Assembly (NCBI GenBank): GCA_963754305.1
Contig: CAVWFR010000040.1
Coordinates: 220,584-284,583, forward strand
Direction: 5' to 3'
DNA length: 64,000 nt
Source of the DNA: an uncultured beta proteobacterium
GTDB taxonomy: Bacteria; Pseudomonadota; Gammaproteobacteria; Burkholderiales; SG8-39
The notes beneath the pieces were generated by a model. It made no database searches. It saw only the letters and a program-made list of their open reading frames with translations, and had not been told where the DNA came from. Shown piece by piece: positions 1 to 64,000 of the stretch (its first letter is position 1; each line of letters begins with the position of its first letter). The position numbers were made by a program, and so were the translations under genes.

Positions 1-293
1 CCCAGTCCCTCGCCGCGGATCGTGGTCCACGCGAGCCAGAGCAGGTAGGCCGCGCCGGCGAGCCTGATGACATCGAACGCCACCGGGATAGCGAGCAGCA
101 CCACCGACAGTCCGAGCGCGGCGAAGAGCGCGTGCACGGCGAGTCCGGCCGTGACGCCGAGCATCGAGAAATAGCCCGCGCGCCGGCCCTGCGCGAGCGT
201 GCGCGAGACGAGGTAGAGCCAGACCGGCCCGGGCGTCAGCGCCAGGACGAACGAGGCGATCGTGAACAGAAGGAGGGTTTGCCCGCTCAGCAT
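1..293 (-). CDS. LysE/RhtB family amino-acid exporter (N-terminal part; gene continues beyond window start)
   Basis: Not in the ORF track because it runs off the window edge. A minus-strand ATG at 293-291 directly abuts the ivd stop. Translation MLSGQTLLLFTIASFVLALTPGPVWLYLVSRTLAQGRRAGYFSMLGVTAGLAVHALFAALGL... is hydrophobic and carries the LTPGP-type LysE N-terminal motif. Confidence 0.7.
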   Translation of the reverse strand, partial: MLSGQTLLLFTIASFVLALTPGPVWLYLVSRTLAQGRRAGYFSMLGVTAGLAVHALFAALGLSVVLLAIPVAFDVIRLAGAAYLLWLAWTTIRGEGL

Positions 294-1508
294 TCAGGCC
301 GTCTCGCCGAACAGCTCCCGGCCGATCAGCCAGCGCCGGATCTCGCTCGTGCCCGCGCCGATCTCGTAGAGCTTCGCGTCGCGCCAAAGCCGCCCGGTCG
401 CGTACTCGTTGACGTAGCCGTTGCCACCGAGGCACTGGATCGCCTCGCCCGCCATCCAGGTCGCCTTCTCGGCCGCATACAGGATCGCGCCGGCAGCGTC
501 CTTGCGAGCGCTTGTTCCAACCGTGTCGCCCCGGTCGAGCATTTGGCCGACGGCGTACACGTATGCGCGACAGGCGCTGAAAGTCGTGTACATGTCCGCA
601 AGCTTGCCCTGCATCAGCTGGAACTCGCCGATCGCCTGGCCGAACTGCTTGCGCTCGTGCACGTAGGGGATCGCGACGTCGAGGCAGGCGGCCATGATGC
701 CGAGCGGCCCGCCGGCGAGCACCGCGCGCTCGTAGTCGAGGCCGCTCATCAGCACGTTGACGCCGCGGTTGAAATCGCCGAGCACGTTCTCCTCCGGTAC
801 GGCGCAGTCCTGGAAGACGAGCTCGCAGGTGTTCGAGCCCCGCATCCCAAGCTTGTCGAGCTTCTGCGCGGTGTGGAAGCCTCTCATCCCGCGCTCGATG
901 ATGAACGCAGTGATGCCGCGCGGACCCGCCGCGCCGTCGGTCTTGCCATAGACCACCAGCGTATCGGCGTCGGGCCCGTTCGTGATCCACATCTTGTTGC
1001 CGTTGAGGACGTACGTCCCGTTCCGGTACTCGGCGCGGAGCCGCATCCCGACGACGTCGGAACCCGCACCCGGCTCGCTCATCGCGAGCGCGCCGACGTG
1101 CTCGCCCGAGACGAGCTGCGGCAGGTATTTCCGGCGCTGCGCCTCCGAGCCGTTGCGTCGGATCTGGTTCACGCAGAGGTTGGAGTGCGCGCCGTACGAC
1201 AGCCCGACCGACGCCGAGGCGCGGCTGATCTCCTCCATCGCGACGACGTGTGCCAGATAGCCGATGCCGCTGCCGCCGTAGGCTTCCTCGACGGTGATCC
1301 CGAGCAGCCCGAGTGCGCCCAGCTTCGGCCAGAGATCCATCGGGAAAGAGTTCGAGCGATCGATCTCTGCCGCGCGCGGCGCGATCTCGGCGGCGGCGAA
1401 CTCGTGCACCGTGCGCCGGAGCATTTCGACCGTTTCACCGTGGTCGAAGCGGAGCTGCGGAAAGTCGATCATCGGGACTGCGGCGGAGAGCTGCTCGGGG
1501 CGGCCCAT
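294..1508 (-). CDS. ivd: isovaleryl-CoA dehydrogenase (acyl-CoA dehydrogenase family)
   Basis: 404-aa ORF. Acyl-CoA dehydrogenase motifs include [41 protein letters not shown] and [18 protein letters not shown] lies 5 nt upstream of the ATG at 1508. Confidence 0.9.
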
Positions 1509-1583
1509 GCGATTCTCCCGGGGGCGGCTGGACTATAATTCGGCGCTCGATTCTACCCCCAGCTTCCTTCCCCCCATCGATTC

Positions 1584-2618
1584 GTGACGCCCGAACAGGT
1601 CCTCGACTATCCCCATCGCGCGCCCCCGCCGCCCGGCGAGACGCGCGAAATTGCCCCCGGCGTCCATTGGCTGCGCATGCCGCTGCCGTTCGCGCTCGAT
1701 CACATCAATCTCTGGCTCCTCGAGGACGGCGATCGCCTGGCGATCGTCGATTGCGGCTTCGCGGCCGACGACACGCGCGGGCTTTGGCAACGCATCTTCG
1801 AGGGCTTCTTCGGCGGGCGCGCGGTGAGCCGCGTCGTCGCGACCCACCTGCATCCGGACCACGCCGGCAATGCGGGCTGGCTGACCGCTCGCTTCGACGC
1901 GCCGCTCGTGATGTCGCAGGCCGACTTCCTGATGGCCCACGCCTGGCGCGACGAGGCCGCCGGGTATTCGACCGACGGGCTGACCGCCCATCTCGAGCGG
2001 AACGGCCTCGCGGGCGAGCGCCTGGCGGCGCTGCGCGGCCGCGGCAATCCGTATCGTCGTTCGGTGCCCGATTTCCCGGTCGTGTACCAGCGCATGATGG
2101 AAGGCGACGCGCTCTCGATCGGCGGCCGCGCCTGGCGCGTGATCATGGGTTACGGCCACGCGCCCGAGCACGCCTCGCTCTACTGCGACGCACTCGGCGT
2201 GCTGATCTCCGGCGACATGCTGCTGCCGCGGATCTCGACCAATATCAGCGTGAACCAGGTCGATCCGCTGGCCGATCCGCTGCGTCTCTTCCTCGGGAGC
2301 CAGCGGCACCTGATGAGCCTCACGCCGGCGGGAACGGTCGTCCTCCCCTCGCACGGCCTGCCGTTCCGCGGCATGCGCGAGCGCATCGCGCAGCTCGAGG
2401 AGCATCATCGCCTCCGGCTGGGTGAGCTCGAGGACGTGTGCGGCGAGCCGAAGTGCGCGGCCGACGTGCTCGGCACGCTGTTCCGGCGCTCACTCGATGC
2501 GCACCAGACTCTGTTCGCCATGGGCGAAGCGCTCGCCCACCTCAACTACCTGATGCACGACGGGCTGCTGCGGCGCGAGCCGGGTGCCGACGGCATCGTG
2601 CGGTTCGTCAGAAGTTAG
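1584..2618 (+). CDS. MBL-fold metallo-hydrolase
   Basis: 344-aa ORF with a GTG start. It has the metallo-beta-lactamase motif THLHPDHAGNAGW and a downstream GYGHAPEH. Confidence 0.85.
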   Translation: MTPEQVLDYPHRAPPPPGETREIAPGVHWLRMPLPFALDHINLWLLEDGDRLAIVDCGFAADDTRGLWQRIFEGFFGGRAVSRVVATHLHPDHAGNAGWLTARFDAPLVMSQADFLMAHAWRDEAAGYSTDGLTAHLERNGLAGERLAALRGRGNPYRRSVPDFPVVYQRMMEGDALSIGGRAWRVIMGYGHAPEHASLYCDALGVLISGDMLLPRISTNISVNQVDPLADPLRLFLGSQRHLMSLTPAGTVVLPSHGLPFRGMRERIAQLEEHHRLRLGELEDVCGEPKCAADVLGTLFRRSLDAHQTLFAMGEALAHLNYLMHDGLLRREPGADGIVRFVRS

Positions 2619-2637
2619 AGAGCTCGGGGAGTCGAAG

Positions 2638-4437
2638 ATGGCCCAGGACGCGCAGCGGGAGGGAGCCGACCCGGTCGACGTGGCGAAGATCTTCGGCGAG
2701 GTCGCGCAGCACTCGTCGAACGTACTCGCCGACTTCGTGAACCGGCACGCGAACGGCAAGGGCCTCGCGTTCACCGACGAGCTCGGCCTCGCCCGCGCGT
2801 ACATGGACATGTGGGCGAAGCTGCTCGCCGACCCGATGGCGCTCGGCCAGGCGCAGATGAACATGTACTTCGACTATCTCCGGCTCTGGCAGTCCTCGTG
2901 GCTGAAGCTGCTCGGCCAGACCGCGGAGCCGGTCGCCGCGCCGCTCGAGGGCGACAACCGGTTCAAGGACGAGGAGTGGCAGTCGAACTTCGTCTTCGAC
3001 TACATCAAGCAGAGCTACCTCATCGCCGCGCGCCACATCCACGACGTCGTCTCGGGCGTCGCGGGCATCCCGGACGAGTCGAAGAAGAAGGTGGACTTCT
3101 TCACCCGCCAGTACGTCGACGCGCTCAGCCCGTCGAACTTCGCGCACACCAACCCTCAGGTCGTGCGGGAAACGTTGAATTCGGGCGGCACCAACCTGGT
3201 GAAGGGCCTCAAGAACCTGCTCGCCGATCTCGACGAAGGCGACGGGCAGCTGCGCATCAAGATGACCGACTCGAAGGCCTTCAAGATCGGTCACAACGTC
3301 GCCACCACGCCGGGGAAGGTCGTGTTCCAGAACGACCTGATGCAGCTCATCCAGTACTTGCCCGCCACCGCCACCGTGTACCGGAAGCCGCTCCTGATCG
3401 TCCCGCCGTGGATCAACAAGTACTACATCCTCGATCTCCGCGAGAAGAACTCGTTCATCAAGTGGGCGGTCGGGCAGGGCCACACCGTGTTCGTCGTGTC
3501 GTGGGTGAACCCCGGCGCCCGCCTCGCCGCCAAGAACTTCGAGGATTACATGCTCGAGGGCACGCTCGCCGCGCTGGACGCGATCGAGCAGGCAACGGGC
3601 GAACGCAGCGTGAACGTGATCGGCTACTGCCTCGGCGGGACGCTCCTCGGCGCGACGCTCGGCTACATGGCGGCGAAGCGCGACCACCGCGTGAACAGCG
3701 CGACCTTCTTCGTGGCGCTGCTCGACTTCTCGATCCCCGGCGAGCTCGGCGTGTTCATCGACGAGCAGCAGGTGGAGAGCCTCGAGCGCCGCATGAACGA
3801 GCGCGGCTACCTCGAGGGCTCGGAGATGGCCGGGACGTTCAGCATGTTGCGCTCGAACGACCTCGTCTGGTCGTTCGTCATCAACAACTACCTGCTGGGC
3901 AAGGAGCCGTTCCCGTTCGACCTCCTGTACTGGAACTCCGACTCCACGCGCATGCCGGCGAAGATGCACAGCTACTACCTGCGCAACATGTACCTCCGGA
4001 ATGCGCTCAAAGATCCGGGCGGCCTGACGCTGGGCGGCGTGCCGATCGACCTCGGCAAGGTGAAGACCCCGGCGTACTTCGTCTCGACCGTCGAGGACCA
4101 CATCGCGCCGTGGAGGTCGACCTACCTCGGCGCGCGGCGCCTCGGCGGCCCGGTGCGATTCGTGCTCGGCGGCTCCGGCCACATCGCCGGCATCGTCAAC
4201 CCGCCCGCGGCGAAGAAGTATTTCTATCTGACGAACGACGAGCTCCCGCCGAGTCCCGATGACTGGCAGAGCGCCGCAACGCGCCACGAAGGCTCGTGGT
4301 GGAACGACTGGCAAGCGTGGATGGACGCGCGCAACGCCGGCGAGCGGGTGCCGGCGCGCCAGCCGGGTGACGGCAAGCTCGCACCGATCGAGGATGCGCC
4401 CGGGTCGTACGTCACCGTGCGGCTCGACGCCGCGTGA
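2638..4437 (+). CDS. phaC: class I poly(3-hydroxyalkanoate) synthase
   Basis: ORF 2584..4437. I prefer the ATG at 2638 (MAQDAQ...), which has GGGGAG upstream. Lipase-box GYCLGGT, typical PhaC blocks (PPWINKYYILDL, LLYWNSDSTRMPA) and a length of about 600 aa. Confidence 0.9.
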   Translation: MAQDAQREGADPVDVAKIFGEVAQHSSNVLADFVNRHANGKGLAFTDELGLARAYMDMWAKLLADPMALGQAQMNMYFDYLRLWQSSWLKLLGQTAEPVAAPLEGDNRFKDEEWQSNFVFDYIKQSYLIAARHIHDVVSGVAGIPDESKKKVDFFTRQYVDALSPSNFAHTNPQVVRETLNSGGTNLVKGLKNLLADLDEGDGQLRIKMTDSKAFKIGHNVATTPGKVVFQNDLMQLIQYLPATATVYRKPLLIVPPWINKYYILDLREKNSFIKWAVGQGHTVFVVSWVNPGARLAAKNFEDYMLEGTLAALDAIEQATGERSVNVIGYCLGGTLLGATLGYMAAKRDHRVNSATFFVALLDFSIPGELGVFIDEQQVESLERRMNERGYLEGSEMAGTFSMLRSNDLVWSFVINNYLLGKEPFPFDLLYWNSDSTRMPAKMHSYYLRNMYLRNALKDPGGLTLGGVPIDLGKVKTPAYFVSTVEDHIAPWRSTYLGARRLGGPVRFVLGGSGHIAGIVNPPAAKKYFYLTNDELPPSPDDWQSAATRHEGSWWNDWQAWMDARNAGERVPARQPGDGKLAPIEDAPGSYVTVRLDAA

Positions 4438-4442
4438 GCTCC

Positions 4443-4492
4443 CGCCCCCTAGTCAAGGGGGTACGAGCGCAGTGCGCGGAGGGTTCAGGAAC
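4443..4492 (-). repeat. REP-like intergenic repeat, copy E
   Basis: The reverse complement gaaccctccgcgcactgcgctcgtacccccttgactagggggcggg matches the family consensus gaacccccCGCTnCGTTTCAy...gCTCG..CCCCTTgAC.GGG seen at 15605, 50196, 52229, 59130 and 63503. Confidence 0.6.
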
Positions 4493-4560
4493 GCTCGCAA
4501 ATCCCGCGATGCCCCCGGCATTCGCCGGGATTCCCGACCTCCTTCGCAGCGGGTGCGAGG

Positions 4561-5451
4561 GTGACGGCGCCGTTTGCGCTCTACACCAAGCTCGTCCTCA
4601 TGGCGGTCCTCTGGGGCGGCCAGTTCATCGCCGGCCGCACGCTCGCGCCGCTGCTGCCCGACTTCACTGCCGGGATGATGCGGTTCCTCGCCGCGACTGT
4701 GGTGCTCGTCGGGCTCGTCATCCTCCGCGAAGGCGGGCTGCCGCGGCTCGACCGGCGGCAGCTCGGCGCGATGATCGCGCTCGGCTTCAGCGGCGTGTTC
4801 TTCTGGAACGCGTGCTTCTTCGCCGGCATGGAGCGCGTGCCGGCGGGCCGCGGCGCGCTGATCATGGCGCTCAACCCGATCGCCATCGCGATGGGGATGT
4901 GGCTCGTCTACGGCGAGCGCATGACGCGCTCGCGCTGGCTCGGCATCGCAGTGGCGCTCGCGGGCGCGGCGATCGTCATCTCGGACGGGCGCCTGCCGTC
5001 GCTCTTCGCCGGCGCGCTCGGCCACGGCGAGGCGTTCCTCTTCGGCTCGGTCCTCGGCTGGGCGGTCTACACGCTGATCGGCCGCCGCGTGCTCGGCCGC
5101 GTTTCGGCGCTCGCGACCACGACCTACGCCGCGATCTTCGGCACGGCGATGCTAGCGGTCGGCGCGCTCGTCGAGCAGCCGTGGGGCGAGATTGCGGCGT
5201 TGCCGGCGAAGGGCTGGGCGGCGATCGCTTACCTCGGCGTGCTCGGCACGGTCGTCGCCTTCCTCTGGTTCTACGAAGGCGTGCAGCGCATCGGGCCCTC
5301 GCGCACCGGGGTCTTCATCAACCTCGTGCCGGTGTTCGGGGTGGCGTTCGGTGCGTTGCTGCTCGGCGAGCCGATCCTCGCGAGCATGGTCATCGGCGGG
5401 CTGCTCGTCATCGCCGGCGTCACCGTCACCAATCGGGCGCCGCGCGGTTGA
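4561..5451 (+). CDS. EamA/DMT-family transporter
   Basis: 296-aa ORF with a GTG start. About ten hydrophobic segments arranged as two EamA-like halves (VLWGGQFIAGR..., AYLGVLGTVVAFLWFYEGVQRIG). Confidence 0.85.
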   Translation: MTAPFALYTKLVLMAVLWGGQFIAGRTLAPLLPDFTAGMMRFLAATVVLVGLVILREGGLPRLDRRQLGAMIALGFSGVFFWNACFFAGMERVPAGRGALIMALNPIAIAMGMWLVYGERMTRSRWLGIAVALAGAAIVISDGRLPSLFAGALGHGEAFLFGSVLGWAVYTLIGRRVLGRVSALATTTYAAIFGTAMLAVGALVEQPWGEIAALPAKGWAAIAYLGVLGTVVAFLWFYEGVQRIGPSRTGVFINLVPVFGVAFGALLLGEPILASMVIGGLLVIAGVTVTNRAPRG

Positions 5452-6117
5452 CGCGAGTCGCCCCGAGCAGGCGGTCGAGCGCGAGCGTCGACGCCGTAGG
5501 CGATCAGCGCCGTCCACAGAACGTGCGAGGCGAAATGCGCGCCGCGCGCCACCTGCACCGCACCGGCGGCGAGCCCGATCAGCACCGCCGCTGCGAAGGC
5601 GAGCCACGCTGCCCGCGGTGCGGTCCGGCGCAGCGCGAAGAACACGCCGAAGAGCGCAAAGCCGCTGGACGCGTGGGCCGCCGGCAGGCAGCGGCCCGGC
5701 CCGGGGTTCGCTGGCAGCGTGCCGAATAACGGGAACCAGCCCGCCTGCCCGCCGTACGCGGCGAGGTCCCACGGACACGAATGCGCGCTCGCGTTGCGGA
5801 GGAGGAGCACCACACCGGCTGCCAACGCCATCCCCACCGCGGCCTGCGCCGCTTCCCGCCGCGTATGCCCGCATGCGCGGGAACGGCAGGACTGCGATCG
5901 CAAGCGTGGCGAGCCACGCCGCCAGCGCCGCGTATTTGATCCCGGTGTGCCCGAGCACCGCCAGCCAACAGCTGTCCCGGAGCGGAAAATCCCGGCGCGT
6001 CGGATCGAAGACCATGCGCGTGAGCCCATCGTCAAAGCCGGCGCGCTCGAAGACGAGCCAGCACGCGAGCGCCGCGGCGAGAAGCGCGGTTGCTTCGGAC
6101 GCCGGAGACGACCTCAA
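5426..6117 (-). pseudogene. PAP2-family phosphatase, frame-broken (one or two frame switches)
   Basis: The N-terminal membrane part is in the frame of ORF 5152..6117 (MRSS...FDPTRRDFPLRDSCWLAVLGHTGIKYAALAAWL...PFPRMR). The catalytic part is in the frame of ORF 5271..6035 (SCPWDLAAYGG, GRCLPAAHASSGF, ARGAHFASHVLW; PAP2 motifs). The switch lies near CCC 5868-5870. A possible second switch near 5490 would give the natural end ...STLALDRLLGATRVNRAAPDW* at 5426, so the 3' end is uncertain. Confidence 0.6.
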
Positions 6118-8088
6118 CGGCCGTCGTTCCCGGCCAGCCTCGGCGGGACCGCCGCGCGGTCGACCGGCGACACTTGTTCTTCGTCGAAATAGAGGCCGTT
6201 GCGGAACACATGCGAGGCGACCTGGTAGAAGGCGATCGCTTCCCGCGCGAGCGACCGATCGGAGGCCGGCACCGGTACCCGGCTCTCCCCGCTCAGCCGG
6301 AGTACCTCGACCTTGCGTTTGGGCTGCAGGAGCACGATCTCGTCGCCCTTCATGTAGCCCAGGGTCTGGAAGTTGGCGACGAAGGCGCGATCGGTGGCGG
6401 GCGGAGAATGGAGGACGTCGCGGCCGAGGAACTTCGTGTAGTAGGCGAAGTCGAGCACGCCGAGCAAGGTCGGGGCGATGTCGATCTGCGACATCAGCCG
6501 GTCCACCTGTCGCGGGGCGATATGCGCCGGCGCGTAGACAAACAGCGGGATCAGGTACTTGTCCACCGGGATCCGCGTCGTGCCGCGCGCGTTCGCGCCG
6601 TGATCGGCGGTGATCACGAACACGGTGTCGTCGAACCAGGGGCGCGTGCGGGCGCGCTCGATGAGCCGGCCGAGCGCGTAGTCGGTGTACTTCACCGCGC
6701 CTTCGCGGCCGCTCCCCGATGCGATGTCGATCCGGCCGGCCGGATACGTGTAGGGACGGTGGTTGCTGGTGGTCATGATGTGCGCGAACACCGGCCGGTC
6801 CGGATGCGCGGCCTTCTCGCGATCGAACTCATCGATGACGTGGTCGTAAAGGTGCTCGTCCGCCACGCCCCAGACGTTCTCGAAATCGATCCGGCTCGAC
6901 GGGATGCTGCGGCGATCGACGACGCGATAGTCGTTGGCGTCGAAGAACGCGTTCATGTTGTCGAAGTAGCCGTAGCCGCCGTAGGCGAACAAGACCCCGT
7001 AGCCCTTGTCCTCGAAGACGCTGCCGAGCGAGAACAGAAACCCGTTTCCGGGGCGCCGGACGATCGACTGCCCCGGCGTCGGCGGCAGCGCGAGCGCGAG
7101 CCCCTCGAGGCCGCGCACAGTGCGGTTGCCGGTCGCGTAAACGCGCGAGAACCACAGACTTTCGCGGGCGAGCCGGTCGAGGTTGGGGGTGAGCCCGCGG
7201 GGATCACCGTACGCGCCGAGAAACTCGGCGCCGAGGCTCTCCACGCTGACGAGCACGACGTTCAGCCGCCGCTCCGTTCCCGGACCGGCAACGAAGCGCT
7301 CGATGCCCCCGCTCTCCGGCAAGATCCACTGCGCGGGCGAAAGTGCCTGCCGAACAGTCGCGAGCGCCTCGGGCAGCGGCAGCGTCGCGTAGTAGCGATC
7401 GTAGCTGAGCTCGTTGCGGCGATTGGCGGCGAAGAGCTCGAAGAGGCCGTTGCCGGCGAGCTCGTTCGCGACATCGTCAGCCGCGCGGTTCTTGAGGTCG
7501 GTGTCGACGAAGTACGTGAGGCCGCCGACCAGCGCGCCCTGCATCGCCATGACCGCGAGCGCTCGCTGCCAGCCCAGGGGCGCGGCCGCCGCGCGCCACA
7601 GCGAGCGTGCGGCGACGGCGGTCGCCAGCCCGGCGACGAGCGCGAGCGCGACGAGCAGCCAGCCGACCGGATAGGACTGCCAGATGTTGCCGAGGACCTC
7701 GTGCGTGTAGAGCAGGTAGTCGACGGCGATGAAGTTGAAGCGCGCGCCGAACTCCTCCCAGAACAGCCACTCCGCGACCGCGAGCAGCAGCGTCGCGAAG
7801 CAGGCGGCGCCGAACAAGACGACCGTCACCATGCGGTAGGCGCGTGTGCGCGCCACCCGGCCGGGCGCGAGCACGAGCCATAGGACGAGCGGCGTGACCG
7901 CGTACGCGGCCGCGACCAGGTCGAACAGCGAGCCCGTACGCGAAGCTCTGCGCGAGCTCCCCGAACGCCAGGCCGGCGACCTCGGGCCGCAGAACGAGCG
8001 CGGCCCGCGTGAGCGTGGACACTGCCACGAACACCGCCCCCCCGGCGATGGCGGGGAGCAGCCGGGCCATGGGTCGCGGCGGCTTCAT
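6114..8088 (-). pseudogene. LTA-synthase/sulfatase-family membrane transferase (alkaline-phosphatase superfamily), single frame break near the N-terminus
   Basis: ORF 6114..7874 has the sulfatase-domain blocks NVVLVSVESLGAEF, MTTSNHRPYTYP and VFVITADHGA. The true N-terminus MKPPRPMARLLPAIAGGAVFVAVSTLTRAALVL...FAYG starts at the ATG at 8088 in another frame (inside ORF 7477..8715). The frames join at about 7930 (gggctcgctgttcgac), giving ...LFDLVAAAYAVTPLVLWLVLAPG.... Confidence 0.75.
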
Positions 8089-8199
8089 CGAGCGCGAGAT
8101 GTTAACCGACCGAACCTGTCGTTCAGCTGAACCGCGCGCAAGGCCCCAACCCGCGGCGGTATGATCGGTCCCCTGGTGTGGAGGAGAGGGTAGACCGCG

Positions 8200-9561
8200 A
8201 TGGCGCGTGACGCTTTGGCGATCGGCGGGGGCGCGGGGTTCTCGGGCGACCGAACCGATGCCGCGGGGCCGGTCGTCGACGACGCTCGTCGCGCGCGGCG
8301 GTCCCGGCCGCGCTGATCTTCGAGACACTCGCCGAGCGGACGCTCGCGCTCGCGCAGCTCGCGCGACGGCAGGATCCCGACGCGGGCTACGAGCCTGCCG
8401 CTCGAGCGCTTCGTCGGGCCCGATGCTGAAGACGCTGCGTCGAGCATCGCATCCCGATCGTCGGTAATTTCGGCGCCGCGAATCCGCGCGCCGCGGCGCG
8501 GCGGCTGCAGGTGCTCGCGCGCGAGCAGGGCCTGCGGGGCCTGCGCGTCGGCGTCGTCGAAGGCGACGATCTCGTCGGACGAGCGCGGACGGGCGTTGTT
8601 GCGCGAGCATCTTCCGGCCGCCGACGCCAGCCGCGACGTCGTGAGCGCGAACGTGTACCAGGGCGCGAAGGCGATCGCCGACGCGCTGCAGCGCCGGCGC
8701 GCAGGTGGTCGTCACCGGCCGAGTCGCCGATCCCTCGCTCGCGGTCGGTCCGGCGATGGCGCACTACGGCTGGGCCGAGGACGACTGGGACACGCTCGGC
8801 CGCGCCACGATGGCCGGCCACCTGCTCGAGTGCGGCGCGCAGGTCACCGGCGGCTACTTCGCCGACCCGGGATTCAAGGACGTTCCCGACCTGCACGATG
8901 CGGGCTTCCCGATCGCGGAGGTCGCCGCCGACGGCTCGTTCACCATCACCAAGGCCGCATCGCACCGGCGGTCTGGTCGACGCGCGCACGGTCAAGGAGC
9001 AGCTGCTCTACGAGGTCCACGATCCGGCCGCTTACCTCACGCCCGACGTCGTCGCCGACATCTCGGACGCCGAGGTGCACGAGATCGGCCGGGACCACGT
9101 CGCGGTGACCGGCGTTCGCGGCCATCCGCGACCGGCGACGCTCAAAGTGAATGCGTGCTTCGACGGCGGCTGGCTCGGCGAGGCGGAGATCTCGTACGCC
9201 GGGCCGAACGCGGAAGGCGCGGGCGCGGCTCGCGGCGGAGGTGGTCCGCCGGCGGCATCGGCGACGCAGCTCGAGTTGCGCTTCGACCTGATCGGCGTGC
9301 TGAGCGTCTTCGCCGACGACGGCGGGCTCGCGCTCGCGGCCCGTGCGCCAGGCGATGCGCGCGATGTGCGCCTGCGGGTCGCCGCGAACGCACACCGAGC
9401 GCGCGCAGGTGGAGCGGCTGCTCGCGGAAGTCACGGCGCTCTACTGCTGCGGGCCGGCCGGCGGGGGCGGCGTGCGCACGAGCCTGCGCTCACGGCTCTC
9501 GACCGTGTCGTGCCTCGTCCCGCGCGAGCGGGTGCCGGCGCACTTCGAGATCCTCGAATGA
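8200..9561 (+). pseudogene. AtuA-like (DUF1446, acyclic terpene utilisation family) gene broken by about 9-12 frame switches
   Basis: Family motifs are distributed cyclically over all three + frames:
- MARDALAIGGGAGFSGDR (from ATG 8200)
- TLVARGGP
- AALIFETLAERTLALAQLARRQDPDAGYEP
- PLERFVGP
- MLKTL
- VEHRIPIVGNFGAANP...VVEGDDL
- LLREHLP...ANVYQGAKAIADAL
- GAQVVVTGRVADPSL...HLLECGAQVTGGYFADP...PIAEVAADGSFTITK
- GGLVDARTVKEQLLYEVHDPAAYLTPDV...GWLGEAEISYAG
- LELRFDLIGV
- ERLLAEVTALYCCGPAGGGGVR...FEILE* (stop at 9561)
Extra bases can be located at about 8281, 8306, 8397, 8422 and 8438. Confidence 0.75.
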
Positions 9562-9899
9562 GCATGGTCCGGGTTCCGCTCCACGATCTCGCCCACGGCC
9601 GCACCGGCGACAAGGGCGATCGCTCGAACATCAGCGTCATCGCCTACCGCCCGGAAGTGTTCCCGTTCATCGCCGAGCAGCTCACCGAGGCGCGGGTCGC
9701 AGAGGCGTTCCGCCACCGGCGCCCGACCGCGGTCAAGCGCTACGTGCTGCCCAAGCTGCACGCCATGAACTTCGTGCTCGACGGCGTGCTCGACGGCGGC
9801 GTGAACGACTCGCTCAACCTTGACACCCACGGCAAGAGCCTCGTGTTTCGCGTCCTCGAGATCGAGATCGAGGTGCCGTCGGAGCTGGCCCCGAAATGA
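9558..9899 (+). CDS. small AtuA-associated protein (about 113 aa partner usually encoded after DUF1446 genes)
   Basis: Intact ORF MSMVRVPLHDLAHGRTGDKGDRSNISVIAY...NFVLDGVLDGGVNDSLNLDTHGKSL. Its ATG at 9558 overlaps the preceding stop (ATGA). The function call comes from remembered gene-pair context. Confidence 0.65.
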   Translation: MSMVRVPLHDLAHGRTGDKGDRSNISVIAYRPEVFPFIAEQLTEARVAEAFRHRRPTAVKRYVLPKLHAMNFVLDGVLDGGVNDSLNLDTHGKSLVFRVLEIEIEVPSELAPK

Positions 9900-9919
9900 T
9901 GTTTACCAGGAGGAGTTCG

Positions 9920-10873
9920 ATGTTCCGCCGTCTCGTCGCCGCCTGCCTCGGCGTGGTCGCAGTGGCCTCCCACGCGCAGACCTATCCCGACAAGCCGATC
10001 CACTTCATCGTGCCGTTCGCCGCCGGCAGCGCCACCGATCAGCTCGCGCGCGCGATCGGCGGCGGCGTCACCGAGCAGACGAAGCAGCCGGTCGTGGTCG
10101 AGAACAAGCCGGGCGCGAACGGTTTCATCGCCGCCGAGTTCGTGAAGAAGGCGGCGCCCGACGGGTACACCGTCCTCATCTCCACCAACACCACGCACGC
10201 CGCCAACGAGCACCTCTTCAAGAAGCTGCCCTACGACCCGGTCAAGGACTTCACGCCGGTCACGGCGCTCGGGCGCGGCGGGCAGGTCCTGGTCGTCGGC
10301 CCGAAGTTCCCGGCCAAGAGCGTCCAGGAGTTGATCGACATTGCAAAGAAGCAGCCGGGCAAGGTGACCTTCGGCAGCGGCAGCTCGTCGAGCCGCGTCG
10401 CCGGCGAGCTGTTCCAGCAGATGGCCGGGGTGCAGCTCCTGCACGTCCCCTACAAGAGCAACCCGCTCGCGATCAACGATCTCCTCGGCGGGCAGATCGA
10501 CATGATGATCACCGATACCGCGACCGGGCTGCCGCAGGTGAAAGCCGGGAAGCTGCGCGCGCTCGGGATGTCGAGCCGCAAGCGCTCGCCGCTCGCGCCC
10601 GAAGTGCCGACGATCGACGAGGCCGGCGTCAAGGGCTACGAGATGACGTTCTGGTTCGCGGCCTATCTCCCCGCGGGCGCGCCGGCGCCGATCGTCAAGC
10701 GGCTGCAGGAGCTGCTCGTGGGCGCGACGAAGAGCCCCGCGGCGCAGAACTTCTACGCCACCACCGGCATCGATGCGTTCACCACCGCGCCGGACGAGCT
10801 GGCGAAGTTCCAGGCCGCCGAGTCGCAGAAATGGGGCCGCGTCATCAAGGCCGCGGCGATCGAGCCCGAGTGA
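9920..10873 (+). CDS. Bug-family (TctC-like) tripartite tricarboxylate transporter substrate-binding protein
   Basis: ORF 9896..10873. I prefer the ATG at 9920, which has AGGAGG at 9907-9915 and the signal peptide MFRRLVAACLGVVAVASHA/QTYPDKPI. Bug motifs VPFAAGSATD and ENKPGANG are present. Confidence 0.9.
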   Translation: MFRRLVAACLGVVAVASHAQTYPDKPIHFIVPFAAGSATDQLARAIGGGVTEQTKQPVVVENKPGANGFIAAEFVKKAAPDGYTVLISTNTTHAANEHLFKKLPYDPVKDFTPVTALGRGGQVLVVGPKFPAKSVQELIDIAKKQPGKVTFGSGSSSSRVAGELFQQMAGVQLLHVPYKSNPLAINDLLGGQIDMMITDTATGLPQVKAGKLRALGMSSRKRSPLAPEVPTIDEAGVKGYEMTFWFAAYLPAGAPAPIVKRLQELLVGATKSPAAQNFYATTGIDAFTTAPDELAKFQAAESQKWGRVIKAAAIEPE

Positions 10874-10943
10874 GCGCGAGCGCGAGCATAACCGCGCCGA
10901 TTAACGTCCGAGCGAAATTGCCGGCGAACGCCGGCGATGACGG

Positions 10944-11765
10944 TTAAAGCGCGCCTCCCACCTCGATCTCGCGCCGGAACCGCGGCAGGTACTCGAGCCC
11001 GGCGATCGCCCGCGAGCCGTACCACGACGTCATCTCGCCGTCGATCAGCGCCACCCGCTTGCCGGTCAATGCCGGCAGCGCCGCAAGCTCCGCGACGTGC
11101 CGCGCGCGGAACATGTACGGCTCGCTGGAGGCGAGCACGACTTCGGCGGCCGCGACCGCCGGCGCGTCGAGCGAGATCTCCGGATAGCGGGCGGCGGAGT
11201 GCTCGGGCACCGTCTCCCAACCCACGACGGCAAGCGTGCGAGCGATGTAAGTGTCGCGCGCGACGGTCATCCACGGGTCGCGCCAGATGAGGTAGAGCAC
11301 GCGCCGCGTCACGAACGCCGCAGCCGCGCGCTCGGCGGCGGCGTAGGCGGTCTCGAAGCGCGAGCAGAGCGCCTCCGCCTCGCGCTCACGGCCGAAGATG
11401 CCGCCGAGGAGGCGATAGAGAGCGAGATTGTCGCGCGGGCCGAGCGGATGCGTCACGATCACGTTGGGGACGAAGCGCCGGATTGCCTCGGCCGTGTCCT
11501 TGCGGTTCTCGTCGATGTTGACGATGACGTGCGTGGGTCGAAGTACCCGCACGGCGTCCAGGTCGACGTCCTTCGTCCCGCCCACCTTGGGAATGCCTTT
11601 CAGTGTCGCGCGCGGGTGGATGCAGAAACCGGTCCGGCCGACGAGATTCCCGGCGAGGCCGAGGCCGCAGACGAGCTCGGTGACGCTGGGGACGAGCGAG
11701 ACGATCCGGGCGCCGCTGCCGGCGCTCGCGTGCGCGGTGCCCAGAGAGTCGACGAGAACGGTCAG
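10944..11765 (-). CDS. BtuF-like / helical-backbone metal receptor family protein (start unresolved)
   Basis: ORF 10944..11999. The conserved part starts at RIVSLVPSVTELVCGLGLAGNLVGRTGFCIHP. Upstream in frame lies only arginine-rich sequence overlapping the SDR gene. There is no ATG/GTG/TTG between the SDR stop (11762) and the conserved core, only a CTG at 11765. Confidence 0.6.
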   Translation of the reverse strand: MTVLVDSLGTAHASAGSGARIVSLVPSVTELVCGLGLAGNLVGRTGFCIHPRATLKGIPKVGGTKDVDLDAVRVLRPTHVIVNIDENRKDTAEAIRRFVPNVIVTHPLGPRDNLALYRLLGGIFGREREAEALCSRFETAYAAAERAAAAFVTRRVLYLIWRDPWMTVARDTYIARTLAVVGWETVPEHSAARYPEISLDAPAVAAAEVVLASSEPYMFRARHVAELAALPALTGKRVALIDGEMTSWYGSRAIAGLEYLPRFRREIEVGGAL

Positions 11766-12529
11766 AGCGGCAGGTTCCGGGGCTTGCGCCCGGCGCGCGC
11801 GGCGAGCGCGTCGTACAGCGCATTCGGCAGGAGCCGCATCGCGTGCCCGACGAGCGACATCTGCCACGGCACCACGACGAACGAGCGTCGCGCCTCGATC
11901 GCGCGCGCGATCCGCCGCGCTGCGTCGTCGGCGCCGAGCAGGAACGGCATCCGGTAGCGGTTGACGCGCGTCATCGGCGTGTCGATGTAGCCGGGACACA
12001 CCGTCACGACGGCGACGCCCGAGCCCGCGAGCTCCACGCGCAGGCTCTCGAGCCAGTTGATCGCCGCCGCCTTCGACGCCGAGTAAGCGCCGGCGCCCGG
12101 CAGCCCGCGGAAGCCCGCGACGCTGGCGATCCCGGCGAGGATGCCGCTCCCCCGCTCGCGCATGGGTGCGACGAACGGGGCGAGCGTCGCGGCGAGCCCG
12201 AGCACGTTGGTGCGGAGCACCCGCTCGACGGCTGGCAGGTCCTCGGTCGCTTCACCGAGCGTACCGACCGAGATGCCCGCGTTCGCGATCACGATATCCG
12301 GGACGCCGTGCCGGGCTACGAAATCGTCGGCCGCGGCGCGCATCGCCGCGAAGTCCGCGACGTCGGCAGAGTAGAGGGCGAAAGTCGCCGGCAGCTTGGC
12401 GCCCAGGGCGTCGAGCGCCGCCTGGTGGCGGGCGACCAGGCCGAGCGACGCGCCCTCGGCGGCGTAGTGCGCCGCCAGCGCGGCGCCCACGCCGCTCGAT
12501 GCGCCGGTGATGAAGATGCGGCGGGGCAC
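11762..12529 (-). CDS. SDR-family NAD(P)-dependent oxidoreductase
   Basis: 255-aa ORF with the cofactor motif ITGASSGVGAAL and the catalytic YSASKAA, plus NAGI. Confidence 0.9.
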   Translation of the reverse strand: MPRRIFITGASSGVGAALAAHYAAEGASLGLVARHQAALDALGAKLPATFALYSADVADFAAMRAAADDFVARHGVPDIVIANAGISVGTLGEATEDLPAVERVLRTNVLGLAATLAPFVAPMRERGSGILAGIASVAGFRGLPGAGAYSASKAAAINWLESLRVELAGSGVAVVTVCPGYIDTPMTRVNRYRMPFLLGADDAARRIARAIEARRSFVVVPWQMSLVGHAMRLLPNALYDALAARAGRKPRNLPL

Positions 12530-12577
12530 CGGCTGGTCCCGCCCCTCGCTGTCCCCGCGGGCGGGACTCGGGGACGG

Positions 12578-13240
12578 CTATTTCTTGGCCGGGGCGGCGG
12601 CGGGGGCGCCGTCCGCCGCCAGCTGCTTGCGCGAATCGGCGATCACCGAGTCGGTGATGGCGAGCATGCGCTCTTCGGTGCCGCCCGCGCCGGCACCGAC
12701 GACGTACCGCCCATTCACCATCAGCGCCGGCACGCCATCGATCTTCGACCCCATGACCACGCTGTGCGCGCGCTTGAGACGGCTCTCGACCGCGAACGAC
12801 TTGAGCGTCGCGCTGAACTTGGCGACGTCGACGCCCTGGCGCTGCAGCCAGTCCGTGAGCTGGCGCTCGTCCGTTATCCGCAGGCGGTCCTTGTGGATCG
12901 CGTCCATGAGCGGCCGGTGGAGCTTGTCGATGAGACCCATCGCCTCGAGCGCGTAGTACACCCGCGCGGACAGGTTCCAGCGGTCGTTGAACGTGGCCGG
13001 CACCCGCTTGAACTCGACGTCCTTCGGCAGCTTCTTGACCCAGGCCTCCAGGTAGGGCTCGAGCGCGAAGCAGTGCGGGCACTCGTACCAGAAGAACTCC
13101 ACCACCTCGATCCGGCCCTTGGTGTCGGTCGGGAGCGGCGGGTTGATCTCGGTGACGCCCGGCATTTGCTGGGCCGCCGCCGGGGCGAAGGGCAGGGCTG
13201 CCGCCGCGAGGAGGAGGGTGGCGAGGAGGCGTCGGATCAT
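12578..13240 (-). CDS. dsbA: thiol:disulfide interchange protein DsbA
   Basis: ORF 12578..13291. I prefer the ATG at 13240 (MIRRLLATLLLAAAALPFAPAAAQ signal peptide). The CPHC active site lies in FFWYECPHCFALEP. Confidence 0.9.
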   Translation of the reverse strand: MIRRLLATLLLAAAALPFAPAAAQQMPGVTEINPPLPTDTKGRIEVVEFFWYECPHCFALEPYLEAWVKKLPKDVEFKRVPATFNDRWNLSARVYYALEAMGLIDKLHRPLMDAIHKDRLRITDERQLTDWLQRQGVDVAKFSATLKSFAVESRLKRAHSVVMGSKIDGVPALMVNGRYVVGAGAGGTEERMLAITDSVIADSRKQLAADGAPAAAPAKK

Positions 13241-13253
13241 GTTGAGCTTTCGG

Positions 13254-13841
13254 TTAATTCTTGATTCTGACCAGCGAAGCGTCGACGCCATTCTGCGCGA
13301 GCGTCGAGCGAACGCGATTTATTTCGTCCAGCTCGGTAAACGGACCGAGCCGCACGCGATACCAGGTGCCCTTGTCGGGCAGGGTCGCCGGCTCGACGCT
13401 CGCCATCAAACCGGTTAACGCGAGACGCGCCTTCAGGTTGTCCGCGTCGGCCGGGTTCTGGAATGCACCTGCCTGGACGAAGTACACGTCTTTCGAGGCC
13501 CCCGACTTGTCGGGCACCTTGGCCGCCGCCCGCAGCTCCTTCTCCGTGACCGGGACTTCCTGGCCGGGGAGGATGCGGTAGAAGTCGAACCGCGGCTTCG
13601 CCGCCTCGCCGCTCTTCGATTCGGCCGAGCGCACCGTCTCGGCGAGCTGGCGGTCGGCCTGCGGCGGGGAGCTGCGCGCCTTGTCGGCGCGGGTGACGAA
13701 CGGCACCGGCGCATTCGTCATGTAGAGCGCGACGCCGGCCGCGATCGCCAGTCCGAGGGCGAGGCCGATGAAGACCCCGATCAGCGTGCCGCCCGAGGTG
13801 CGCCGCTTGGTGTCCCGCGCGCGCGGCTTGTAGTCCCTCAC
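13254..13841 (-). CDS. SPOR domain-containing protein (FtsN/DedD-like)
   Basis: 195 aa with an N-terminal TM segment, a low-complexity linker and a C-terminal SPOR domain (VYFVQAGAFQNPADADNLKARL...YRVRLGPF). Confidence 0.85.
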   Translation of the reverse strand: MRDYKPRARDTKRRTSGGTLIGVFIGLALGLAIAAGVALYMTNAPVPFVTRADKARSSPPQADRQLAETVRSAESKSGEAAKPRFDFYRILPGQEVPVTEKELRAAAKVPDKSGASKDVYFVQAGAFQNPADADNLKARLALTGLMASVEPATLPDKGTWYRVRLGPFTELDEINRVRSTLAQNGVDASLVRIKN

Positions 13842-13896
13842 GCCGGAGAGTCCTCCCGCGCGCGTTCCGTGTCCGATCCGTCGTCGATGGCCTCGA

Positions 13897-15552
13897 TCAC
13901 ATTCTCTCCGGCGCGCTTACGCCCAGCACCCCGAGTCCGTTCGCGATCACCTGCCGCACCGCCCGCGACAGCGCGAGCCGCGCGCGGCGCTCGCTCGCCT
14001 CGGGGACGAGCACGCGGACCGAATTATAGTAACTGTGGAACTCGCCGGCCAATTCGCGCAAATAGAACGCCAGCTGGTGCGGCGCGAGATCGTCCGCCGC
14101 GGCCGCCAGCACGTCCGGGAAGTCCGCGAGCCGCGCGGCGAGCGCCAGCTCGCGCGGATCGTCGAGCGCCGCGAGCTCCGGGCCCGCGGGCGCGCCGGCG
14201 TCGGCCTCGTCGGGGTACGCGCTCCGCCACTGCTCGAACATTCGGCACACGCGCGCGTGCGCGTACTGGACGTAGTAGACCGGGTTCTCCTCCGACTGCG
14301 ATTGCGCCAGGTCGACGTCGAAGACGAACTCCGTGTCGGCCTTGCGCGAGACGAGAAAGAACCGCACCGCGTCCCGCCCGACCTCGTCGATCAGGTCGCG
14401 CAGGGTGACGTAGGTGCCGGCGCGCTTGGAGATCTTCACCTCCTCGCCGCCCTTCATCACCGTGACCATTTTGTGCAGGACGTACTCGGGGTAGCCGGCC
14501 GGGATCCCCAGGTCCGCCGCTTGCAGACCGACGCGCACGCGGGTCACGGTGCTGTGATGGTCCATTCCCTGCACGTTGATCACCTTCTCGAAGCCGCGCT
14601 CCCACTTCGTGATGTGATAAGCGACGTCGGGGACGAAGTAGGTGTAGCCACCATCGGACTTCCGCATCACGCGGTCTTTATCGTCGCCGAAGTCGGTGGT
14701 GCGGAGCCACAGCGCGCCGTCGCGCTCGTAGGTCCGACCCGAATCGGTGAGCCGCTTGACCGCACGCTCCACGCGCCCGTCGGTGTAGAGCGAGCTTTCG
14801 AGATAGTAGTTGTCGAACTTCACGCCGAACGCGCGCAGATCCTCGTCCTGCTCGCGGCGTAGCGCCGCGACGGCGAACTTGCGGATCCGGTCGAGGTCGC
14901 CGAGGTCGTGGCCGACCTCATCGAGGTAGCGTTGCGCGATTTCCCGGATGTACTCGCCGCGGTAGCCGTCCTCGGGGAAGGTGTGGGGCTCGCCGGCGAG
15001 CTCCTGCGCGCGGGCGCGCACCGAGAGGGCGAGATTCTCGATCTGCTGCCCGGCGTCGTTGTAGTAGAACTCGCGCGTGACGCGCGCGCCCTGCGATTCG
15101 AGCAGGCTCGCGATCGCGTCGCCGAGCGCGGCCTGGCGGCCGTGGCCGACGTGCAGCGGCCCGGTCGGATTCGCCGAGACGAACTCGACCATCACGCGCC
15201 GGCCGGCACCGCGGGCGGACCGGCCGTAGGCATCGCCTGCCTCCAGGATCGTCCGCACGATGCCCTGCTTCGCCGCCGGCTTGAGGCGGAAGTTGATGAA
15301 CCCCGGGCCGGCGATCTCGGGCCGATCGATCCACTCGGAGTCGGGTAGCGCCGCGACCAGAGCTTCGGCGAGCTGGCGCGGCGGGCGCTTGAGCGCGCGC
15401 GCGAGTTGCATCGCCGCATTGGTCGCGTAGTCGCCGTGGGCGGGATCGCGCGGACGCTCGAGCACGATCGCGCCCGGCGGCTCATTCGGCGCGACGGCGG
15501 CGAGGGCGCGAGTGACGAGATCGGTGAGGTGAGCGCGAACTGCGGCGGACAT
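13897..15552 (-). CDS. argS: arginine--tRNA ligase
   Basis: ORF 13897..15657. I prefer the ATG at 15552 ([12 protein letters not shown]...), because the upstream extension is made of a REP-like repeat. Class I motifs are [14 protein letters not shown] and the MSKRAG-like ISKRAGTYV. Confidence 0.95.
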
Positions 15553-15604
15553 TGCCCGAGGCCGGGGCGAAGCGGCCGCGGATTGTACCCTTGGAAGAGG
15601 GGTG

Positions 15605-15650
15605 GTGCCCCCGGTGAAGGGGCGTATGCGCTGAAAACGAAGCTGGGGGT
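15605..15650 (-). repeat. REP-like intergenic repeat, copy D
   Basis: The reverse complement caaacccccagcttcgttttcagcgcatacgccccttcaccgggggc aligns along its length with copy A (50196). Confidence 0.65.
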
Positions 15651-15671
15651 TTGTCAACGCCCCTGACTGCT

Positions 15672-15712
15672 CGGCTCGCCGGCGCTCGCCGCCCCCCTTG
15701 ACAGGGGGCGGT
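15672..15712 (+). repeat. REP-like partial repeat, copy D2 (inverted relative to D)
   Basis: gcgctcgccgccccccttgacagggggcggtggcggtag matches the right half of the family (gctcg..CCCCTTGAC.GGGG) and is followed by GTAG. Confidence 0.5.
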
Positions 15713-15735
15713 GGCGGTAGGAAGTAGGGAGAGGA

Positions 15736-16274
15736 CTAGTGGCTCGCGGCCTGGATCGCGGGCTTTGTCGCGGCGACGGACCGACGCGGGCTTCCCGCTG
15801 GCGATCGTGCCGACATCGCCGGTCAGCTCGCCGCCGTCCTCGATGACGATCTTGCCGTAATGGATCTTCCCCGCGACCCGGCCGCTCGGGATGGATGATC
15901 AGCGCCTTGCGGGCGGTCATCTCGCCGTCGAAGCGGCCGCGAATCTCGGCGATGTCGACGCCGACGGTGCCGTGGAACGAGCCGCCTTCCGCGATCTGGA
16001 TCACGCGCGCATCCATCGATGCCTCGACTCTGCCCTCGACCACGAGCGTGTCGCAGTCGGTGATCTCGGCGCCCTTCAGCTTGATGTCCGGCCCGACGAT
16101 GAGCCGGCTACCCTTCGGTTCCTCGACCTTCGGCTTCGGCACCTCCACCGCTTCCTGACGCGGCGGCTCGACGCGCTGCGGCTCGGGCGCCGGCGCGGGC
16201 GCGGACGGCTCGAGCCCGCGCGGGTCGCGGCGATAACGTTCGTTCTGTCCAAACAACCCCTGCTTATTGAGCAT
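15736..16274 (-). pseudogene. bactofilin-family cytoskeletal protein, frame-broken (two +1 switches)
   Basis: ORF 15654..16274 begins with MLNKQGLFG...SRLIVGPDIKLKGAEITDCDTLVVEGRVEASMDARVIQIAEGGSFHGTVGVDIAEIRGRFDGEMTARKALIIHP. The beta-helix repeat continues only in the next frame (SGRVAGKIHYGKIVIEDGGELTGDVGTIASGKPAS) after catCCCgag at about 15888. A second switch at about 15790 gives a natural tail ...VAATKPAIQAASH* with TAG at 15738-15736. Confidence 0.6.
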
Positions 16275-16463
16275 GATCCCTCCTTATCTAGGTCCGAAGA
16301 CTGCATCGAGCAAGGCACGTGCCACGCGCTCTCACGGGGGGACGTATACACCATTTGTCACCGGAGGGCGACAGTAGCCGTTCCCCGTTTGCCAACCCGC
16401 TGTTTCGGGGGCAAACTCGGTGTCGCCCGCTCACGACAGCCAAGCGCTATTTCGGTCCGGTCC

Positions 16464-16973
16464 ATGCTTCCCTCGAACGTCACCGTGCGCCTTGCCACGC
16501 TCGCCGACGCCGCCGAGATCGCGGACCTGTCGCGGGCGCTGATCGAGACCGGTCTGGGCTGGAGCTGGACGCGCGCGCGGGTCGCGCGGAACATCACCTC
16601 GCCCGCCACCACGACCATCGCGGCGTGCGACGCCGAGCGCCTGATCGCGTTCGCGATCATGTATTTCGGCGACGAGCACGGACATCTCAACCTGCTCGCG
16701 GTGCGTCCGGCGTATCAGCGCTCGGGGGTGGGGCGTCACCTCGTCGAGTGGCTGGAAGCGTCCGCGCTGGCGGCGGGGATCTGCGCGATTCGTCTCGAGC
16801 TGCGTGCCTCCAACCGGGCCGGGCGCCGCTTCTACGAGCGCCTGGGGTTTACCGAGGTCGGCCGCGTGCCGGAGTATTACAGCGGGGTCGAGACGGCGGT
16901 GCGGATGGCGCGCGACATCCGGCGTGCCGCGACTGCGCAGGTGCCGGACTGGCGGCGTCTGCTGCGCGGTTGA
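16464..16973 (+). CDS. GNAT-family N-acetyltransferase (RimI-like)
   Basis: ATG at 16464 inside ORF 15891..16973. Acetyl-CoA motif LLAVRPAYQRSGVGRHLV...RFYERLGF. Confidence 0.85.
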   Translation: MLPSNVTVRLATLADAAEIADLSRALIETGLGWSWTRARVARNITSPATTTIAACDAERLIAFAIMYFGDEHGHLNLLAVRPAYQRSGVGRHLVEWLEASALAAGICAIRLELRASNRAGRRFYERLGFTEVGRVPEYYSGVETAVRMARDIRRAATAQVPDWRRLLRG

Positions 16974-16988
16974 GCCGCCGACGCCGGC

Positions 16989-17279
16989 TCACGGTGCGCG
17001 CCGGCGCCGCAGCCGGATCGCACCCCTTATTTCGCCGCGCGGGTCGAGAACGCGGCCGCGCCGCGTGATCTCGATCGCGCCGGCCCGCACGAGCGCCAGC
17101 GCCGATGCCCGCACCTCCGGCATCAGCGCGCGCCAGCCCGAAGGGCACGACGCGCGCGCGACCTCGGACGGGCAGATCGAAGCGTCCGGCGAGCGCGCAT
17201 CGAGCAAGCTCAGGATGCGCTGCTCGAAGGCATCTTCGACCATCGCGCCGAGGTTAGCGGACGCCTGAGCGTCGCGCAC
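16989..17279 (-). CDS. DUF3253-like small protein
   Basis: 96-aa ORF. The pattern ICPSEVAR...WRALMPEVRASALALVRAGAIEITRRGRVLDP is recalled as the DUF3253 pattern. The start may be the internal ATG at 17243. Confidence 0.6.
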   Translation of the reverse strand: MRDAQASANLGAMVEDAFEQRILSLLDARSPDASICPSEVARASCPSGWRALMPEVRASALALVRAGAIEITRRGRVLDPRGEIRGAIRLRRRRAP

Positions 17280-17399
17280 TCCCAGCGAGCGAGCCGCCGG
17301 CGCGAGCGCCGTTTCGCCTGAGCTCGGGAGCGCGAGGGAAGGTCGCCCCCTCGAATCGTGAACACTCTAGAATCCGGCCGTCAATCCAAGGGAGGCTCG

Positions 17400-17525
17400 A
17401 TGGGCAAAGGCGACAGGCGCACCACGCGCGGCAAGCTCTTCGCCGGGTCACACGGCAAGACGCGATCGAAGAAGAGCAACAAATCCGCGGAGACGACGAA
17501 AAAGAACAAGAAGAAGCGGCGCTGA
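17400..17525 (+). CDS. 30S ribosomal protein bTHX (41 aa)
   Basis: Below the ORF-track size cutoff. GGAGG at 17391-17395 is followed by an ATG at 17400. Translation MGKGDRRTTRGKLFAGSHGKTRSKKSNKSAETTKKNKKKRR* has the MGKGDRRT.RGK N-terminus typical of THX. Confidence 0.7.
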   Translation: MGKGDRRTTRGKLFAGSHGKTRSKKSNKSAETTKKNKKKRR

Positions 17526-17537
17526 AGGAGCGGTGCG

Positions 17538-18017
17538 ATGTCGATCGCTGAGCGGTTGCGGGCGCTCGCCCTCGTGCTGCCCGCACCGACGACACCGCCG
17601 CCCGGCGCCAAGCTGCCGTTTGCGTGGGTGCGCGTGATCGGCGATCGCGCGCTGGTTTCGGGACACGGCCCCACCAATCCCGACGGCACGCTCGCGCTGC
17701 CCCTCGGCAAGGTCGGCGCGGAGGTCACGCTCGACCAGGGCTACGCGGCGGCCCGCCTCACCGCGCTCGCGATGCTCGCCAGCCTGCAGCGCGAGCTCGG
17801 CGATCTGGAGCGCGTGGAGCGTTGGGTGCGCGCGTTCGGAATGGTCAATGCGGCCCCCGGCTTCGATCGCTACCCCGCGGTCATCAACGGGTTCTCCGAT
17901 CTGATCCTCGAGCTATGGGGGCCGGAACGCGGCCAGCACGCGCGGAGCGCAGTCGGGATGGCCGGCCTGCCGTTCGGAATTCCGGTGGAGATCGAGGCCG
18001 AGGTGACGCTGCGTTAG
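17538..18017 (+). CDS. RidA/YjgF-family protein
   Basis: 159-aa ORF of RidA-like length. C-terminal pattern RSAVGMAGLPFGIPVEIEAEV. Confidence 0.8.
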   Translation: MSIAERLRALALVLPAPTTPPPGAKLPFAWVRVIGDRALVSGHGPTNPDGTLALPLGKVGAEVTLDQGYAAARLTALAMLASLQRELGDLERVERWVRAFGMVNAAPGFDRYPAVINGFSDLILELWGPERGQHARSAVGMAGLPFGIPVEIEAEVTLR

Positions 18018-18475
18018 CCTTCCTTGCCCCAGCGCTGCCGCAGGGCCACGCACTCCGCCTGCCGCACACCGGTCGCGAGCGCTGGGCCGCCGCCCATCAG
18101 CGCGGCGAACGTTTCCATGCTGTAGGTGCCGAGATCGGTGCGAGCGAGATCGGCGTGCCGCGCGCCGAGCACCACCCGTCCGACGCCCGCGATCTTCACC
18201 GCCCAGGCGCACATCGGGCAGCACTCCATCGTGCTGTAGAGGACCGTGCCGGAAAGGTCGACGGTGCCGAGGTTCCGGAACGCCGCGCGCAGCGCCTCCA
18301 TCTCCGCGTGGCAGGAAAGGTCGTTCCGGGTGTTCTGACGGTTCTGGCCGGTGGCCACGGCGGCACCGTCCTTCACCAGCACCGCCGCCACCGGCCAGTC
18401 GCCGCGGCGGTATGCTTCGTCCGCTTCCTTCAACGCGCGATCCATCCACTGCTCGTCGGTCATCGATCCCTCCAT
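18014..18475 (-). CDS. CDA-fold nucleoside/nucleobase deaminase (zinc-dependent)
   Basis: 153 aa. Zinc motifs CHAEMEAL and ECCPMCAWA. The N-terminus is TadA/guanine-deaminase-like (MDRALKEADEAYRRGDWPVAAVLV). Confidence 0.85.
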   Translation of the reverse strand: MEGSMTDEQWMDRALKEADEAYRRGDWPVAAVLVKDGAAVATGQNRQNTRNDLSCHAEMEALRAAFRNLGTVDLSGTVLYSTMECCPMCAWAVKIAGVGRVVLGARHADLARTDLGTYSMETFAALMGGGPALATGVRQAECVALRQRWGKEG

Positions 18476-18480
18476 TCGCG

Positions 18481-19806
18481 ATGAGCCGAGCTTACGATCT
18501 TCTGCTGCGCGGCGCCACGCTCGTCACCGGCGCCGCGGTCGTACGCGACGGCTGGCTCGCGGTGCAGGGCGACCGGATCGCGGCGCTCGGCGGCGCCGCC
18601 GACCCGATGCCGCCGGCCGCGAAAACGCTCGAGCTCGCCGGGCACGTCGTCACACCCGGCCTGATCAACGTGCACACCCACAGCGCGCTCACGATGGTGC
18701 GCGGCGTCGCGGCCGATCTCGGGTTCGCACCCTCGTACACCAAAGGCATCCCGAATGCGCTCGATCTCGCGCCCGAAGAAGCCGCGGTGCTGGCACGGCT
18801 CGGCGCGGTCGAGGCGCTGTGCTTCGGCTCGACGCTGATCGGCGAGCACTTCGTGCATCTCGATGCCTGCCTGCCCGAGCTCGCGAAACTGGGCCTGCGC
18901 GTGCACGCGAGCCTGCGGCTGCACGACGTCGACTTCCGCGCGGTCGCGGCGGGCGACTGGCGTTTCGACGCCGCGATCGGGGATGATCTCCTCGCCCGAA
19001 ACGTCGCTGCGCACGACACCTGGGACGGCAAGGAGAACGGCCGCATCGCCGTGCAGTTCGCCGCACACGCTGCAGACACCTGCTCCGAGCCGTATCTCGC
19101 GCGGATCGCCGCCGAGGCGCACCGACGCGAGGCCGTCGTCAACACCCATCTCGGGCAGAGCAACGTCGAGGTCGAGCGCGTCGCCGCCCGCACCGGCAAG
19201 ACGCCGGCGCAAGTCTTCGCGCACGCCGGGTTGCTGAACGAACGTCTGCTCTGTGGACATTGCATCTACGTCGACGCCCACGAGATCGCACGGCTGGCCG
19301 CTGCCGGCGCCCACGTCGTGCACATTCCCAAGTGCAATGCAGCGTCGGGACGGCTGGCCCCGACGCCGGCGCTCGCGCGCGCGGGCCTGAACCTCGCACT
19401 CGCGACCGACACGCAGCACGGCGACATGGTCGAGCTGATGCGCTGGGCGCTCGCCACCGCAAGAGTTCAGATCGGCGCGGTGAACGACGACTGGCAGCCG
19501 GAGCACGTCTTCGCGATGGCCACGATCAACGGCGCCCGCGCGCTCGGGCTCGACGCCGACCTCGGAACGCTAGCGCCGGGGAAGAAGGCCGATCTGGTCG
19601 TGTTCGACTTTCGCCGCCCGCACCTCGTCCCGGCGACCGACCCGGTGGGAAACCTGGTGCACGTCGCGCAGGGGCGCGACGTCGTCAAGGTGTTCGTCGA
19701 CGGCCGCTGCGTCGTCGACGATGGCCGTCCGACGCTCGTCGATCTCGACGAGGTGCTTGGCGACGCACGGCGCGTGCTCGACCGGCTGTGGAGGAGGGCC
19801 GCATGA
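18481..19806 (+). CDS. amidohydrolase-superfamily deaminase/chlorohydrolase-like enzyme, paralogue 1
   Basis: ATG at 18481 (MSRAYDLLLRGATLVTG...) within ORF 18412..19806. Metal motif PGLINVHTHS and downstream HCIY, ATDT (Asp). Confidence 0.85.
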   Translation: MSRAYDLLLRGATLVTGAAVVRDGWLAVQGDRIAALGGAADPMPPAAKTLELAGHVVTPGLINVHTHSALTMVRGVAADLGFAPSYTKGIPNALDLAPEEAAVLARLGAVEALCFGSTLIGEHFVHLDACLPELAKLGLRVHASLRLHDVDFRAVAAGDWRFDAAIGDDLLARNVAAHDTWDGKENGRIAVQFAAHAADTCSEPYLARIAAEAHRREAVVNTHLGQSNVEVERVAARTGKTPAQVFAHAGLLNERLLCGHCIYVDAHEIARLAAAGAHVVHIPKCNAASGRLAPTPALARAGLNLALATDTQHGDMVELMRWALATARVQIGAVNDDWQPEHVFAMATINGARALGLDADLGTLAPGKKADLVVFDFRRPHLVPATDPVGNLVHVAQGRDVVKVFVDGRCVVDDGRPTLVDLDEVLGDARRVLDRLWRRAA

Positions 19807-21305
19807 CGAAACGGATCGTGCTGCGTGGCGGTCTTGCGCTGCTCGGCGAGGCGTTCGCGTTCGACCGGAAGCCGATCGATGTCGCGGTCGAGGGCCCGCG
19901 CATCGCCGCGATCGCCCCCGCGGGGAGCCTCGCAGGCGACGAGATCATCGATCTCGCGAACCGGCTGCTCGTTCCCGGCCTCATCAACGGGCACTTCCAC
20001 TCGCACGAGCATTTCCAGCGCGGCCGCGTCGAGAACCTGCCGCTCGAGCTGTGGATGCACTACGTCCGCACGCCCGTCCCGGTGACGCTCAACCCCCGGC
20101 AGACCTACCTCCGCACCCTGATCGGCGCGATCGAGGCGCTCCGCACCGGCGCGACGACGGTCGTCGATGATCTCGCGCTCGGCGGATCGATCAACCGGGC
20201 GAACCTCGACGCGGTCTTCCAGGCCTACGACGACTCGGGCCTGCGCGCGCTGGTCGGGTTCGCGATGATGAACCGCCCGGTGGTGGACAGCTTCCCGTTC
20301 GCGGAAGAGGAGTTCCCGCCGGAGCTGCTCGCGAGCCTGCGCGCGCTGCGGCCGCCGCCCGAGAGCGAGCTGCTCGGGCTCGTGCGCGAGCTCGCTCTCG
20401 CACGCCATCCGCGATCGAGCCGCGCGAGCGTCCTCGTTTCCGCCTCGGCGCCGCAGCGGTGCACGAAGGAGTTCCTCCTCGCCTGCCGGCGGCTCGCCGA
20501 CGAGCTCGAGCTGCCGGTCGTGACGCACGTCCAGGAGACGCGGCTGCAGGTCGTCACCGGGCAGCTCTTCTACGGCAAACCCCAGGTCGAGCACCTGCAC
20601 GACATCGGCTTCCTCACGCCTACGACGAGCCTCATCCACGCGGTCTGGCTGAATCCGCGCGAGATCGCGGCGCTCGCGGCCTCCGGCGCCACCGCCCAGC
20701 ACAACCCGTGGTCGAACCTGATGCTCGGCTCCGGCTACCAGCCGGTGCGGCCGCTGCTGGAGGCGGGCGTGAACGTGAGCCTCGGCTCGGACGGCTCGTG
20801 CTCGACGACGACCGCGAGCATGCTGAACGTGCTCGGCTCCGCCGCGGCGCTGTCGAAGATCCGCGGCGACGACTACACGCGCTGGCTCTCGGCGAAGGAG
20901 GCGCTGCACGCCGGCACCGTTGCCGGGGCGAAGGCGCTCGGCTTTGCCGGCGAGCTCGGCGTCCTCGCGCCCGGCGCGCTCGCCGACCTCGTCGCCTACC
21001 GGCTCGACACGGTCTCGTTCGCGCCGCTGAACGACCCGGTTCAGCAGCTCGTGTACGCGGAGCGCGGCGCCGGCGTCGATCTCGTCATGGTCGACGGCCG
21101 CATCGCGCTGCGCGACGGGCGCCTCACCGGCATCGACGAGCGGGCGATCCTGGGCGAGATCGCGAACGAGTTCGAGCGGCTCGGCGCCGAGTACGCGCGC
21201 GCCGAAGCGTCCGTCGGCCCGATGCGCGCCGTCATGGAGCGCATCTATCGCCGCGCGCTGAAAGTTTCGATTGCGCCGGACACCTATCCGGCGCGCTTAC
21301 CCTGA
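19803..21305 (+). CDS. amidohydrolase-superfamily enzyme, paralogue 2 (longer, about 500 aa)
   Basis: ATG at 19803 overlaps the previous stop (ATGA). The protein MTKRIVLRGG... has PGLINGHFHSHEH and later THVQE, HAVW and GSDGS. Confidence 0.85.
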   Translation: MTKRIVLRGGLALLGEAFAFDRKPIDVAVEGPRIAAIAPAGSLAGDEIIDLANRLLVPGLINGHFHSHEHFQRGRVENLPLELWMHYVRTPVPVTLNPRQTYLRTLIGAIEALRTGATTVVDDLALGGSINRANLDAVFQAYDDSGLRALVGFAMMNRPVVDSFPFAEEEFPPELLASLRALRPPPESELLGLVRELALARHPRSSRASVLVSASAPQRCTKEFLLACRRLADELELPVVTHVQETRLQVVTGQLFYGKPQVEHLHDIGFLTPTTSLIHAVWLNPREIAALAASGATAQHNPWSNLMLGSGYQPVRPLLEAGVNVSLGSDGSCSTTTASMLNVLGSAAALSKIRGDDYTRWLSAKEALHAGTVAGAKALGFAGELGVLAPGALADLVAYRLDTVSFAPLNDPVQQLVYAERGAGVDLVMVDGRIALRDGRLTGIDERAILGEIANEFERLGAEYARAEASVGPMRAVMERIYRRALKVSIAPDTYPARLP

Positions 21306-21316
21306 AAGGAACGACC

Positions 21317-22153
21317 ATGAAACGGCGTGATCTGCTGAAGCTTTCCGTCGCCGGCGCCGCCGGCATGCTGCTTCCCCGCATCACCGGCGCGCAAGGCGTC
21401 ACGCTGGCCCAGATCAAGGCGAGCGGCGAGCTGCGCATCGGCTGCGAGGCGGCCTACGTACCGTTCACGTACCGTCAGGAAGGCAAGATCGTCGGCTACG
21501 ACGTGGAGCTCGCCGATATCTTCTGCAAGACGCTCGGCGTGAAGCCGAACTTCATCGACACCGCGTGGGCGGGCGTGATCCCGTCGCTTTACGCGAAGAA
21601 GTTCGAAATCATCATGAGCTCGATGAGCTACACCAAGGAGCGGCTCGAGAGAGTGGCGTTCACCGTGCCGTACGCCGAGGCGTCGCAGGCGATGCTGATC
21701 CGCGCCGGCGATACCGGGGCAATCAAAGGCGTTCCCGACCTCAACGGACGGATCATCGCGGTCAAGCTCGGCTCACCCGGCCAGATTCTCCAGGAGCGGA
21801 TCGCGACCGGTCTCAAGGCCGCGGGCGGCGCCGGGTTCAAGGAGGTGCGCGTGTTCGACGATCACCCGTCGGCCTACGTCGCGCTGGCACAGAACAGAGT
21901 CGATGCGGTGCTGAACACCGTCCCGACGCTCGCGATGGTGCTGAAGGACGCTCCCGGCAAGTACGCGATGGTCAGGGGCGTCGGCGCCGACAACTGGGCC
22001 GGTATCGCGGTGCGCAAGGAGGATCCCGAGCTGGTCGCGTTCCTCAATGGCGAGCTCGAGCGGCTGAAGAAGGACGGCACCCTCTACAAGCTGCAGGAGA
22101 AATGGTTCGGCTTCCGCATGACGCTCGCGGACAAGATCCCGACGTTCTCCTGA
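21317..22153 (+). CDS. polar amino-acid-type ABC transporter substrate-binding protein
   Basis: ATG at 21317. Twin-arginine-like signal MKRRDLLKLSVAGAAGMLLP. The SBP_bac_3-like core includes LRIGCEAAYVPFTY and GYDVELA. Confidence 0.9.
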   Translation: MKRRDLLKLSVAGAAGMLLPRITGAQGVTLAQIKASGELRIGCEAAYVPFTYRQEGKIVGYDVELADIFCKTLGVKPNFIDTAWAGVIPSLYAKKFEIIMSSMSYTKERLERVAFTVPYAEASQAMLIRAGDTGAIKGVPDLNGRIIAVKLGSPGQILQERIATGLKAAGGAGFKEVRVFDDHPSAYVALAQNRVDAVLNTVPTLAMVLKDAPGKYAMVRGVGADNWAGIAVRKEDPELVAFLNGELERLKKDGTLYKLQEKWFGFRMTLADKIPTFS

Positions 22154-22161
22154 CGCCGTCC

Positions 22162-22815
22162 GTGGCGTTCGACTGGGGGTTGGTGGAGAAATCGATCCCG
22201 CTCCTCGGGGCGGGATTGCTCACGACGATCAGGATCTGCCTGCTTGCGATGCTGGTCGGGCTCGTGCTCGGCGGGCTGCTCGGGCTCGCGTCGCTGTCGC
22301 GGTTCGCGCCGCTCCGCTGGGCGGTCACGGCGTACGTGGACTTCATCCGCGGCACGCCGCTCTTGATCCAGATCTTCCTGGTGTACTTCGCGCTGCCGGT
22401 GGTCGGGGTCAACCTCCCCGAGTTCTGGGCCGGCGTGATCGCGCTCGGGCTGAACGCCGCGGGGTTCATCGCCGAGATCGTGCGCGCCGGCGTCGGGTCG
22501 ATCGAGAAGGGCCAGGCCGAGGCGGCGCGCTCGATCGGCATGCGCCACGGGCAGATCCTGTTCCACGTGCTGCTGCCGCAATCGCTCCGGGCGGTGGTGC
22601 CGCCGACGACCAACGAGCTGATCACCCTCGTCAAGGGCTCGGCGCTGCTTTCGGTGATCTCCGTGTACGAGCTGACGCGCGCCGGGCAGGCGATCATCTC
22701 GGTGCACTTCGCGCCGTTCGAGATCTATCTGATGATCGCGCTCTACTACTACGCCACCATCTCTTTCCTAGCCTGGCTGTCACGGTGGATCGAGCGGCGC
22801 CTGCCGGTCTGGTGA
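22162..22815 (+). CDS. amino-acid ABC transporter permease
   Basis: In-frame GTG at 22162 inside ORF 21565..22815. His/Glu/Gln/Arg-type permease blocks are FIRGTPLLIQIFLVYFALP and EAARSIGM. Confidence 0.85.
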   Translation: MAFDWGLVEKSIPLLGAGLLTTIRICLLAMLVGLVLGGLLGLASLSRFAPLRWAVTAYVDFIRGTPLLIQIFLVYFALPVVGVNLPEFWAGVIALGLNAAGFIAEIVRAGVGSIEKGQAEAARSIGMRHGQILFHVLLPQSLRAVVPPTTNELITLVKGSALLSVISVYELTRAGQAIISVHFAPFEIYLMIALYYYATISFLAWLSRWIERRLPVW

Positions 22816-23570
22816 TGCCGCCGGTTATCGCGAGCGAGGGGCTCTGCAAGGCCTACGGCGGTCGGGTCGTGCTCGATCGCGTGTCGCTGGCGGTGGAAGA
22901 GGGCGAGACGGTAGTGGTGATCGGGCCCTCGGGCTCGGGCAAGACGACGCTGCTCCGCTGCCTCAACCGGCTCGAGACACCTGATTCGGGCATCGTGCGC
23001 CTGCGTGGCGAGCCGGTAGGCCAGGATGTCGCGGGTCGACCGCTGCCGGAGCGCGATCTGGCGCGCCAGCGCAGCCGCATCGGGTTCGTCTTCCAGCGCT
23101 TCAACCTGTTCGCGCACCTCAGCGCGCTCGACAACGTCGCGATCGGCCCGCGCCGCGTGCTCGGGCTTGGAGTCGAGCAGGCGCGCGAGCGGGCGCGCGA
23201 GGAGCTCGCTCGCGTCCATCTCCAGGAGCACACGGCAAAGCGGCCGAACCAGCTCTCGGGCGGCCAGCAGCAGAGAGTCGCGATCGCGCGGGCGCTCGCC
23301 ATGCACCCGGAGCTGATCCTGTTCGACGAGCCGACCTCGGCGCTAGACCCGGAGCTCGTGACCGAGGTCGTGGACGTCATGCAAGAGCTCGCCGACTCGG
23401 GCCTCACCCTGCTCGCGGTGACGCACGAGATGCGGTTCGCGCGCGCGGCGGCCGACCGGGTCGTCCTGATGGATGCCGGCGCCGTCGTGGAGGTGGGCAC
23501 GCCGGAGGCGGTGTTCGGCGCGCCGCGCGAGGAACGGACGCGCAAGTTCCTGGCTCACCTGCACGAATGA
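22815..23570 (+). CDS. amino-acid ABC transporter ATP-binding protein
   Basis: ATG at 22815 overlaps the permease stop (GTGATG). Walker A GPSGSGKTT, signature LSGGQQQRVAIARAL, Walker B LILFDEPTSALD. Confidence 0.9.
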   Translation: MPPVIASEGLCKAYGGRVVLDRVSLAVEEGETVVVIGPSGSGKTTLLRCLNRLETPDSGIVRLRGEPVGQDVAGRPLPERDLARQRSRIGFVFQRFNLFAHLSALDNVAIGPRRVLGLGVEQARERAREELARVHLQEHTAKRPNQLSGGQQQRVAIARALAMHPELILFDEPTSALDPELVTEVVDVMQELADSGLTLLAVTHEMRFARAAADRVVLMDAGAVVEVGTPEAVFGAPREERTRKFLAHLHE

Positions 23571-24898
23571 CCCGCTTCGACACGCTGATCCTTGGCGCCA
23601 CCGCGCTCACCTGCGACGCGGCCGATCGAGTCATCGAGGACGCGGCGATCGGCATCACCGGCGGCCGGATCGCCTACATCGGCCCGCGGATCGATGCTCA
23701 GGCCGATCGCTTGCTCCGCCTCGCCGGCCGGGTCGTCACACCCGGGTTCGTGAACGTCCACACCCACGCCGTTCTCACCATGGTGCGCGGCGTCGCGGAG
23801 GACCTCGGCTTCGCCCCGGCCTACACGCCGGGCATCCCGCACGGCCACGACGTCACCCCCGACGAGGCGTACGCGCTCGCGCGGCTGGGGGCGGCCGAAG
23901 CGCTCCTCTTCGGCTCGACGCTCGTCAACGATACCTACGTGCACGCGGACATCACGATGGATGCCATGTCGGCGCTCGGCCTGCGGGTCTGGAATTGCGG
24001 GCGGGTTCACGACGCGGATTTCTCGCTCATCGGGGACGGCCGCTGGGAGCACCGGACCGAGATCGGGGAGCGCACGCTCGGCGAGGCGCTCGCGCTGGCG
24101 GAGAAGTGGCACGGCGCGCGCGACGGCCGCTGCGGCGTGCAACTCGCGGCGCACGCGCCCGACACCTGCTCCGACGCTTTCCTGGTCGAGATCCGCAAGG
24201 CCGCCGAAGGCGGGGGCCTGCGCGTCAACACCCATCTCGCGCAGTCGAAGACCGAGGTGCGGCAGGTGCTCGCCCGGTCCGGCCGCACGCCGGCCCAGCT
24301 GCTCGACGAGGTCGGGTTGCTGAACGAGCGCCTGATCGCCGCGCATTGCATCCACATGGACGACGCCGATATCGCACGCTGCGGCCGCGCCAAGCTCAAT
24401 GTCGCGCACGTGCCCAAGGGCAACGCGACCGGTGCGACGATCGCGCCGACGGCGAAGCTGCGCTCGGCGGGCGCGCGCCTCGCGCTCGGTACCGACAACA
24501 TGCACGCCGACATGGTCGAGGCGATGCGTTGGGCGCTCGCCGTCGCGCGCATCCAGGAAGGCCGGGTCACCGATGCCTGGCAGCCCCGCGACGTGCTGCG
24601 CATGGCCACCATCGACGGCGCGCGCGCGATGGGCCTCGCTGCGGATATCGGCTCCCTCGAGACCGGGAAGAAGTGCGACCTCGTCGCGTTCGATTTCCGC
24701 CGGCCGCATCTCGTGCCCGCGGTGAATCCCGCCGGGACGCTGGTGCACACCGGCCAGGGCCGCGACGTCGAGCTCGTCATGGTGGACGGCGCCGTCGTGG
24801 TCGAGGACGGCCGGCCGATGCGGGCCGATCTGGACACGATCCTGCGCGAGGGACAGGCGGCCGCCGATGCGCTCTGGGCGCGTGCGCGGGAGGGCTGA
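23567..24898 (+). CDS. amidohydrolase-superfamily deaminase-like enzyme, paralogue 3
   Basis: 443 aa with an ATGA overlap with the ATPase gene. It is colinear with paralogue 1 (PGFVNVHTHA, NTHLAQSKTEV, HCIHM, GTDN). Confidence 0.85.
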   Translation: MTRFDTLILGATALTCDAADRVIEDAAIGITGGRIAYIGPRIDAQADRLLRLAGRVVTPGFVNVHTHAVLTMVRGVAEDLGFAPAYTPGIPHGHDVTPDEAYALARLGAAEALLFGSTLVNDTYVHADITMDAMSALGLRVWNCGRVHDADFSLIGDGRWEHRTEIGERTLGEALALAEKWHGARDGRCGVQLAAHAPDTCSDAFLVEIRKAAEGGGLRVNTHLAQSKTEVRQVLARSGRTPAQLLDEVGLLNERLIAAHCIHMDDADIARCGRAKLNVAHVPKGNATGATIAPTAKLRSAGARLALGTDNMHADMVEAMRWALAVARIQEGRVTDAWQPRDVLRMATIDGARAMGLAADIGSLETGKKCDLVAFDFRRPHLVPAVNPAGTLVHTGQGRDVELVMVDGAVVVEDGRPMRADLDTILREGQAAADALWARAREG

Positions 24899-25785
24899 TG
24901 GCGCGAGACCTGCGTGGGTACGCCGGACGCTATCCGCAGATGCGCTGGCCCGACCGCGCACGCGTCGCCGTGTCGGTGGTGCTGAACATCGAAGAGGGCG
25001 CCGAGCTCGCGATCTCCGCCGGCGACGAGCGGAACGAGACGATTCACGAAGCGGTGCAGCGGGTCGACGGCGCCCCCGATCTCTGCATCGAGAGCCACTT
25101 CGAGTACGGTTCGCGCGTGGGTTACTCGCGCATCTGCGACACCGCGCAGGCGCTCGGTGTGCCGCTCACGCTCAACGCGTGCGCCCGCGCGCTCGAAGCC
25201 ACGCCGTGGGTCGGCACCGACGCCGCGGCGCGCGGCTACGAGATCTGCTGCCACGGCTACCGCTGGGAGCCGCACGCGGGGATGGACGAGGCGCACGAGC
25301 GGGCGCTGATCGCCAAGTGCGTGGACATCATCCGGCGCGTCCACGGCAAGCCGCCGATCGGCTGGCACACGAAGTCCTCCGCCTCGGTCAACACGCGCCG
25401 GCTGCTCGCCGAGGCGGGCTTTCTGTACGACAGCGACGCCTACAACGACGACGCGCCGTACTACGTCGAGGCGGGCGGCAAGCCGCATCTCGTCCTGCCG
25501 TACGCCTTCGACACCAACGACATGCGCTTCCTGGATGGCCACGCGTTCTTGCGCGGGAGCGATTTCGCCGGCTACTGTGCGGATGCGTTCGACCGGCTGT
25601 GGGAGGAGGGTGCGCACGCGCCGCGGATGCTGTCGATCGGCCTGCACACCCGCATCATCGGCCGGCCCGGGCGGATCGGCGGGCTCGTCGAGCTGCTGCG
25701 GCACATGCGTGCGAAGGGCGAGGTGTGGTTCGCTCGCCGCGAGGACATCGCGCGGCACTGGCTCGAGCACGTACCGCCCCGATGA
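24898..25785 (+). CDS. polysaccharide-deacetylase-fold hydrolase, PuuE (allantoinase)-like
   Basis: ATG at 24898 overlaps the previous stop (TGATG). The protein MARDLRGYAGRYPQMRWPDRARVAVSVVLNIEEGAE... has CHGYRW and NDDAPYY blocks, recalled from PuuE-type proteins. Confidence 0.75.
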   Translation: MARDLRGYAGRYPQMRWPDRARVAVSVVLNIEEGAELAISAGDERNETIHEAVQRVDGAPDLCIESHFEYGSRVGYSRICDTAQALGVPLTLNACARALEATPWVGTDAAARGYEICCHGYRWEPHAGMDEAHERALIAKCVDIIRRVHGKPPIGWHTKSSASVNTRRLLAEAGFLYDSDAYNDDAPYYVEAGGKPHLVLPYAFDTNDMRFLDGHAFLRGSDFAGYCADAFDRLWEEGAHAPRMLSIGLHTRIIGRPGRIGGLVELLRHMRAKGEVWFARREDIARHWLEHVPPR

Positions 25786-25943
25786 CTGAGCCGGCGCGGG
25801 AGATTACGGCGCGCGTGCCGCGCCGGGCGATGTCGGCACGCGAAGCTTGCCAGGCCGCTCTCGATCGCGCCGCGCGGCGCAATCTCGCGCTGAACGCGGC
25901 CGTCACGGCTCGCACCCTCGTTCCCCCACTGGAGGCACCATGA
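25782..25943 (+). other. 53-aa ORF resembling the N-terminus of an amidase-signature enzyme (possible gene remnant)
   Basis: MTEPAREITARVPRRAMSAREACQAALDRAARRNLALNAAVTARTLVPPLEAP*. The ATG overlaps the PuuE-like stop (ATGA) and the TGA overlaps the next ATG (ATGA). The pattern SA.E....AL.R......LNA resembles amidase N-termini, but no catalytic region follows. Confidence 0.35.
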
Positions 25944-26899
25944 TCGTTCGCCTGCTTCTCGCCGCACTCGCCTGTCTGTTCGCCGCGTCCGCGCTGGCGC
26001 AATACCCCGATCGCCCGCCGAAGATCCTCGTCCCGTTCCCGCCGGGCGGCGCGGCGGATACGTTCGCGCGGCTGGCCGGCGACCGCCTCGGCACCGCGTG
26101 GGGGAAGCAGGTGATCGTCGAAAACCGCCCCGGCGCGGGCGGGATCATCGCCACGGAGGCGGCGGCGAAGTCGGCGCCCGACGGCTACACGTTTCTCATC
26201 GTGACCGTGGGCCACGCCGTGAACCCGAGTCTCTATCCGAAGCTGCCCTACGACACGCTCGCCGATTTCGCGCCGATAGCGATGGTGGCGAACGTGCCCA
26301 ACGTGCTGGTGGTGCATCCGTCGGTGCCGGCCAACTCGGTGCGGGAGCTGGTCGCGCTCGCCAAGAAATCCCCGGGGAACCTCAAGTACGCATCGTCCGG
26401 CAATGCGACGACCTCGCACATGGCGGCGGCCCTGCTCGCGAATCTCGCCGGGGTCGAGATGCTGCATGTCCCCTACAAGGGCGCCGCCCCCGCGGTGCAG
26501 GACCTCGTCGCCGGCCGGGTGGACCTCATGCTCGACCCGACCGTCTCCTCGGGCGCGTTCGTCAAGCAGGGCCGGCTGAGGGCGCTCGCGGTGACGACCG
26601 CAAAACGCACGCCGCTCCTCCCGGAGCTGCCGACGATCGCGGAGGCGGGCGTGCCGGGCTACGAGTTCAGCGCGTGGTTCCTGCTGCTTGCGCCGGCGCG
26701 GACGCCGGCCGAGCCGGTCGCGCGGGTCAACGCCGATCTCGCGCGGCTCGCCTCCGACGCGGGCTACCGCGAACGGCTCGCGGCCCTCGGCGCCGAGGCC
26801 GCTCCGCCGCTCTCGCCCGCGCAGGTCGGCGAGTTCGTCGCCGGCGAGATCAAACGCTGGGCGAAAGTCGTCAAGGAGGCCAACATCAAGGTGGAGTGA
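25940..26899 (+). CDS. Bug-family (TctC-like) substrate-binding protein
   Basis: ATG at 25940 with GGAGG at 25931. Signal peptide MIVRLLLAALACLFAASALA/QYPDRPPK. Bug motifs VPFPPGGAADT and ENRPGAGG. Confidence 0.9.
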   Translation: MIVRLLLAALACLFAASALAQYPDRPPKILVPFPPGGAADTFARLAGDRLGTAWGKQVIVENRPGAGGIIATEAAAKSAPDGYTFLIVTVGHAVNPSLYPKLPYDTLADFAPIAMVANVPNVLVVHPSVPANSVRELVALAKKSPGNLKYASSGNATTSHMAAALLANLAGVEMLHVPYKGAAPAVQDLVAGRVDLMLDPTVSSGAFVKQGRLRALAVTTAKRTPLLPELPTIAEAGVPGYEFSAWFLLLAPARTPAEPVARVNADLARLASDAGYRERLAALGAEAAPPLSPAQVGEFVAGEIKRWAKVVKEANIKVE

Positions 26900-26969
26900 G
26901 ATCGTCGCCCGGGCGAAAGCCGAGGCCGAGGGGATTCAGCACTGGATCCCAGCGTGCGCCGAGATGAGG

Positions 26970-27294
26970 CTAGAGTGACTCGCGAAGCCGATGGAACCGC
27001 TCCACCGGCGTGACCCATGCGACCCCGTCGCCCGCGCGGCCGGTGTGGCAGGCCTCGTGGATGATCGCGAGCAGGCGGTCGACCTCATCGTCGGGCACGA
27101 CGAGCTCGATCCGCACCTTCTGCGTATACTCGGTCAGCTCGCCCTTGATGCCGGCCGCGTGCGGCTTGCCCGGGTGGTAGCCCGACCCCTCCGCGCGCGT
27201 CACGGTCATCCCGGGGAAGTCCGGGATCCTTCGAAACGCCTCGCGCAGGCGCGTGAGGCGGTTCGGCTGGATGAGTCGCTTTGATCTCTTTCAT
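26970..27294 (-). pseudogene. P-II-like (GlnB-fold) small protein downstream of czcA, one frame break
   Basis: ATG at 27294 gives MKEIKA. The PII-like sequence then continues only in the next frame (LIQPNRLTRLREAFRRIPDFPGMTVTRAEGSGYH...KVRIELVVPDDEVDRLLAIIHEACHTGRAGDGVAWVTPVE, which is ORF 26970..27209). The extra base is at about 27275 (aaagcgActcatcc). Confidence 0.6.
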
Positions 27295-27324
27295 CTCGTG
27301 CTCCGGTAATGCGGCGGATCGAGG

Positions 27325-30300
27325 TCATGCCTCGATGCGCCTCTCCTCGAAGAAGCGATACAGCGCCGGTACCACCAGCAGCGTCAGCGCGGTGGACGTG
27401 ATCAGGCCGCCGATCACCACGATCGCGAGCGGCCGCTGCACCTCCGAGCCCGGCCCGGTCGCGAACAGGAAGGGGATCAGGGCGAGCAATGCGACCGTGG
27501 CCGTCATCATCACCGGGCGAAACCGCAGCTTCGCCCCCTCCACGATCGCCTCGCGCGTGCCGAGGCCCTCGTCGCGCAGCTTCCGGATATATGACACCAG
27601 CACGACGCCGTTCAAGACCGCGATGCCCCATAGCGCGATGAACCCGACCGAGGCCGGCACCGACAGGTACTCGCCGGTGACCGCGAGCGCGATGACGCCG
27701 CCGATCGAGGCGAACGGCAGCACGGTGATGATCAGCGTCGCGAACCGCAGGCTGTTGAAGAGCAGGAAAAGCAGGAAGAAGATCGCCGCGATCGTGACCG
27801 GCACGATGATCATCAGGTGCCCGAGCGCGCGCTGCAGGTTCTCGAACTGCCCGCCCCAGTCGAGGTAGTAGCCCTCGGGCAGCTTCACCTGCGCCGCCAC
27901 CTTCTGTTGCAGCTCGGCGACGAAGCCGCCGAGATCGCGGCCCGTCACGTTGATGCCGACGACGATGCGCCGTTTGGCCGTCTCGCGGCTGATCTGCGCC
28001 GGGCCGTCCACCACCTCGATCTTCGCCAGGCTCTCGAGCGGCACGATCGCGCCCTGCGCGGAGGTGAGCGTGATGCGGCGGATCTCGGCCACGCTGTCGC
28101 GCAGGCTCTCGGGCAGCCGCACCACCGCGGCGAAGCGCCGCTCGCCCTCGTAGATCTCGGTCGCGCGCTTGCCGCCGACCGACGTCTCGATCGCGTCGTT
28201 GACGTCGGACGCGTTCAGTCCCACCCGCGCGATCGCCTGGCGGTCGATCGCGATGGTGAGGTACTGCTGGCCGGTGATCCGGTCGACGCGGAAATCGCCC
28301 ACCCCGCGGATGCCGGCCGCGATGCGCGCGATCTCGTCGGCCTTCTGCTTCAGGATCGCGAGATCGTCGCCGAAGATCTTCACCGCGATGTCGGCGCGTA
28401 CGCCGGTCACCATTTCGTCGATGCGGTCGGAGATCGGCTGCGCCATGACGATCTGCACGCCCGGGATCGCCTTGAGCTTCTCGCGGATCGCCGCGGCGAT
28501 GTCGTCCTGCGTCCAGCCGCTCGGCCACTCGCTCCGCGGCTTGAGGCTCACGATCGGGTCGGCCTCGTTGGGCCCGGCCGGGTCGGCCGGGCTCTCGCCG
28601 CGGCCGATCCGCGACACCGCCGATTTCACCCCGGGGACCTCGAGCACGAGCCGCATCGCCTCCTTCTCGAGCTCGATCGATTCCTCGAGCGAGATGTTCG
28701 GCACGCGGTCCATCGCCGGCGAGATCGAGCCCTCCTTCATCTCGGGGATGAACGCGGTGCCGAGAAAGGGGACGACGGCGAGCGTCGCGACGAAGAGCGC
28801 CACCGCGCCGCCGACGGTCTTCTTCTCGTTCGCAAGCGCCCAGTCGAGCAGGCGCAGGTAAGGCCGCTTGATCGTTCGGATCAGCCAGGTGTCGTGCTCG
28901 GCGCCGCCCTTGAGCATGAAGGAGGCGAGCGCGGGCGACAGCGTCAGCGAGATCGCCAGCGAGATCGCGAGCGCTATCGCGATCGTGTAGGCGAGCGGCG
29001 CGAACATCTTGCCTTCCATGCCCTGCAGGGTCATGAGCGGCAGGAACACGAGGATGATGATGCCGACGCCGAAGATCACCGGCGTGGCGACCTCGAGCAC
29101 CGCCTCCAGGATCACCCGCGCCCGCGACTCCCCGGGGCGTTCGCCCAGCTTGGAGAACGCGTGCTCGATCACCACCACCGAGCCGTCGACCATCAGGCCG
29201 ATCGCGATCGCCAGGCCGCCGAGCGACATCAGGTTTGCCGACAGACCGTAGCGGTTCATCACGACGAACGTGAGGAGCGGCGTCAGCACCAGCGTCGCGA
29301 CCACGATGACGCTCGAGCGCACGTCGCCGAGGAAGAGGAACAGCACCACGACCACGAGCGCCACGCCCTCGAGCAACACCTTGGTGACCGTCCAGAGCGC
29401 CTCGTCCACCAGCTCGGAGCGGTCGTAGTAGGGCGCGATCTTCAGCCCGCCGGGGAGCATGTTCCGGTCGTTGATCTCCTTGACTCTCGCCTTGACGCGG
29501 CCGACCACCTCCTTCGCGTTGCCGGCGCGGATCATCATCACGATCCCGCCGGCCGCCTCGGTGTACCCGTCCTTCACCATCGCGCCCGCGCGCACCTCTT
29601 CGCCCAGGGTGACCTCGGCGACGTCGCGGATGTACACCGGCGTGCTCCCGACCTCCTTCAGCACGATCGAGCGGATGTCGTCGAGGTCGCGGATCAGGCC
29701 GACCCCGCGCACCAGGTACTGCTCGGCGCGCTGAGGCAGCACGCCGCCGCCGGAGTTGGCGTTGTTGCGGGCAAGCGCCTGGTAGACGTCGCCGATGGAG
29801 ACCTTGTAGTAGCGGAGGCGGTTCGGGTCGACGAGCACCTGGTACTGCTTGACGAAGCCGCCGGTCGAATTGATCTCGGCGACACCGGGGATCGAGCGGA
29901 GGAGCGGGCGCACGACCCAGTCCTGCACCGTGCGGCGCTCGATCAGCTCGTCCTTGGTGAGCGCGCGCTTGCCGTCATCGGGGCGCTCGAGGATGTACTG
30001 GTAGACCTCGCCGAGCGCGGTCGATACCGGCCCCAGCACCGGGGTGACGCCGATCGGCAGGCTCGCTCCGACCTCGAGCAGCCGCTCCATCACGAGCTGG
30101 CGCGCGAAATAGACGTTGGTGGCATCGGTGAAGACGAGCGTGATCAGCGACAGACCGGGCTTGTTGAGCGAACGCAGCTCGGTCAGGCCCGGCAGCCCGG
30201 TCATCGCGATCTCGAGCGGCACGGTGACGAACCGCTCGACCTCCTCGGGCGAGCGGCCCGGCGCCTCGGTCGCGATCTGGACCTGGACGTTGGTGACGTC

Positions 30301-30420
30301 GGGGAATGCGTCGACCGAGAGGTTGCGCGCGGCCTGGATGCCGAACGCCAGCGCCGCCGCTGCGATCACGATCACGATCAGCCGCTGCTTGAGCGCGGCG
30401 CGGACCAGCCCCTCGAGCAC
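27325..30420 (-). CDS. czcA: CusA/CzcA-family heavy-metal efflux RND transporter
   Basis: Intact 1031-aa ORF with HME-RND features (FPDVTNVQVQI, LGGLAIAIGLMVDGSVVVIEH, 12 TM segments with large periplasmic loops). Confidence 0.95.
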   Translation of the reverse strand: MLEGLVRAALKQRLIVIVIAAAALAFGIQAARNLSVDAFPDVTNVQVQIATEAPGRSPEEVERFVTVPLEIAMTGLPGLTELRSLNKPGLSLITLVFTDATNVYFARQLVMERLLEVGASLPIGVTPVLGPVSTALGEVYQYILERPDDGKRALTKDELIERRTVQDWVVRPLLRSIPGVAEINSTGGFVKQYQVLVDPNRLRYYKVSIGDVYQALARNNANSGGGVLPQRAEQYLVRGVGLIRDLDDIRSIVLKEVGSTPVYIRDVAEVTLGEEVRAGAMVKDGYTEAAGGIVMMIRAGNAKEVVGRVKARVKEINDRNMLPGGLKIAPYYDRSELVDEALWTVTKVLLEGVALVVVVLFLFLGDVRSSVIVVATLVLTPLLTFVVMNRYGLSANLMSLGGLAIAIGLMVDGSVVVIEHAFSKLGERPGESRARVILEAVLEVATPVIFGVGIIILVFLPLMTLQGMEGKMFAPLAYTIAIALAISLAISLTLSPALASFMLKGGAEHDTWLIRTIKRPYLRLLDWALANEKKTVGGAVALFVATLAVVPFLGTAFIPEMKEGSISPAMDRVPNISLEESIELEKEAMRLVLEVPGVKSAVSRIGRGESPADPAGPNEADPIVSLKPRSEWPSGWTQDDIAAAIREKLKAIPGVQIVMAQPISDRIDEMVTGVRADIAVKIFGDDLAILKQKADEIARIAAGIRGVGDFRVDRITGQQYLTIAIDRQAIARVGLNASDVNDAIETSVGGKRATEIYEGERRFAAVVRLPESLRDSVAEIRRITLTSAQGAIVPLESLAKIEVVDGPAQISRETAKRRIVVGINVTGRDLGGFVAELQQKVAAQVKLPEGYYLDWGGQFENLQRALGHLMIIVPVTIAAIFFLLFLLFNSLRFATLIITVLPFASIGGVIALAVTGEYLSVPASVGFIALWGIAVLNGVVLVSYIRKLRDEGLGTREAIVEGAKLRFRPVMMTATVALLALIPFLFATGPGSEVQRPLAIVVIGGLITSTALTLLVVPALYRFFEERRIEA

Positions 30421-30423
30421 GCG

Positions 30424-31605
30424 TCAGTCCTTCCGCGGGGGCGTGCCCCCTTGTTCGCCTGCACCCTGCTGAAGCGCGCGCTGCCGCCGCTCGTTGTTGA
30501 GGTGGAAGGCGCCGTCGATGACGATCCTGTCCTCCGGCCGCAGGCCCGCGATCAGCACCCGCAGACCGTCGTAGTCATCGCCGAGCGTGACCTGACGCAG
30601 CACGAAGGTGTCGGGGGCGGCCTGCACGAACACGTAGTCGCGGTTCTCGTCGCGGACGATCGCCGCCGCCGGCACGACGCGCCGTTTCTGCGGCGGACCC
30701 TGGACGAGCACGGCGGCGAGCATCGCCGGCTTGTACTCGCGCTCCTGGTTGGGAACGTCCATGCGCACGCGTACCGTGCGCGTCTCGGGATTGACCGTGA
30801 CGCCCACGAACGCCAGCACGCCGCGGATGCGACGGTCGGGGATGGCGGGAATCTCGACCTCGACCGTCTGCCCCGCGCGCACCGTGCCGGCGAGCGCCTC
30901 GGGGACGTCGGCGCTGACCCACACTTCGGACAGGTCGGCGATGATGTACACGGTGTCGGCGGGTTGCACGACCTGGCCGGGGCTCACTTTCCGGTCGATC
31001 ACCGTCCCGGCGATGCTCGAGACGATGTGCGATGTCGAGTCGACCCGGCGCGTCTCGGAGAGCCGCGCGATCGCGCGCGGCGACATGCCGAGCACCTTGA
31101 GGCGATCGCTTCCGGCGTTCAGGTCGGCGTCGGCCTGGATCGCCTCGGCCTGGCGCCGCTGCAGCTCCGCCGCACCGATCACGTCGGCGTCGAGGAGCTG
31201 CTGCGCGCGGGCCGCGGCGCGATCGGCGACGCGCTTCTGCGACAGCGCCTTGAGGAACTCGAGCTGGGTGTTCGACAGCTCGGTGCTCGTGAGCGTGGCG
31301 AGGATCTGGCCGCGAGCGACGTTGTCGCCTTCCCGGACCTCGAGCTCGCTCACGCGGCCGGTCACCGGCGAGCCGACGCGCGCAACTCGGGTCTCGTTCA
31401 CCTCGATTCTTCCCGGCACCCGCAGCGTCTCGCGGACCTCCGCTTCGCGCGCTTCGCCGAGCTTCAGCCGCTGCATGAGCGCCGGTCCGGCGGTGATCGC
31501 GAACGGATCCTTCTGTCCGCCGGTCGCCGCCGGCGTTGGCTTCTCGCCGCACGCGGCCGCGAGCGCCGCAAAGAGGAGCACCGCGCCATGCAGCGGCGGC
31601 GCCAT
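30424..31605 (-). CDS. czcB: efflux RND periplasmic adaptor (membrane fusion protein)
   Basis: ATG at 31605 (MAPPLHGAVLLFAALAAACGE, lipobox) inside composite ORF 30424..32979. It overlaps the czcC stop (TAATG). Lipoyl/beta-barrel MFP blocks are present (VGSPVTGRVSEL, GQILATL). Confidence 0.9.
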   Translation of the reverse strand: MAPPLHGAVLLFAALAAACGEKPTPAATGGQKDPFAITAGPALMQRLKLGEAREAEVRETLRVPGRIEVNETRVARVGSPVTGRVSELEVREGDNVARGQILATLTSTELSNTQLEFLKALSQKRVADRAAARAQQLLDADVIGAAELQRRQAEAIQADADLNAGSDRLKVLGMSPRAIARLSETRRVDSTSHIVSSIAGTVIDRKVSPGQVVQPADTVYIIADLSEVWVSADVPEALAGTVRAGQTVEVEIPAIPDRRIRGVLAFVGVTVNPETRTVRVRMDVPNQEREYKPAMLAAVLVQGPPQKRRVVPAAAIVRDENRDYVFVQAAPDTFVLRQVTLGDDYDGLRVLIAGLRPEDRIVIDGAFHLNNERRQRALQQGAGEQGGTPPRKD

Positions 31606-32888
31606 TACTTCTTCTCCTGGTAGTCGAGGGCGCGTAGCTGCTCGATCTCGATCAGCGCCGCGCGCTGGTCGAAGCGCGCGGCAAGCGCCTCGAAGCGCGC
31701 CGAGCGCAGCACCCGCTGCGCGTCGAGCACCTCGAGGAAGCCGCGCTCGCCGAACCGGTAGGCGGCCTCGGCTACCCGCAACGCCGCTTCTGCCTGCTTC
31801 AGGATGCCGCCCTCGTAGGCGGCCAGCGTCTGCGTCGCCACCTGGAAGCGGCCGTACGCATCGTCGAGCGCGGCGACCAGCTCGACGCGCCGGCGCTCGA
31901 CGTTGGCGTTCGCCTCCTGGAAGGCCGCCACCGCTTCGCCGATCTGCCCTTGGCGCTGGTCCCACACCGGGATCGGGATGCCGATACCGAGCACCCACTT
32001 GTTGGTGTCGGGCTGCTGCTCGAAGCCGGCGCGCACCGACGGCTGCGGCACGCGGAGCGCGCGTTCGGTCTCGAGCCGCGCCTCCGCGCGCTTCGCTTCG
32101 GCGCGCGCCTGCGCGAGTGCGGGGTAGTACGCCAGCACTTCGTCGCGGAGCGGCGCGAGCTCGGGCAGCGGCGGCGCGGCCGCGAGCTCGCCGACCACCT
32201 CGGTATCGGGGGCGAGCGGCGCACCGATCACCGCGCGCAGGGCGGCGAGCGCCTGCGTGACCCGCAGCCGCGCGGAGGCGGCGCCGTTGGCCGCGACCGC
32301 GGCCTCGGCGTCGGCGCGCGTGAGCTCGAGCTTCGCCGCCTCGCCGACGTCGACGCGCACCGCGATACGACGCCGGATGTCCTCGAGCACTTTCTGGTTC
32401 TCCGCGGCGACCTCGGCCTCCGCCTTCCGCCGCAGCACGTCGTAGAACGCCTGTCTGACCGCGGCGCGCACGGCGAGCCGCAGCTCGGCGAGCGCGAACT
32501 GGCTGCCCTCGAGTCCGGCCTCGGCGGCACGGATGCGCGGGTCGCGCACCGACGGCAGGTCGAGCTGCTGCCTCAAGCCGAGCACGGCGACCGAGCCTTC
32601 GGGCGCCATGAAGCTCGAGCGGCTGCGCTGCCGCCCGGCGGCGGCGTCGAGGTCGGGATTGGGGTAGGCGCGCGCGGTGCGGATCCCGGCGCGCGCGCCC
32701 TCGGTCTGCGCCGCCGCGGCGCGGAGCCGCGGGTTCGATTCGTCGGCGAGCGCGAGCGCGCGCTCGAGCGTGAGCGTTTCGGCCGCGTGCGTCGGCGCGA
32801 GCGCCGCGAGAACGACAACGACCGCTCGAACGACTTCTCGAACGACCATACGGAAGGCGACCGCGCGCGCGGAGATCGTCAGGCCCAT
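31605..32888 (-). CDS. czcC: TolC-family outer-membrane efflux protein (CzcC-like)
   Basis: ATG at 32888 within ORF 31605..33398. Signal peptide ...VVVLAALAPTHAAETLTLERALALA, then two OEP repeats. Confidence 0.85.
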   Translation of the reverse strand: MGLTISARAVAFRMVVREVVRAVVVVLAALAPTHAAETLTLERALALADESNPRLRAAAAQTEGARAGIRTARAYPNPDLDAAAGRQRSRSSFMAPEGSVAVLGLRQQLDLPSVRDPRIRAAEAGLEGSQFALAELRLAVRAAVRQAFYDVLRRKAEAEVAAENQKVLEDIRRRIAVRVDVGEAAKLELTRADAEAAVAANGAASARLRVTQALAALRAVIGAPLAPDTEVVGELAAAPPLPELAPLRDEVLAYYPALAQARAEAKRAEARLETERALRVPQPSVRAGFEQQPDTNKWVLGIGIPIPVWDQRQGQIGEAVAAFQEANANVERRRVELVAALDDAYGRFQVATQTLAAYEGGILKQAEAALRVAEAAYRFGERGFLEVLDAQRVLRSARFEALAARFDQRAALIEIEQLRALDYQEKK

Positions 32889-33085
32889 GGATGCGTACTC
32901 CCTCTGGAAGAATGCGGGCCGCAGCCCGCACGCGGCTTCCCGGAGTGTGCAGACGCGCGCGCCGGCGGCGATCCTGCACACGTTGCCTCGTTTTGGTGCC
33001 GGGCGCGCGGCGGAGGCGTGATACCGCCGCTTCCGACAGCGCGGCGCGGACGCGAGTTCCGTCCGCGTGGAATTGTAATCGTGCG

Positions 33086-33691
33086 CTACTTGGGCCGCGT
33101 TTCGCCGGGCGCGCGCACGGTCCAGAGGTGGATGACGTGCCGCTCGCCGTTCACCGTCATCTCCTCGGTATGGTCGGGCGGCCAATCGCCGATGCCGTAC
33201 TCGTGCGAGACGATCCGCGCACCGGGCTTCAGTTCCGCGGCGAGCTGTGGCGCGAGGCGGCGGTTCATCCACGGCAGGAGATACAGCGTGACGACGGTCG
33301 CGTCGCGGAGATCCGTCGCGAAGAGATCGCCGACGCGGAAGCTCACCATGTCGGACACGCCCAGGGTCGCCGCGTGGCGGTGGGCATCGCGCACCCACAC
33401 CGGGTTCAGCTCGATGCCGACGCCGCGTGCACCATGGCGTTGCGCGGCGGTGATCACGACGCGGCCGTCACCCGAGCCGAGATCGTAGACGACGTCGTTC
33501 GGGGTCACTTTCGCGAGCTCGAGCATGCGCTCGACCACCGGGATCGGCGTCGGGACGAACGGCGCGTCGGGCGCCTTGTCCTGCGCGAGTGCGGAGGCGA
33601 GCGACAGTGCCCCCAGCGCCACCAGCGCGGTCGCCGGTGCGCTCCCGCACCATCGGTGCAGGACGCGCTCAGAACTCGATCGGATCGACAT
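33086..33691 (-). CDS. class I SAM-dependent methyltransferase with N-terminal signal-like segment
   Basis: 201 aa. SAM motif VVYDLGSGDGRVVI. The N-terminus has the hydrophobic run ATALVALGALSLASALAQD. The start overlaps the priA 3' end by 23 nt, so an internal start is possible. Confidence 0.8.
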   Translation of the reverse strand: MSIRSSSERVLHRWCGSAPATALVALGALSLASALAQDKAPDAPFVPTPIPVVERMLELAKVTPNDVVYDLGSGDGRVVITAAQRHGARGVGIELNPVWVRDAHRHAATLGVSDMVSFRVGDLFATDLRDATVVTLYLLPWMNRRLAPQLAAELKPGARIVSHEYGIGDWPPDHTEEMTVNGERHVIHLWTVRAPGETRPK

Positions 33692-35822
33692 CGAGGTGCC
33701 AGCGTACCTTGCCGGGCTTGAGCGCGTAAAGCGTTTGCGACCACGCGGCGAGAAAGGCCTGCAGCGCGCGCCGCGAGCGCGACTGCACCAGCACCTGCGC
33801 GCGCTCGCGGCCGGCGAGGCGGGCGAGGCTCATCGGCACCGGGTCGTACAGGACGAGGCCCTCGTCCGCGGCCGGCGCGGCTTCGACCGCACGCCGGAGG
33901 AACGCGATCGCCTCGCGCAACGCATCGCTCTCCGCCCGCACGACTGCCTCGTGCACGAAGGGCGGAAAGCCGGCGGCGCGCCGCTCGGCGGCGAGCGCCT
34001 CCGCAAACGGCGCGAACTCGTGGCGTACCAGCGCCTGGTAAAGCGGATGGTGCGGAAAGCGCGTCTGCACCAGGACCTCACCCGGCGCCTCGGCCCGCCC
34101 CGCCCGGCCGGCGACCTGGTAGAGCTGCGCGAAGAGCCGCTCGGGCGCGCGGTAGTCGGCAGCGACCAGCGAAGCGTCCGCGCCCAGCACGCCGACCAGC
34201 GTGACTCTCGGGAAGTCGTGCCCCTTGGCGAGGATCTGGGTGCCGACGAGGATGTCGGCGTCGCCCGCGACGATCGCGCCGCGCATCGCCTCCCAGCGGC
34301 CCTTGGCGCGCGTCGAGTCGCGGTCGATGCGGAGCACCCGCGCACCGGGAAAGCGTGCGGCCAGGGTTTCCTCGATCCGCTGCGTGCCGCGGCCGAACGG
34401 CGCGAGGTCGACGTTGCCGCAGGTCGGGCAGTGGCGCGGGATCGCCGTCTCGAGCCCGCAGTGATGGCACCGCAGGCGCCGATCGGCGGTGTGGAGCACG
34501 AGATGCGCGCTGCAGCGCGTGCAGCCGCCGGTCCAGCCGCAGGCCCCGCACACGAGCACCGGTGCATAGCCCCTCCGGTTGAGGAACACGAGCGACTGCT
34601 CGCCGCGCTCGAGACGCGCGGCGAGCGCCTCGGCGAGTGCGGCGGAGAGACCGTCGACGGCGCGATCGACGCCCGCATCGACGAGCCGCACCGTGGGCAG
34701 CCGGCTTCCGGGGCGGGCTCGCTCCGCGAGCTCCAGCAGGCGGTAGCGTCCGGACCGCGCGTGCGTCCAGCTCTCGAGCGACGGCGTCGCCGAGCCGAGG
34801 ATCGCCGGCACCCCGGCCGCGTGGGCACGGTACACCGCGAGATCGCGCGCCGAGTAGCGCACGCCGTCCTGCTGCTTGAACGACGTGTCGTGCTCTTCGT
34901 CGACGACGACGAGCCCTAGCGCGGGCAGCGGCGCGAACACCGCGAGCCGCGTGCCGAGCACGATGTCGGCCGCACCGGATTGCGCGGCGAGCCACGCCTC
35001 GGCGCGCTCATTGGCGGCGACCGCGCTGGTGAGCGTGACGACTCGCGCACCCGGGAAGCGCCGTGCGAACGCCTCGGCGAGCTGGGGCGTCAGGTTGATC
35101 TCGGGCACCAGCACCAGTGCCTGACGGGCGCGCTCGATCGCGCGGGCGACACATGCGAGGTACACCTCGGTCTTGCCGCTGCCGGTCACGCCTGCGAGCA
35201 GGAACGCTTGGTACCGGTCGAGCGTCACCGTGATCGCCGCCACCGCCGCGGCTTGCGCGGGCGTGAGCACATGCTCCGCGACGAAACCCGGCGGTGCGCG
35301 CGCCGGCTCCGACGGCGCGACGAGCCCATCGCGCACCAGGGCGCGGAGAACGGTGAGCGGCGTGAGCGCGGACGCCGGCTGCACGCCCGCGGCGAGCTGC
35401 TCGAGCAGGGCGCGCCGCGCCTTCGCGCGCGCCGGAACCGTCGCCGCCGCGGCGCGGCCGGCCGCGGTAAGCGCATACGCCGCGGGCGCGAGAATCAGGG
35501 GCTGCGGGCGGCGGAACCGCGGGGGCAGCGCGGCGTGGATCACTTCGCCGAGCGGGCGCTGGTAGTACTCGGCGGCGAACTGCGCAAGCGCAAGCCAGTC
35601 GCGCGCGAGCGGCGGCATGTCGTCCAACATCGCGCCAGCGTCGCGGAGCTTCTCGGGGGGAAGGTCCGAGCGATCGACGACGGCGACGATCACGCCGACG
35701 AGTGTGCGATTGCCGAACGGCACCGCGACCCGCCGTCCGATGTCGCCTGGACCCGCGTCGACCGCCGCGTAGTCGAACAGTCGCGGCAGCGGCACATCGA
35801 GCGCAACGCGCAGGATCGTCAT
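33669..35822 (-). CDS. priA: primosomal replication-restart helicase PriA
   Basis: 717 aa. Walker A GVTGSGKTEVY, DEEH box and a Cys-rich zinc region (CGACGWTGGCTRCSAHLVLH...CHHCG...CPTCG). Confidence 0.95.
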   Translation of the reverse strand: MTILRVALDVPLPRLFDYAAVDAGPGDIGRRVAVPFGNRTLVGVIVAVVDRSDLPPEKLRDAGAMLDDMPPLARDWLALAQFAAEYYQRPLGEVIHAALPPRFRRPQPLILAPAAYALTAAGRAAAATVPARAKARRALLEQLAAGVQPASALTPLTVLRALVRDGLVAPSEPARAPPGFVAEHVLTPAQAAAVAAITVTLDRYQAFLLAGVTGSGKTEVYLACVARAIERARQALVLVPEINLTPQLAEAFARRFPGARVVTLTSAVAANERAEAWLAAQSGAADIVLGTRLAVFAPLPALGLVVVDEEHDTSFKQQDGVRYSARDLAVYRAHAAGVPAILGSATPSLESWTHARSGRYRLLELAERARPGSRLPTVRLVDAGVDRAVDGLSAALAEALAARLERGEQSLVFLNRRGYAPVLVCGACGWTGGCTRCSAHLVLHTADRRLRCHHCGLETAIPRHCPTCGNVDLAPFGRGTQRIEETLAARFPGARVLRIDRDSTRAKGRWEAMRGAIVAGDADILVGTQILAKGHDFPRVTLVGVLGADASLVAADYRAPERLFAQLYQVAGRAGRAEAPGEVLVQTRFPHHPLYQALVRHEFAPFAEALAAERRAAGFPPFVHEAVVRAESDALREAIAFLRRAVEAAPAADEGLVLYDPVPMSLARLAGRERAQVLVQSRSRRALQAFLAAWSQTLYALKPGKVRWHLDVDPIEF

Positions 35823-35910
35823 CGCGCCGCGTCAAACGCTAAAGCTGTATCGAGCAAAACCCGGCTCAACCGCTTGACGACATTGGCAAATCGGCGTTGA
35901 GCACCGGCGC

Positions 35911-35931
35911 TGTGGATAAAGTTGTGGGTAA
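35911..35931. promoter_or_regulatory. two tandem DnaA boxes (TGTGGATAA, TGTGGGTAA)
   Basis: 35911-35919 is the exact complement of TTATCCACA. 35923-35931 is the complement of TTACCCACA (1 mismatch). Both lie about 90-110 nt upstream of the priA start on its strand. Confidence 0.5.
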
Positions 35932-36033
35932 CGCTTTAACCTGGCTGTAACCGTACTCTTCCGGCGCGGAAAATGCCCCGGGGAGCGCACCCGGGCCGAC
36001 TCGGCTTTCGGTTTTGGATCAGTGGTTTGCGTG

Positions 36034-36042
36034 CTATCCACA
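36034..36042. promoter_or_regulatory. third DnaA-box-like site (CTATCCACA), opposite orientation
   Basis: One mismatch to TTATCCACA. It lies in the same 300-bp priA-hemE intergenic region. Confidence 0.4.
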
Positions 36043-36130
36043 GGGGAGGCGCCACAACGGGGGCAGGCTCACCCGGGGATTTGGGGTTTGTGCATAAGTC
36101 AAGCCCCTTCGCACTCTCGTCGCGAGTGGG

Positions 36131-37189
36131 CTAGTTCACTCGGCTCGCGCGATGGACCGCCTCGACCAGCACGGCGACAAGCTCCGGGGGCGTCGCCGGC
36201 ACGATCCCGTGGCCGAGATTGAAGACGTGGCCGCCGCCGGGGCCGAAGTCCGCCACGGTACGCTCCGCCTCGCGCCGTACCGACGCCGCATCGGAGAGCA
36301 GCACGAGTGGATCGAGGTTGCCCTGCAGCGCCACCCGGTGGCCGATTCTCCGGCGCGCATCGGCGAGGCTCACGGTCCAGTCGACGCCCACCGCGTCGCA
36401 GCCGCACCCGGCGATCGCCTCCAGCCACGGCCCGCCGCCCTTGGTGAACACGATGTTCGGCACGCGCTCGCCGTCGTGCTCGCGCAGGAGCGCGGCCACC
36501 ACGCGCGCGATGTACGCAAGCGAGAACTCGAGGTAGGCGGCGTGAGCGAGCGCTCCGCCCCAAGTGTCGAACACCATCACCGCCTGGGCGCCGGCTTCGA
36601 TCTGAGCGTTGAGGTACGCCGCGACCGCGCGGGCGTTCACGTCGAGGATCCGATGCAGCAGGTCCGGCCGCTGATACAGCATCGTCTTCACCGTGCGGAA
36701 ATCCGCCGAGCCACCGCCCTCGATCATGTAGCAGGCGAGCGTGAACGGGCTTCCGGCGAACCCGATGAGCGGCACCCGCCCGGCGAGCGCACGGCGGATC
36801 TCGGCGACGGCGTCGACGACGTAGCGCAGCTCGCCGTGCGGATCGGGGACCGGGAGCCGCGCGATCGCGCGCTCGTCGCGCACCGGCCGCTCGAAGCGCG
36901 GACCCTCGCCCTCGCCGAACCGGAGACCCAGCCCCATCGCGTCGGGGATCGTCAGGATGTCGGAGAAGAGGATCGCCGCGTCGAGTGGGAAACGCGCGAG
37001 CGGCTGCAGCGTCACCTCGGCCGCGAGCGACGGCGTCTTGCAGAGCGTGAGGAAGTCGCCGGCGCGGGCGCGCGTCGCGTTGTACTCGGGCAGGTAGCGC
37101 CCGGCCTGGCGCATCAGCCAGACCGGTGTGTACGGCGTGGGCTGGCGGAGAAGCGCCCTGATCAGCGTGTCGTTCTCGAGCGTCGCCAT
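36131..37189 (-). CDS. hemE: uroporphyrinogen decarboxylase
   Basis: ATG at 37189 ([37 protein letters not shown]...) inside ORF 36131..37705. Canonical HemE N-terminal motif. Confidence 0.95.
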
Positions 37190-37197
37190 CGGCGAAC

Positions 37198-37668
37198 CTA
37201 TTTCCCGCCTTTCATCAGCTTGCCGGTGATGTACGTCCACTCCCCGGGCGCGACCGGCGTGATCGACAGCCGGTTCGCGCGCTGGAGCGCGCGCATGCCG
37301 GCCAGCGCCGGATGCTTGCGCAGCTCGGCGAGGTGGACGAACGGCGTCTTCGCCACCAGCCGCACGTCGACGTTCAGCCACCGCGGCGCGGCGCGTGGCG
37401 ACTTCGGATCGTAGTACGGGCTCTTGCGATCGAATTGCGAGGCGTCGGGATACGCCGGGCGCGAAACCTCCGCGATGCCGGCGATGCCCGGCTCGGGGCA
37501 GCTCGAGTGGTAGAAGAACGCGCGGTCGCCGACCCGCATCGCGTCGCGCATGAAGTTTCGCGCCTGGTAGTTGCGCACGCCGAACCACGCCGTGCTCCGC
37601 CCCGGCGCGGCGGCGAGATCGTCGATCGAGAACTCGTCGGGCTCCGATTTCATCAACCAGTACTGCAT
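37198..37668 (-). CDS. EVE (PUA-like) domain protein
   Basis: 156 aa. [18 protein letters not shown]...[28 protein letters not shown] is a typical EVE-domain N-terminus. Confidence 0.85.
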
Positions 37669-37822
37669 CGCGCGTGTTTAAGCGTAGCCAGCGGGGGATA
37701 TACAAGGGGCCGGGTGGGAAGGGAAGGGCCCCACCGCCTACTGGTCCCCCTTGTTGGTACGATGATGGCGCGCCGCGCCCATCTCGGCGTGGGCAGGCTA
37801 CGCCTGCCCTGCCGAGATTGGG

Positions 37823-38006
37823 CGCCCCCCACAGATAGCGTCAGGCCGCATTACTTGAACCCAGCGGTTCAAGGCGGTCGCGTTCCGGTCACCTTAAGGT
37901 ACGTCCGACGATGGGACGCGCACAACGGCGACGCATGGGTCCGCAACCAGGTGTGTGCATAGGTTCAAGCGATTGCAAGACCTCGACGCACACCGCAGGG
38001 GACATT
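37823..38006 (-). ncRNA. ssrS: 6S RNA (ends approximate)
   Basis: It lies directly downstream of zapA on the same strand, which is the conserved zapA-ssrS synteny. The minus-strand sequence ...ACCUUAAGGUGACCGGAACGCGACCGCCUUGAACCGCUGGGUUCAAGUAAUGCGGCCUGACGC... parallels the 3' half of E. coli 6S as I recall it (GCCUUAAAACUGCGACGACACAUUCACCUUGAACCAAGGGUUCAAGGGUUACAGCCUGCGGC). The 5' CCCCUGCGGUGUGCGUC can pair with the 3' GACGCUAUCUGUGGGG. Length is about 180 nt. Confidence 0.65.
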
Positions 38007-38088
38007 GATCGATCCGGGGATGCGACCCGGAAGCCGCGGCGCACTCTTTCGCGCTGACAACGCGCGCCGGAAGTGAAGATGCGTGAGG

Positions 38089-38436
38089 CTAGAGCAGCTT
38101 CTCTTGAGGCGCGAGCGCCTGTTCGAGCGCCGCCTGCATCGCAAGCATTCTACGCTTGAGGTCCGACATGTCAAAGTTGTCGGCACCCGCCGATGAATTC
38201 GTGCCCGCCGTGGCGTTCCGGGCGCGCGCCTCGAGCAGCTCGTGCGCGATGTTGAGCGCGGCCATCACCGCAATGCGCTCCGCGCTCGCGACGCGGCCGC
38301 CGGATTTGATCTCGCCCATCTTCTGATCGAGGTAGGCGACCGCCTCCAGCAGCGACTCGCGCTCGTCGTCGCGACAGGTCACCTTGTAGTTGCGGCCCAT
38401 GATCGTGACATCGAGGGCCTTGTTCTTGTCGGTCAT
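38089..38436 (-). CDS. zapA: cell division protein ZapA
   Basis: 115 aa. VTIMGRNYKVTCRDDERESLLEAVAYLDQKMGEIK...ERIAVMAALNIAHELL is the ZapA pattern. Confidence 0.9.
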   Translation of the reverse strand: MTDKNKALDVTIMGRNYKVTCRDDERESLLEAVAYLDQKMGEIKSGGRVASAERIAVMAALNIAHELLEARARNATAGTNSSAGADNFDMSDLKRRMLAMQAALEQALAPQEKLL

Positions 38437-38660
38437 TCTGGAATCTGTTCGAGCAGACCTTCAAGTCGTTCCCGCGCACCGGTGATCTTTTCGGCCAGGC
38501 GCCGGTTCTCGGTTTGCAACTGCGCCACGCGCTGGCGCAGGTCGCTGTTCTCGCCGCGCAGGCGCTCGCACAACTCCACCGCTTGGCGAATACGATCCTC
38601 CAGCGCCACGAGTTCTGCGTCCATCGGCGCACTATAGTTGGGAAAATCCAGTCCGGTCAA
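38433..38660 (-). CDS. ZapB-like coiled-coil protein (TIGR02449-type, encoded upstream of zapA)
   Basis: 75-aa ORF. The coiled coil is LEDRIRQAVELCERLRGENSDLRQRVAQLQTENRRLAEKI. It overlaps the zapA start. The true start may be the internal ATG (MDAELV...). Confidence 0.65.
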   Translation of the reverse strand: MTGLDFPNYSAPMDAELVALEDRIRQAVELCERLRGENSDLRQRVAQLQTENRRLAEKITGARERLEGLLEQIPE

Positions 38661-38974
38661 GGATTAAGGGATCGTTCTCAATGTGCTTTCGTGATGCCCG
38701 CCACACCCCATGGGCTTGATCCGGCGGGGGAAACCGCGGCCGATTCGACGCCGCCAGCCCCTTGCGGCCCTACCCAGCGCGAATCGAACGATTGCGAGGC
38801 GCGTTTCGCGCGTCAGAACCGTTCTATCGCCTACCACGATACGAACAAGCGAAGACTCCCCGGGAAGTCGGCCTGAGCGGGACGCCGAACGGCGTTCCAG
38901 TCCGGGTCGATCTCCTCGACAAGGGGGTGATCGCGCGGATTCCCCGCTCCCCGTCCAGCTAAAATCCTCGCGCC

Positions 38975-40012
38975 ATGCGCGAGATCCCGTTCCCGGACAC
39001 CGCGGCGCTCTCCGCGGCTCGCACGCGCCAAGCGGTGCTCACGAAGCCGGCCGGCGCGCTTGGCCGCCTCGAGGACCTGGCGTGCTGGTTCGCGGCCCGC
39101 CAGGGGCGCACGATTCCCGCTGCGATCGTCCCGGCGATCACGATCTTCGCCGCCGATCATGGCGTCGCCGCGCGCGGCGTGTCCGCGTATCCGAGCGAGG
39201 TCACCGCGCAGATGGTCGTGAACATCGCCCGTGGCGGCGCGGCGATCAACGTGCTCGCGCGAGCGATCGACGCGCGGCTGACCGTCGTCGACGTCGGCGT
39301 CGCCGCGCCGCTCGTTTCGCTCGCGGGCGTGGTCCACGCGAAGGTGCGATGCGGAACCGCAGACCTCTCGGTCTCGCCCGCGATGACGCGCGCCGAAGCC
39401 GAGCGCGCGCTCGCGATCGGCGCCGAGCACGCGGTGCTCGACATCGCGGCCGGCGCGACGCTCGTCATCGCCGGCGACATGGGCATCGGCAACACGACGC
39501 CGTCGGCGTGTCTCATCTGCACTCTCGCCGGCGAGCCGCCGGCGCGCGTCGTCGGCGCGGGCACCGGGATCGATGAGGCGACGCGCGCGCGCAAGATCGA
39601 CATCGTCTCGCGCGCGATCGAGCGCGCCCGATCGAGCGGCCCGCGCGACGGAGTCGAGTGGCTCGCCGAGGTCGGGGGGCTCGAGATCGCGGCAATCGCG
39701 GGTTACTACCTCGAGGCCGCGCGCCGCGGCGTGCCGGCGCTCGTCGACGGTTTCATCGCCTCCGCCGCCGCGCTGGCGGCTCGCGCCAGCGACCCGCGTG
39801 TGGCGGAATGGCTCCTCGCCTCGCATGCGTCCGCCGAGCTCGGCCACCGGCTCGCGCTCCGCGCCCTCGGCCTCGAGCCCCTCGTGGATCTCTCGCTGCG
39901 GCTCGGCGAAGGCACCGGCGCCGCGTTGGTCGTCCCGCTCGTGAACGCCGCGCTGAAGCTGCACGCGGAGATGGCGACCTTCGCCGAGGCCGGCGTCGCC
40001 GGACGCGCATGA
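38975..40012 (+). CDS. cobT: nicotinate-nucleotide--dimethylbenzimidazole phosphoribosyltransferase
   Basis: 345 aa. CobT blocks are LTKPAGALGRLE, FAADHGV, GDMGIGNTT and LRLGEGTGAAL. Confidence 0.95.
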   Translation: MREIPFPDTAALSAARTRQAVLTKPAGALGRLEDLACWFAARQGRTIPAAIVPAITIFAADHGVAARGVSAYPSEVTAQMVVNIARGGAAINVLARAIDARLTVVDVGVAAPLVSLAGVVHAKVRCGTADLSVSPAMTRAEAERALAIGAEHAVLDIAAGATLVIAGDMGIGNTTPSACLICTLAGEPPARVVGAGTGIDEATRARKIDIVSRAIERARSSGPRDGVEWLAEVGGLEIAAIAGYYLEAARRGVPALVDGFIASAAALAARASDPRVAEWLLASHASAELGHRLALRALGLEPLVDLSLRLGEGTGAALVVPLVNAALKLHAEMATFAEAGVAGRA

Positions 40013-40611
40013 CCGAGAGGCTCCTCGTCACGCTGCTCCGCCACGGCGCGGTCGCGGGTCGACCCTACGTGTTTCGTGGCGCGTCCGACCCGCCGCTCAG
40101 CGACGACGGCTGGGCGCAGATGCGGCGCGCGCTCGCCGCAATCGACGACCCGCCGATCGCCGCCATCGCAGCCTCGCCGCTCGCGCGCTGCCATGCGTTC
40201 GCCGCGAGCGTCGCAGCGGCACGAGGGTTGCCGCTCGTCGTCGCGGAGGCCTTCGCCGAGCTCCGCTTCGGCGACTGGGAGGAGCTCGACTCCGACGAGG
40301 CGCGCGCGCTCGATCCGGCGAGGTTCGCGGCATTCCGCTCCGATCCCGGCCAGGCTGCCCCGCCCGGCGGTGAGCGCTATGCGGACTTCGCGGCGCGTGT
40401 ACGCGCCGCTTTCGCATGCTGGACGCGCGAGCAGCGCGGCCATGCGCTGCTCGTCACCCACGCGGGCGTGATCCAGACGCTCGTCGCCGACACGCTCGGC
40501 CTTCCGACGACGAGCCTCGGCCGCATCGCGCTGCCGCCCGCAGCGACCTGCCGCCTGTCGCTTCTCGAGGGCGAACCTTCCCGCCTGCTCGCGCTCAACT
40601 TCACCGCCTGA
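40009..40611 (+). CDS. cobC: alpha-ribazole phosphatase / histidine-phosphatase family
   Basis: ATG at 40009 (ATGA overlap with cobT). The RHG motif lies in LLRHGAV and later VTHAGVI. The gene sits between cobT and cobS. Confidence 0.8.
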   Translation: MTERLLVTLLRHGAVAGRPYVFRGASDPPLSDDGWAQMRRALAAIDDPPIAAIAASPLARCHAFAASVAAARGLPLVVAEAFAELRFGDWEELDSDEARALDPARFAAFRSDPGQAAPPGGERYADFAARVRAAFACWTREQRGHALLVTHAGVIQTLVADTLGLPTTSLGRIALPPAATCRLSLLEGEPSRLLALNFTA

Positions 40612-40613
40612 CG

Positions 40614-41414
40614 ATGCGCGCCTTCCTGCTCGCGCTGCAGTTCCTCACCCGGATCCCGACGCCGCAGGTCGACGACTTCCGGCCCGAGGACTTGTCGCGG
40701 TCGGCGATCTGGTTCCCGCTCGTCGGCGCGGTGATCGGCGGGCTCGTGGCGGCGGCGCTCGCCCTCGGCGCGCTCGTCGATCCGTGGCTCGGCGCGCTCG
40801 CCGGTCTGATGGTCTGGGTGTGGATCACCGGCGCGCTGCACCTCGACGGCCTGGCCGACCTGGCCGATGCGCTCGGCGCCGCGCACCGCGATCCGCAGCG
40901 TTTGCTCGAGGTGTTGCGGGACCCGCACATCGGCACCTTCGGCGTCGTCGCGCTCGTGCTGGTCCTTGCGGCAAAGCTCGTCCTGCTTGCGCTGGTGGCG
41001 AAACAGCTCGCCCCTCTCGCCGACGCGATCCAGGCCGCGCACGTCACCGGCGTTTCGGCACCCCCGGTATTCGAACTCGCCGTGCCGGGCGCTGCACTCG
41101 CGCTCGTGCCCACCTGGGCGCGGTTCGGCGCGTTGGTCTGGTCGCAGACCTTGCCGCCGCTCGCTCCGGGAAGCGCGGAGCGGTTCGCGTGGCAGGCGCG
41201 GCGCGCGAGCCTTGTTGCCTGGGCGGCTGCGCTTCTCGCCGCCGCGGCCTGGCTCTTCCCGCCGCTCGCCGTTGCGCCGGTCGCCATCGCGCTCTGGTGG
41301 GCGTTTCTTAGGCGCCGCCTCGGCGGCATGACCGGGGACTCGCTCGGCGCCGGCGTCGAGGTGTGCGAGACCGCGCTCCTCACGGTCGTCGCAGTCGGCC
41401 TCGGCACCGCATGA
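40614..41414 (+). CDS. cobS: adenosylcobinamide-GDP ribazoletransferase (cobalamin synthase)
   Basis: ATG at 40614 (MRAFLLALQFLTRIP...). CobS motif GALHLDGLADLADAL and multiple TM segments. Confidence 0.9.
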   Translation: MRAFLLALQFLTRIPTPQVDDFRPEDLSRSAIWFPLVGAVIGGLVAAALALGALVDPWLGALAGLMVWVWITGALHLDGLADLADALGAAHRDPQRLLEVLRDPHIGTFGVVALVLVLAAKLVLLALVAKQLAPLADAIQAAHVTGVSAPPVFELAVPGAALALVPTWARFGALVWSQTLPPLAPGSAERFAWQARRASLVAWAAALLAAAAWLFPPLAVAPVAIALWWAFLRRRLGGMTGDSLGAGVEVCETALLTVVAVGLGTA

Positions 41415-41434
41415 CGCCGCGCGCCTGACCGGCG

Positions 41435-42412
41435 ATGATCGGCGCCCGGCACGCGGTCCTGCTCGCCGCGCTCGCGGTCCTGGCGGCCGCGAGCCTGGCC
41501 TTCGCGCTCGTGGTCGGCAGCGTCGCGATCCATCCGCTGGCGGTGCTCGATGCGTTGCGCGCTCCGGCGGGCGCGCTCGACGCGGACATCGTGCGCGAGC
41601 TGCGCCTGCCGCGCGCGCTCAACGCGTTCGCGACCGGCGGGCTCCTCGCGGTGGCGGGCGTGCTGATGCAGGTGCTGGTCCGCAATCCCCTCGCCGATCC
41701 GTACGTGCTCGGCATCTCGGGCGGCGCGGCGGTCGGCGCGCTCGGCGCGATCCTCGCCGGCGCGGCGGGCCTCGTCGTCCCCGGCGCAGCGTTCGCGGGC
41801 GCGGCGGGTTCGACCGCGGTCGTGCTCGCGCTCGGGCGCGTCGGCGGAACATGGATGCCGACCCGGCTCCTGCTGGTCGGGGTGATCGTCGCGGCCGGCT
41901 GGGGCGCGGTCGTCACCTTCATGCTGGCCGTCGCCCCCGATCAGCGCTTGCGCGGCATGCTCTTCTGGCTGATGGGCGACCTCAGCTATTCGACCGGCGG
42001 GGGGGCCACCCTTGCCGCCCTGGCGGTCGGCGCCGCGGCGGCGCTCGTGCTCGCGCGCAAGCTCAACCTGCTCGCGCAAGGCGACGACCGTGCGGCGATC
42101 CTCGGCGTGGAGGTCGCGCCGACGCGCCTCGCCGTCTTCCTGCTCGCTTCTGCGCTCACTGCCGCCGCCGTGACCACGGCCGGGACGGTCGGCTTCATCG
42201 GGCTCGTGGTGCCGCATCTCGTCCGGCTCGCGTCGGGTCACGATCACCGCGTGCTCGTACCCGGCGCGGCGCTCGCGGGCGGGGGGCTCCTCGTGCTCGC
42301 CGACACGCTCGCGCGCACGCTGCTCGCGCCGCAGCAGCTGCCCGTCGGCGTCGTGACCGCGGTCGTCGGCGTACCGCTGTTCCTCTTCCTCCTCGCGCGC
42401 AGCGGCCGATGA
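41435..42412 (+). CDS. btuC: FecCD-family ABC permease (vitamin B12 import)
   Basis: 325 aa. FecCD blocks are RLPRALNAFATGGLLAVAGVLMQ and NPLADPYVLGISGGA. Confidence 0.85.
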   Translation: MIGARHAVLLAALAVLAAASLAFALVVGSVAIHPLAVLDALRAPAGALDADIVRELRLPRALNAFATGGLLAVAGVLMQVLVRNPLADPYVLGISGGAAVGALGAILAGAAGLVVPGAAFAGAAGSTAVVLALGRVGGTWMPTRLLLVGVIVAAGWGAVVTFMLAVAPDQRLRGMLFWLMGDLSYSTGGGATLAALAVGAAAALVLARKLNLLAQGDDRAAILGVEVAPTRLAVFLLASALTAAAVTTAGTVGFIGLVVPHLVRLASGHDHRVLVPGAALAGGGLLVLADTLARTLLAPQQLPVGVVTAVVGVPLFLFLLARSGR

Positions 42413-43182
42413 GCGCGCCGCTGCTCGAAGCCCGCGCCCTCACGGTCGAGATCGCCGCCAAGACCGTCTGCACGGGCCTGGCGCTACGGGTCGCGCGGAG
42501 CGAGCGCTGGGCGGTACTTGGTGTGAACGGGGTCGGCAAGACGACCCTGCTCCGGACGCTTGCCGGCCTCCGGCGCCCGCGCGCGGGGGAAGTGGCGCTC
42601 GACGGCCAGGTGCTCACCGCATTGACCGGGCGCGAGCGCGCCCGACGCCGCGGCATGCTGCTCCAGTCGGAGCACGACGAGTCCGAGGCCACGGTGATCG
42701 AGGCGGTGCTGGCCGGACGGCACCCGCACGTCGCGCCCTGGGCCTGGGAGAGCGCGGCCGACCTCGCCGCTGCGCGCGCCGCGCTCGAGCGGGTGGCGCT
42801 CCCGGGTTTCGACGAGCGACGCCTAGGGAGCCTGTCCGGAGGTGAGCAGCGGCGGGTCTCGATCGCCGCGCTCCTCGCGCAGGATCCGGCGCTGCTGCTG
42901 CTCGACGAGCCGACCAGCCATCTGGATCTGCATCACCAAGTCTCGATCCTCGACGTGCTCGCCGCCTCGGCAACGCCGCAAGGCAAGGCGCTCGTGATGA
43001 GCCTGCACGACGTAACCCTCGTCGCGCGCTATTGCACGCACGCGCTGCTGCTCTTCGGGGGCGGGCAAACGGCGCAGGGGCCGGTGCCCGAGGTCCTCGA
43101 GCCAGGCACCCTCAGTCGTTTGTATTCGCATCCGGTCGCGCGGATCGACGGCCCGCTCGGGCCGGTATTCGCGCCGGGCTGA
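42409..43182 (+). CDS. btuD: ABC transporter ATP-binding protein (B12/iron-chelate type)
   Basis: ATG at 42409 (ATGA overlap). Walker A GVNGVGKTT, signature LSGGEQRRV, Walker B LLLLDEPTSHLD. Confidence 0.85.
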   Translation: MSAPLLEARALTVEIAAKTVCTGLALRVARSERWAVLGVNGVGKTTLLRTLAGLRRPRAGEVALDGQVLTALTGRERARRRGMLLQSEHDESEATVIEAVLAGRHPHVAPWAWESAADLAAARAALERVALPGFDERRLGSLSGGEQRRVSIAALLAQDPALLLLDEPTSHLDLHHQVSILDVLAASATPQGKALVMSLHDVTLVARYCTHALLLFGGGQTAQGPVPEVLEPGTLSRLYSHPVARIDGPLGPVFAPG

Positions 43183-43195
43183 AAGCGGATAGCGG

Positions 43196-44077
43196 TCAGC
43201 GCGGCCGCTTGCGGCGCGCGTCGTCGAGCGCCGCACAGAGCCGCTCGGCGCCGTCGAGCACGCGCGGGGTCGCGCGCTGGATGAGCTGCGGCGGGACGGC
43301 GTAGAGATTGCCGCGCGCGACCGCCGTGAGCCGCGGCCAGCGCTTCCAGTCGTCGAGCCATTCCGGAGGCTCGTCGCCAACACCGCTCGCGACGATCGCC
43401 TCCGGATCGGCGCGCACCACGTCCTCCTCGTTGACCGTCGGGGCGAGTGCGCGCAGCCCCCCGAACACGTTCCGCCCGCCGCAAAGGCGGATGACGTCGC
43501 TGATCAGATGCGCATCGCTCACGGTGATCGGCGGACGATTCCAGATCGCGTAGAACACGCTGACCTCGTCCCGCCCGGCGTAGCGCGCTCGAAGCGCCGC
43601 GAGCCGCGCGCGGAACTCGGCCGCCGCCCGGCGAGCCGCCTCCGGCGTGCCGGCGAGCGCGCCGAGCTTCTCGATCGTGGCGCCGAGCTCCGGCAGCGCG
43701 CCCGGCTGGGAGGCAAAGACCGGAACCCCGAGCTGTCTGAGCCGCTGCAGGGTATCCAGGCCGTTGCCGCTCGCCCACCCCACGAGGAGGTCGGGCTTGA
43801 GCGCGAGGATCGCTTCGAAGTCGAGCCTGCTGTAGCCCCCGACGCGGCGAATTGCCTTGGCCTCCGGCGGGTAGTCGCTGTAGTCGACGGTGCCGACGAC
43901 CTGCGCGCCCGCGCCGGCGGCGAACAGGAGCTCGGTGACGTGCGGCGCGAGGCTGACGATGCGCCGCGCCGGCGCGGCGAGAGCGACGCGTTCGCCGAGG
44001 TCATCGGTGACTGCGATCTCGCCACGCGCTGCGCACGCGACGAGCACGCCGCCGACGAGTGCGACGACGCTACGCAT
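43196..44077 (-). CDS. btuF: periplasmic cobalamin-binding protein
   Basis: ATG at 44077 inside composite ORF 43196..44740. Signal peptide MRSVVALVGGVLVACA. BtuF blocks are RIVSLAPHVTELLFAAGAG..VVG and YSDYPPEA. Confidence 0.85.
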   Translation of the reverse strand: MRSVVALVGGVLVACAARGEIAVTDDLGERVALAAPARRIVSLAPHVTELLFAAGAGAQVVGTVDYSDYPPEAKAIRRVGGYSRLDFEAILALKPDLLVGWASGNGLDTLQRLRQLGVPVFASQPGALPELGATIEKLGALAGTPEAARRAAAEFRARLAALRARYAGRDEVSVFYAIWNRPPITVSDAHLISDVIRLCGGRNVFGGLRALAPTVNEEDVVRADPEAIVASGVGDEPPEWLDDWKRWPRLTAVARGNLYAVPPQLIQRATPRVLDGAERLCAALDDARRKRPR

Positions 44078-45062
44078 CCGCGCGCCCCCAAGCGTCGAGC
44101 GCAGCCTCGAGCCGTGCCCATGCCTGCGGGTCTCCGGGCAGTCCCAACCGGACACCCGCCGGCTGCACAAAGGCGCGCACAAGGATCGCGCGCGTGGCCA
44201 GGAAGTCCTTGAGCGCGGCGGCGCGCGGCGTGGGCACCCACGCGAACAGCGCCGTTCGACCCGCGACCCACAGCCCGCGTTCCTCGAGCAGGCCGGCGAG
44301 GCGCGCCGACGCCGCGGCGAGACGCTCCCGTTCGGCGAGCTGCCAGGCGCGATCGGCAAGCGCACGGCGTCCGACCCAGCGGGCCGGACCGTTGACGGCC
44401 CAAGGGCCGAGCCGCTCGGTGAGCGCGGCGATGAGGCCGGGCCAGCCGAGCGCGAACCCGAGCCGCATCCCGGCCAGGCCGAAGAACTTCCCCGGCGAAC
44501 GCAGCACGACGAGACCCGGCTGACCGCAATCGCGCGCGAGGCTCTGCGCAGCGTCGCCGTCGGCGAACGCCTCGTCGATGATGAGCCAGCCATCACTTGC
44601 CGCGAGCCGCTCGCGCCACGCGGCGAGCGTCGCGCGCGCGAGCTGCGCCGCGGTCGGATTGTTGGGGTTGCACACGACGAGCGCGTCGAGCTCGTGGAGA
44701 GCCGCGGGCGCGTCGTCGGCGCTAATCTCGCGCACCGCATGCCCCGCGCGCGTCCAGGCGTACGCGTGCTCGGCGTACGTTGGGGCGATGATGGCGACCC
44801 GCCCCTGCGGGCGCAGCGCCGGCAGCGCAGCGATCGCCGCCTGCGAACCTGCCGTCGCCGCCAAGTGGGACGTCCCGTAGTACTCGCGCGCTATCTCGAG
44901 GAAGCCGTCGTCGTTCTCCGGCAGGCGTCGCCACGCTTCGGGCGGGATCTCGCCGACCGGCCACCCGCGCGGGTTGATGCCCGTCGACAGGTCGAGCCAT
45001 TGCTCGGGTGGATGGCCATAGACCCGCGCCGCGGCGAGCAGGCCGCCGCCGTGCTCAATCAA
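44070..45062 (-). CDS. cobD: threonine-phosphate decarboxylase (class I/II aminotransferase fold)
   Basis: ORF 44070..45173. I prefer the TTG at 45062 (LIEHGGGL...), which overlaps the cbiB stop by 8 nt. Blocks are DLSTGINP, NPNNPT and the PLP lysine context RSPGKFFGLAGMRLG. Confidence 0.8.
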   Translation of the reverse strand: MIEHGGGLLAAARVYGHPPEQWLDLSTGINPRGWPVGEIPPEAWRRLPENDDGFLEIAREYYGTSHLAATAGSQAAIAALPALRPQGRVAIIAPTYAEHAYAWTRAGHAVREISADDAPAALHELDALVVCNPNNPTAAQLARATLAAWRERLAASDGWLIIDEAFADGDAAQSLARDCGQPGLVVLRSPGKFFGLAGMRLGFALGWPGLIAALTERLGPWAVNGPARWVGRRALADRAWQLAERERLAAASARLAGLLEERGLWVAGRTALFAWVPTPRAAALKDFLATRAILVRAFVQPAGVRLGLPGDPQAWARLEAALDAWGRADA

Positions 45063-45987
45063 GCCACCACCTCGCGAAGTCGATCGCCGCCAGCGCGCCG
45101 AGCCAGACGATGACGCCGAGCCGCACGAGTCGCACCGCGCGCCCGATGTCGGACGCCTCGGGCGCTCGGCCAACGCCGAGCATCGGTCGGGGCTTGAGCA
45201 AGCCGTGGTAGCGCGCGGGGCCGCCGAGCGCGACGCCGAGCGCGCCGGCGCCTGCCGCCATCACCGGCCCGGCGTTCGGGCTGTACCAGAGAGCGCCCTG
45301 ATCGCGCCAGCACGCGAGGGCGTCGCGCGTGCAGCCGAGCATCGCGTAGGTCAGCGCGGTCAGCCGCGCCGGCAGCCAGTTGAGCGCGTCGTCGAGCCTC
45401 GCCGCGGCCCAGCCGAAGAAGCGGAAGCGCGCGGTGCGATAGCCCCACATCGCGTCGAGCGTGTTGACGAGCCGGTGCGCCATCGCTCCCGCGCCGCCGG
45501 CGATCGCGAACCAGAAGAGCGTCGCGAACACCGCATCGGAGCCGTTCTCCAGCACCGACTCGACCGCGGCCCGGCTCATGTCGCCCGCATCCATGTCCGC
45601 CGTGTCGCGGCTCACGATCAGCGCGACGCGCTCGCGCGCGGCCGCGAGATGGCCGACGGCGAGCGGCGCCGCCACCGCGGCCGCGTGCTCACCGAGGCTC
45701 CGCGCACCGAGCGCGAAGTAGAGCGCGACCACATCGACGATTGGGCCGGCGCCGAGGACGCTCGCCGCCGCCACGAGCGCGACCGGCGGGACGACGAGCG
45801 CCGTGACCGCGCCCACCCCAGCGAGCCGCGCAGCGACCGGTCGCTGCGCCAATCCCGGCGACGCCAGCAGCCGCCGCTCGAGCCACGTCGCAGCCGCGCC
45901 GAAGCCCACGAGCGGATGCCAGCGGCGCGGCTCGCCGAGCGCCGCATCGAGCGCGACGCCGATGCCGGCCAAGAGGGCGGTCGTCAT
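45055..45987 (-). CDS. cbiB: adenosylcobinamide-phosphate synthase
   Basis: 310 aa membrane protein. CbiB blocks are [24 protein letters not shown] and [10 protein letters not shown]. Confidence 0.9.
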
Positions 45988-46019
45988 GGGCGGCCGGGCG
46001 CCGATGGGATAATCGGCGC

Positions 46020-47475
<1,456 letters not shown>

Positions 47476-47495
<20 letters not shown>

Positions 47496-47991
47496 CCACC
47501 AGCGGGATCCCCGCCGCGACGAGGATCACGCGCTGGCACAGCGAGGCGACGACCTGATTCAGCGTGCCCTGCTCATCGCGGAAGCGGCGGGCGAGAGCGT
47601 TCTCCGGCACGATGCCCAGACCGACCTCGTTCGCCACCAGCAGGACCCGCCCGGGGAGCGCCGGCAGCGCGTCGAGGAGCGCCGCGCGTTCCGACTCGAG
47701 CGGCGCCTCGGCGAGCATCAGATTCGCGAGCCAGAGCGTGAGACAGTCGGCGATGACGATCCGGTCGGCCGCGCACTCGGCTCGCAGCGCGACGGCGAGC
47801 GCGATCGGCTCCTCCACCACCCGCCACGCCGGGGGACGCGCTGCGCGATGGCGCGCGATGCGCTCGGCCATTTCGGCGTCGCCGGCGGTCGCCGTGGCGA
47901 CGAACGTCACGGCGAGGCCCGACGAGCGCGCGAGCCGCACGGCGAGTGCGCTCTTGCCCGACCGCGCGCCGCCGAAGATGAGTTCCTGCAT
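47476..47991 (-). CDS. cobU: adenosylcobinamide kinase / adenosylcobinamide-phosphate guanylyltransferase
   Basis: 171 aa. P-loop [12 protein letters not shown] and ATA..GD.EM blocks. It starts 9 nt after the btuB stop. Confidence 0.9.
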
Positions 47992-48000
47992 GGCCTCGAG

Positions 48001-49842
48001 CTACCTCGGCGCGTAGCGTACTCCGGCGAAGACGTTGAAGCCCGGCGTAGCGAAGCCCTGGACCAGCTGGTAGTCCTTGTCGAAGAGATTGTTGACGCGC
48101 GCGAACAGCGACCAGTCGTTCCCGATGCGGTACTCGCCAAACAGGTTCACGAGCGTGTAGCCGGCGAGCCGCTGCGTGTTCGCGACGTTGTTGTAGCGCG
48201 AACCCGACGCGATGACCTCGAGCCCGGCGAGCCACGGCCCGAAACTTCGCGCGACGTTGAGGGCGCCGTGCTCCTTGGAACGGAAGGGAAGCTGCGTGTC
48301 CCTCGTTTCGTTCTTCGGGTCCTGGAAATCGGCGCTCGCGCGTACCGTCCAGCCGGCCAGGGCGAGGCCGTAGGTGAGCGTGACGCCGGTGATCTCCGCC
48401 TCGTCCACGTTCTCCGCGCGCACGCAGAACGGGTTGCCGGGAATGGCCGCCGCGACGATGAGATCGCTGACCTTGTTCCGGTAGGCGATCACGCCCGCCG
48501 TTTGCGCGCCGCGCTCGTACCGCACCCCGGCCTCGAGGTTCTTCGACGACTCGGGACGCAGATTCGGATTGCCGAACGACGGGCAGCCGAACGACGCCGG
48601 GAAGTAGAGCTCGTTGAAGGTCGGTGCCCTGAACGCCGTGCCGTAGGCGGCCGAGACCCGCCAGCCGGGAGCGAACGCGTAGGCGTAGCCGACGGATCCC
48701 GTGGTCTCGTCGCCGAACTGCGAGTTGTCGTCGAGGCGCAGGTTCGCCTGCAGCGTGTGCGGACCGGCGCTGCCCGTGTAGCCGGCAAGCGCCGACCAGA
48801 TCGTCCGGCTGTCCACGGGGAAGCTCGTCGTGCCGCTCACCTTCTGGTCGAGATACTCCGCGGCGAGCAGCACGGTGCCGACCGGCGTCGTGACGTCGTT
48901 TTGCCAAACGACCTGGTCCTGAACGGTCTTGAACACGCTCGATGTCGGACCGGACACCGTGGTGGAGTCGTCGCTGCCCTGGCCGATGCGCAGCAGGCTT
49001 TGCCAGTTCGGCAGAAAGCGGTTCCGGCTGTAGACGCCGTAGGCCGCGAGCGTCTGGTCGGTGTAGTCGTCGAAGTTGCTGAAGAAGCCATCGAAGTGGG
49101 TGCGGCCGTCGGACCAGAAGAGCGTCCCGCCGAGCTCGTGGTCGGGGGTGAAGCGGTGCGCAAGGCGCGCGGTCGCGCTCTTGTTCCGGTAGCCGTCGGC
49201 GTCCGGCTGGAAGAACGGGCTCGCCGGATCCTGGACCGCGCTGAAGCTGCGGCTCGAGAGATATCCGGCGTTGATGTTGAACGTGGTGTCGCCCGTGCCG
49301 CCGCCGATCCCCGCGGTGTATTGCTGGGTGTTGTACGTGCCGTAGCCCGCCGAGGCATAGGGCCGCACCGGTCCCGGTTCGGCGCGGGTGAAGATCTGGA
49401 TCACGCCGCCGATCGCGTCGGCGCCGTACAGGCTGCTCATCGGGCCGCGAACGATCTCGATGCGCTGGATCTGGCTCGGCGGGATCGCCTGGAACGCGGT
49501 CGTGCCGGTGGTCGCCGAGCCGACCCTCAGCCCATCGACGAGCACGAGCACCTGGCTGGGGTTGGTGCCGCGCAGGAACACGCTCGACGCGGTCCCCAGC
49601 CCGCCGTTTTGCGTGATCTCCACGCCGGGCTGCCCCTGCAGGATCTCGACGAGCGAGGACACCCCGGCTTCGTCGATCTCCTCGCGCGTGATGACGCTGA
49701 CGTCGCTCACGACCGCGCTCGCGCGCGTCGGCGTCCGCGTGGCGGTGACGACGACTGCATCCAAGGGTTCTGCGGCAGTTGCGAACGGCGCCGAAAGCGA
49801 AAGCGCGAGCGCCGCGGCGGCCCGCGGCAGCGACTTGGTCAT
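48001..49842 (-). CDS. btuB: TonB-dependent vitamin B12 receptor
   Basis: ATG at 49842 (MTKSLPRAAAALALSLSAPFATAAEPLDAVVVTATR, signal peptide plus TonB box) with GGGAGGAG upstream. C-terminal ...FAGVRYAPR. A cobalamin riboswitch precedes it. Confidence 0.9.
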   Translation of the reverse strand: MTKSLPRAAAALALSLSAPFATAAEPLDAVVVTATRTPTRASAVVSDVSVITREEIDEAGVSSLVEILQGQPGVEITQNGGLGTASSVFLRGTNPSQVLVLVDGLRVGSATTGTTAFQAIPPSQIQRIEIVRGPMSSLYGADAIGGVIQIFTRAEPGPVRPYASAGYGTYNTQQYTAGIGGGTGDTTFNINAGYLSSRSFSAVQDPASPFFQPDADGYRNKSATARLAHRFTPDHELGGTLFWSDGRTHFDGFFSNFDDYTDQTLAAYGVYSRNRFLPNWQSLLRIGQGSDDSTTVSGPTSSVFKTVQDQVVWQNDVTTPVGTVLLAAEYLDQKVSGTTSFPVDSRTIWSALAGYTGSAGPHTLQANLRLDDNSQFGDETTGSVGYAYAFAPGWRVSAAYGTAFRAPTFNELYFPASFGCPSFGNPNLRPESSKNLEAGVRYERGAQTAGVIAYRNKVSDLIVAAAIPGNPFCVRAENVDEAEITGVTLTYGLALAGWTVRASADFQDPKNETRDTQLPFRSKEHGALNVARSFGPWLAGLEVIASGSRYNNVANTQRLAGYTLVNLFGEYRIGNDWSLFARVNNLFDKDYQLVQGFATPGFNVFAGVRYAPR

Positions 49843-49961
49843 GACCGGCTCCTCCCTGCCGGTGAGCGTCCCCGCACACCGGCGCACGTGGCGAAAGGCG
49901 CGTGCGAAGGGCAGAGAACCAGCCTCAAACACCGCCCGCCGCAGCGCTCCGAACCTTCGCT

Positions 49962-50145
49962 CGCGGCCGGTCTCCGGGCTTGCAAGCTGGCCGGCGGCGG
50001 AGCCGTTGGCCGCTCACGTCGCCTTCCCATGGCGCGAGGGCCACAGTGGCGGGGGGACGTGAGCTCGCTTGCCTACCGTTGCGGGGGCAGCACCGGCTTT
50101 CGGGCGTGGCCCGTCACCAGTTTCCCGTTTCAGCCGGCGGAAGGA
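49962..50145 (-). promoter_or_regulatory. cobalamin riboswitch (leader of btuB-cobU)
   Basis: The minus strand reads ...GAAACGGGAAACUGGUGACGGGCCACGCCCGAAAGCCGGUGCUGCCCCCGCAACGGUAGGC...GCCACUGUGGCCC...GGGAAGGCGACG...AGCCCGGAGACCGGCC. It shows the conserved GGGAA, GGUG, GCUGCCCCCGCAAC.GUA, CCACUG and GGGAAGGC blocks and the B12 box (complement of 49965-49980). Confidence 0.85.
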
Positions 50146-50195
50146 GAATCCCGCCGGACACCACGAACGAGCGCGGGGAGTTTACACCCGGTGCC

Positions 50196-50241
50196 GAACC
50201 CCCCGCTGCGTTTCACTTCGCTCGCGCCCCTTCACAGGGAG
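50196..50241 (+). repeat. REP-like intergenic repeat, copy A
   Basis: gaaccccccgctgcgtttcacttcgctcgcgccccttcacagggag. The first 28 nt are nearly identical to copy B at 52229. Confidence 0.7.
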
Positions 50242-50269
50242 TTCGGGAAGGCTGCTATCGTCCGCGCCC

Positions 50270-51355
50270 ATGGTCCCGGACCCGGTCGACCCGGCGAGCC
50301 TGCGGCGCGCGCTGGTGGTGAAGCTCCGCCATCACGGCGACGTGCTGCTCGCCGCGCCGGTGTTCTCCGTGCTCCGTAATCATGCGCCGCAACTGGAGAT
50401 CGACGCGCTCGTCTACGACGACACCGCGGCCATGCTCACGCTGCATCCCGCGATCGCCGAGGTGCACACGGTGGGGCGCGCGTGGCGCGGGCTCGCGCTG
50501 CCGAGCAAGCTCGGGTTGGAGTGGCAGCTGCTCGCACGGCTGCGAGCGCGCCGGTACGACCTGCTCGTCACGCTTACCGAGCATCCGCGGGGCGCGTCGC
50601 TCGCGCGCCTGCTCGGCCCGCGGTACTCGGTCGCGCCGGAGAAACCCTCCAGGGGTCGAATGTGGCGGCGGAGCTTCACGCATCTTTACCGGCTGCCGGC
50701 TAACGGCCGGCGGCATACGGTGGAGATCCATCTGGATGCGCTGCGGCGGATCGGCGTGTACCCAGGCGCGGACGAGCGCCAGGTCGTGCTGGTGCCCGGC
50801 GTGGAGGCAACCGGCGCGGTTGCGGCGCGCCTCGCCTCGCTCGGGCTCCCGGAGCGTGGATTCGTCCATGTCCATCCCGCGTCCCGCTGGCAGTTCAAGT
50901 GCTGGCCGGCGGAGCGCAACGCCGCGCTCATCGACGCGCTCGCCGCGGACGGCCATGCCGTGGTGCTCACCGCCGCGCCGAGCGAGCCGGAGCTCGCGCT
51001 GGTGCGCGCGATCATCGCCGCGTGCAAGCGCACGCCGATCGATCTCTCGGGGCAGCTCTCGCTGAAGGAGCTTGCCGCGCTCAGCGCCCGCGCCTGCCTC
51101 TTCGTCGGCGTCGATTCGGCGCCGATGCACATCGCGGCGGCGATGGGCACGCCGGTCGTGGCGCTCTTCGGCCCGAGCGGCGACCTCGAATGGGGGCCGT
51201 GGCAGGTGCGCAGCCGCGTGATCGCCTCTGCCGCGCATCCGTGCCGACCGTGCGGCAACGACGGCTGCGGCGGCGGGAAGGTGAGCGAGTGCCTGACGAC
51301 GCTGCCGGTCGAGCGCGTGCTCGCCGCGGCGCGCGAGCTGCTCGCCGGCCGATGA
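50270..51355 (+). CDS. glycosyltransferase family 9 (LPS heptosyltransferase, WaaQ/RfaQ-like)
   Basis: ATG at 50270 inside ORF 50069..51355. GT9 blocks are LVVKLRHHGDVLLAAPVF, KCWPAERNAALIDAL and VGVDSAPMHIAAAMGTPVVALFGP. Confidence 0.85.
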   Translation: MVPDPVDPASLRRALVVKLRHHGDVLLAAPVFSVLRNHAPQLEIDALVYDDTAAMLTLHPAIAEVHTVGRAWRGLALPSKLGLEWQLLARLRARRYDLLVTLTEHPRGASLARLLGPRYSVAPEKPSRGRMWRRSFTHLYRLPANGRRHTVEIHLDALRRIGVYPGADERQVVLVPGVEATGAVAARLASLGLPERGFVHVHPASRWQFKCWPAERNAALIDALAADGHAVVLTAAPSEPELALVRAIIAACKRTPIDLSGQLSLKELAALSARACLFVGVDSAPMHIAAAMGTPVVALFGPSGDLEWGPWQVRSRVIASAAHPCRPCGNDGCGGGKVSECLTTLPVERVLAAARELLAGR

Positions 51356-52230
51356 GGCGAGTGCTCGCCGTCGCCGGTGCGGTCGCGGTGGCGTGCGCGG
51401 CGGTAGCGGAGGTGCGGGTGACCGACGACCGCGGCCGAGAGCTCGTGCTCGCCCGGCCCGCATCGCGGATCGTCACGCTCGCGCCGCACCTGACGGAGAT
51501 CGCGTTCGCCGCCGGCGCCGGGGCGAAGGTCGTCGGCGTGTCGAGCTACAGCGACTTCCCGCCCGAGGCGGCGCGGCTGCCGGTCGTTTCCGATCATGGC
51601 AAGGTCAACTTCGAGGAGATCGCGAGGCTCAAGCCCGATTTAGCGCTGCTGTGGCTGACCGGGAACCAAGCGCCGGACTTCGAGCGGCTCGAGACGCGCG
51701 GCGTGCCGGTATTCGCGACCGAGGCGGCGCGGCCCGACGATGTCTCCCGGATCCTGCGTCTGGTCGGCCGGCTCGCCGGCACGGCAAGCGCCGCAGACGC
51801 CGCCGCGCGCCAAGTCGATGCGCGTTTCGCGGCGTTGCGCGAGCGCTACCGCGGCCGGCCGACGGTTGCGGTCTTCTATGAGATCTGGCCCGAGCCGCTG
51901 ATGTCGGTGAACGGCCGCCACCTGATCTCGCAGCTGGTCGAGATCTGCGGCGGGCGGAACGTGTTCGCCGCCGCCGGGCCGCTGGTGCCGACGATCTCCC
52001 GCGAGCAGCTCCTCGCCGTCGATCCGGACGCGATCGTTGTCGCGGCGCCCGCACCGCGAGTCGCCGACCGGCTGGCGTACTGGCAGTCGTGGCGGAGCCT
52101 GCGCGCGGCGCGCGAAGGACGGGTCTACCGGAGCGATCCGGCGGTCGCGCACCGGATGGGCCCGCGCATCGTCGATGGCGGGGTGGAGCTGTGTGAAACG
52201 CTCGACCGGGCGCGGCGGGCGCCGCGTTGA
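51352..52230 (+). CDS. second BtuF-like periplasmic binding protein (paralogue of 43196..44077)
   Basis: ATG at 51352 overlaps the heptosyltransferase stop (ATGA). It is colinear with BtuF over the full length, for example RIVTLAPHLTEIAFAAGAGAKVVGVSSYSDFPPEA and ICGGRNVFA. By-eye alignment gives roughly 45% identity. Confidence 0.8.
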   Translation: MRRVLAVAGAVAVACAAVAEVRVTDDRGRELVLARPASRIVTLAPHLTEIAFAAGAGAKVVGVSSYSDFPPEAARLPVVSDHGKVNFEEIARLKPDLALLWLTGNQAPDFERLETRGVPVFATEAARPDDVSRILRLVGRLAGTASAADAAARQVDARFAALRERYRGRPTVAVFYEIWPEPLMSVNGRHLISQLVEICGGRNVFAAAGPLVPTISREQLLAVDPDAIVVAAPAPRVADRLAYWQSWRSLRAAREGRVYRSDPAVAHRMGPRIVDGGVELCETLDRARRAPR

Positions 52231-52270
52231 ACCCCCCGCTACGTTTCATTTCGCTCCCCCTTTGCCGGGG
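52229..52270 (+). repeat. REP-like intergenic repeat, copy B
   Basis: gaaccccccgctacgtttcatttcgctccccctttgccgggg, followed by GTAG. Confidence 0.7.
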
Positions 52271-52292
52271 CGGCAGTCGGTAGAAGCTGCCG

Positions 52293-53423
52293 ATGCGCAT
52301 CGCGATCATCAGACAGCGCTACAACCCGTTCGGCGGTGCCGAGCGCTTCGTCGCGAGCGCGCTCGAAGCGCTCGCAGGTCAGGGCGCGCATGTCACCGTC
52401 GTCGCGCGGGAATGGGAGCGAAACACGCGCAGCGAAGTGCTCAGGGTGGACCCGTTCCACATCGGTCGGCTCTGGCGCGACTGGAGCTTTGCGCGCGCAG
52501 TGTGCGCGCGGCTCGCCGGCGAGTCGTTCGATCTCGTGCAGTCGCACGAGCGGATCGCCTGCTGCGACGTCTACCGCGCCGGCGACGGCGTGCATCGTCA
52601 GTGGCTCGAGAACCGGGCGCGGGAAATCGGCACGGTCGCCCGCTTCGCGACCCGGGCGAGCCCCTACCACCGCTACGTGCTCGCCGCGGAACGGCGGCTC
52701 TTCGCCAGTCCGCGCCTGCGAGCGGTGATCTGCAACTCTGGCATGGTGCGCGAAGAAATCCGGCGGCACTTCGAGCTGCCGGCCGACAAGCTGCACGTGG
52801 TCTACAGCGGCGTAGACCTCGATGCGTTCGTGCCCGAGCTGCGGCTCGAGTACCGCGAGCGCGTGCGCCGCGAGCTGGGGATTCCGGAGACGGCGACCGT
52901 CTATCTGCACGTCGGTTCGGGCTTTGTGCGCAAGGGTGTCGCCACGCTGCTCGCCGCCGCGGCGCGGGTGGAGGATCGAACCGCACACGTCGTGATCGTG
53001 GGCAAGGACCGGGCGGAGGGCGCGATGCGCGCGGCGGCCGCGCGGCTCGGCATCGCCGATCGCGTCCACTTTCCCGGACCGCAGACCGACGTCAAACCGT
53101 TCTACGGCGCGGCCGACTGCTTCGCGTTGCCGACGCTCTACGACCCGTTTCCCAATGCCGCGCTGGAGGCGCTCGCGAGCGGGCTGCCGATCATCGTCAG
53201 CCGCCAGTGCGGCGCCGCCGAGCTGGTGCGCGAGGGGTTCAACGGCTTCGTCGTGGACGCCCTCGACGTCGACGCGCTCGCACGGGTGATGAACGGCGTG
53301 GCCGCGCGCGGGGCCTTCGAGATGGGCAAGGATGCGCGTGCCTCGGTGCTCGACCTCGGTTTGGACGCGATGGGCGAGCGCATGGTCGCCCTCTACCGCG
53401 AGCTCCTCGCCGCGGGCGCTTGA
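52293..53423 (+). CDS. glycosyltransferase family 4 (WaaG/RfaG-like LPS core glycosyltransferase)
   Basis: 376 aa. N-terminus MRIAIIRQRYNPFGGAERF and C-terminal GT4 motif PTLYDPFPNAALEALASGLPIIVS. Confidence 0.85.
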   Translation: MRIAIIRQRYNPFGGAERFVASALEALAGQGAHVTVVAREWERNTRSEVLRVDPFHIGRLWRDWSFARAVCARLAGESFDLVQSHERIACCDVYRAGDGVHRQWLENRAREIGTVARFATRASPYHRYVLAAERRLFASPRLRAVICNSGMVREEIRRHFELPADKLHVVYSGVDLDAFVPELRLEYRERVRRELGIPETATVYLHVGSGFVRKGVATLLAAAARVEDRTAHVVIVGKDRAEGAMRAAAARLGIADRVHFPGPQTDVKPFYGAADCFALPTLYDPFPNAALEALASGLPIIVSRQCGAAELVREGFNGFVVDALDVDALARVMNGVAARGAFEMGKDARASVLDLGLDAMGERMVALYRELLAAGA

Positions 53424-53449
53424 GCGCGGCGCTTATAATTCGCCCCGAC

Positions 53450-55261
53450 ATGTCTTCGAACCCTCCTGCTTCGAAACCCCTGCTTCGAACCCTCCTAATT
53501 CGAGCCCGCCCTCGAGCTTCCGGCTCTATCTCCGCCTCCTCGGCTACGTCAAGCCCTACTGGCGCCGGTTCCTTGCCTCCATCCTCGCGATGATCGTCGT
53601 CGCGGCGACCGAGACCGGGCTGCCGGCGCTCGTCAAGCCGCTGCTCGACGGGACGTTCGTCGAACGGGACTACACGCTGATGCGCTGGGTGCCGGTCGCC
53701 ATCGTCGGCCTGTTCCTGGTGCGCGGGGTCGCGTCGTTCGTCTCCGGGTACATGATCCAGTGGGTCGCGCAGCAGCTGATCGTCGATCTGCGCCGAGCCA
53801 TGTTCGGCGCGCTCGTGCGGCTGCCGACCGCGCACTACGACGCCGCGACCACCGGCGCCACCGTCTCCAAGTTCACCTACAACGTCACGCAGGTGACCGG
53901 CGCCGCGACCGGCGCGGTGAACGTGATCGTGAAGGACTCGCTCGCGGTCGTGGGCCTGCTCGGCTGGATGCTGTGGCTCAACTGGCAGCTGACGCTGCTC
54001 GCGATCGTCGTCGGCCCGCCGATCGCCTGGATCACGCGCTACTTCTCCGGCCGCTTGCGCAGGATGAGCCGCGCCGAGCAGGCGGCAATGGGCGATCTCA
54101 ACCACGTGCTCGAGGAGTCGATCGGCTGTCATCGCGTGGTGAAGGTGTTCGGCGGACAGGAGTACGAGGGCCGCCGCTTCGCGCAGGCCGCCGACAAGGT
54201 GCGCCGGTTCCAGATGAAGATCGCGACCGCCGCCGCGGCGACCGTCCCGACGACGCACCTCGTCGCGTCGTTCGCGGTGGCGGCGATCGTCTACTTCGTG
54301 ATCGGCCAGGCGGCGCGCGACCAGACGACGGTCGGCGGGTTCGTGTCCTACCTGGCCGCGCTCTTCATGCTGATGCCGCCGATCAAGCGGCTCACGAACG
54401 TGAACGAGACGATGCAGCGCGGCCTCGCCGCGGCCGAGACGGTGTTCGGGCTGATCGACGAGCAGCCGGAGGCCGACCGCGGCACGATCGAGATCGGCCG
54501 GGCGCGCGGCGAGATCGAGTTCCAGCGGGTGAGCTTTACCTACCCGGGCGCCGCGCGGCCCGCGCTCGCGGAGGTCACGCTCCGCATCGCGCCGGGCGAG
54601 ACGGTCGCGCTCGTGGGCGCCTCGGGCAGCGGCAAGACGACGCTCGCGAACCTGCTCCCGCGTTTCTACGAGCCGAGCCACGGGCGCATCCTGGTCGACG
54701 GCGTCGACATCCTCGAGCTGCGGCTCGCGAGCCTGCGCTCGAACATCGCGCTCGTCAGCCAGGACATCGTGCTCTTCAACGACAGCGTCGCGGCCAACAT
54801 CGGCTACGGCCGCCTCGGCGATCACTCGGAGGCCGACATCGTCGCCGCCGCGGACGCCGCGCACGCGCTCGGGATTCATCCGCGAGATGCCGCAGGGGCT
54901 CGCGACGCTCATCGGCGAGGACGGCGTGCGGCTCTCGGGCGGACAGCGCCAGCGCCTGGCGATCGCGCGCGCCTTCCTCAAGGACGCGCCCATCCTCATC
55001 CTCGACGAGGCGACGAGCGCGCTCGACAGCGAGTCGGAGCGCAACGTTCAGGAGGCGCTCGAAGCGCTGATGCGCGGCCGTACGACGATCGTCATCGCGC
55101 ATCGCCTTTCAACGGTGGAAAACGCCGACCGCATCGTCGTGCTCGACGAAGGGCGCATCGCCGACGTCGGCCGCCACGCCGAGCTGCTCGCACGCGCCGG
55201 TATCTACGCGAAGCTCTACCGGATGCAGTACTCGCGCGAGGACCTGGTCGCCGCCGCCTGA
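53450..55261 (+). pseudogene. msbA: lipid A export ABC transporter MsbA, read through two frame breaks
   Basis: The core is in the frame of ORF 53332..55980 (six-TM domain, Walker [10 protein letters not shown]). The C-terminal 124 aa are in ORF 54887..55261 ([27 protein letters not shown]). The break is at GGG 54871-54873 (gcgctcGGGattcatc, expected [11 protein letters not shown]). The only plausible start is the ATG at 53450, in a third frame, with a break at the C4 run 53477-53480. Confidence 0.8.
53453..53511 (+). repeat. four tandem ~15-nt units (CTTCGAACCCTCCTG-like) at the msbA 5' end
   Basis: The units are tcttcgaaccctcct / gcttcgaaacccct / gcttcgaaccctcct / aattcgagcccgccc. Unit 2 is 14 nt rather than 15 nt. 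Repaired, the units encode SSNPP-ASKPP-ASNPP-NSSPP. Confidence 0.75.
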
Positions 55262-55288
55262 ACGGGCCGGCGCGCGCGCTGAAAACGC

Positions 55289-57154
55289 ATGTGCGGCATC
55301 GCCGGCTACTGGAGCGGCTGCGAGTACGAGCCCGGCGTGCTCGAACGCATGACGCGGGTGCTCGCGCACCGCGGACCCGACGCGGAGGGCTTCCACCGCC
55401 GGGGCGCGATCAATCTCGGCCACCGCCGGCTGAGCGTGATCGACCTCGAGGCGAGCCGGCAGCCGCTCTTCAACGAAGACGGCGGCGTCGCGGTGGTGTT
55501 CAACGGCGAGATCTACAACTTCCAGGACCTGCGGCGCGAGCTCGCTGCCGCCGGGCACAAGTTTCGCACCCAGGGCGACACGGAGGTGCTCGTACACGGG
55601 TGGGAGGAGTGGGGCGCCGGGCTCCTGGCAAGGATTGCCGGCATGTTCGCGTTCGCGATCTGGGACGAGCGTCGGCAGACGCTCTTTCTCGCCCGCGATC
55701 ATCTCGGCGTCAAGCCGCTCTACTACTACTGGGACGGCAGCCTCTTCGCGTTCGGATCCGAGCTGAAGGCGATCCTGCAGCATCCGGCGGTGAGCCGGAC
55801 GCCGGACCTCGCTTCGATCGGGCTGTATCTGGAATGCCAGTACATTCCGGCGCCACGGAGCATCTACCGCGACGTGAAGAAGCTCGAGGCCGGGCATTCG
55901 CTGGTGCTCGCGAACGGCGCGCTCGAGCGCAAGCGCTACTGGGTGCCGGACTACTCGGCGAAGCTGGCGGTAGGCGATGACGAAGCGATCGCGCTCGTCG
56001 AGGCCGAGCTGCGGCGCTCGGTCGAGTCGATGCTCGTCGCCGACGTCCCGCTCGGCGCGTTCGTGAGCGGCGGCATCGACTCGAGCCTCGTCGCCGCGCT
56101 GATGACCGACGTCTCGGGGAAGCCGGTGGAGACGTTCAACCTGAGCTTCGCCGGCGACGCGCTGGAGAGCGAGCGCGAGGAAGCCGAGATCACCGCGCGG
56201 CACATCGGCAGCCGGCACCACTCGCTCGTCATCGACCCGGCCACGGTGCTGGACGCCTTCGGCTCGTGGGTCGACGTGTTCGACGAGCCGTTCGGCGACC
56301 AGGCGTCGCTGCCCACGCTGCTGCTCGCGCGGCTGACGCGAGAGCACGTCACGGTCGTCCTGACCGGCGAGGGGGCCGACGAGATCTTCGCCGGCTACGG
56401 CAACTACGCGAAGCGGGTGCGGGAAGAGCGGCTCGTCGGGGTGCTCGCCGGTCGCGGATCGCCGCTGCCGGCGCTCGCGCGGCGACTGCCGCCCGCGCTT
56501 CGCAAGGACCGGATCGTGAAGGCGGTCGGGCGGCCGCTCTCCCAGCGCTACGTGACCATCCCGAGCATCTTCGACGAAGCGCTGCGGTCGGCGCTGTTCT
56601 CCGCGCCGTTCCAGCGGGCGATGACCGAGCGCATGCGCGATTACGCCGAGCGGTTCTACGACGAGTCCAACTCGGCCGACTACATGGATCGCATCATGTA
56701 CGTCGACGCGCGGCTGTGGCTGCCGGACGATCTGCTCACCAAGGTGGACCGGGCCACGATGGCGAGCTCGCTCGAGGCGCGCGTGCCCTATCTCGATCAC
56801 AAGTTCTTCGAGCTCTGCGCGCGTTTGGACACCGGGCTCAAGCAGCGCGGCGACACCCGCAAGTACCTGCTGAAGAAGATCGCAGAGCGCTATCTCCCGG
56901 CGCGGATCGTCCATCGCGCGAAGCAGGGATTCATGATGCCGTTGGGCGAGTGGCTGGCCGGCGAGCTGAAGCCGTTCGTCGCGGAGTGCCTGTCGGCGGG
57001 CGGGCTCGCGAAGCGCGGGCTGTTCGCCCCCGGGGCGCTCGAGCGGCTGCTCGCCCAGCACCAGAGCGGCCGCAAGAACCATTCGACCCGGCTGTGGGCG
57101 CTCGTCGTGCTGGAACTGTGGTTCCGGCGCTACGAGCCGGCGTTCGCGCTATGA
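55289..57154 (+). CDS. asparagine synthase (glutamine-hydrolysing) family amidotransferase 1
   Basis: 621 aa. N-terminal nucleophile MCGIAGY, HRGPD and RRLSVIDL, plus the synthetase-domain PP-loop FVSGGIDSS. Confidence 0.9.
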   Translation: MCGIAGYWSGCEYEPGVLERMTRVLAHRGPDAEGFHRRGAINLGHRRLSVIDLEASRQPLFNEDGGVAVVFNGEIYNFQDLRRELAAAGHKFRTQGDTEVLVHGWEEWGAGLLARIAGMFAFAIWDERRQTLFLARDHLGVKPLYYYWDGSLFAFGSELKAILQHPAVSRTPDLASIGLYLECQYIPAPRSIYRDVKKLEAGHSLVLANGALERKRYWVPDYSAKLAVGDDEAIALVEAELRRSVESMLVADVPLGAFVSGGIDSSLVAALMTDVSGKPVETFNLSFAGDALESEREEAEITARHIGSRHHSLVIDPATVLDAFGSWVDVFDEPFGDQASLPTLLLARLTREHVTVVLTGEGADEIFAGYGNYAKRVREERLVGVLAGRGSPLPALARRLPPALRKDRIVKAVGRPLSQRYVTIPSIFDEALRSALFSAPFQRAMTERMRDYAERFYDESNSADYMDRIMYVDARLWLPDDLLTKVDRATMASSLEARVPYLDHKFFELCARLDTGLKQRGDTRKYLLKKIAERYLPARIVHRAKQGFMMPLGEWLAGELKPFVAECLSAGGLAKRGLFAPGALERLLAQHQSGRKNHSTRLWALVVLELWFRRYEPAFAL

Positions 57155-57263
57155 GCTCGTGTCATTCCGGCGCACGCCGGATCCAGACTGCATCGATGGC
57201 GCTGCGGAGGCTACTCTGGACCCCGGCGTCCGCCGGGGTGACAAGAGATGCCGGGGTGACGAG

Positions 57264-59183
57264 ATGTGCGGCATAGCCGGATTCTTCGGCACGAGGCTCG
57301 TCGACCCGGCGGTCCCGGAGCGGATGCTGGACGCCATACGGCGTCGCGGCCCCGATGCGCGGCACGCGCTGCTGTGGGACGCGCGATTTCGCGAGACCGC
57401 GGGCGGCGTCGCGAATGCCTTGCTGCACGCGCGCCTGTCGATCATCGATCCGCGGCCGGAAGCCGATCAGCCGATGGCGAACGACGCGGGCGACATCTGG
57501 ATCTCGTACAACGGCGAGGTCTTCGACTGGCAGGCCGACGCCGACGGGCTCCGGCGCGAGGGCGTGGTCTTCCGCACGCGCTCCGACACGGAGTACATCC
57601 TGCGGAGCTACGAAGCGCGCGGGATCGATTTCCTACCGCGGCTGCGCGGGATGTTCGCATTCGCGATCGTCGATCTCCGTACGCAACGGGTGCTGCTGGT
57701 GCGCGACCGGATGGGCGTGAAGCCGCTCGTCTACGCCCATCACGACGGCGAGCTCGCGTTCGGCTCGACGGTGCGCGCGGTGCTGCCGTATCTGCCTGCT
57801 GCGCGGCGCGGGTTCTCCGCCGAGGCGATCGACGCTTACCTCGCGCATCGCTACGTGCCGGCGCCGCGTACGATCCTCGGCGCGGTGTCTCGGCTGGAGA
57901 ACGGCCACTACCTCGAGCTCGACCTCGCGACGGGGCGGCTCGCGAAGCACCGCTACTGGCGTCCCCGGCCCGAGCCGGGCGATTGGCGCGCGACGCTCGA
58001 TCACGCGGTGAAGATCCGCACCGTCGCCGACCGGCCGCTCGGGATCTTCCTCTCGAGCGGTGTCGACTCGAGCGTGCTCGCCTGCCGCCTGGCGGCACAG
58101 GGCTTCCGCGACCTGCATACCTTTACCGCGGCCTTTCCCGGCAGCGAGATGGACGAGGCGCCCGACGCGAATGCGTTCGCCGAAGCGATCGGGCTGCCGA
58201 ATCACGCGGTGCCGGTGCCGCAGACGATCGCGGGCGATTTCGAGCGCATCGTCGCCGATCTCGACGAGCCGTTTGCGGATCCGAGCGCGTTTCCGATGTG
58301 GTACCTGTCGCGCGCGACCGTCGACCACGTGAAGGTGGTGCTCGGCGGCGACGGCGGCGACGAGCTTTTCGCGGGCTACAAGCGCTATGGCCGGCATCTG
58401 CGCAGCGCGTGGCGGCGCGGGGTGCGCGTTCCCGGGCTAGCAGTCCGGCCGGCGCTCGAAGGCAAGGGCTGGCCGAAGATCGCGGCCGAGGCCGGCATGG
58501 ACTGGCGCGAAGCGTACAGCCTGCGCTTCTCCGGCTTCACGCCCGGCCAGCGGCTGTACCTGCAGCCCGGACGGCCGCCCGGGCCGCCGACCTGGTGGCG
58601 CCTCGACGAGGCGGCGCCGGCGGATGCGCTCGCGAGTCTGCTTGCGGTCGACATGGACAACTACTTCCCCGAGTACATCCTGCGCAAGGGCGATCTCTGC
58701 ACCATGGCGCACGGGCTCGAGCTCCGCACGCCGCTGCTCGATCACGTGTGGTACCAGCAACTGCTCGCGCTGCCCCCGGCGCAGCGGTTCACCACGCCGC
58801 CGAAGCTTCTCCTCGGCGAAGCGTGCAAGCCGTGCATCGAGATGGGGCTTTTCACCCGCAAGAAGCGCGGCTTCAACCCGCCGCTCGAGCAATGGCTGCG
58901 CGAGGACCTCGCGGAGCGCCTCGCCGGGCTGGGGAAGCGGCTCGCGGATTCGAGCAGCGGACAGCTCGATGCGCGGGCGGTGGACGCCGTGCTCGAGCAC
59001 TACGCGCGCGGTGCGCGGCACATGGCGGAGCAGGTGTTGCAGCTTCTCGTCCTCGACGAATCGCTCCGGCAACTGCGGGATCACCGCCCCGAGAAGGGCC
59101 GCGACCCGGAGCGAGCGGGGTTAGCGGCGCTCCAAACTTTCCGCTCCGCCGTCGCTTCGCCGCCCCCCTTGTCAGGCGGGTAG
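57264..59183 (+). CDS. asparagine synthase family amidotransferase 2
   Basis: ATG at 57264 (MCGIAGFFG) within ORF 57159..59183. Motifs RRGPD, ARLSIIDP and FLSSGVDSS. The last ~15 codons are supplied by a REP-like repeat. Confidence 0.85.
   Translation: MCGIAGFFGTRLVDPAVPERMLDAIRRRGPDARHALLWDARFRETAGGVANALLHARLSIIDPRPEADQPMANDAGDIWISYNGEVFDWQADADGLRREGVVFRTRSDTEYILRSYEARGIDFLPRLRGMFAFAIVDLRTQRVLLVRDRMGVKPLVYAHHDGELAFGSTVRAVLPYLPAARRGFSAEAIDAYLAHRYVPAPRTILGAVSRLENGHYLELDLATGRLAKHRYWRPRPEPGDWRATLDHAVKIRTVADRPLGIFLSSGVDSSVLACRLAAQGFRDLHTFTAAFPGSEMDEAPDANAFAEAIGLPNHAVPVPQTIAGDFERIVADLDEPFADPSAFPMWYLSRATVDHVKVVLGGDGGDELFAGYKRYGRHLRSAWRRGVRVPGLAVRPALEGKGWPKIAAEAGMDWREAYSLRFSGFTPGQRLYLQPGRPPGPPTWWRLDEAAPADALASLLAVDMDNYFPEYILRKGDLCTMAHGLELRTPLLDHVWYQQLLALPPAQRFTTPPKLLLGEACKPCIEMGLFTRKKRGFNPPLEQWLREDLAERLAGLGKRLADSSSGQLDARAVDAVLEHYARGARHMAEQVLQLLVLDESLRQLRDHRPEKGRDPERAGLAALQTFRSAVASPPPLSGG
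59130..59180 (+). repeat. REP-like repeat, copy F (overlaps the 3' end of the preceding CDS)
   Basis: caaactttccgctccgccgtcgcttcgccgccccccttgtcaggcgggtag. The terminal TAG is the stop codon of the AsnB-like gene. Confidence 0.55.
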
Positions 59184-59192
59184 CGGGCGGCG

Positions 59193-60281
59193 ATGCACAT
59201 CGTTCACACCGAGTCGTCGCACGGGTGGGGGGGCCAGGAGATCCGCATCCTGAGCGAGGCCGAGGGCATGCGCGCGCGCGGTCACCGCGTGACGCTGATC
59301 GCACCGGCGAGCGCGCGCATTCACGGCGAGGCGCGCCGGCGCGGGCTCGACGCGGTGGACCTGCCGATCGCGCGCAAGCGGCCGGGCGGCGTCGTGGCGC
59401 TGCGGCGCTGGCTGGCCGCGAATCCGGTCGACGTCGTGAACACGCACAGTTCCATCGACTCGTGGCTGACCGCGCTCGCATGCCGCAGCCTCACGCGCGC
59501 GCCGGCGATCGTGCGCACGCGCCACGTGTCGGCGCCGGTGCCGAAGAATCGCGCAACGCGCTGGCTCTACACCCTGGCGAGCCGCCACATCGTTACGACC
59601 GGCACGGCGCTCCGCCGGACGCTGATCGAGGACAACGGCTTCCCGCCGGAGCGCATCACATCGGTGCCGACCGGGATTTCGGCGGAACGGTTCGCACCTG
59701 GCGACCGCGCCGCGGCGCGCGCCGCAACCGGGCTCCCGGACGATCGGACGCTGGTCGGCATCGTGGCAACGCTCCGCGACTGGAAGGGGCACCAGATCCT
59801 CCTCGAGGCGATGGCGAAGCTCGCGCGCGAACGGCTCGGGCTCGTGATCGTCGGCGACGGCCCGCAACGCGAGGCGCTCGAGGCGCGGATCGCGAGTCTC
59901 GAGCTCGCCGATCGCGTGTGGATGAAGGGCGACCAGCGCGAGGTCGTGCCCTGGCTGCAGTCGTTCGATCTCTTCGCGCTGCCGTCGTACGCCAACGAGG
60001 GAGTCCCGCAAGCCCTCGTTCAGGGGATGCTTTGCGGCCTGGCGTGCGTCACGACGGACATCGGCGCGATCGGCGAGGCGGCGATCGACGGCGAGACGGC
60101 GCTCGTCGTGCCGCCGCGGGACGCCGACGCGCTTGCGCGGGCGATCGGCCGCCTCGCCGCCGACGCCGCGCTGCGGGCGCGGCTCGGCGCAGCCGCGCGT
60201 GCGCATTGCATGGCGCACTTTGGCTATGAGGCGATGGTCGACCGGATGGAAGCGGTGTTCCGCGATGCCGTCCGCGGGTAG
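59193..60281 (+). CDS. glycosyltransferase family 4
   Basis: 362 aa. MHIVHTESSHGWGGQEIRIL and the C-terminal GT4 motif PSYANEGVPQALVQGMLCGLACVTTD. Confidence 0.85.
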   Translation: MHIVHTESSHGWGGQEIRILSEAEGMRARGHRVTLIAPASARIHGEARRRGLDAVDLPIARKRPGGVVALRRWLAANPVDVVNTHSSIDSWLTALACRSLTRAPAIVRTRHVSAPVPKNRATRWLYTLASRHIVTTGTALRRTLIEDNGFPPERITSVPTGISAERFAPGDRAAARAATGLPDDRTLVGIVATLRDWKGHQILLEAMAKLARERLGLVIVGDGPQREALEARIASLELADRVWMKGDQREVVPWLQSFDLFALPSYANEGVPQALVQGMLCGLACVTTDIGAIGEAAIDGETALVVPPRDADALARAIGRLAADAALRARLGAAARAHCMAHFGYEAMVDRMEAVFRDAVRG

Positions 60282-61380
60282 GCGGCTCGGGTTCCGCCTG
60301 CGTGCGCTGCCGCGCGCCGCCTGGGCGCTCGCGCGCACGGCGGGACGTCGGGCGCCGCCGGCCGCCCCGGGGCGTATCCTCGTCGCGCACCATCTTCTGC
60401 TCGGCGACACGCTGATGCTGACGCCGCTGCTGGCGAAGCTGCGCGAGCGGTACCCCGCCGCGGACATCGCGATGACGACGCCGCGCGGCATCGCCCCGAT
60501 CTATCGGGGCTCGCCGTACGGCGTGCGTGCGCTTGCCTACGACACCCGGGATGCGGGCACGTTCGACCTCGCCGAGGCCGCGCGCGGCTTCGATCTCGCG
60601 TACGTCCCCGCGGACAACCGCTTCAGCTGGCTCGCGGCCGCGCTCGGCGCACGCTGGATCGTCGCGTTCGCCGGCGACCGTCCGGCGTACAAGAGCTGGC
60701 CGGTGGACGAGTTCCGCGCCTACCGGGCGACGCCCGCCGCGCTCGGCGACATGACGGCCGACCTGGTCGACGGTCCGCCGCCGCGTCCCTACCGGCCCGA
60801 CGACTGGCCCGATCCGGAGCATTCCGCATTCGAGGGGCCGGAGCGTGCGTACGCGGTGCTGCACGTCGGCGCGAGCACGCCGCTCAAGCTCTGGGAGCGC
60901 GACAAATGGCGCGCGCTGGCGGCGATGCTGGAGCGCCGCGGGCTGCAAGTCGTCTGGAGCGGCGGACGCGGCGAAGAGGGCGAGGTCGCGGCGATCGACC
61001 CGGAGCGCCGCCATCGCTCGTACGCCGGCACGCTCGACCTCGCGCAGATGTGGCATCTCCTCAAGCGTGCGCGGCTCCTCGTGTCGCCGGACACCGGCAT
61101 CGCGCATCTAGGGCGTCTGGTGAACGTCGCGACGGTCACGCTGTTCGGCCCCGGCTCGGCGCTCGTCTGCGGCGCGGGAGAGTTCTGGCGCGAGAGCCCC
61201 TACCGGGCAGTGACGATCCCCGACTTCCCTTGCCGCGACCAGAACGAACTCTTCAAGCGCGAGATCGCATGGCTGAAGCACTGCACCCGCGGCCCGCACG
61301 AATGCCCCGCGCCGCGGTGCATGCAGGCGATCGACGTCGCGCCGGTCGCCGCCGCGATCGATTCGCTGCTCGCGCGATGA
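60265..61380 (+). CDS. glycosyltransferase family 9 (heptosyltransferase-like)
   Basis: ATG at 60265 inside ORF 60133..61380. Motifs ILVAHHLLLGDTLMLTPLLAKLR, KLWERDKWRALAAML and VSPDTGIAHLGRLVNVATVTLFGP. Confidence 0.8.
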   Translation: MPSAGRRLGFRLRALPRAAWALARTAGRRAPPAAPGRILVAHHLLLGDTLMLTPLLAKLRERYPAADIAMTTPRGIAPIYRGSPYGVRALAYDTRDAGTFDLAEAARGFDLAYVPADNRFSWLAAALGARWIVAFAGDRPAYKSWPVDEFRAYRATPAALGDMTADLVDGPPPRPYRPDDWPDPEHSAFEGPERAYAVLHVGASTPLKLWERDKWRALAAMLERRGLQVVWSGGRGEEGEVAAIDPERRHRSYAGTLDLAQMWHLLKRARLLVSPDTGIAHLGRLVNVATVTLFGPGSALVCGAGEFWRESPYRAVTIPDFPCRDQNELFKREIAWLKHCTRGPHECPAPRCMQAIDVAPVAAAIDSLLAR

Positions 61381-62306
61381 TCCGGCGCTTCGTCCGCAAG
61401 CTGCGCGGCAACGAGCTCGAGCGCATTCTCCGGCGCGCCGCCGCGCGCGGCGCGCGACGGTGCCCGCTTTCCTGCCTCGTGTACTGGAACCGCGGGCTCG
61501 GCGACATTCCGCTCGGTCTTTACGCGCTCTTCCAGAGAGTGCGCGAGGTGCTGCCCGGGGCGGAGGTCGCGGTGCTGACGCGTGCCGACCTCGCGGAAGC
61601 GTTCGAGCTGCTCGGGGTCGACCGTGTCATCGTCGATCGCACGCTCGTGCGGGACGAGGAAGACGGATTCCGGCGCGCTTGCGAGCGCACCGGGACCGGA
61701 CCGCGCACGTTCGACGTGGTGCTCGAATGGCCGGATCCCACCGAGTGGGTCGCGTGGCAGCTCGGGACGGTCGTACCCCGGCTCACGCTGAAAGCGGCGC
61801 ACGACGCGCTGTGGCGGAACTTCGGCCTCGACGAGCAGCGCATCTATGTCGCGGCGCACGTGAACACCGAGACCGCGCAGTTCTACGGCTACGTGAAGGA
61901 CTGGCCGGCGGAGCGGTGGCGCGAGCTTTTCGCGGCGCTCGGCGCGGACGCGAGCTGTCTCCTGGTTGGGCACGCGCGCGAGCCGCGATTCGACGCCGCC
62001 AACATCGTCGATCTGCGCGGGGAGACCACGCTCACCGAGATGTTGTCTATTCTCGGGCACCGCTGCCGGGTGCTCGTCGCGCCGGATGGCGGCGTGCTCA
62101 CCATGGCCTACTACCTCGATCGCGCGTTCCCGCTCACGATCGTCTCGCTCTGGTCCGATCCGCGGCAGGGGATCCTCAAGCAGGCGGTGGCGTCGCCGAA
62201 CCCGCTGCTGCGGCACGTTCCGCTCATCGGCGAGGGCGAAGACGTCCGCCGCATCCCGGTCGCCGACGTGCTGCGCCATGTTCGCGCCGGGCTCGTGGAC
62301 CGATGA
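61377..62306 (+). CDS. GT9-like protein (divergent heptosyltransferase fold), function unknown
   Basis: ATG at 61377 (ATGA overlap). Motifs YWNRGLGDIPLGLYALF, KDWPAERWRELFAAL and VLVAPDGGVLTMAYYL resemble GT9 blocks but are divergent. Confidence 0.55.
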   Translation: MIRRFVRKLRGNELERILRRAAARGARRCPLSCLVYWNRGLGDIPLGLYALFQRVREVLPGAEVAVLTRADLAEAFELLGVDRVIVDRTLVRDEEDGFRRACERTGTGPRTFDVVLEWPDPTEWVAWQLGTVVPRLTLKAAHDALWRNFGLDEQRIYVAAHVNTETAQFYGYVKDWPAERWRELFAALGADASCLLVGHAREPRFDAANIVDLRGETTLTEMLSILGHRCRVLVAPDGGVLTMAYYLDRAFPLTIVSLWSDPRQGILKQAVASPNPLLRHVPLIGEGEDVRRIPVADVLRHVRAGLVDR

Positions 62307-63525
62307 GCGGGCCGGCGCGCCCGCCGGGCGCCGAGCGCGTCGCACGCGCAGCGCTCGCGCCAGCGTGCATCTTCCTCTTCGTGCTGCCGATCACCCACAC
62401 CGTGGCGATCCGCACCATCGCGCTCGCGCTCGTCGCGATCTGCGCGGGCTACCTCTGGTGGCGCGAGCGGCCGCCGCCGCCGCGGCTGCTGTTGATCGCG
62501 CTGGCGGCGTGGGCCGGCGTCGCGACCGCGACGCTCGCGTGGACGATCGATCTCGAGTACTCGCGCGGCGAGGTGCGAAACGAGGTCGGCTATCCGATCG
62601 TCGCGTTCCTCGCTTTCTTCGTCCTCACCCGCGACGCGGCACGCTGGCGGCTGTGGCAGCGGACGCTCGTCGTCACCGCGCTGGTGATCGCGGCGTATGC
62701 GTACTACAACGTCCTGCGGCACGGCGATTGGTACACGAAGGCGTACATCGGGGATCGCAACGCCTACAGCACCTACGCCACGTTGATCGTGCCGGTGCTG
62801 CTCGTCGCAGCGCTCGACCGGCTCCAGAACGCGCAGTGGCGGGTGATCGCGGGGGTGGCCCTGGCGCTCACGCTGGGGGCGGGCGTGCTCACGCAGAACC
62901 GCATCATGTGGGTCGCGCTCCTCGTCGCCGCGCTCGTGCTGCTCGCGACGCGCTTTCGCTGGCGCGAGGTGAGCCGCGGCGGGCGCACCGCGGTGGTCGT
63001 CGCGGTGTTCGCGCTGGGCGGAGCCGGTGCGGCGCAGATCGCAACGGTCAGCGGTGGCAAAACGACGGCGCCCGCCGGAGCGACGCTCAAAGCGCAGCTC
63101 GAATCCGATCCGCGGGTGAAGATCTGGCGCTATGCCGTCGACCGCGCCGCGGAGCGGCCGTGGCTGGGGTATGGCTACGGGCGGGGGATCCTGCGCAAGG
63201 ATTTCCTGGCGAACCTCGGCGGCGACGAGCTGTACTGGCACAGCCACAACATGCTGCTCAACCATGCGCTCGAGGGCGGCATCGTGCTCGTCGCGGCGCT
63301 GGTCGCGGTGCTCGCGACGCTCGGACACGCTCTGTGGCGGGGGTCGAGGGATGGAACCGCTACCGCGGCCTCGGCTGTTGCGGCGTTGTGCTCGCGGTGC
63401 TCGCGGCCGCGCTCGTGAAGAGCCTCACCGACGACATCCTGGTGCGCGAGACCTCGCTCCTGCTGTGGTCGCTCGCCGGAATGGCGCTGGGGCTCGCTGC
63501 CTCTCGCCCCCCGTCAAGGGGGTAG
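62303..63525 (+). pseudogene. O-antigen ligase (WaaL/Wzy_C) family membrane protein, one frame break near the C-terminus
   Basis: ATG at 62303 (ATGA overlap). A polytopic protein with the block GYGYGRGILR...YWHSHNMLLNHALEGG. The frame changes at the G5 run 63339-63343. With G6 the protein would continue LWRGVEGWNRYRGLGCCGVVLAVLAAALVKSLTDDILVRETSLLLWSLAGMALGLA... to the TAG at 63525. Confidence 0.75.
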
Positions 63526-63553
63526 GTGCTTCGTGAAACGGAGCGGGGTTTTC
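63503..63553 (-). repeat. REP-like repeat, copy C
   Basis: The reverse complement aaaaccccgctccgtttcacgaagcacctacccccttgacgggggg aligns with copy A. Its plus-strand form supplies the last codons and the TAG of the ligase gene. Confidence 0.65.
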
Positions 63554-63608
63554 AGGCCACCGCAGACGCCCCGGCGCGCTAACGCTCGGCACCCCCGTGA
63601 GGGAGGCA

Positions 63609-64000
63609 TTAGGTACCGGCCCGGCGCGCGGGAAGCGCCGCCGCGACTGCGCCGGTCGGCGCGTACTCGGGGATCCGCTGCAACAGTCCCGCGCGGACCT
63701 CGTCGTCGGCAAGCAATCGCTCGGACTCGAGCCAACGCACCGCCTCCGCCACCCACGCGCGCGATGGCGCGACCTGCGCCTTCATCACGCGCAGCTTGGG
63801 GTGCGGCGTCACGAGCGTGCGCTCGTCGTCGGCGAGCAGCTCCTCATAGAGCTTCTCCCCCGGCCGTAGGCCGGTGAACTCGATCCGCACGTCGCTCTCC
63901 GAGAGCCCGGAGAGGCGGATCAGCTCGCGCGCGAGATCGGCGATCTTCACCGGCTCGCCCATGTCGAGCACGAAGATCTCCCCGCCGCGGCCCATCAGCC
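63609..64000 (-). CDS. CapD/WbpM-type polysaccharide biosynthesis protein (NDP-sugar 4,6-dehydratase/epimerase), C-terminal part; gene continues beyond window end
   Basis: ORF 63609..63995 with no stop before the window edge. The block [28 protein letters not shown]...[17 protein letters not shown] is the conserved CapD C-terminal block. Confidence 0.8.

Follow-up and report, generated by a model that had tools for sequence, protein, structure and literature searches.

A reduced copy of a modular hydrolytic gene cluster, possibly for nitrogen scavenging, in an uncultured beta proteobacterium

The operon at positions 18481-26899 of the window (the whole 64-kb stretch of DNA analyzed) is best explained, though tentatively, as a reduced copy of an uncharacterized hydrolytic nitrogen-scavenging cluster that is modular and widely conserved. 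Judging from family membership and gene neighborhood, on which every functional step was predicted, the cluster probably removes nitrogen from a ring compound with amino substituents, and our best guess at the substrate class would be iminohydantoin- or creatinine-type cyclic guanidines or ureides. The hydrolytic, nitrogen-releasing character given to the operon by the original prediction is supported, and its statement that the genes could not be mapped onto a characterized pathway was borne out. No enzyme of the cluster, AH1 and AH2 included, reached an NCBIfam equivalog cut-off in the profile assignment that had been proposed as a check, the closest solved structures were distant (phmmer E 1e-40 to 1e-45, below ortholog level) and a full-text literature search found no paper on the cluster.

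Nine + strand cistrons, encoding in order AH1, AH2, a binding protein, a permease, an ATPase, AH3, a PuuE-like protein, an amidase remnant and TctC, form one translationally coupled operon with the gene for a CDA-fold deaminase antisense at its head. All the ORFs of the original prediction exist where it had placed them, and the six stop/start overlaps that it listed were found, ATGA at 19803, 23567, 25782 and 25940 and TGATG at 22815 and 24898; the other gaps in the operon are 8-11 bp. Two starts required minor correction: the binding-protein gene begins at ATG 21317, 11 bp past the AH2 stop, and the permease gene, whose start codon is uncertain, most likely at GTG 22162, 8 bp past the binding-protein stop, at which no ATG, GTG or TTG was present as an alternative. 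The CDA-fold zinc deaminase gene (18014-18475, - strand, 153 aa; PF00383 (dCMP_cyt_deam_1), 91.7 bits; motifs CHAE and CCPMC) is divergent from the operon as had been claimed, the start codons lying 5 bp apart, and no sigma-70-like promoter site was found for the cluster. Terminator-like sites were not enriched in the region (5 found vs 3.0 +/- 1.7 expected in shuffled sequence).

Related loci were retrieved with two AH2 peptide patterns, so that all co-occurrence figures are conditional on AH2. AH2 was confirmed in 143 genome stretches, and the 80 AH2-anchored genome loci span Variovorax, Pseudorhodoferax, Rubrivivax, Paraburkholderia, Rokubacteria and others, with the same genes recurring as modules. 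The gene cluster is common in soil and freshwater Burkholderiales, and the window holds a cut-down copy. A cyclic-amide hydrolase (PuuE-like and/or dihydropyrimidinase) was present in 42 of the 48 well-flanked loci (at least 6 kb on either side of AH2), an amidase or M20 carbamoylase-type enzyme in 37/48 and both together in 36/48, which fits deamination, ring opening and deamidation in that order. The dihydropyrimidinase of the related loci passes NCBIfam PRK13404 (794 bits, cut-off 647), and the racemase-like proteins encoded beside the amidase lack both catalytic cysteines. Loci L004 and L006 have the order CDA (antisense), AH1, AH2, SBP3, permease, ATPase, AH3, PuuE-like, (racemase-like), amidase and TctC, and their proteins are 66-90% and 56-85% identical to those of the window cluster, respectively. 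The gene arrangement, whose order recurs in these two loci, is no chance juxtaposition, and the neighborhood survey suggested with the original prediction showed it to be conserved in many genomes. The Rokubacteria form consists of YjgF, M20, PuuE-like, an ABC system and AH2.

The three amidohydrolases had been described as paralogous, which holds for AH1 and AH3 (53% identical) but overstates the relatedness of AH2, ~28% identical to either. AH2 (19803-21305, + strand, 500 aa, Amidohydro_1), which anchors the conserved cluster, encodes a canonical HxxE amidohydrolase/deaminase with the complete HxH/HxxE/H/D set, HFHSHEH ... HVQET ... H ... D being invariant in 16 orthologues. Among 8000 candidates scored, 1295 AH2 homologues were found at E<=1e-30, the best 120 of which were 65-92% identical. 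AH1 (18481-19806, + strand, 441 aa; PF01979 (Amidohydro_1), 170 bits) and AH3 (23567-24898, + strand, 443 aa, Amidohydro_1; motif HLAQS) carry HLxQS where HxxE is expected, Gln replacing the catalytic Glu; the AH1 motif is HLGQS vs HMAES in AtzA and HVHET in Pa3170. AH1 keeps HxH, the His residues of beta5 and beta6 and the Asp of beta8, with AtzA as its best structural match (phmmer E 1e-40), and the metal site of AH3 is intact. The Gln substitution occurs in 45/48 AH1/AH3-type orthologues of the loci, in 111/120 close homologues and in 67 of the 129 nearest 50%-cluster representatives of AH3. AH1 and AH3 are members of a large Gln-for-Glu clade and probably not canonical deaminases, which makes the up to four deamination steps originally envisaged doubtful, and with this replacement their chemistry could be unrelated to the proposed first step. 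An AH3-type gene follows the SBP3-permease-ATPase cassette in 20 of 21 loci. For the CDA-fold deaminase the nearest structures were TadA and B. subtilis guanine deaminase; identity with TadA was ruled out by its score against the TadA equivalog (79.5, cut-off 150). An orthologue of this deaminase is encoded antisense just upstream of AH1/AH2 in 31/48 well-flanked loci.

The 53-aa ORF at 25782-25943 (+ strand), predicted to be an amidase-like remnant, aligns to the amidase N-termini of L004, L006, L008, L024, L001 and L003, with 46% identity to that of the intact L004 amidase, and it resembles the end of the L004 amidase in its last codons and in its ATGA overlap with tctC. These alignments confirm the prediction and indicate that the ORF is the amidase-signature enzyme of the cluster after an in-frame internal deletion, ~400 codons having been lost of about 450-470. 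No intact amidase was detected in the 64-kb window by tblastn with the cluster's reference proteins. The last cistron (25940-26899, + strand; PF03401, 238 bits) encodes a Bug/TctC-family periplasmic receptor, and in L004 and L006 orthologues with 79-83% identity are found at this same position, following the amidase. Beyond the other end of the operon, the RidA/YjgF-family gene (17538-18017, + strand, 159 aa; PF14588, 50.7 bits) abuts the deaminase gene as predicted, with a 4-bp overlap at the deaminase stop, and its product keeps the 'ARSAV' Arg typical of imine-hydrolyzing Rid proteins. The Rokubacteria cluster version (L002/L009) begins with a homologue that is 47% identical. In the Burkholderiales loci, however, RidA is not a conserved member, the sole homologue being a weak one in L064 (36% identical), and whether this protein belongs to the system is uncertain. 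A THX-like small ORF lies 12 bp upstream of the RidA-family gene.

The ABC system of the operon comprises a periplasmic binding protein of the polar-amino-acid type (21317-22153, + strand; PF00497 (SBP_bac_3), 134.5 bits), a permease (22162-22815, + strand; PF00528 (BPD_transp_1), 78 bits) and an ATPase (22815-23570, + strand; PF00005 (ABC_tran), 125.5 bits). The nearest structures of the binding protein are Arg/Gln-type binders. In a comparison with E. coli GlnBP, the binding protein appears to retain the Arg that binds the carboxylate, the side-chain positions being Glu/Tyr/Trp, and in 21/21 orthologues Thr takes the place of Asp157, the alpha-ammonium position. This Arg in an amino-acid-type protein suggests that the ligand is probably a carboxylate-bearing compound, and the bare purine-, pterin- or triazine-like import substrate first proposed is revised on that basis. 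In the related loci other amidohydrolases adjoin NitT/TauT-type ABC genes. That each amidohydrolase type has its own ABC importer suggests a funnel of related substrates and not four steps on one molecule; several related substrates therefore probably feed one lower pathway.

The original prediction favored one poly-amino or oxo N-heterocycle (a melamine/ammeline-type triazine, a pterin or a purine) stripped by the CDA-fold deaminase, AH1, AH2 and AH3 before ring opening by the PuuE-like protein. Four putative deaminases are indeed held in a single unit, and the best profile and structure matches of AH1, AH2 and AH3 lie among TRZ/ATZ hydrolases, 8-oxoguanine deaminase, MTA/SAH deaminases and AtzA. 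However, such a sequence of steps is improbable: the Glu of HxxE is missing in AH1 and AH3, the importer is of the amino-acid type with its carboxylate-binding Arg (by comparison with GlnBP), the 64 kb hold no intact amidase-signature gene detectable by tblastn with the cluster reference proteins, and neither cyanuric acid hydrolase nor allophanate hydrolase nor molybdenum hydroxylase was recognized in the annotated 14-31 kb. Moreover, the parts occur independently across the loci (CDA 65%, AH1/3-type 60%, SBP3 cassette 35%), and this modular occurrence, with a separate importer for each amidohydrolase type, favors several entry routes rather than stepwise mineralization of one heterocycle. 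Ordinary purine catabolism, with guanine/8-oxoguanine-type deaminases and the PuuE-like protein (24898-25785, + strand, 295 aa, Polysacc_deac_1) as the allantoinase of the organism, is highly improbable, even though this protein aligns with P. fluorescens PuuE (3CL6; E 1.2e-82) at ~50% identity, as estimated from the printed alignment, and conserves both the Glu-His-Trp triad and the His of GLH, and some homologues are labelled 'allantoinase' or 'guanine deaminase' by JGI pipelines. Its score against TIGR03212 (PuuE) is 311 bits, below the cut-off of 424.6, it has 29 subfamily-specific substitutions vs canonical PuuE, several beside the catalytic motifs, and NCBI names its orthologues merely 'polysaccharide deacetylase family protein'; by these comparisons it appears to be a paralogue of PuuE. 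The guanine and 8-oxoguanine deaminase models fell far under their cut-offs, and no uricase, HIU hydrolase, OHCU decarboxylase, allantoicase or ureidoglycolate enzyme was seen in the annotated 14-31 kb or in the inspected ORFs of three related loci, loci beyond those three being labelled solely against the cluster's own reference proteins.

Compared to the consensus cluster the window copy is reduced, the amidase being deleted and the GntR regulator, main ABC system and racemase-like genes that are usual in other copies missing from the window; tblastn with the cluster's reference proteins found no GntR, SBP_bac_1-type ABC system, racemase-like or dihydropyrimidinase gene in all 64 kb. With its amidase deleted the system may be non-functional in the window genome. 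These losses, a lack of flank synteny with any related locus and the failure to find a promoter-like site would also suit an evolutionary remnant without a complete pathway, the remaining genes being silent or kept for a partial side activity. We regard this as unlikely, since none of the eight other + strand genes nor the CDA gene is truncated and their catalytic motifs are intact, dN/dS vs L004 and L006 is 0.13-0.43 for every intact gene, and the amidase was deleted in frame with its ATGA coupling to tctC kept. In addition, 12/48 related loci likewise have no linked amidase, and another part of the genome could harbor the missing genes.

In the nitrogen-scavenging cluster that we prefer, a nitrogen-rich, carboxylate-bearing compound would be imported by the amino-acid-type ABC system and acted on first by AH3, the importer-linked enzyme with an intact metal site and Gln for the proton-shuttling Glu. 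AH2 and the CDA-fold deaminase may then turn exocyclic amino or imino groups into oxo groups, giving a hydantoin- or ureide-like ring which the PuuE-like enzyme, putatively a metal-independent cyclic-amide hydrolase, would open. In intact clusters the amidase-signature enzyme (in Rokubacteria, the M20 carbamoylase) would finally free NH3, or NH3 plus CO2. The predicted ring-opener varies across genomes, being PuuE-like or a dihydropyrimidinase/hydantoinase, and the predicted last hydrolase is an amidase or M20. In the window the pathway would stop at a ring-opened amide or ureido acid, or rely on genes elsewhere.

The creatinine deaminase pathway leads from creatinine to N-methylhydantoin, N-carbamoylsarcosine and sarcosine, and its classical enzymes are a CodA-type deaminase, the ATP-dependent HyuA/HyuB N-methylhydantoinase and an isochorismatase-like carbamoylsarcosine amidase. 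The three-step logic inferred for the cluster is the same, an amidohydrolase-superfamily deaminase, a cyclic-ureide hydrolase and an N-carbamoyl/amide hydrolase freeing NH3 and CO2. Every family differs, the cluster having a TRZ/ATZ-like amidohydrolase, a PuuE-fold enzyme or dihydropyrimidinase and, as the last hydrolase, an enzyme of the amidase-signature or M20 type. No sarcosine- or amino-acid-oxidizing genes and no urease were found linked to it. The hydantoinase process (hydantoin racemase, hydantoinase/dihydropyrimidinase and N-carbamoyl-amino-acid amidohydrolase) shares the inferred logic, and related loci carry a dihydropyrimidinase/D-hydantoinase, hydantoin-racemase-family genes and, in Rokubacteria, an M20 carbamoylase-type enzyme. 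Racemase, dihydropyrimidinase and M20 carbamoylase are all absent from the window, and the process needs no deaminases, which the cluster adds. The s-triazine enzymes AtzA/TriA/AtzB/TrzN (cog0402 hydrolases) share an Amidohydro_1 branch with AH1, AH2 and AH3 but are distant from them (phmmer E roughly 1e-25 to 1e-45), and none of the three reaches an equivalog cut-off; AtzA Glu246 is Gln in AH1 and AH3, and no equivalents of AtzD, AtzE or AtzF were recognized. With the allantoinase of P. fluorescens the PuuE-like protein has in common the fold and catalytic residues given above, but in the loci examined its gene was not found beside genes for urate oxidation or allantoate, its linkage being to AH2 and an amidase. 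A ring-opener of the PuuE-fold or polysaccharide-deacetylase family acting beyond allantoin is known in the imidase BpIH (PMC11424739). The iprodione pathway IpaH-DdaH-DuaH of Paenarthrobacter, unlike the cluster, is xenobiotic, plasmid-borne, actinobacterial and without cog0402 amidohydrolases. Nevertheless, an amidase, the hydantoin-opening DdaH and an M20 hydrolase act there in series (PMC12927932), and the description of DdaH as a polysaccharide-deacetylase-family enzyme makes this pathway a precedent for the PuuE-like/amidase/M20 combination.

Six-frame ORF listing and domain scans of the window (G+C content about 70%) placed nine + strand cistrons between 18481 and 26899: the amidohydrolase genes AH1 (18481-19806) and AH2 (19803-21305), genes for an SBP_bac_3 binding protein (21317-22153), a permease (about 22162-22815) and an ATPase (22815-23570), which together make up an amino-acid-type ABC importer (SBP3 cassette), a third amidohydrolase gene, AH3 (23567-24898), a gene for a PuuE-like protein (24898-25785), a 53-aa ORF that is an amidase remnant (25782-25943) and tctC, encoding a Bug/TctC-family periplasmic receptor (25940-26899). 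The ORFs and the ATGA/TGATG overlaps listed in the original prediction lie exactly where it had put them, and the two junctions without overlap measure 11 bp and about 8 bp. With stop/start overlaps of this kind, the nine cistrons are very likely translated together and hence share a transcript. Upstream lie argS (13897-15657, - strand) and the genes for a bactofilin (15654-16274, -), a GNAT acetyltransferase (about 16464-16973, +), a small ORF (16989-17279, -), a RidA/YjgF-family protein (17538-18017, +) and a CDA-fold deaminase (18014-18475, -). A second Bug/TctC-family receptor gene, about 7 kb upstream (9896-10873, +), encodes a protein 42% identical to the operon TctC and has no linked TctA/B. 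Convergent with tctC is a 79-aa P-II-like ORF (26970-27209, -), whose match to the P-II nitrogen-regulator domain covers no more than the C-terminal three-quarters, just downstream of a gene for a 1031-aa AcrB-type RND pump (27325-30420) on the - strand.

The promoter scan revealed no sigma-70-like site, and terminator-like sites were found only at chance level. The start codons of AH1 and of the divergent CDA-fold deaminase gene are 5 bp apart, or 17 bp with the second Met of the deaminase taken as its start. In the related genome loci, gathered with AH2 as anchor, the tblastn matches of the two genes are separated by 18-98 bp and the deaminase gene is antisense, between + strand ABC genes and AH1/AH2. 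The narrow gap and the antisense placement indicate that the operon promoter must lie within or beyond the deaminase gene. When the window and seven related loci were scanned in full against Rfam, no riboswitch that would reveal a ligand was detected in or near the cluster. Elsewhere in the window are a 6S/SsrS RNA match (37822-38004, -; 50.8 bits against an Rfam gathering score of 46.4) and a cobalamin riboswitch (49948-50180, -; 84.7 bits, a full-length model match) with a 643-aa - strand ORF (48001-49932) directly downstream.

AH1, AH2 and AH3 all match PF01979 (155-179 bits) and carry the (beta/alpha)8 set of HxH (beta1), His (beta5), His (beta6) and Asp (beta8); residues H65/H67, H223, H260 and D310 (AH1 numbering) are invariant in both amidohydrolase subfamilies. 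AH1 and AH3 share 53% identity, against only about 28% between AH2 and each of them. The subfamilies differ at the catalytic Glu of the HxxE motif, three residues past the beta5 His. Only AH2 has it, as HVQET, giving a complete HxH ... HVQET ... H ... D set, and this Glu is kept in 74 of 85 hits in the loci and 110 of 120 homologues. In AH1 (HLGQS) and AH3 (HLAQS) it is replaced by Gln, at the position where direct alignment puts the Glu of AtzA (HMAES) and Pa3170 (HVHET). As far as is known, all characterised deaminases and dechlorinases of this amidohydrolase branch use the HxxE Glu as proton shuttle. AH1 and AH3 are thus probably not canonical deaminases, and the up to four deamination-type steps of the original prediction are doubtful, since in these two proteins Gln replaces the catalytic residue.

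The Gln is shared by 45 of 48 orthologues of the AH1/AH3 type in the loci and by 111 of 120 close homologues. Among the 129 nearest AH3 relatives (full-length representatives of 50%-identity clusters) 67 have Gln and 57 Glu, with Gln predominating down to about 33% identity. This conservation across homologues and distant representatives indicates a large and old subfamily, not a decayed gene. 'Deaminase' is an unsafe name for the clade, as in the JGI label 'MTA/SAH deaminase'. The three proteins were scored against the NCBIfam equivalog models for guanine, 8-oxoguanine, 5'-deoxyadenosine and MTA/SAH deaminases, HutF, SsnA and TRZ/ATZ. Best scores were 224 for AH1 (cut-off 540), 237 for AH2 (617) and 265 for AH3 (609), and the many TRZ/ATZ, 8-oxoguanine, 5'-deoxyadenosine and MTA/SAH models matched all stayed below half of their cut-offs. 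The profile-HMM assignment proposed with the original prediction therefore placed none of the amidohydrolases in a characterised cog0402 orthologous group. Among solved structures they come closest to AtzA, Pa3170, Cv1032, AtzB and a protein from Oleispira (phmmer E about 1e-40 to 1e-45). The Gln-for-Glu clade presents an enzymological puzzle, with the metal site conserved and the canonical proton shuttle missing.

When AH1, AH2, AH3, the PuuE-like protein, the CDA-fold deaminase and the binding protein were used as queries against the PDB, only the PuuE-like protein gave a strong match to a characterised enzyme (PuuE, E 1e-83); the matches of the other five were distant. Aligned to 3CL6 and 1Z7A, the PuuE-like protein has the conserved motifs NIEEG, HGYRW and GLHTR, that is, a Glu-His-Trp triad in place of the polysaccharide deacetylase metal triad, and the His of GLH(C/T)R; the roles of the PuuE triad and catalytic His are described in PMC11424739. 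The similarity to P. fluorescens PuuE is high (E 1.2e-82, ~50% identity as estimated from the printed alignment), and the score against TIGR03212 (PuuE) is below the cut-off (311.1 against 424.6 bits). At 29 positions, several of them adjoining the catalytic motifs, the protein carries residues at least 90% conserved in its 120 closest homologues and different in three canonical PuuE-type sequences. The match to PuuE is at paralogue level, and NCBI names the homologues only 'polysaccharide deacetylase family protein'. Genes for urate oxidation or allantoate degradation were not recognised in the annotated part of the window (14-31 kb) or among the ORFs inspected in three related loci, an absence that is not exhaustive for the 80 loci, since their labelling used no queries beyond the reference proteins of the cluster itself. 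Opening of rings other than allantoin by enzymes of the PuuE fold or of the polysaccharide deacetylase family has precedents in the imidase BpIH (PMC11424739) and in DdaH, whose step in the iprodione pathway comes after that of an amidase and before that of an M20 hydrolase (PMC12927932).

The CDA-fold protein matches PF00383 (91.7 bits) and has the zinc-binding motifs CHAE and CCPMC; its identification as TadA was rejected (NCBIfam score 79.5, cut-off 150). The RidA/YjgF-family protein passes the PF14588 cut-off (50.7 against 35 bits), stays below that of PF01042 (25.0 against 27.3 bits) and keeps in its translation the conserved Arg motif (HARSAV) of imine-hydrolysing members. Its homologues head the Rokubacteria cluster (47% identical) and occur in one further locus, L064 (36%); none was found at the same position in the Burkholderiales loci. 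The gene starts 12 bp after an ORF (17400-17525, +) with a good GGAGG-type ribosome-binding site, which encodes a very basic 41-aa peptide, MGKGDRRTTRGKLFAGSHGKTRSKK..., presumably similar to ribosomal protein THX.

The gene-neighbourhood survey suggested with the original prediction revealed a widespread, conserved cluster whose genes recur across genomes as modules. Among 8000 candidates scored, 1295 AH2 homologues were found at E<=1e-30, the best 120 listed being 65-92% identical. A scan of one genome per species gave 143 confirmed stretches, 80 of which were fetched, from Variovorax, Pseudacidovorax, Pseudorhodoferax, Xylophilus, Ramlibacter, Rubrivivax, Methylibium, Paraburkholderia and Candidatus Rokuibacteriota. 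Loci were labelled by tblastn against a reference set from the window and three annotated contigs, with identity thresholds of our choosing. The closest loci are L004 and L006 (proteins 66-90% and 56-85% identical to those of the window), which have the order racemase-like and SBP_bac_1 genes, both reversed; ATPase, permease, permease and a reversed CDA-fold gene; then AH1, AH2, SBP3, permease, ATPase, AH3, PuuE-like, racemase-like, amidase and TctC. L004 (CAZTXP010000200.1), L005 and L070 come from metagenome bins labelled 'uncultured Enterobacteriaceae' or 'Bordetella parapertussis'; their gene content is Burkholderiales/Comamonadaceae-like, and the labels, which seem at odds with this content and with the remaining carriers, are probably taxonomic misassignments.

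Linkage was calculated for the 48 loci in which AH2 is flanked on either side by at least 6 kb; all shares are conditional on AH2. An SBP_bac_1-type ABC system was present in 79% of them, a GntR regulator and the amidase in 75% each, the PuuE-like gene and an EutA/arylmalonate-decarboxylase-like gene in 69% each, the CDA-fold deaminase in 65%, an AH1/3-type gene in 60%, a Cys-less hydantoin-racemase-like gene in 48%, the SBP3 cassette in 35% and a dihydropyrimidinase in 33%. Of ten proteins of the region and seven from related loci, only the dihydropyrimidinase, found in the loci and not in the window, passed a specific NCBIfam/Pfam cut-off (PRK13404, 794 bits against 647). A cyclic-amide hydrolase (PuuE-like and/or dihydropyrimidinase) occurred in 42 of the 48 loci, an amidase or M20 carbamoylase-type enzyme in 37, and both in 36. 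The Rokubacteria version (L002 and L009) consists of YjgF, M20, PuuE-like, ABC system and AH2 genes, and the Rubrivivax/Methylibium versions, which have no PuuE-like gene, combine dihydropyrimidinase with AH2 and amidase. Full-text searches of the freely accessible literature returned no description of the cluster.

Several accessory genes were noted in these loci. The racemase-like gene, of the hydantoin racemase family, lies between the PuuE-like and amidase genes in L004 (14721-15356), L006 (10582-11226), L061 (11553-12305) and about 20 other loci; its products keep an NPNxT motif and have VSLD and AGAAMA at the sites of the two catalytic cysteines of hydantoin/allantoin racemases. The copies of L015, L053 and L055, located elsewhere, are also Cys-less (AFGDPG and AGAPLAG). 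With both cysteine sites substituted, the proteins encoded next to the amidase constitute a conserved Cys-less 'pseudo-racemase'. An Asp/Glu-racemase-superfamily protein of L003 (3606-4334), with orthologues in 33 of the 48 loci, best matches EutA and arylmalonate decarboxylase, both far under cut-off; its first catalytic-Cys site is occupied by Gly and its second by Cys (CTNL), a decarboxylase and not a racemase pattern, and it is usually paired with the dihydropyrimidinase and the GntR regulator. In one sub-lineage a MOSC-domain protein (L003, 16707-17576; orthologues in L013, L019, L026 and L065) follows the amidase or PuuE-like gene. Amidoximes and N-hydroxylated bases are substrates that MOSC proteins reduce, and the presence of one here may hint at N-hydroxylated analogues as further compounds fed into the pathway.

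Compared with these loci, the window copy of the cluster is trimmed. A tblastn search of the 64 kb detected neither an intact amidase gene nor any gene of the GntR, racemase-like, dihydropyrimidinase or SBP_bac_1-type ABC kind, and the window shares no flank synteny with any of 83 loci. The 53-aa ORF retains about 45 N-terminal amidase residues (46% identity to the L004 amidase) and the last few amidase codons, including the ATGA overlap with tctC; the GGSSGG region of the L001 and L003 amidases is deleted, and the amidase signature family test on 25782-25943 showed that the domain of about 450 aa with the Ser-cisSer-Lys triad is absent. The ORF is therefore the cluster amidase after an in-frame internal deletion. 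The remaining window genes are intact, with dN/dS of 0.13-0.43 against L004 and L006, indicating purifying selection over most of the divergence; recent inactivation of the window operon is possible. Since the copy is trimmed, carriers of the full cluster, among them the cultured Variovorax boronicumulans, Pseudorhodoferax soli DSM 21634 and Xylophilus rhododendri, are the first place to look for a phenotype, and the interest lies more in the conserved cluster and the Gln-for-Glu clade than in the window's own copy.

The original prediction read the operon as the stepwise mineralisation of a single N-heterocycle, with up to four deamination- or dehalogenation-type steps. The hydrolytic operon itself is confirmed and the N-heterocycle reading is partly supported; the single-molecule scheme fits less well with the pairing of amidohydrolases and importers. 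An AH3-type gene follows the SBP3-permease-ATPase cassette in 20 of 21 loci, AH2 is placed after the SBP_bac_1-type system, and in Variovorax/Ottowia-type loci other amidohydrolases adjoin NitT/TauT-type ABC systems. Amidohydrolases that travel with their own importers fit better with several entry branches into one lower pathway than with four steps on one molecule. That non-homologous enzymes can stand in for one another in the second position, and likewise in the third, speaks for a conserved order of reactions, in which AH2 would deaminate the substrate, a cyclic ureide or amide would be opened hydrolytically, and the carbamoyl or amide group so formed would then be hydrolysed. Known pathways were considered. 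S-triazine mineralisation (AtzA-F/TrzN/TriA) was rejected for lack of AtzD/E/F: cyanuric acid and allophanate/carboxybiuret hydrolases and AtzA/B/C-level orthologues were not recognised in the annotated 14-31 kb or the labelled loci, and the cluster amidase scores 199 for AtzE (cut-off 461) and 168 for allophanate hydrolase (487). Canonical purine catabolism was rejected because no urate/allantoate genes were recognised in the annotated 14-31 kb or the three loci inspected and PuuE is sub-threshold, and ectoine catabolism because similarity to EhuA-D/EutA is weak and DoeA/B are absent. Degradation of vicine/divicine or Fapy-type aminopyrimidines and salvage of the thiamine pyrimidine were further candidates considered.

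All functions of the cluster are inferred, and clues to the substrate come from the binding protein, which was aligned to a sequence taken to be that of E. coli GlnBP, with the listed contact residues at the expected positions. The protein keeps Arg75, which we take to be the carboxylate-binding residue of GlnBP, has Thr for Asp157, assumed to bind the alpha-ammonium group, and carries Glu at position 10, Tyr at 13 and Trp at 50. This Arg/Thr/Glu/Tyr/Trp set, invariant in 21 orthologues, suggests that the ligand bears a carboxylate and a nitrogen group that is delocalised or cationic, and has no free alpha-amino group. A substrate already protonated at a ring or amidine nitrogen would fit with the Gln of the partner enzyme AH3. 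Because of these binding-site clues and the order deaminase, hydantoinase-like and carbamoylase-like enzyme, our best guess for the substrate would be iminohydantoin- or creatinine-type cyclic guanidines/ureides, or carboxylated relatives. A more specific scheme, which we consider rather improbable, is that the Gln clade, AH2, the PuuE paralogue and the amidase form an unrecognised, widespread route mineralising cyclic guanidines/iminohydantoins, with a Gln that could suit permanently protonated cyclic amidinium/guanidinium carboxylates and all the enzymes being non-orthologous replacements of the creatinine/hydantoinase ones. Candidate compounds under that scheme would be creatinine-/glycocyamidine-like compounds and free oxidised-guanine products such as guanidinohydantoin/iminoallantoin.

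If the model is true, soil and freshwater Burkholderiales and Rokubacteria would have a common, unannotated means of nitrogen recovery from a class of ring compounds with a poorly known fate in bacteria. Three populous groups named 'amidohydrolase / polysaccharide deacetylase family protein', which current pipelines mislabel as MTA/SAH deaminase, guanine deaminase or allantoinase, would also gain functions.

The succession of deamination, ring opening and carbamoyl/amide hydrolysis follows a logic known from the creatinine deaminase route and the hydantoinase process, and the likeness of the cluster to such systems lies in its inferred hydrolytic release of nitrogen. From the triazine and purine pathways it borrows folds. 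It is set apart from each of these by the equivalog cut-offs and the accessory genes, and AH1 and AH3 also by the catalytic Glu. We regard the cluster as familiar superfamilies and hydrolytic logic in an unassigned but widespread combination with one mechanistically odd subfamily.
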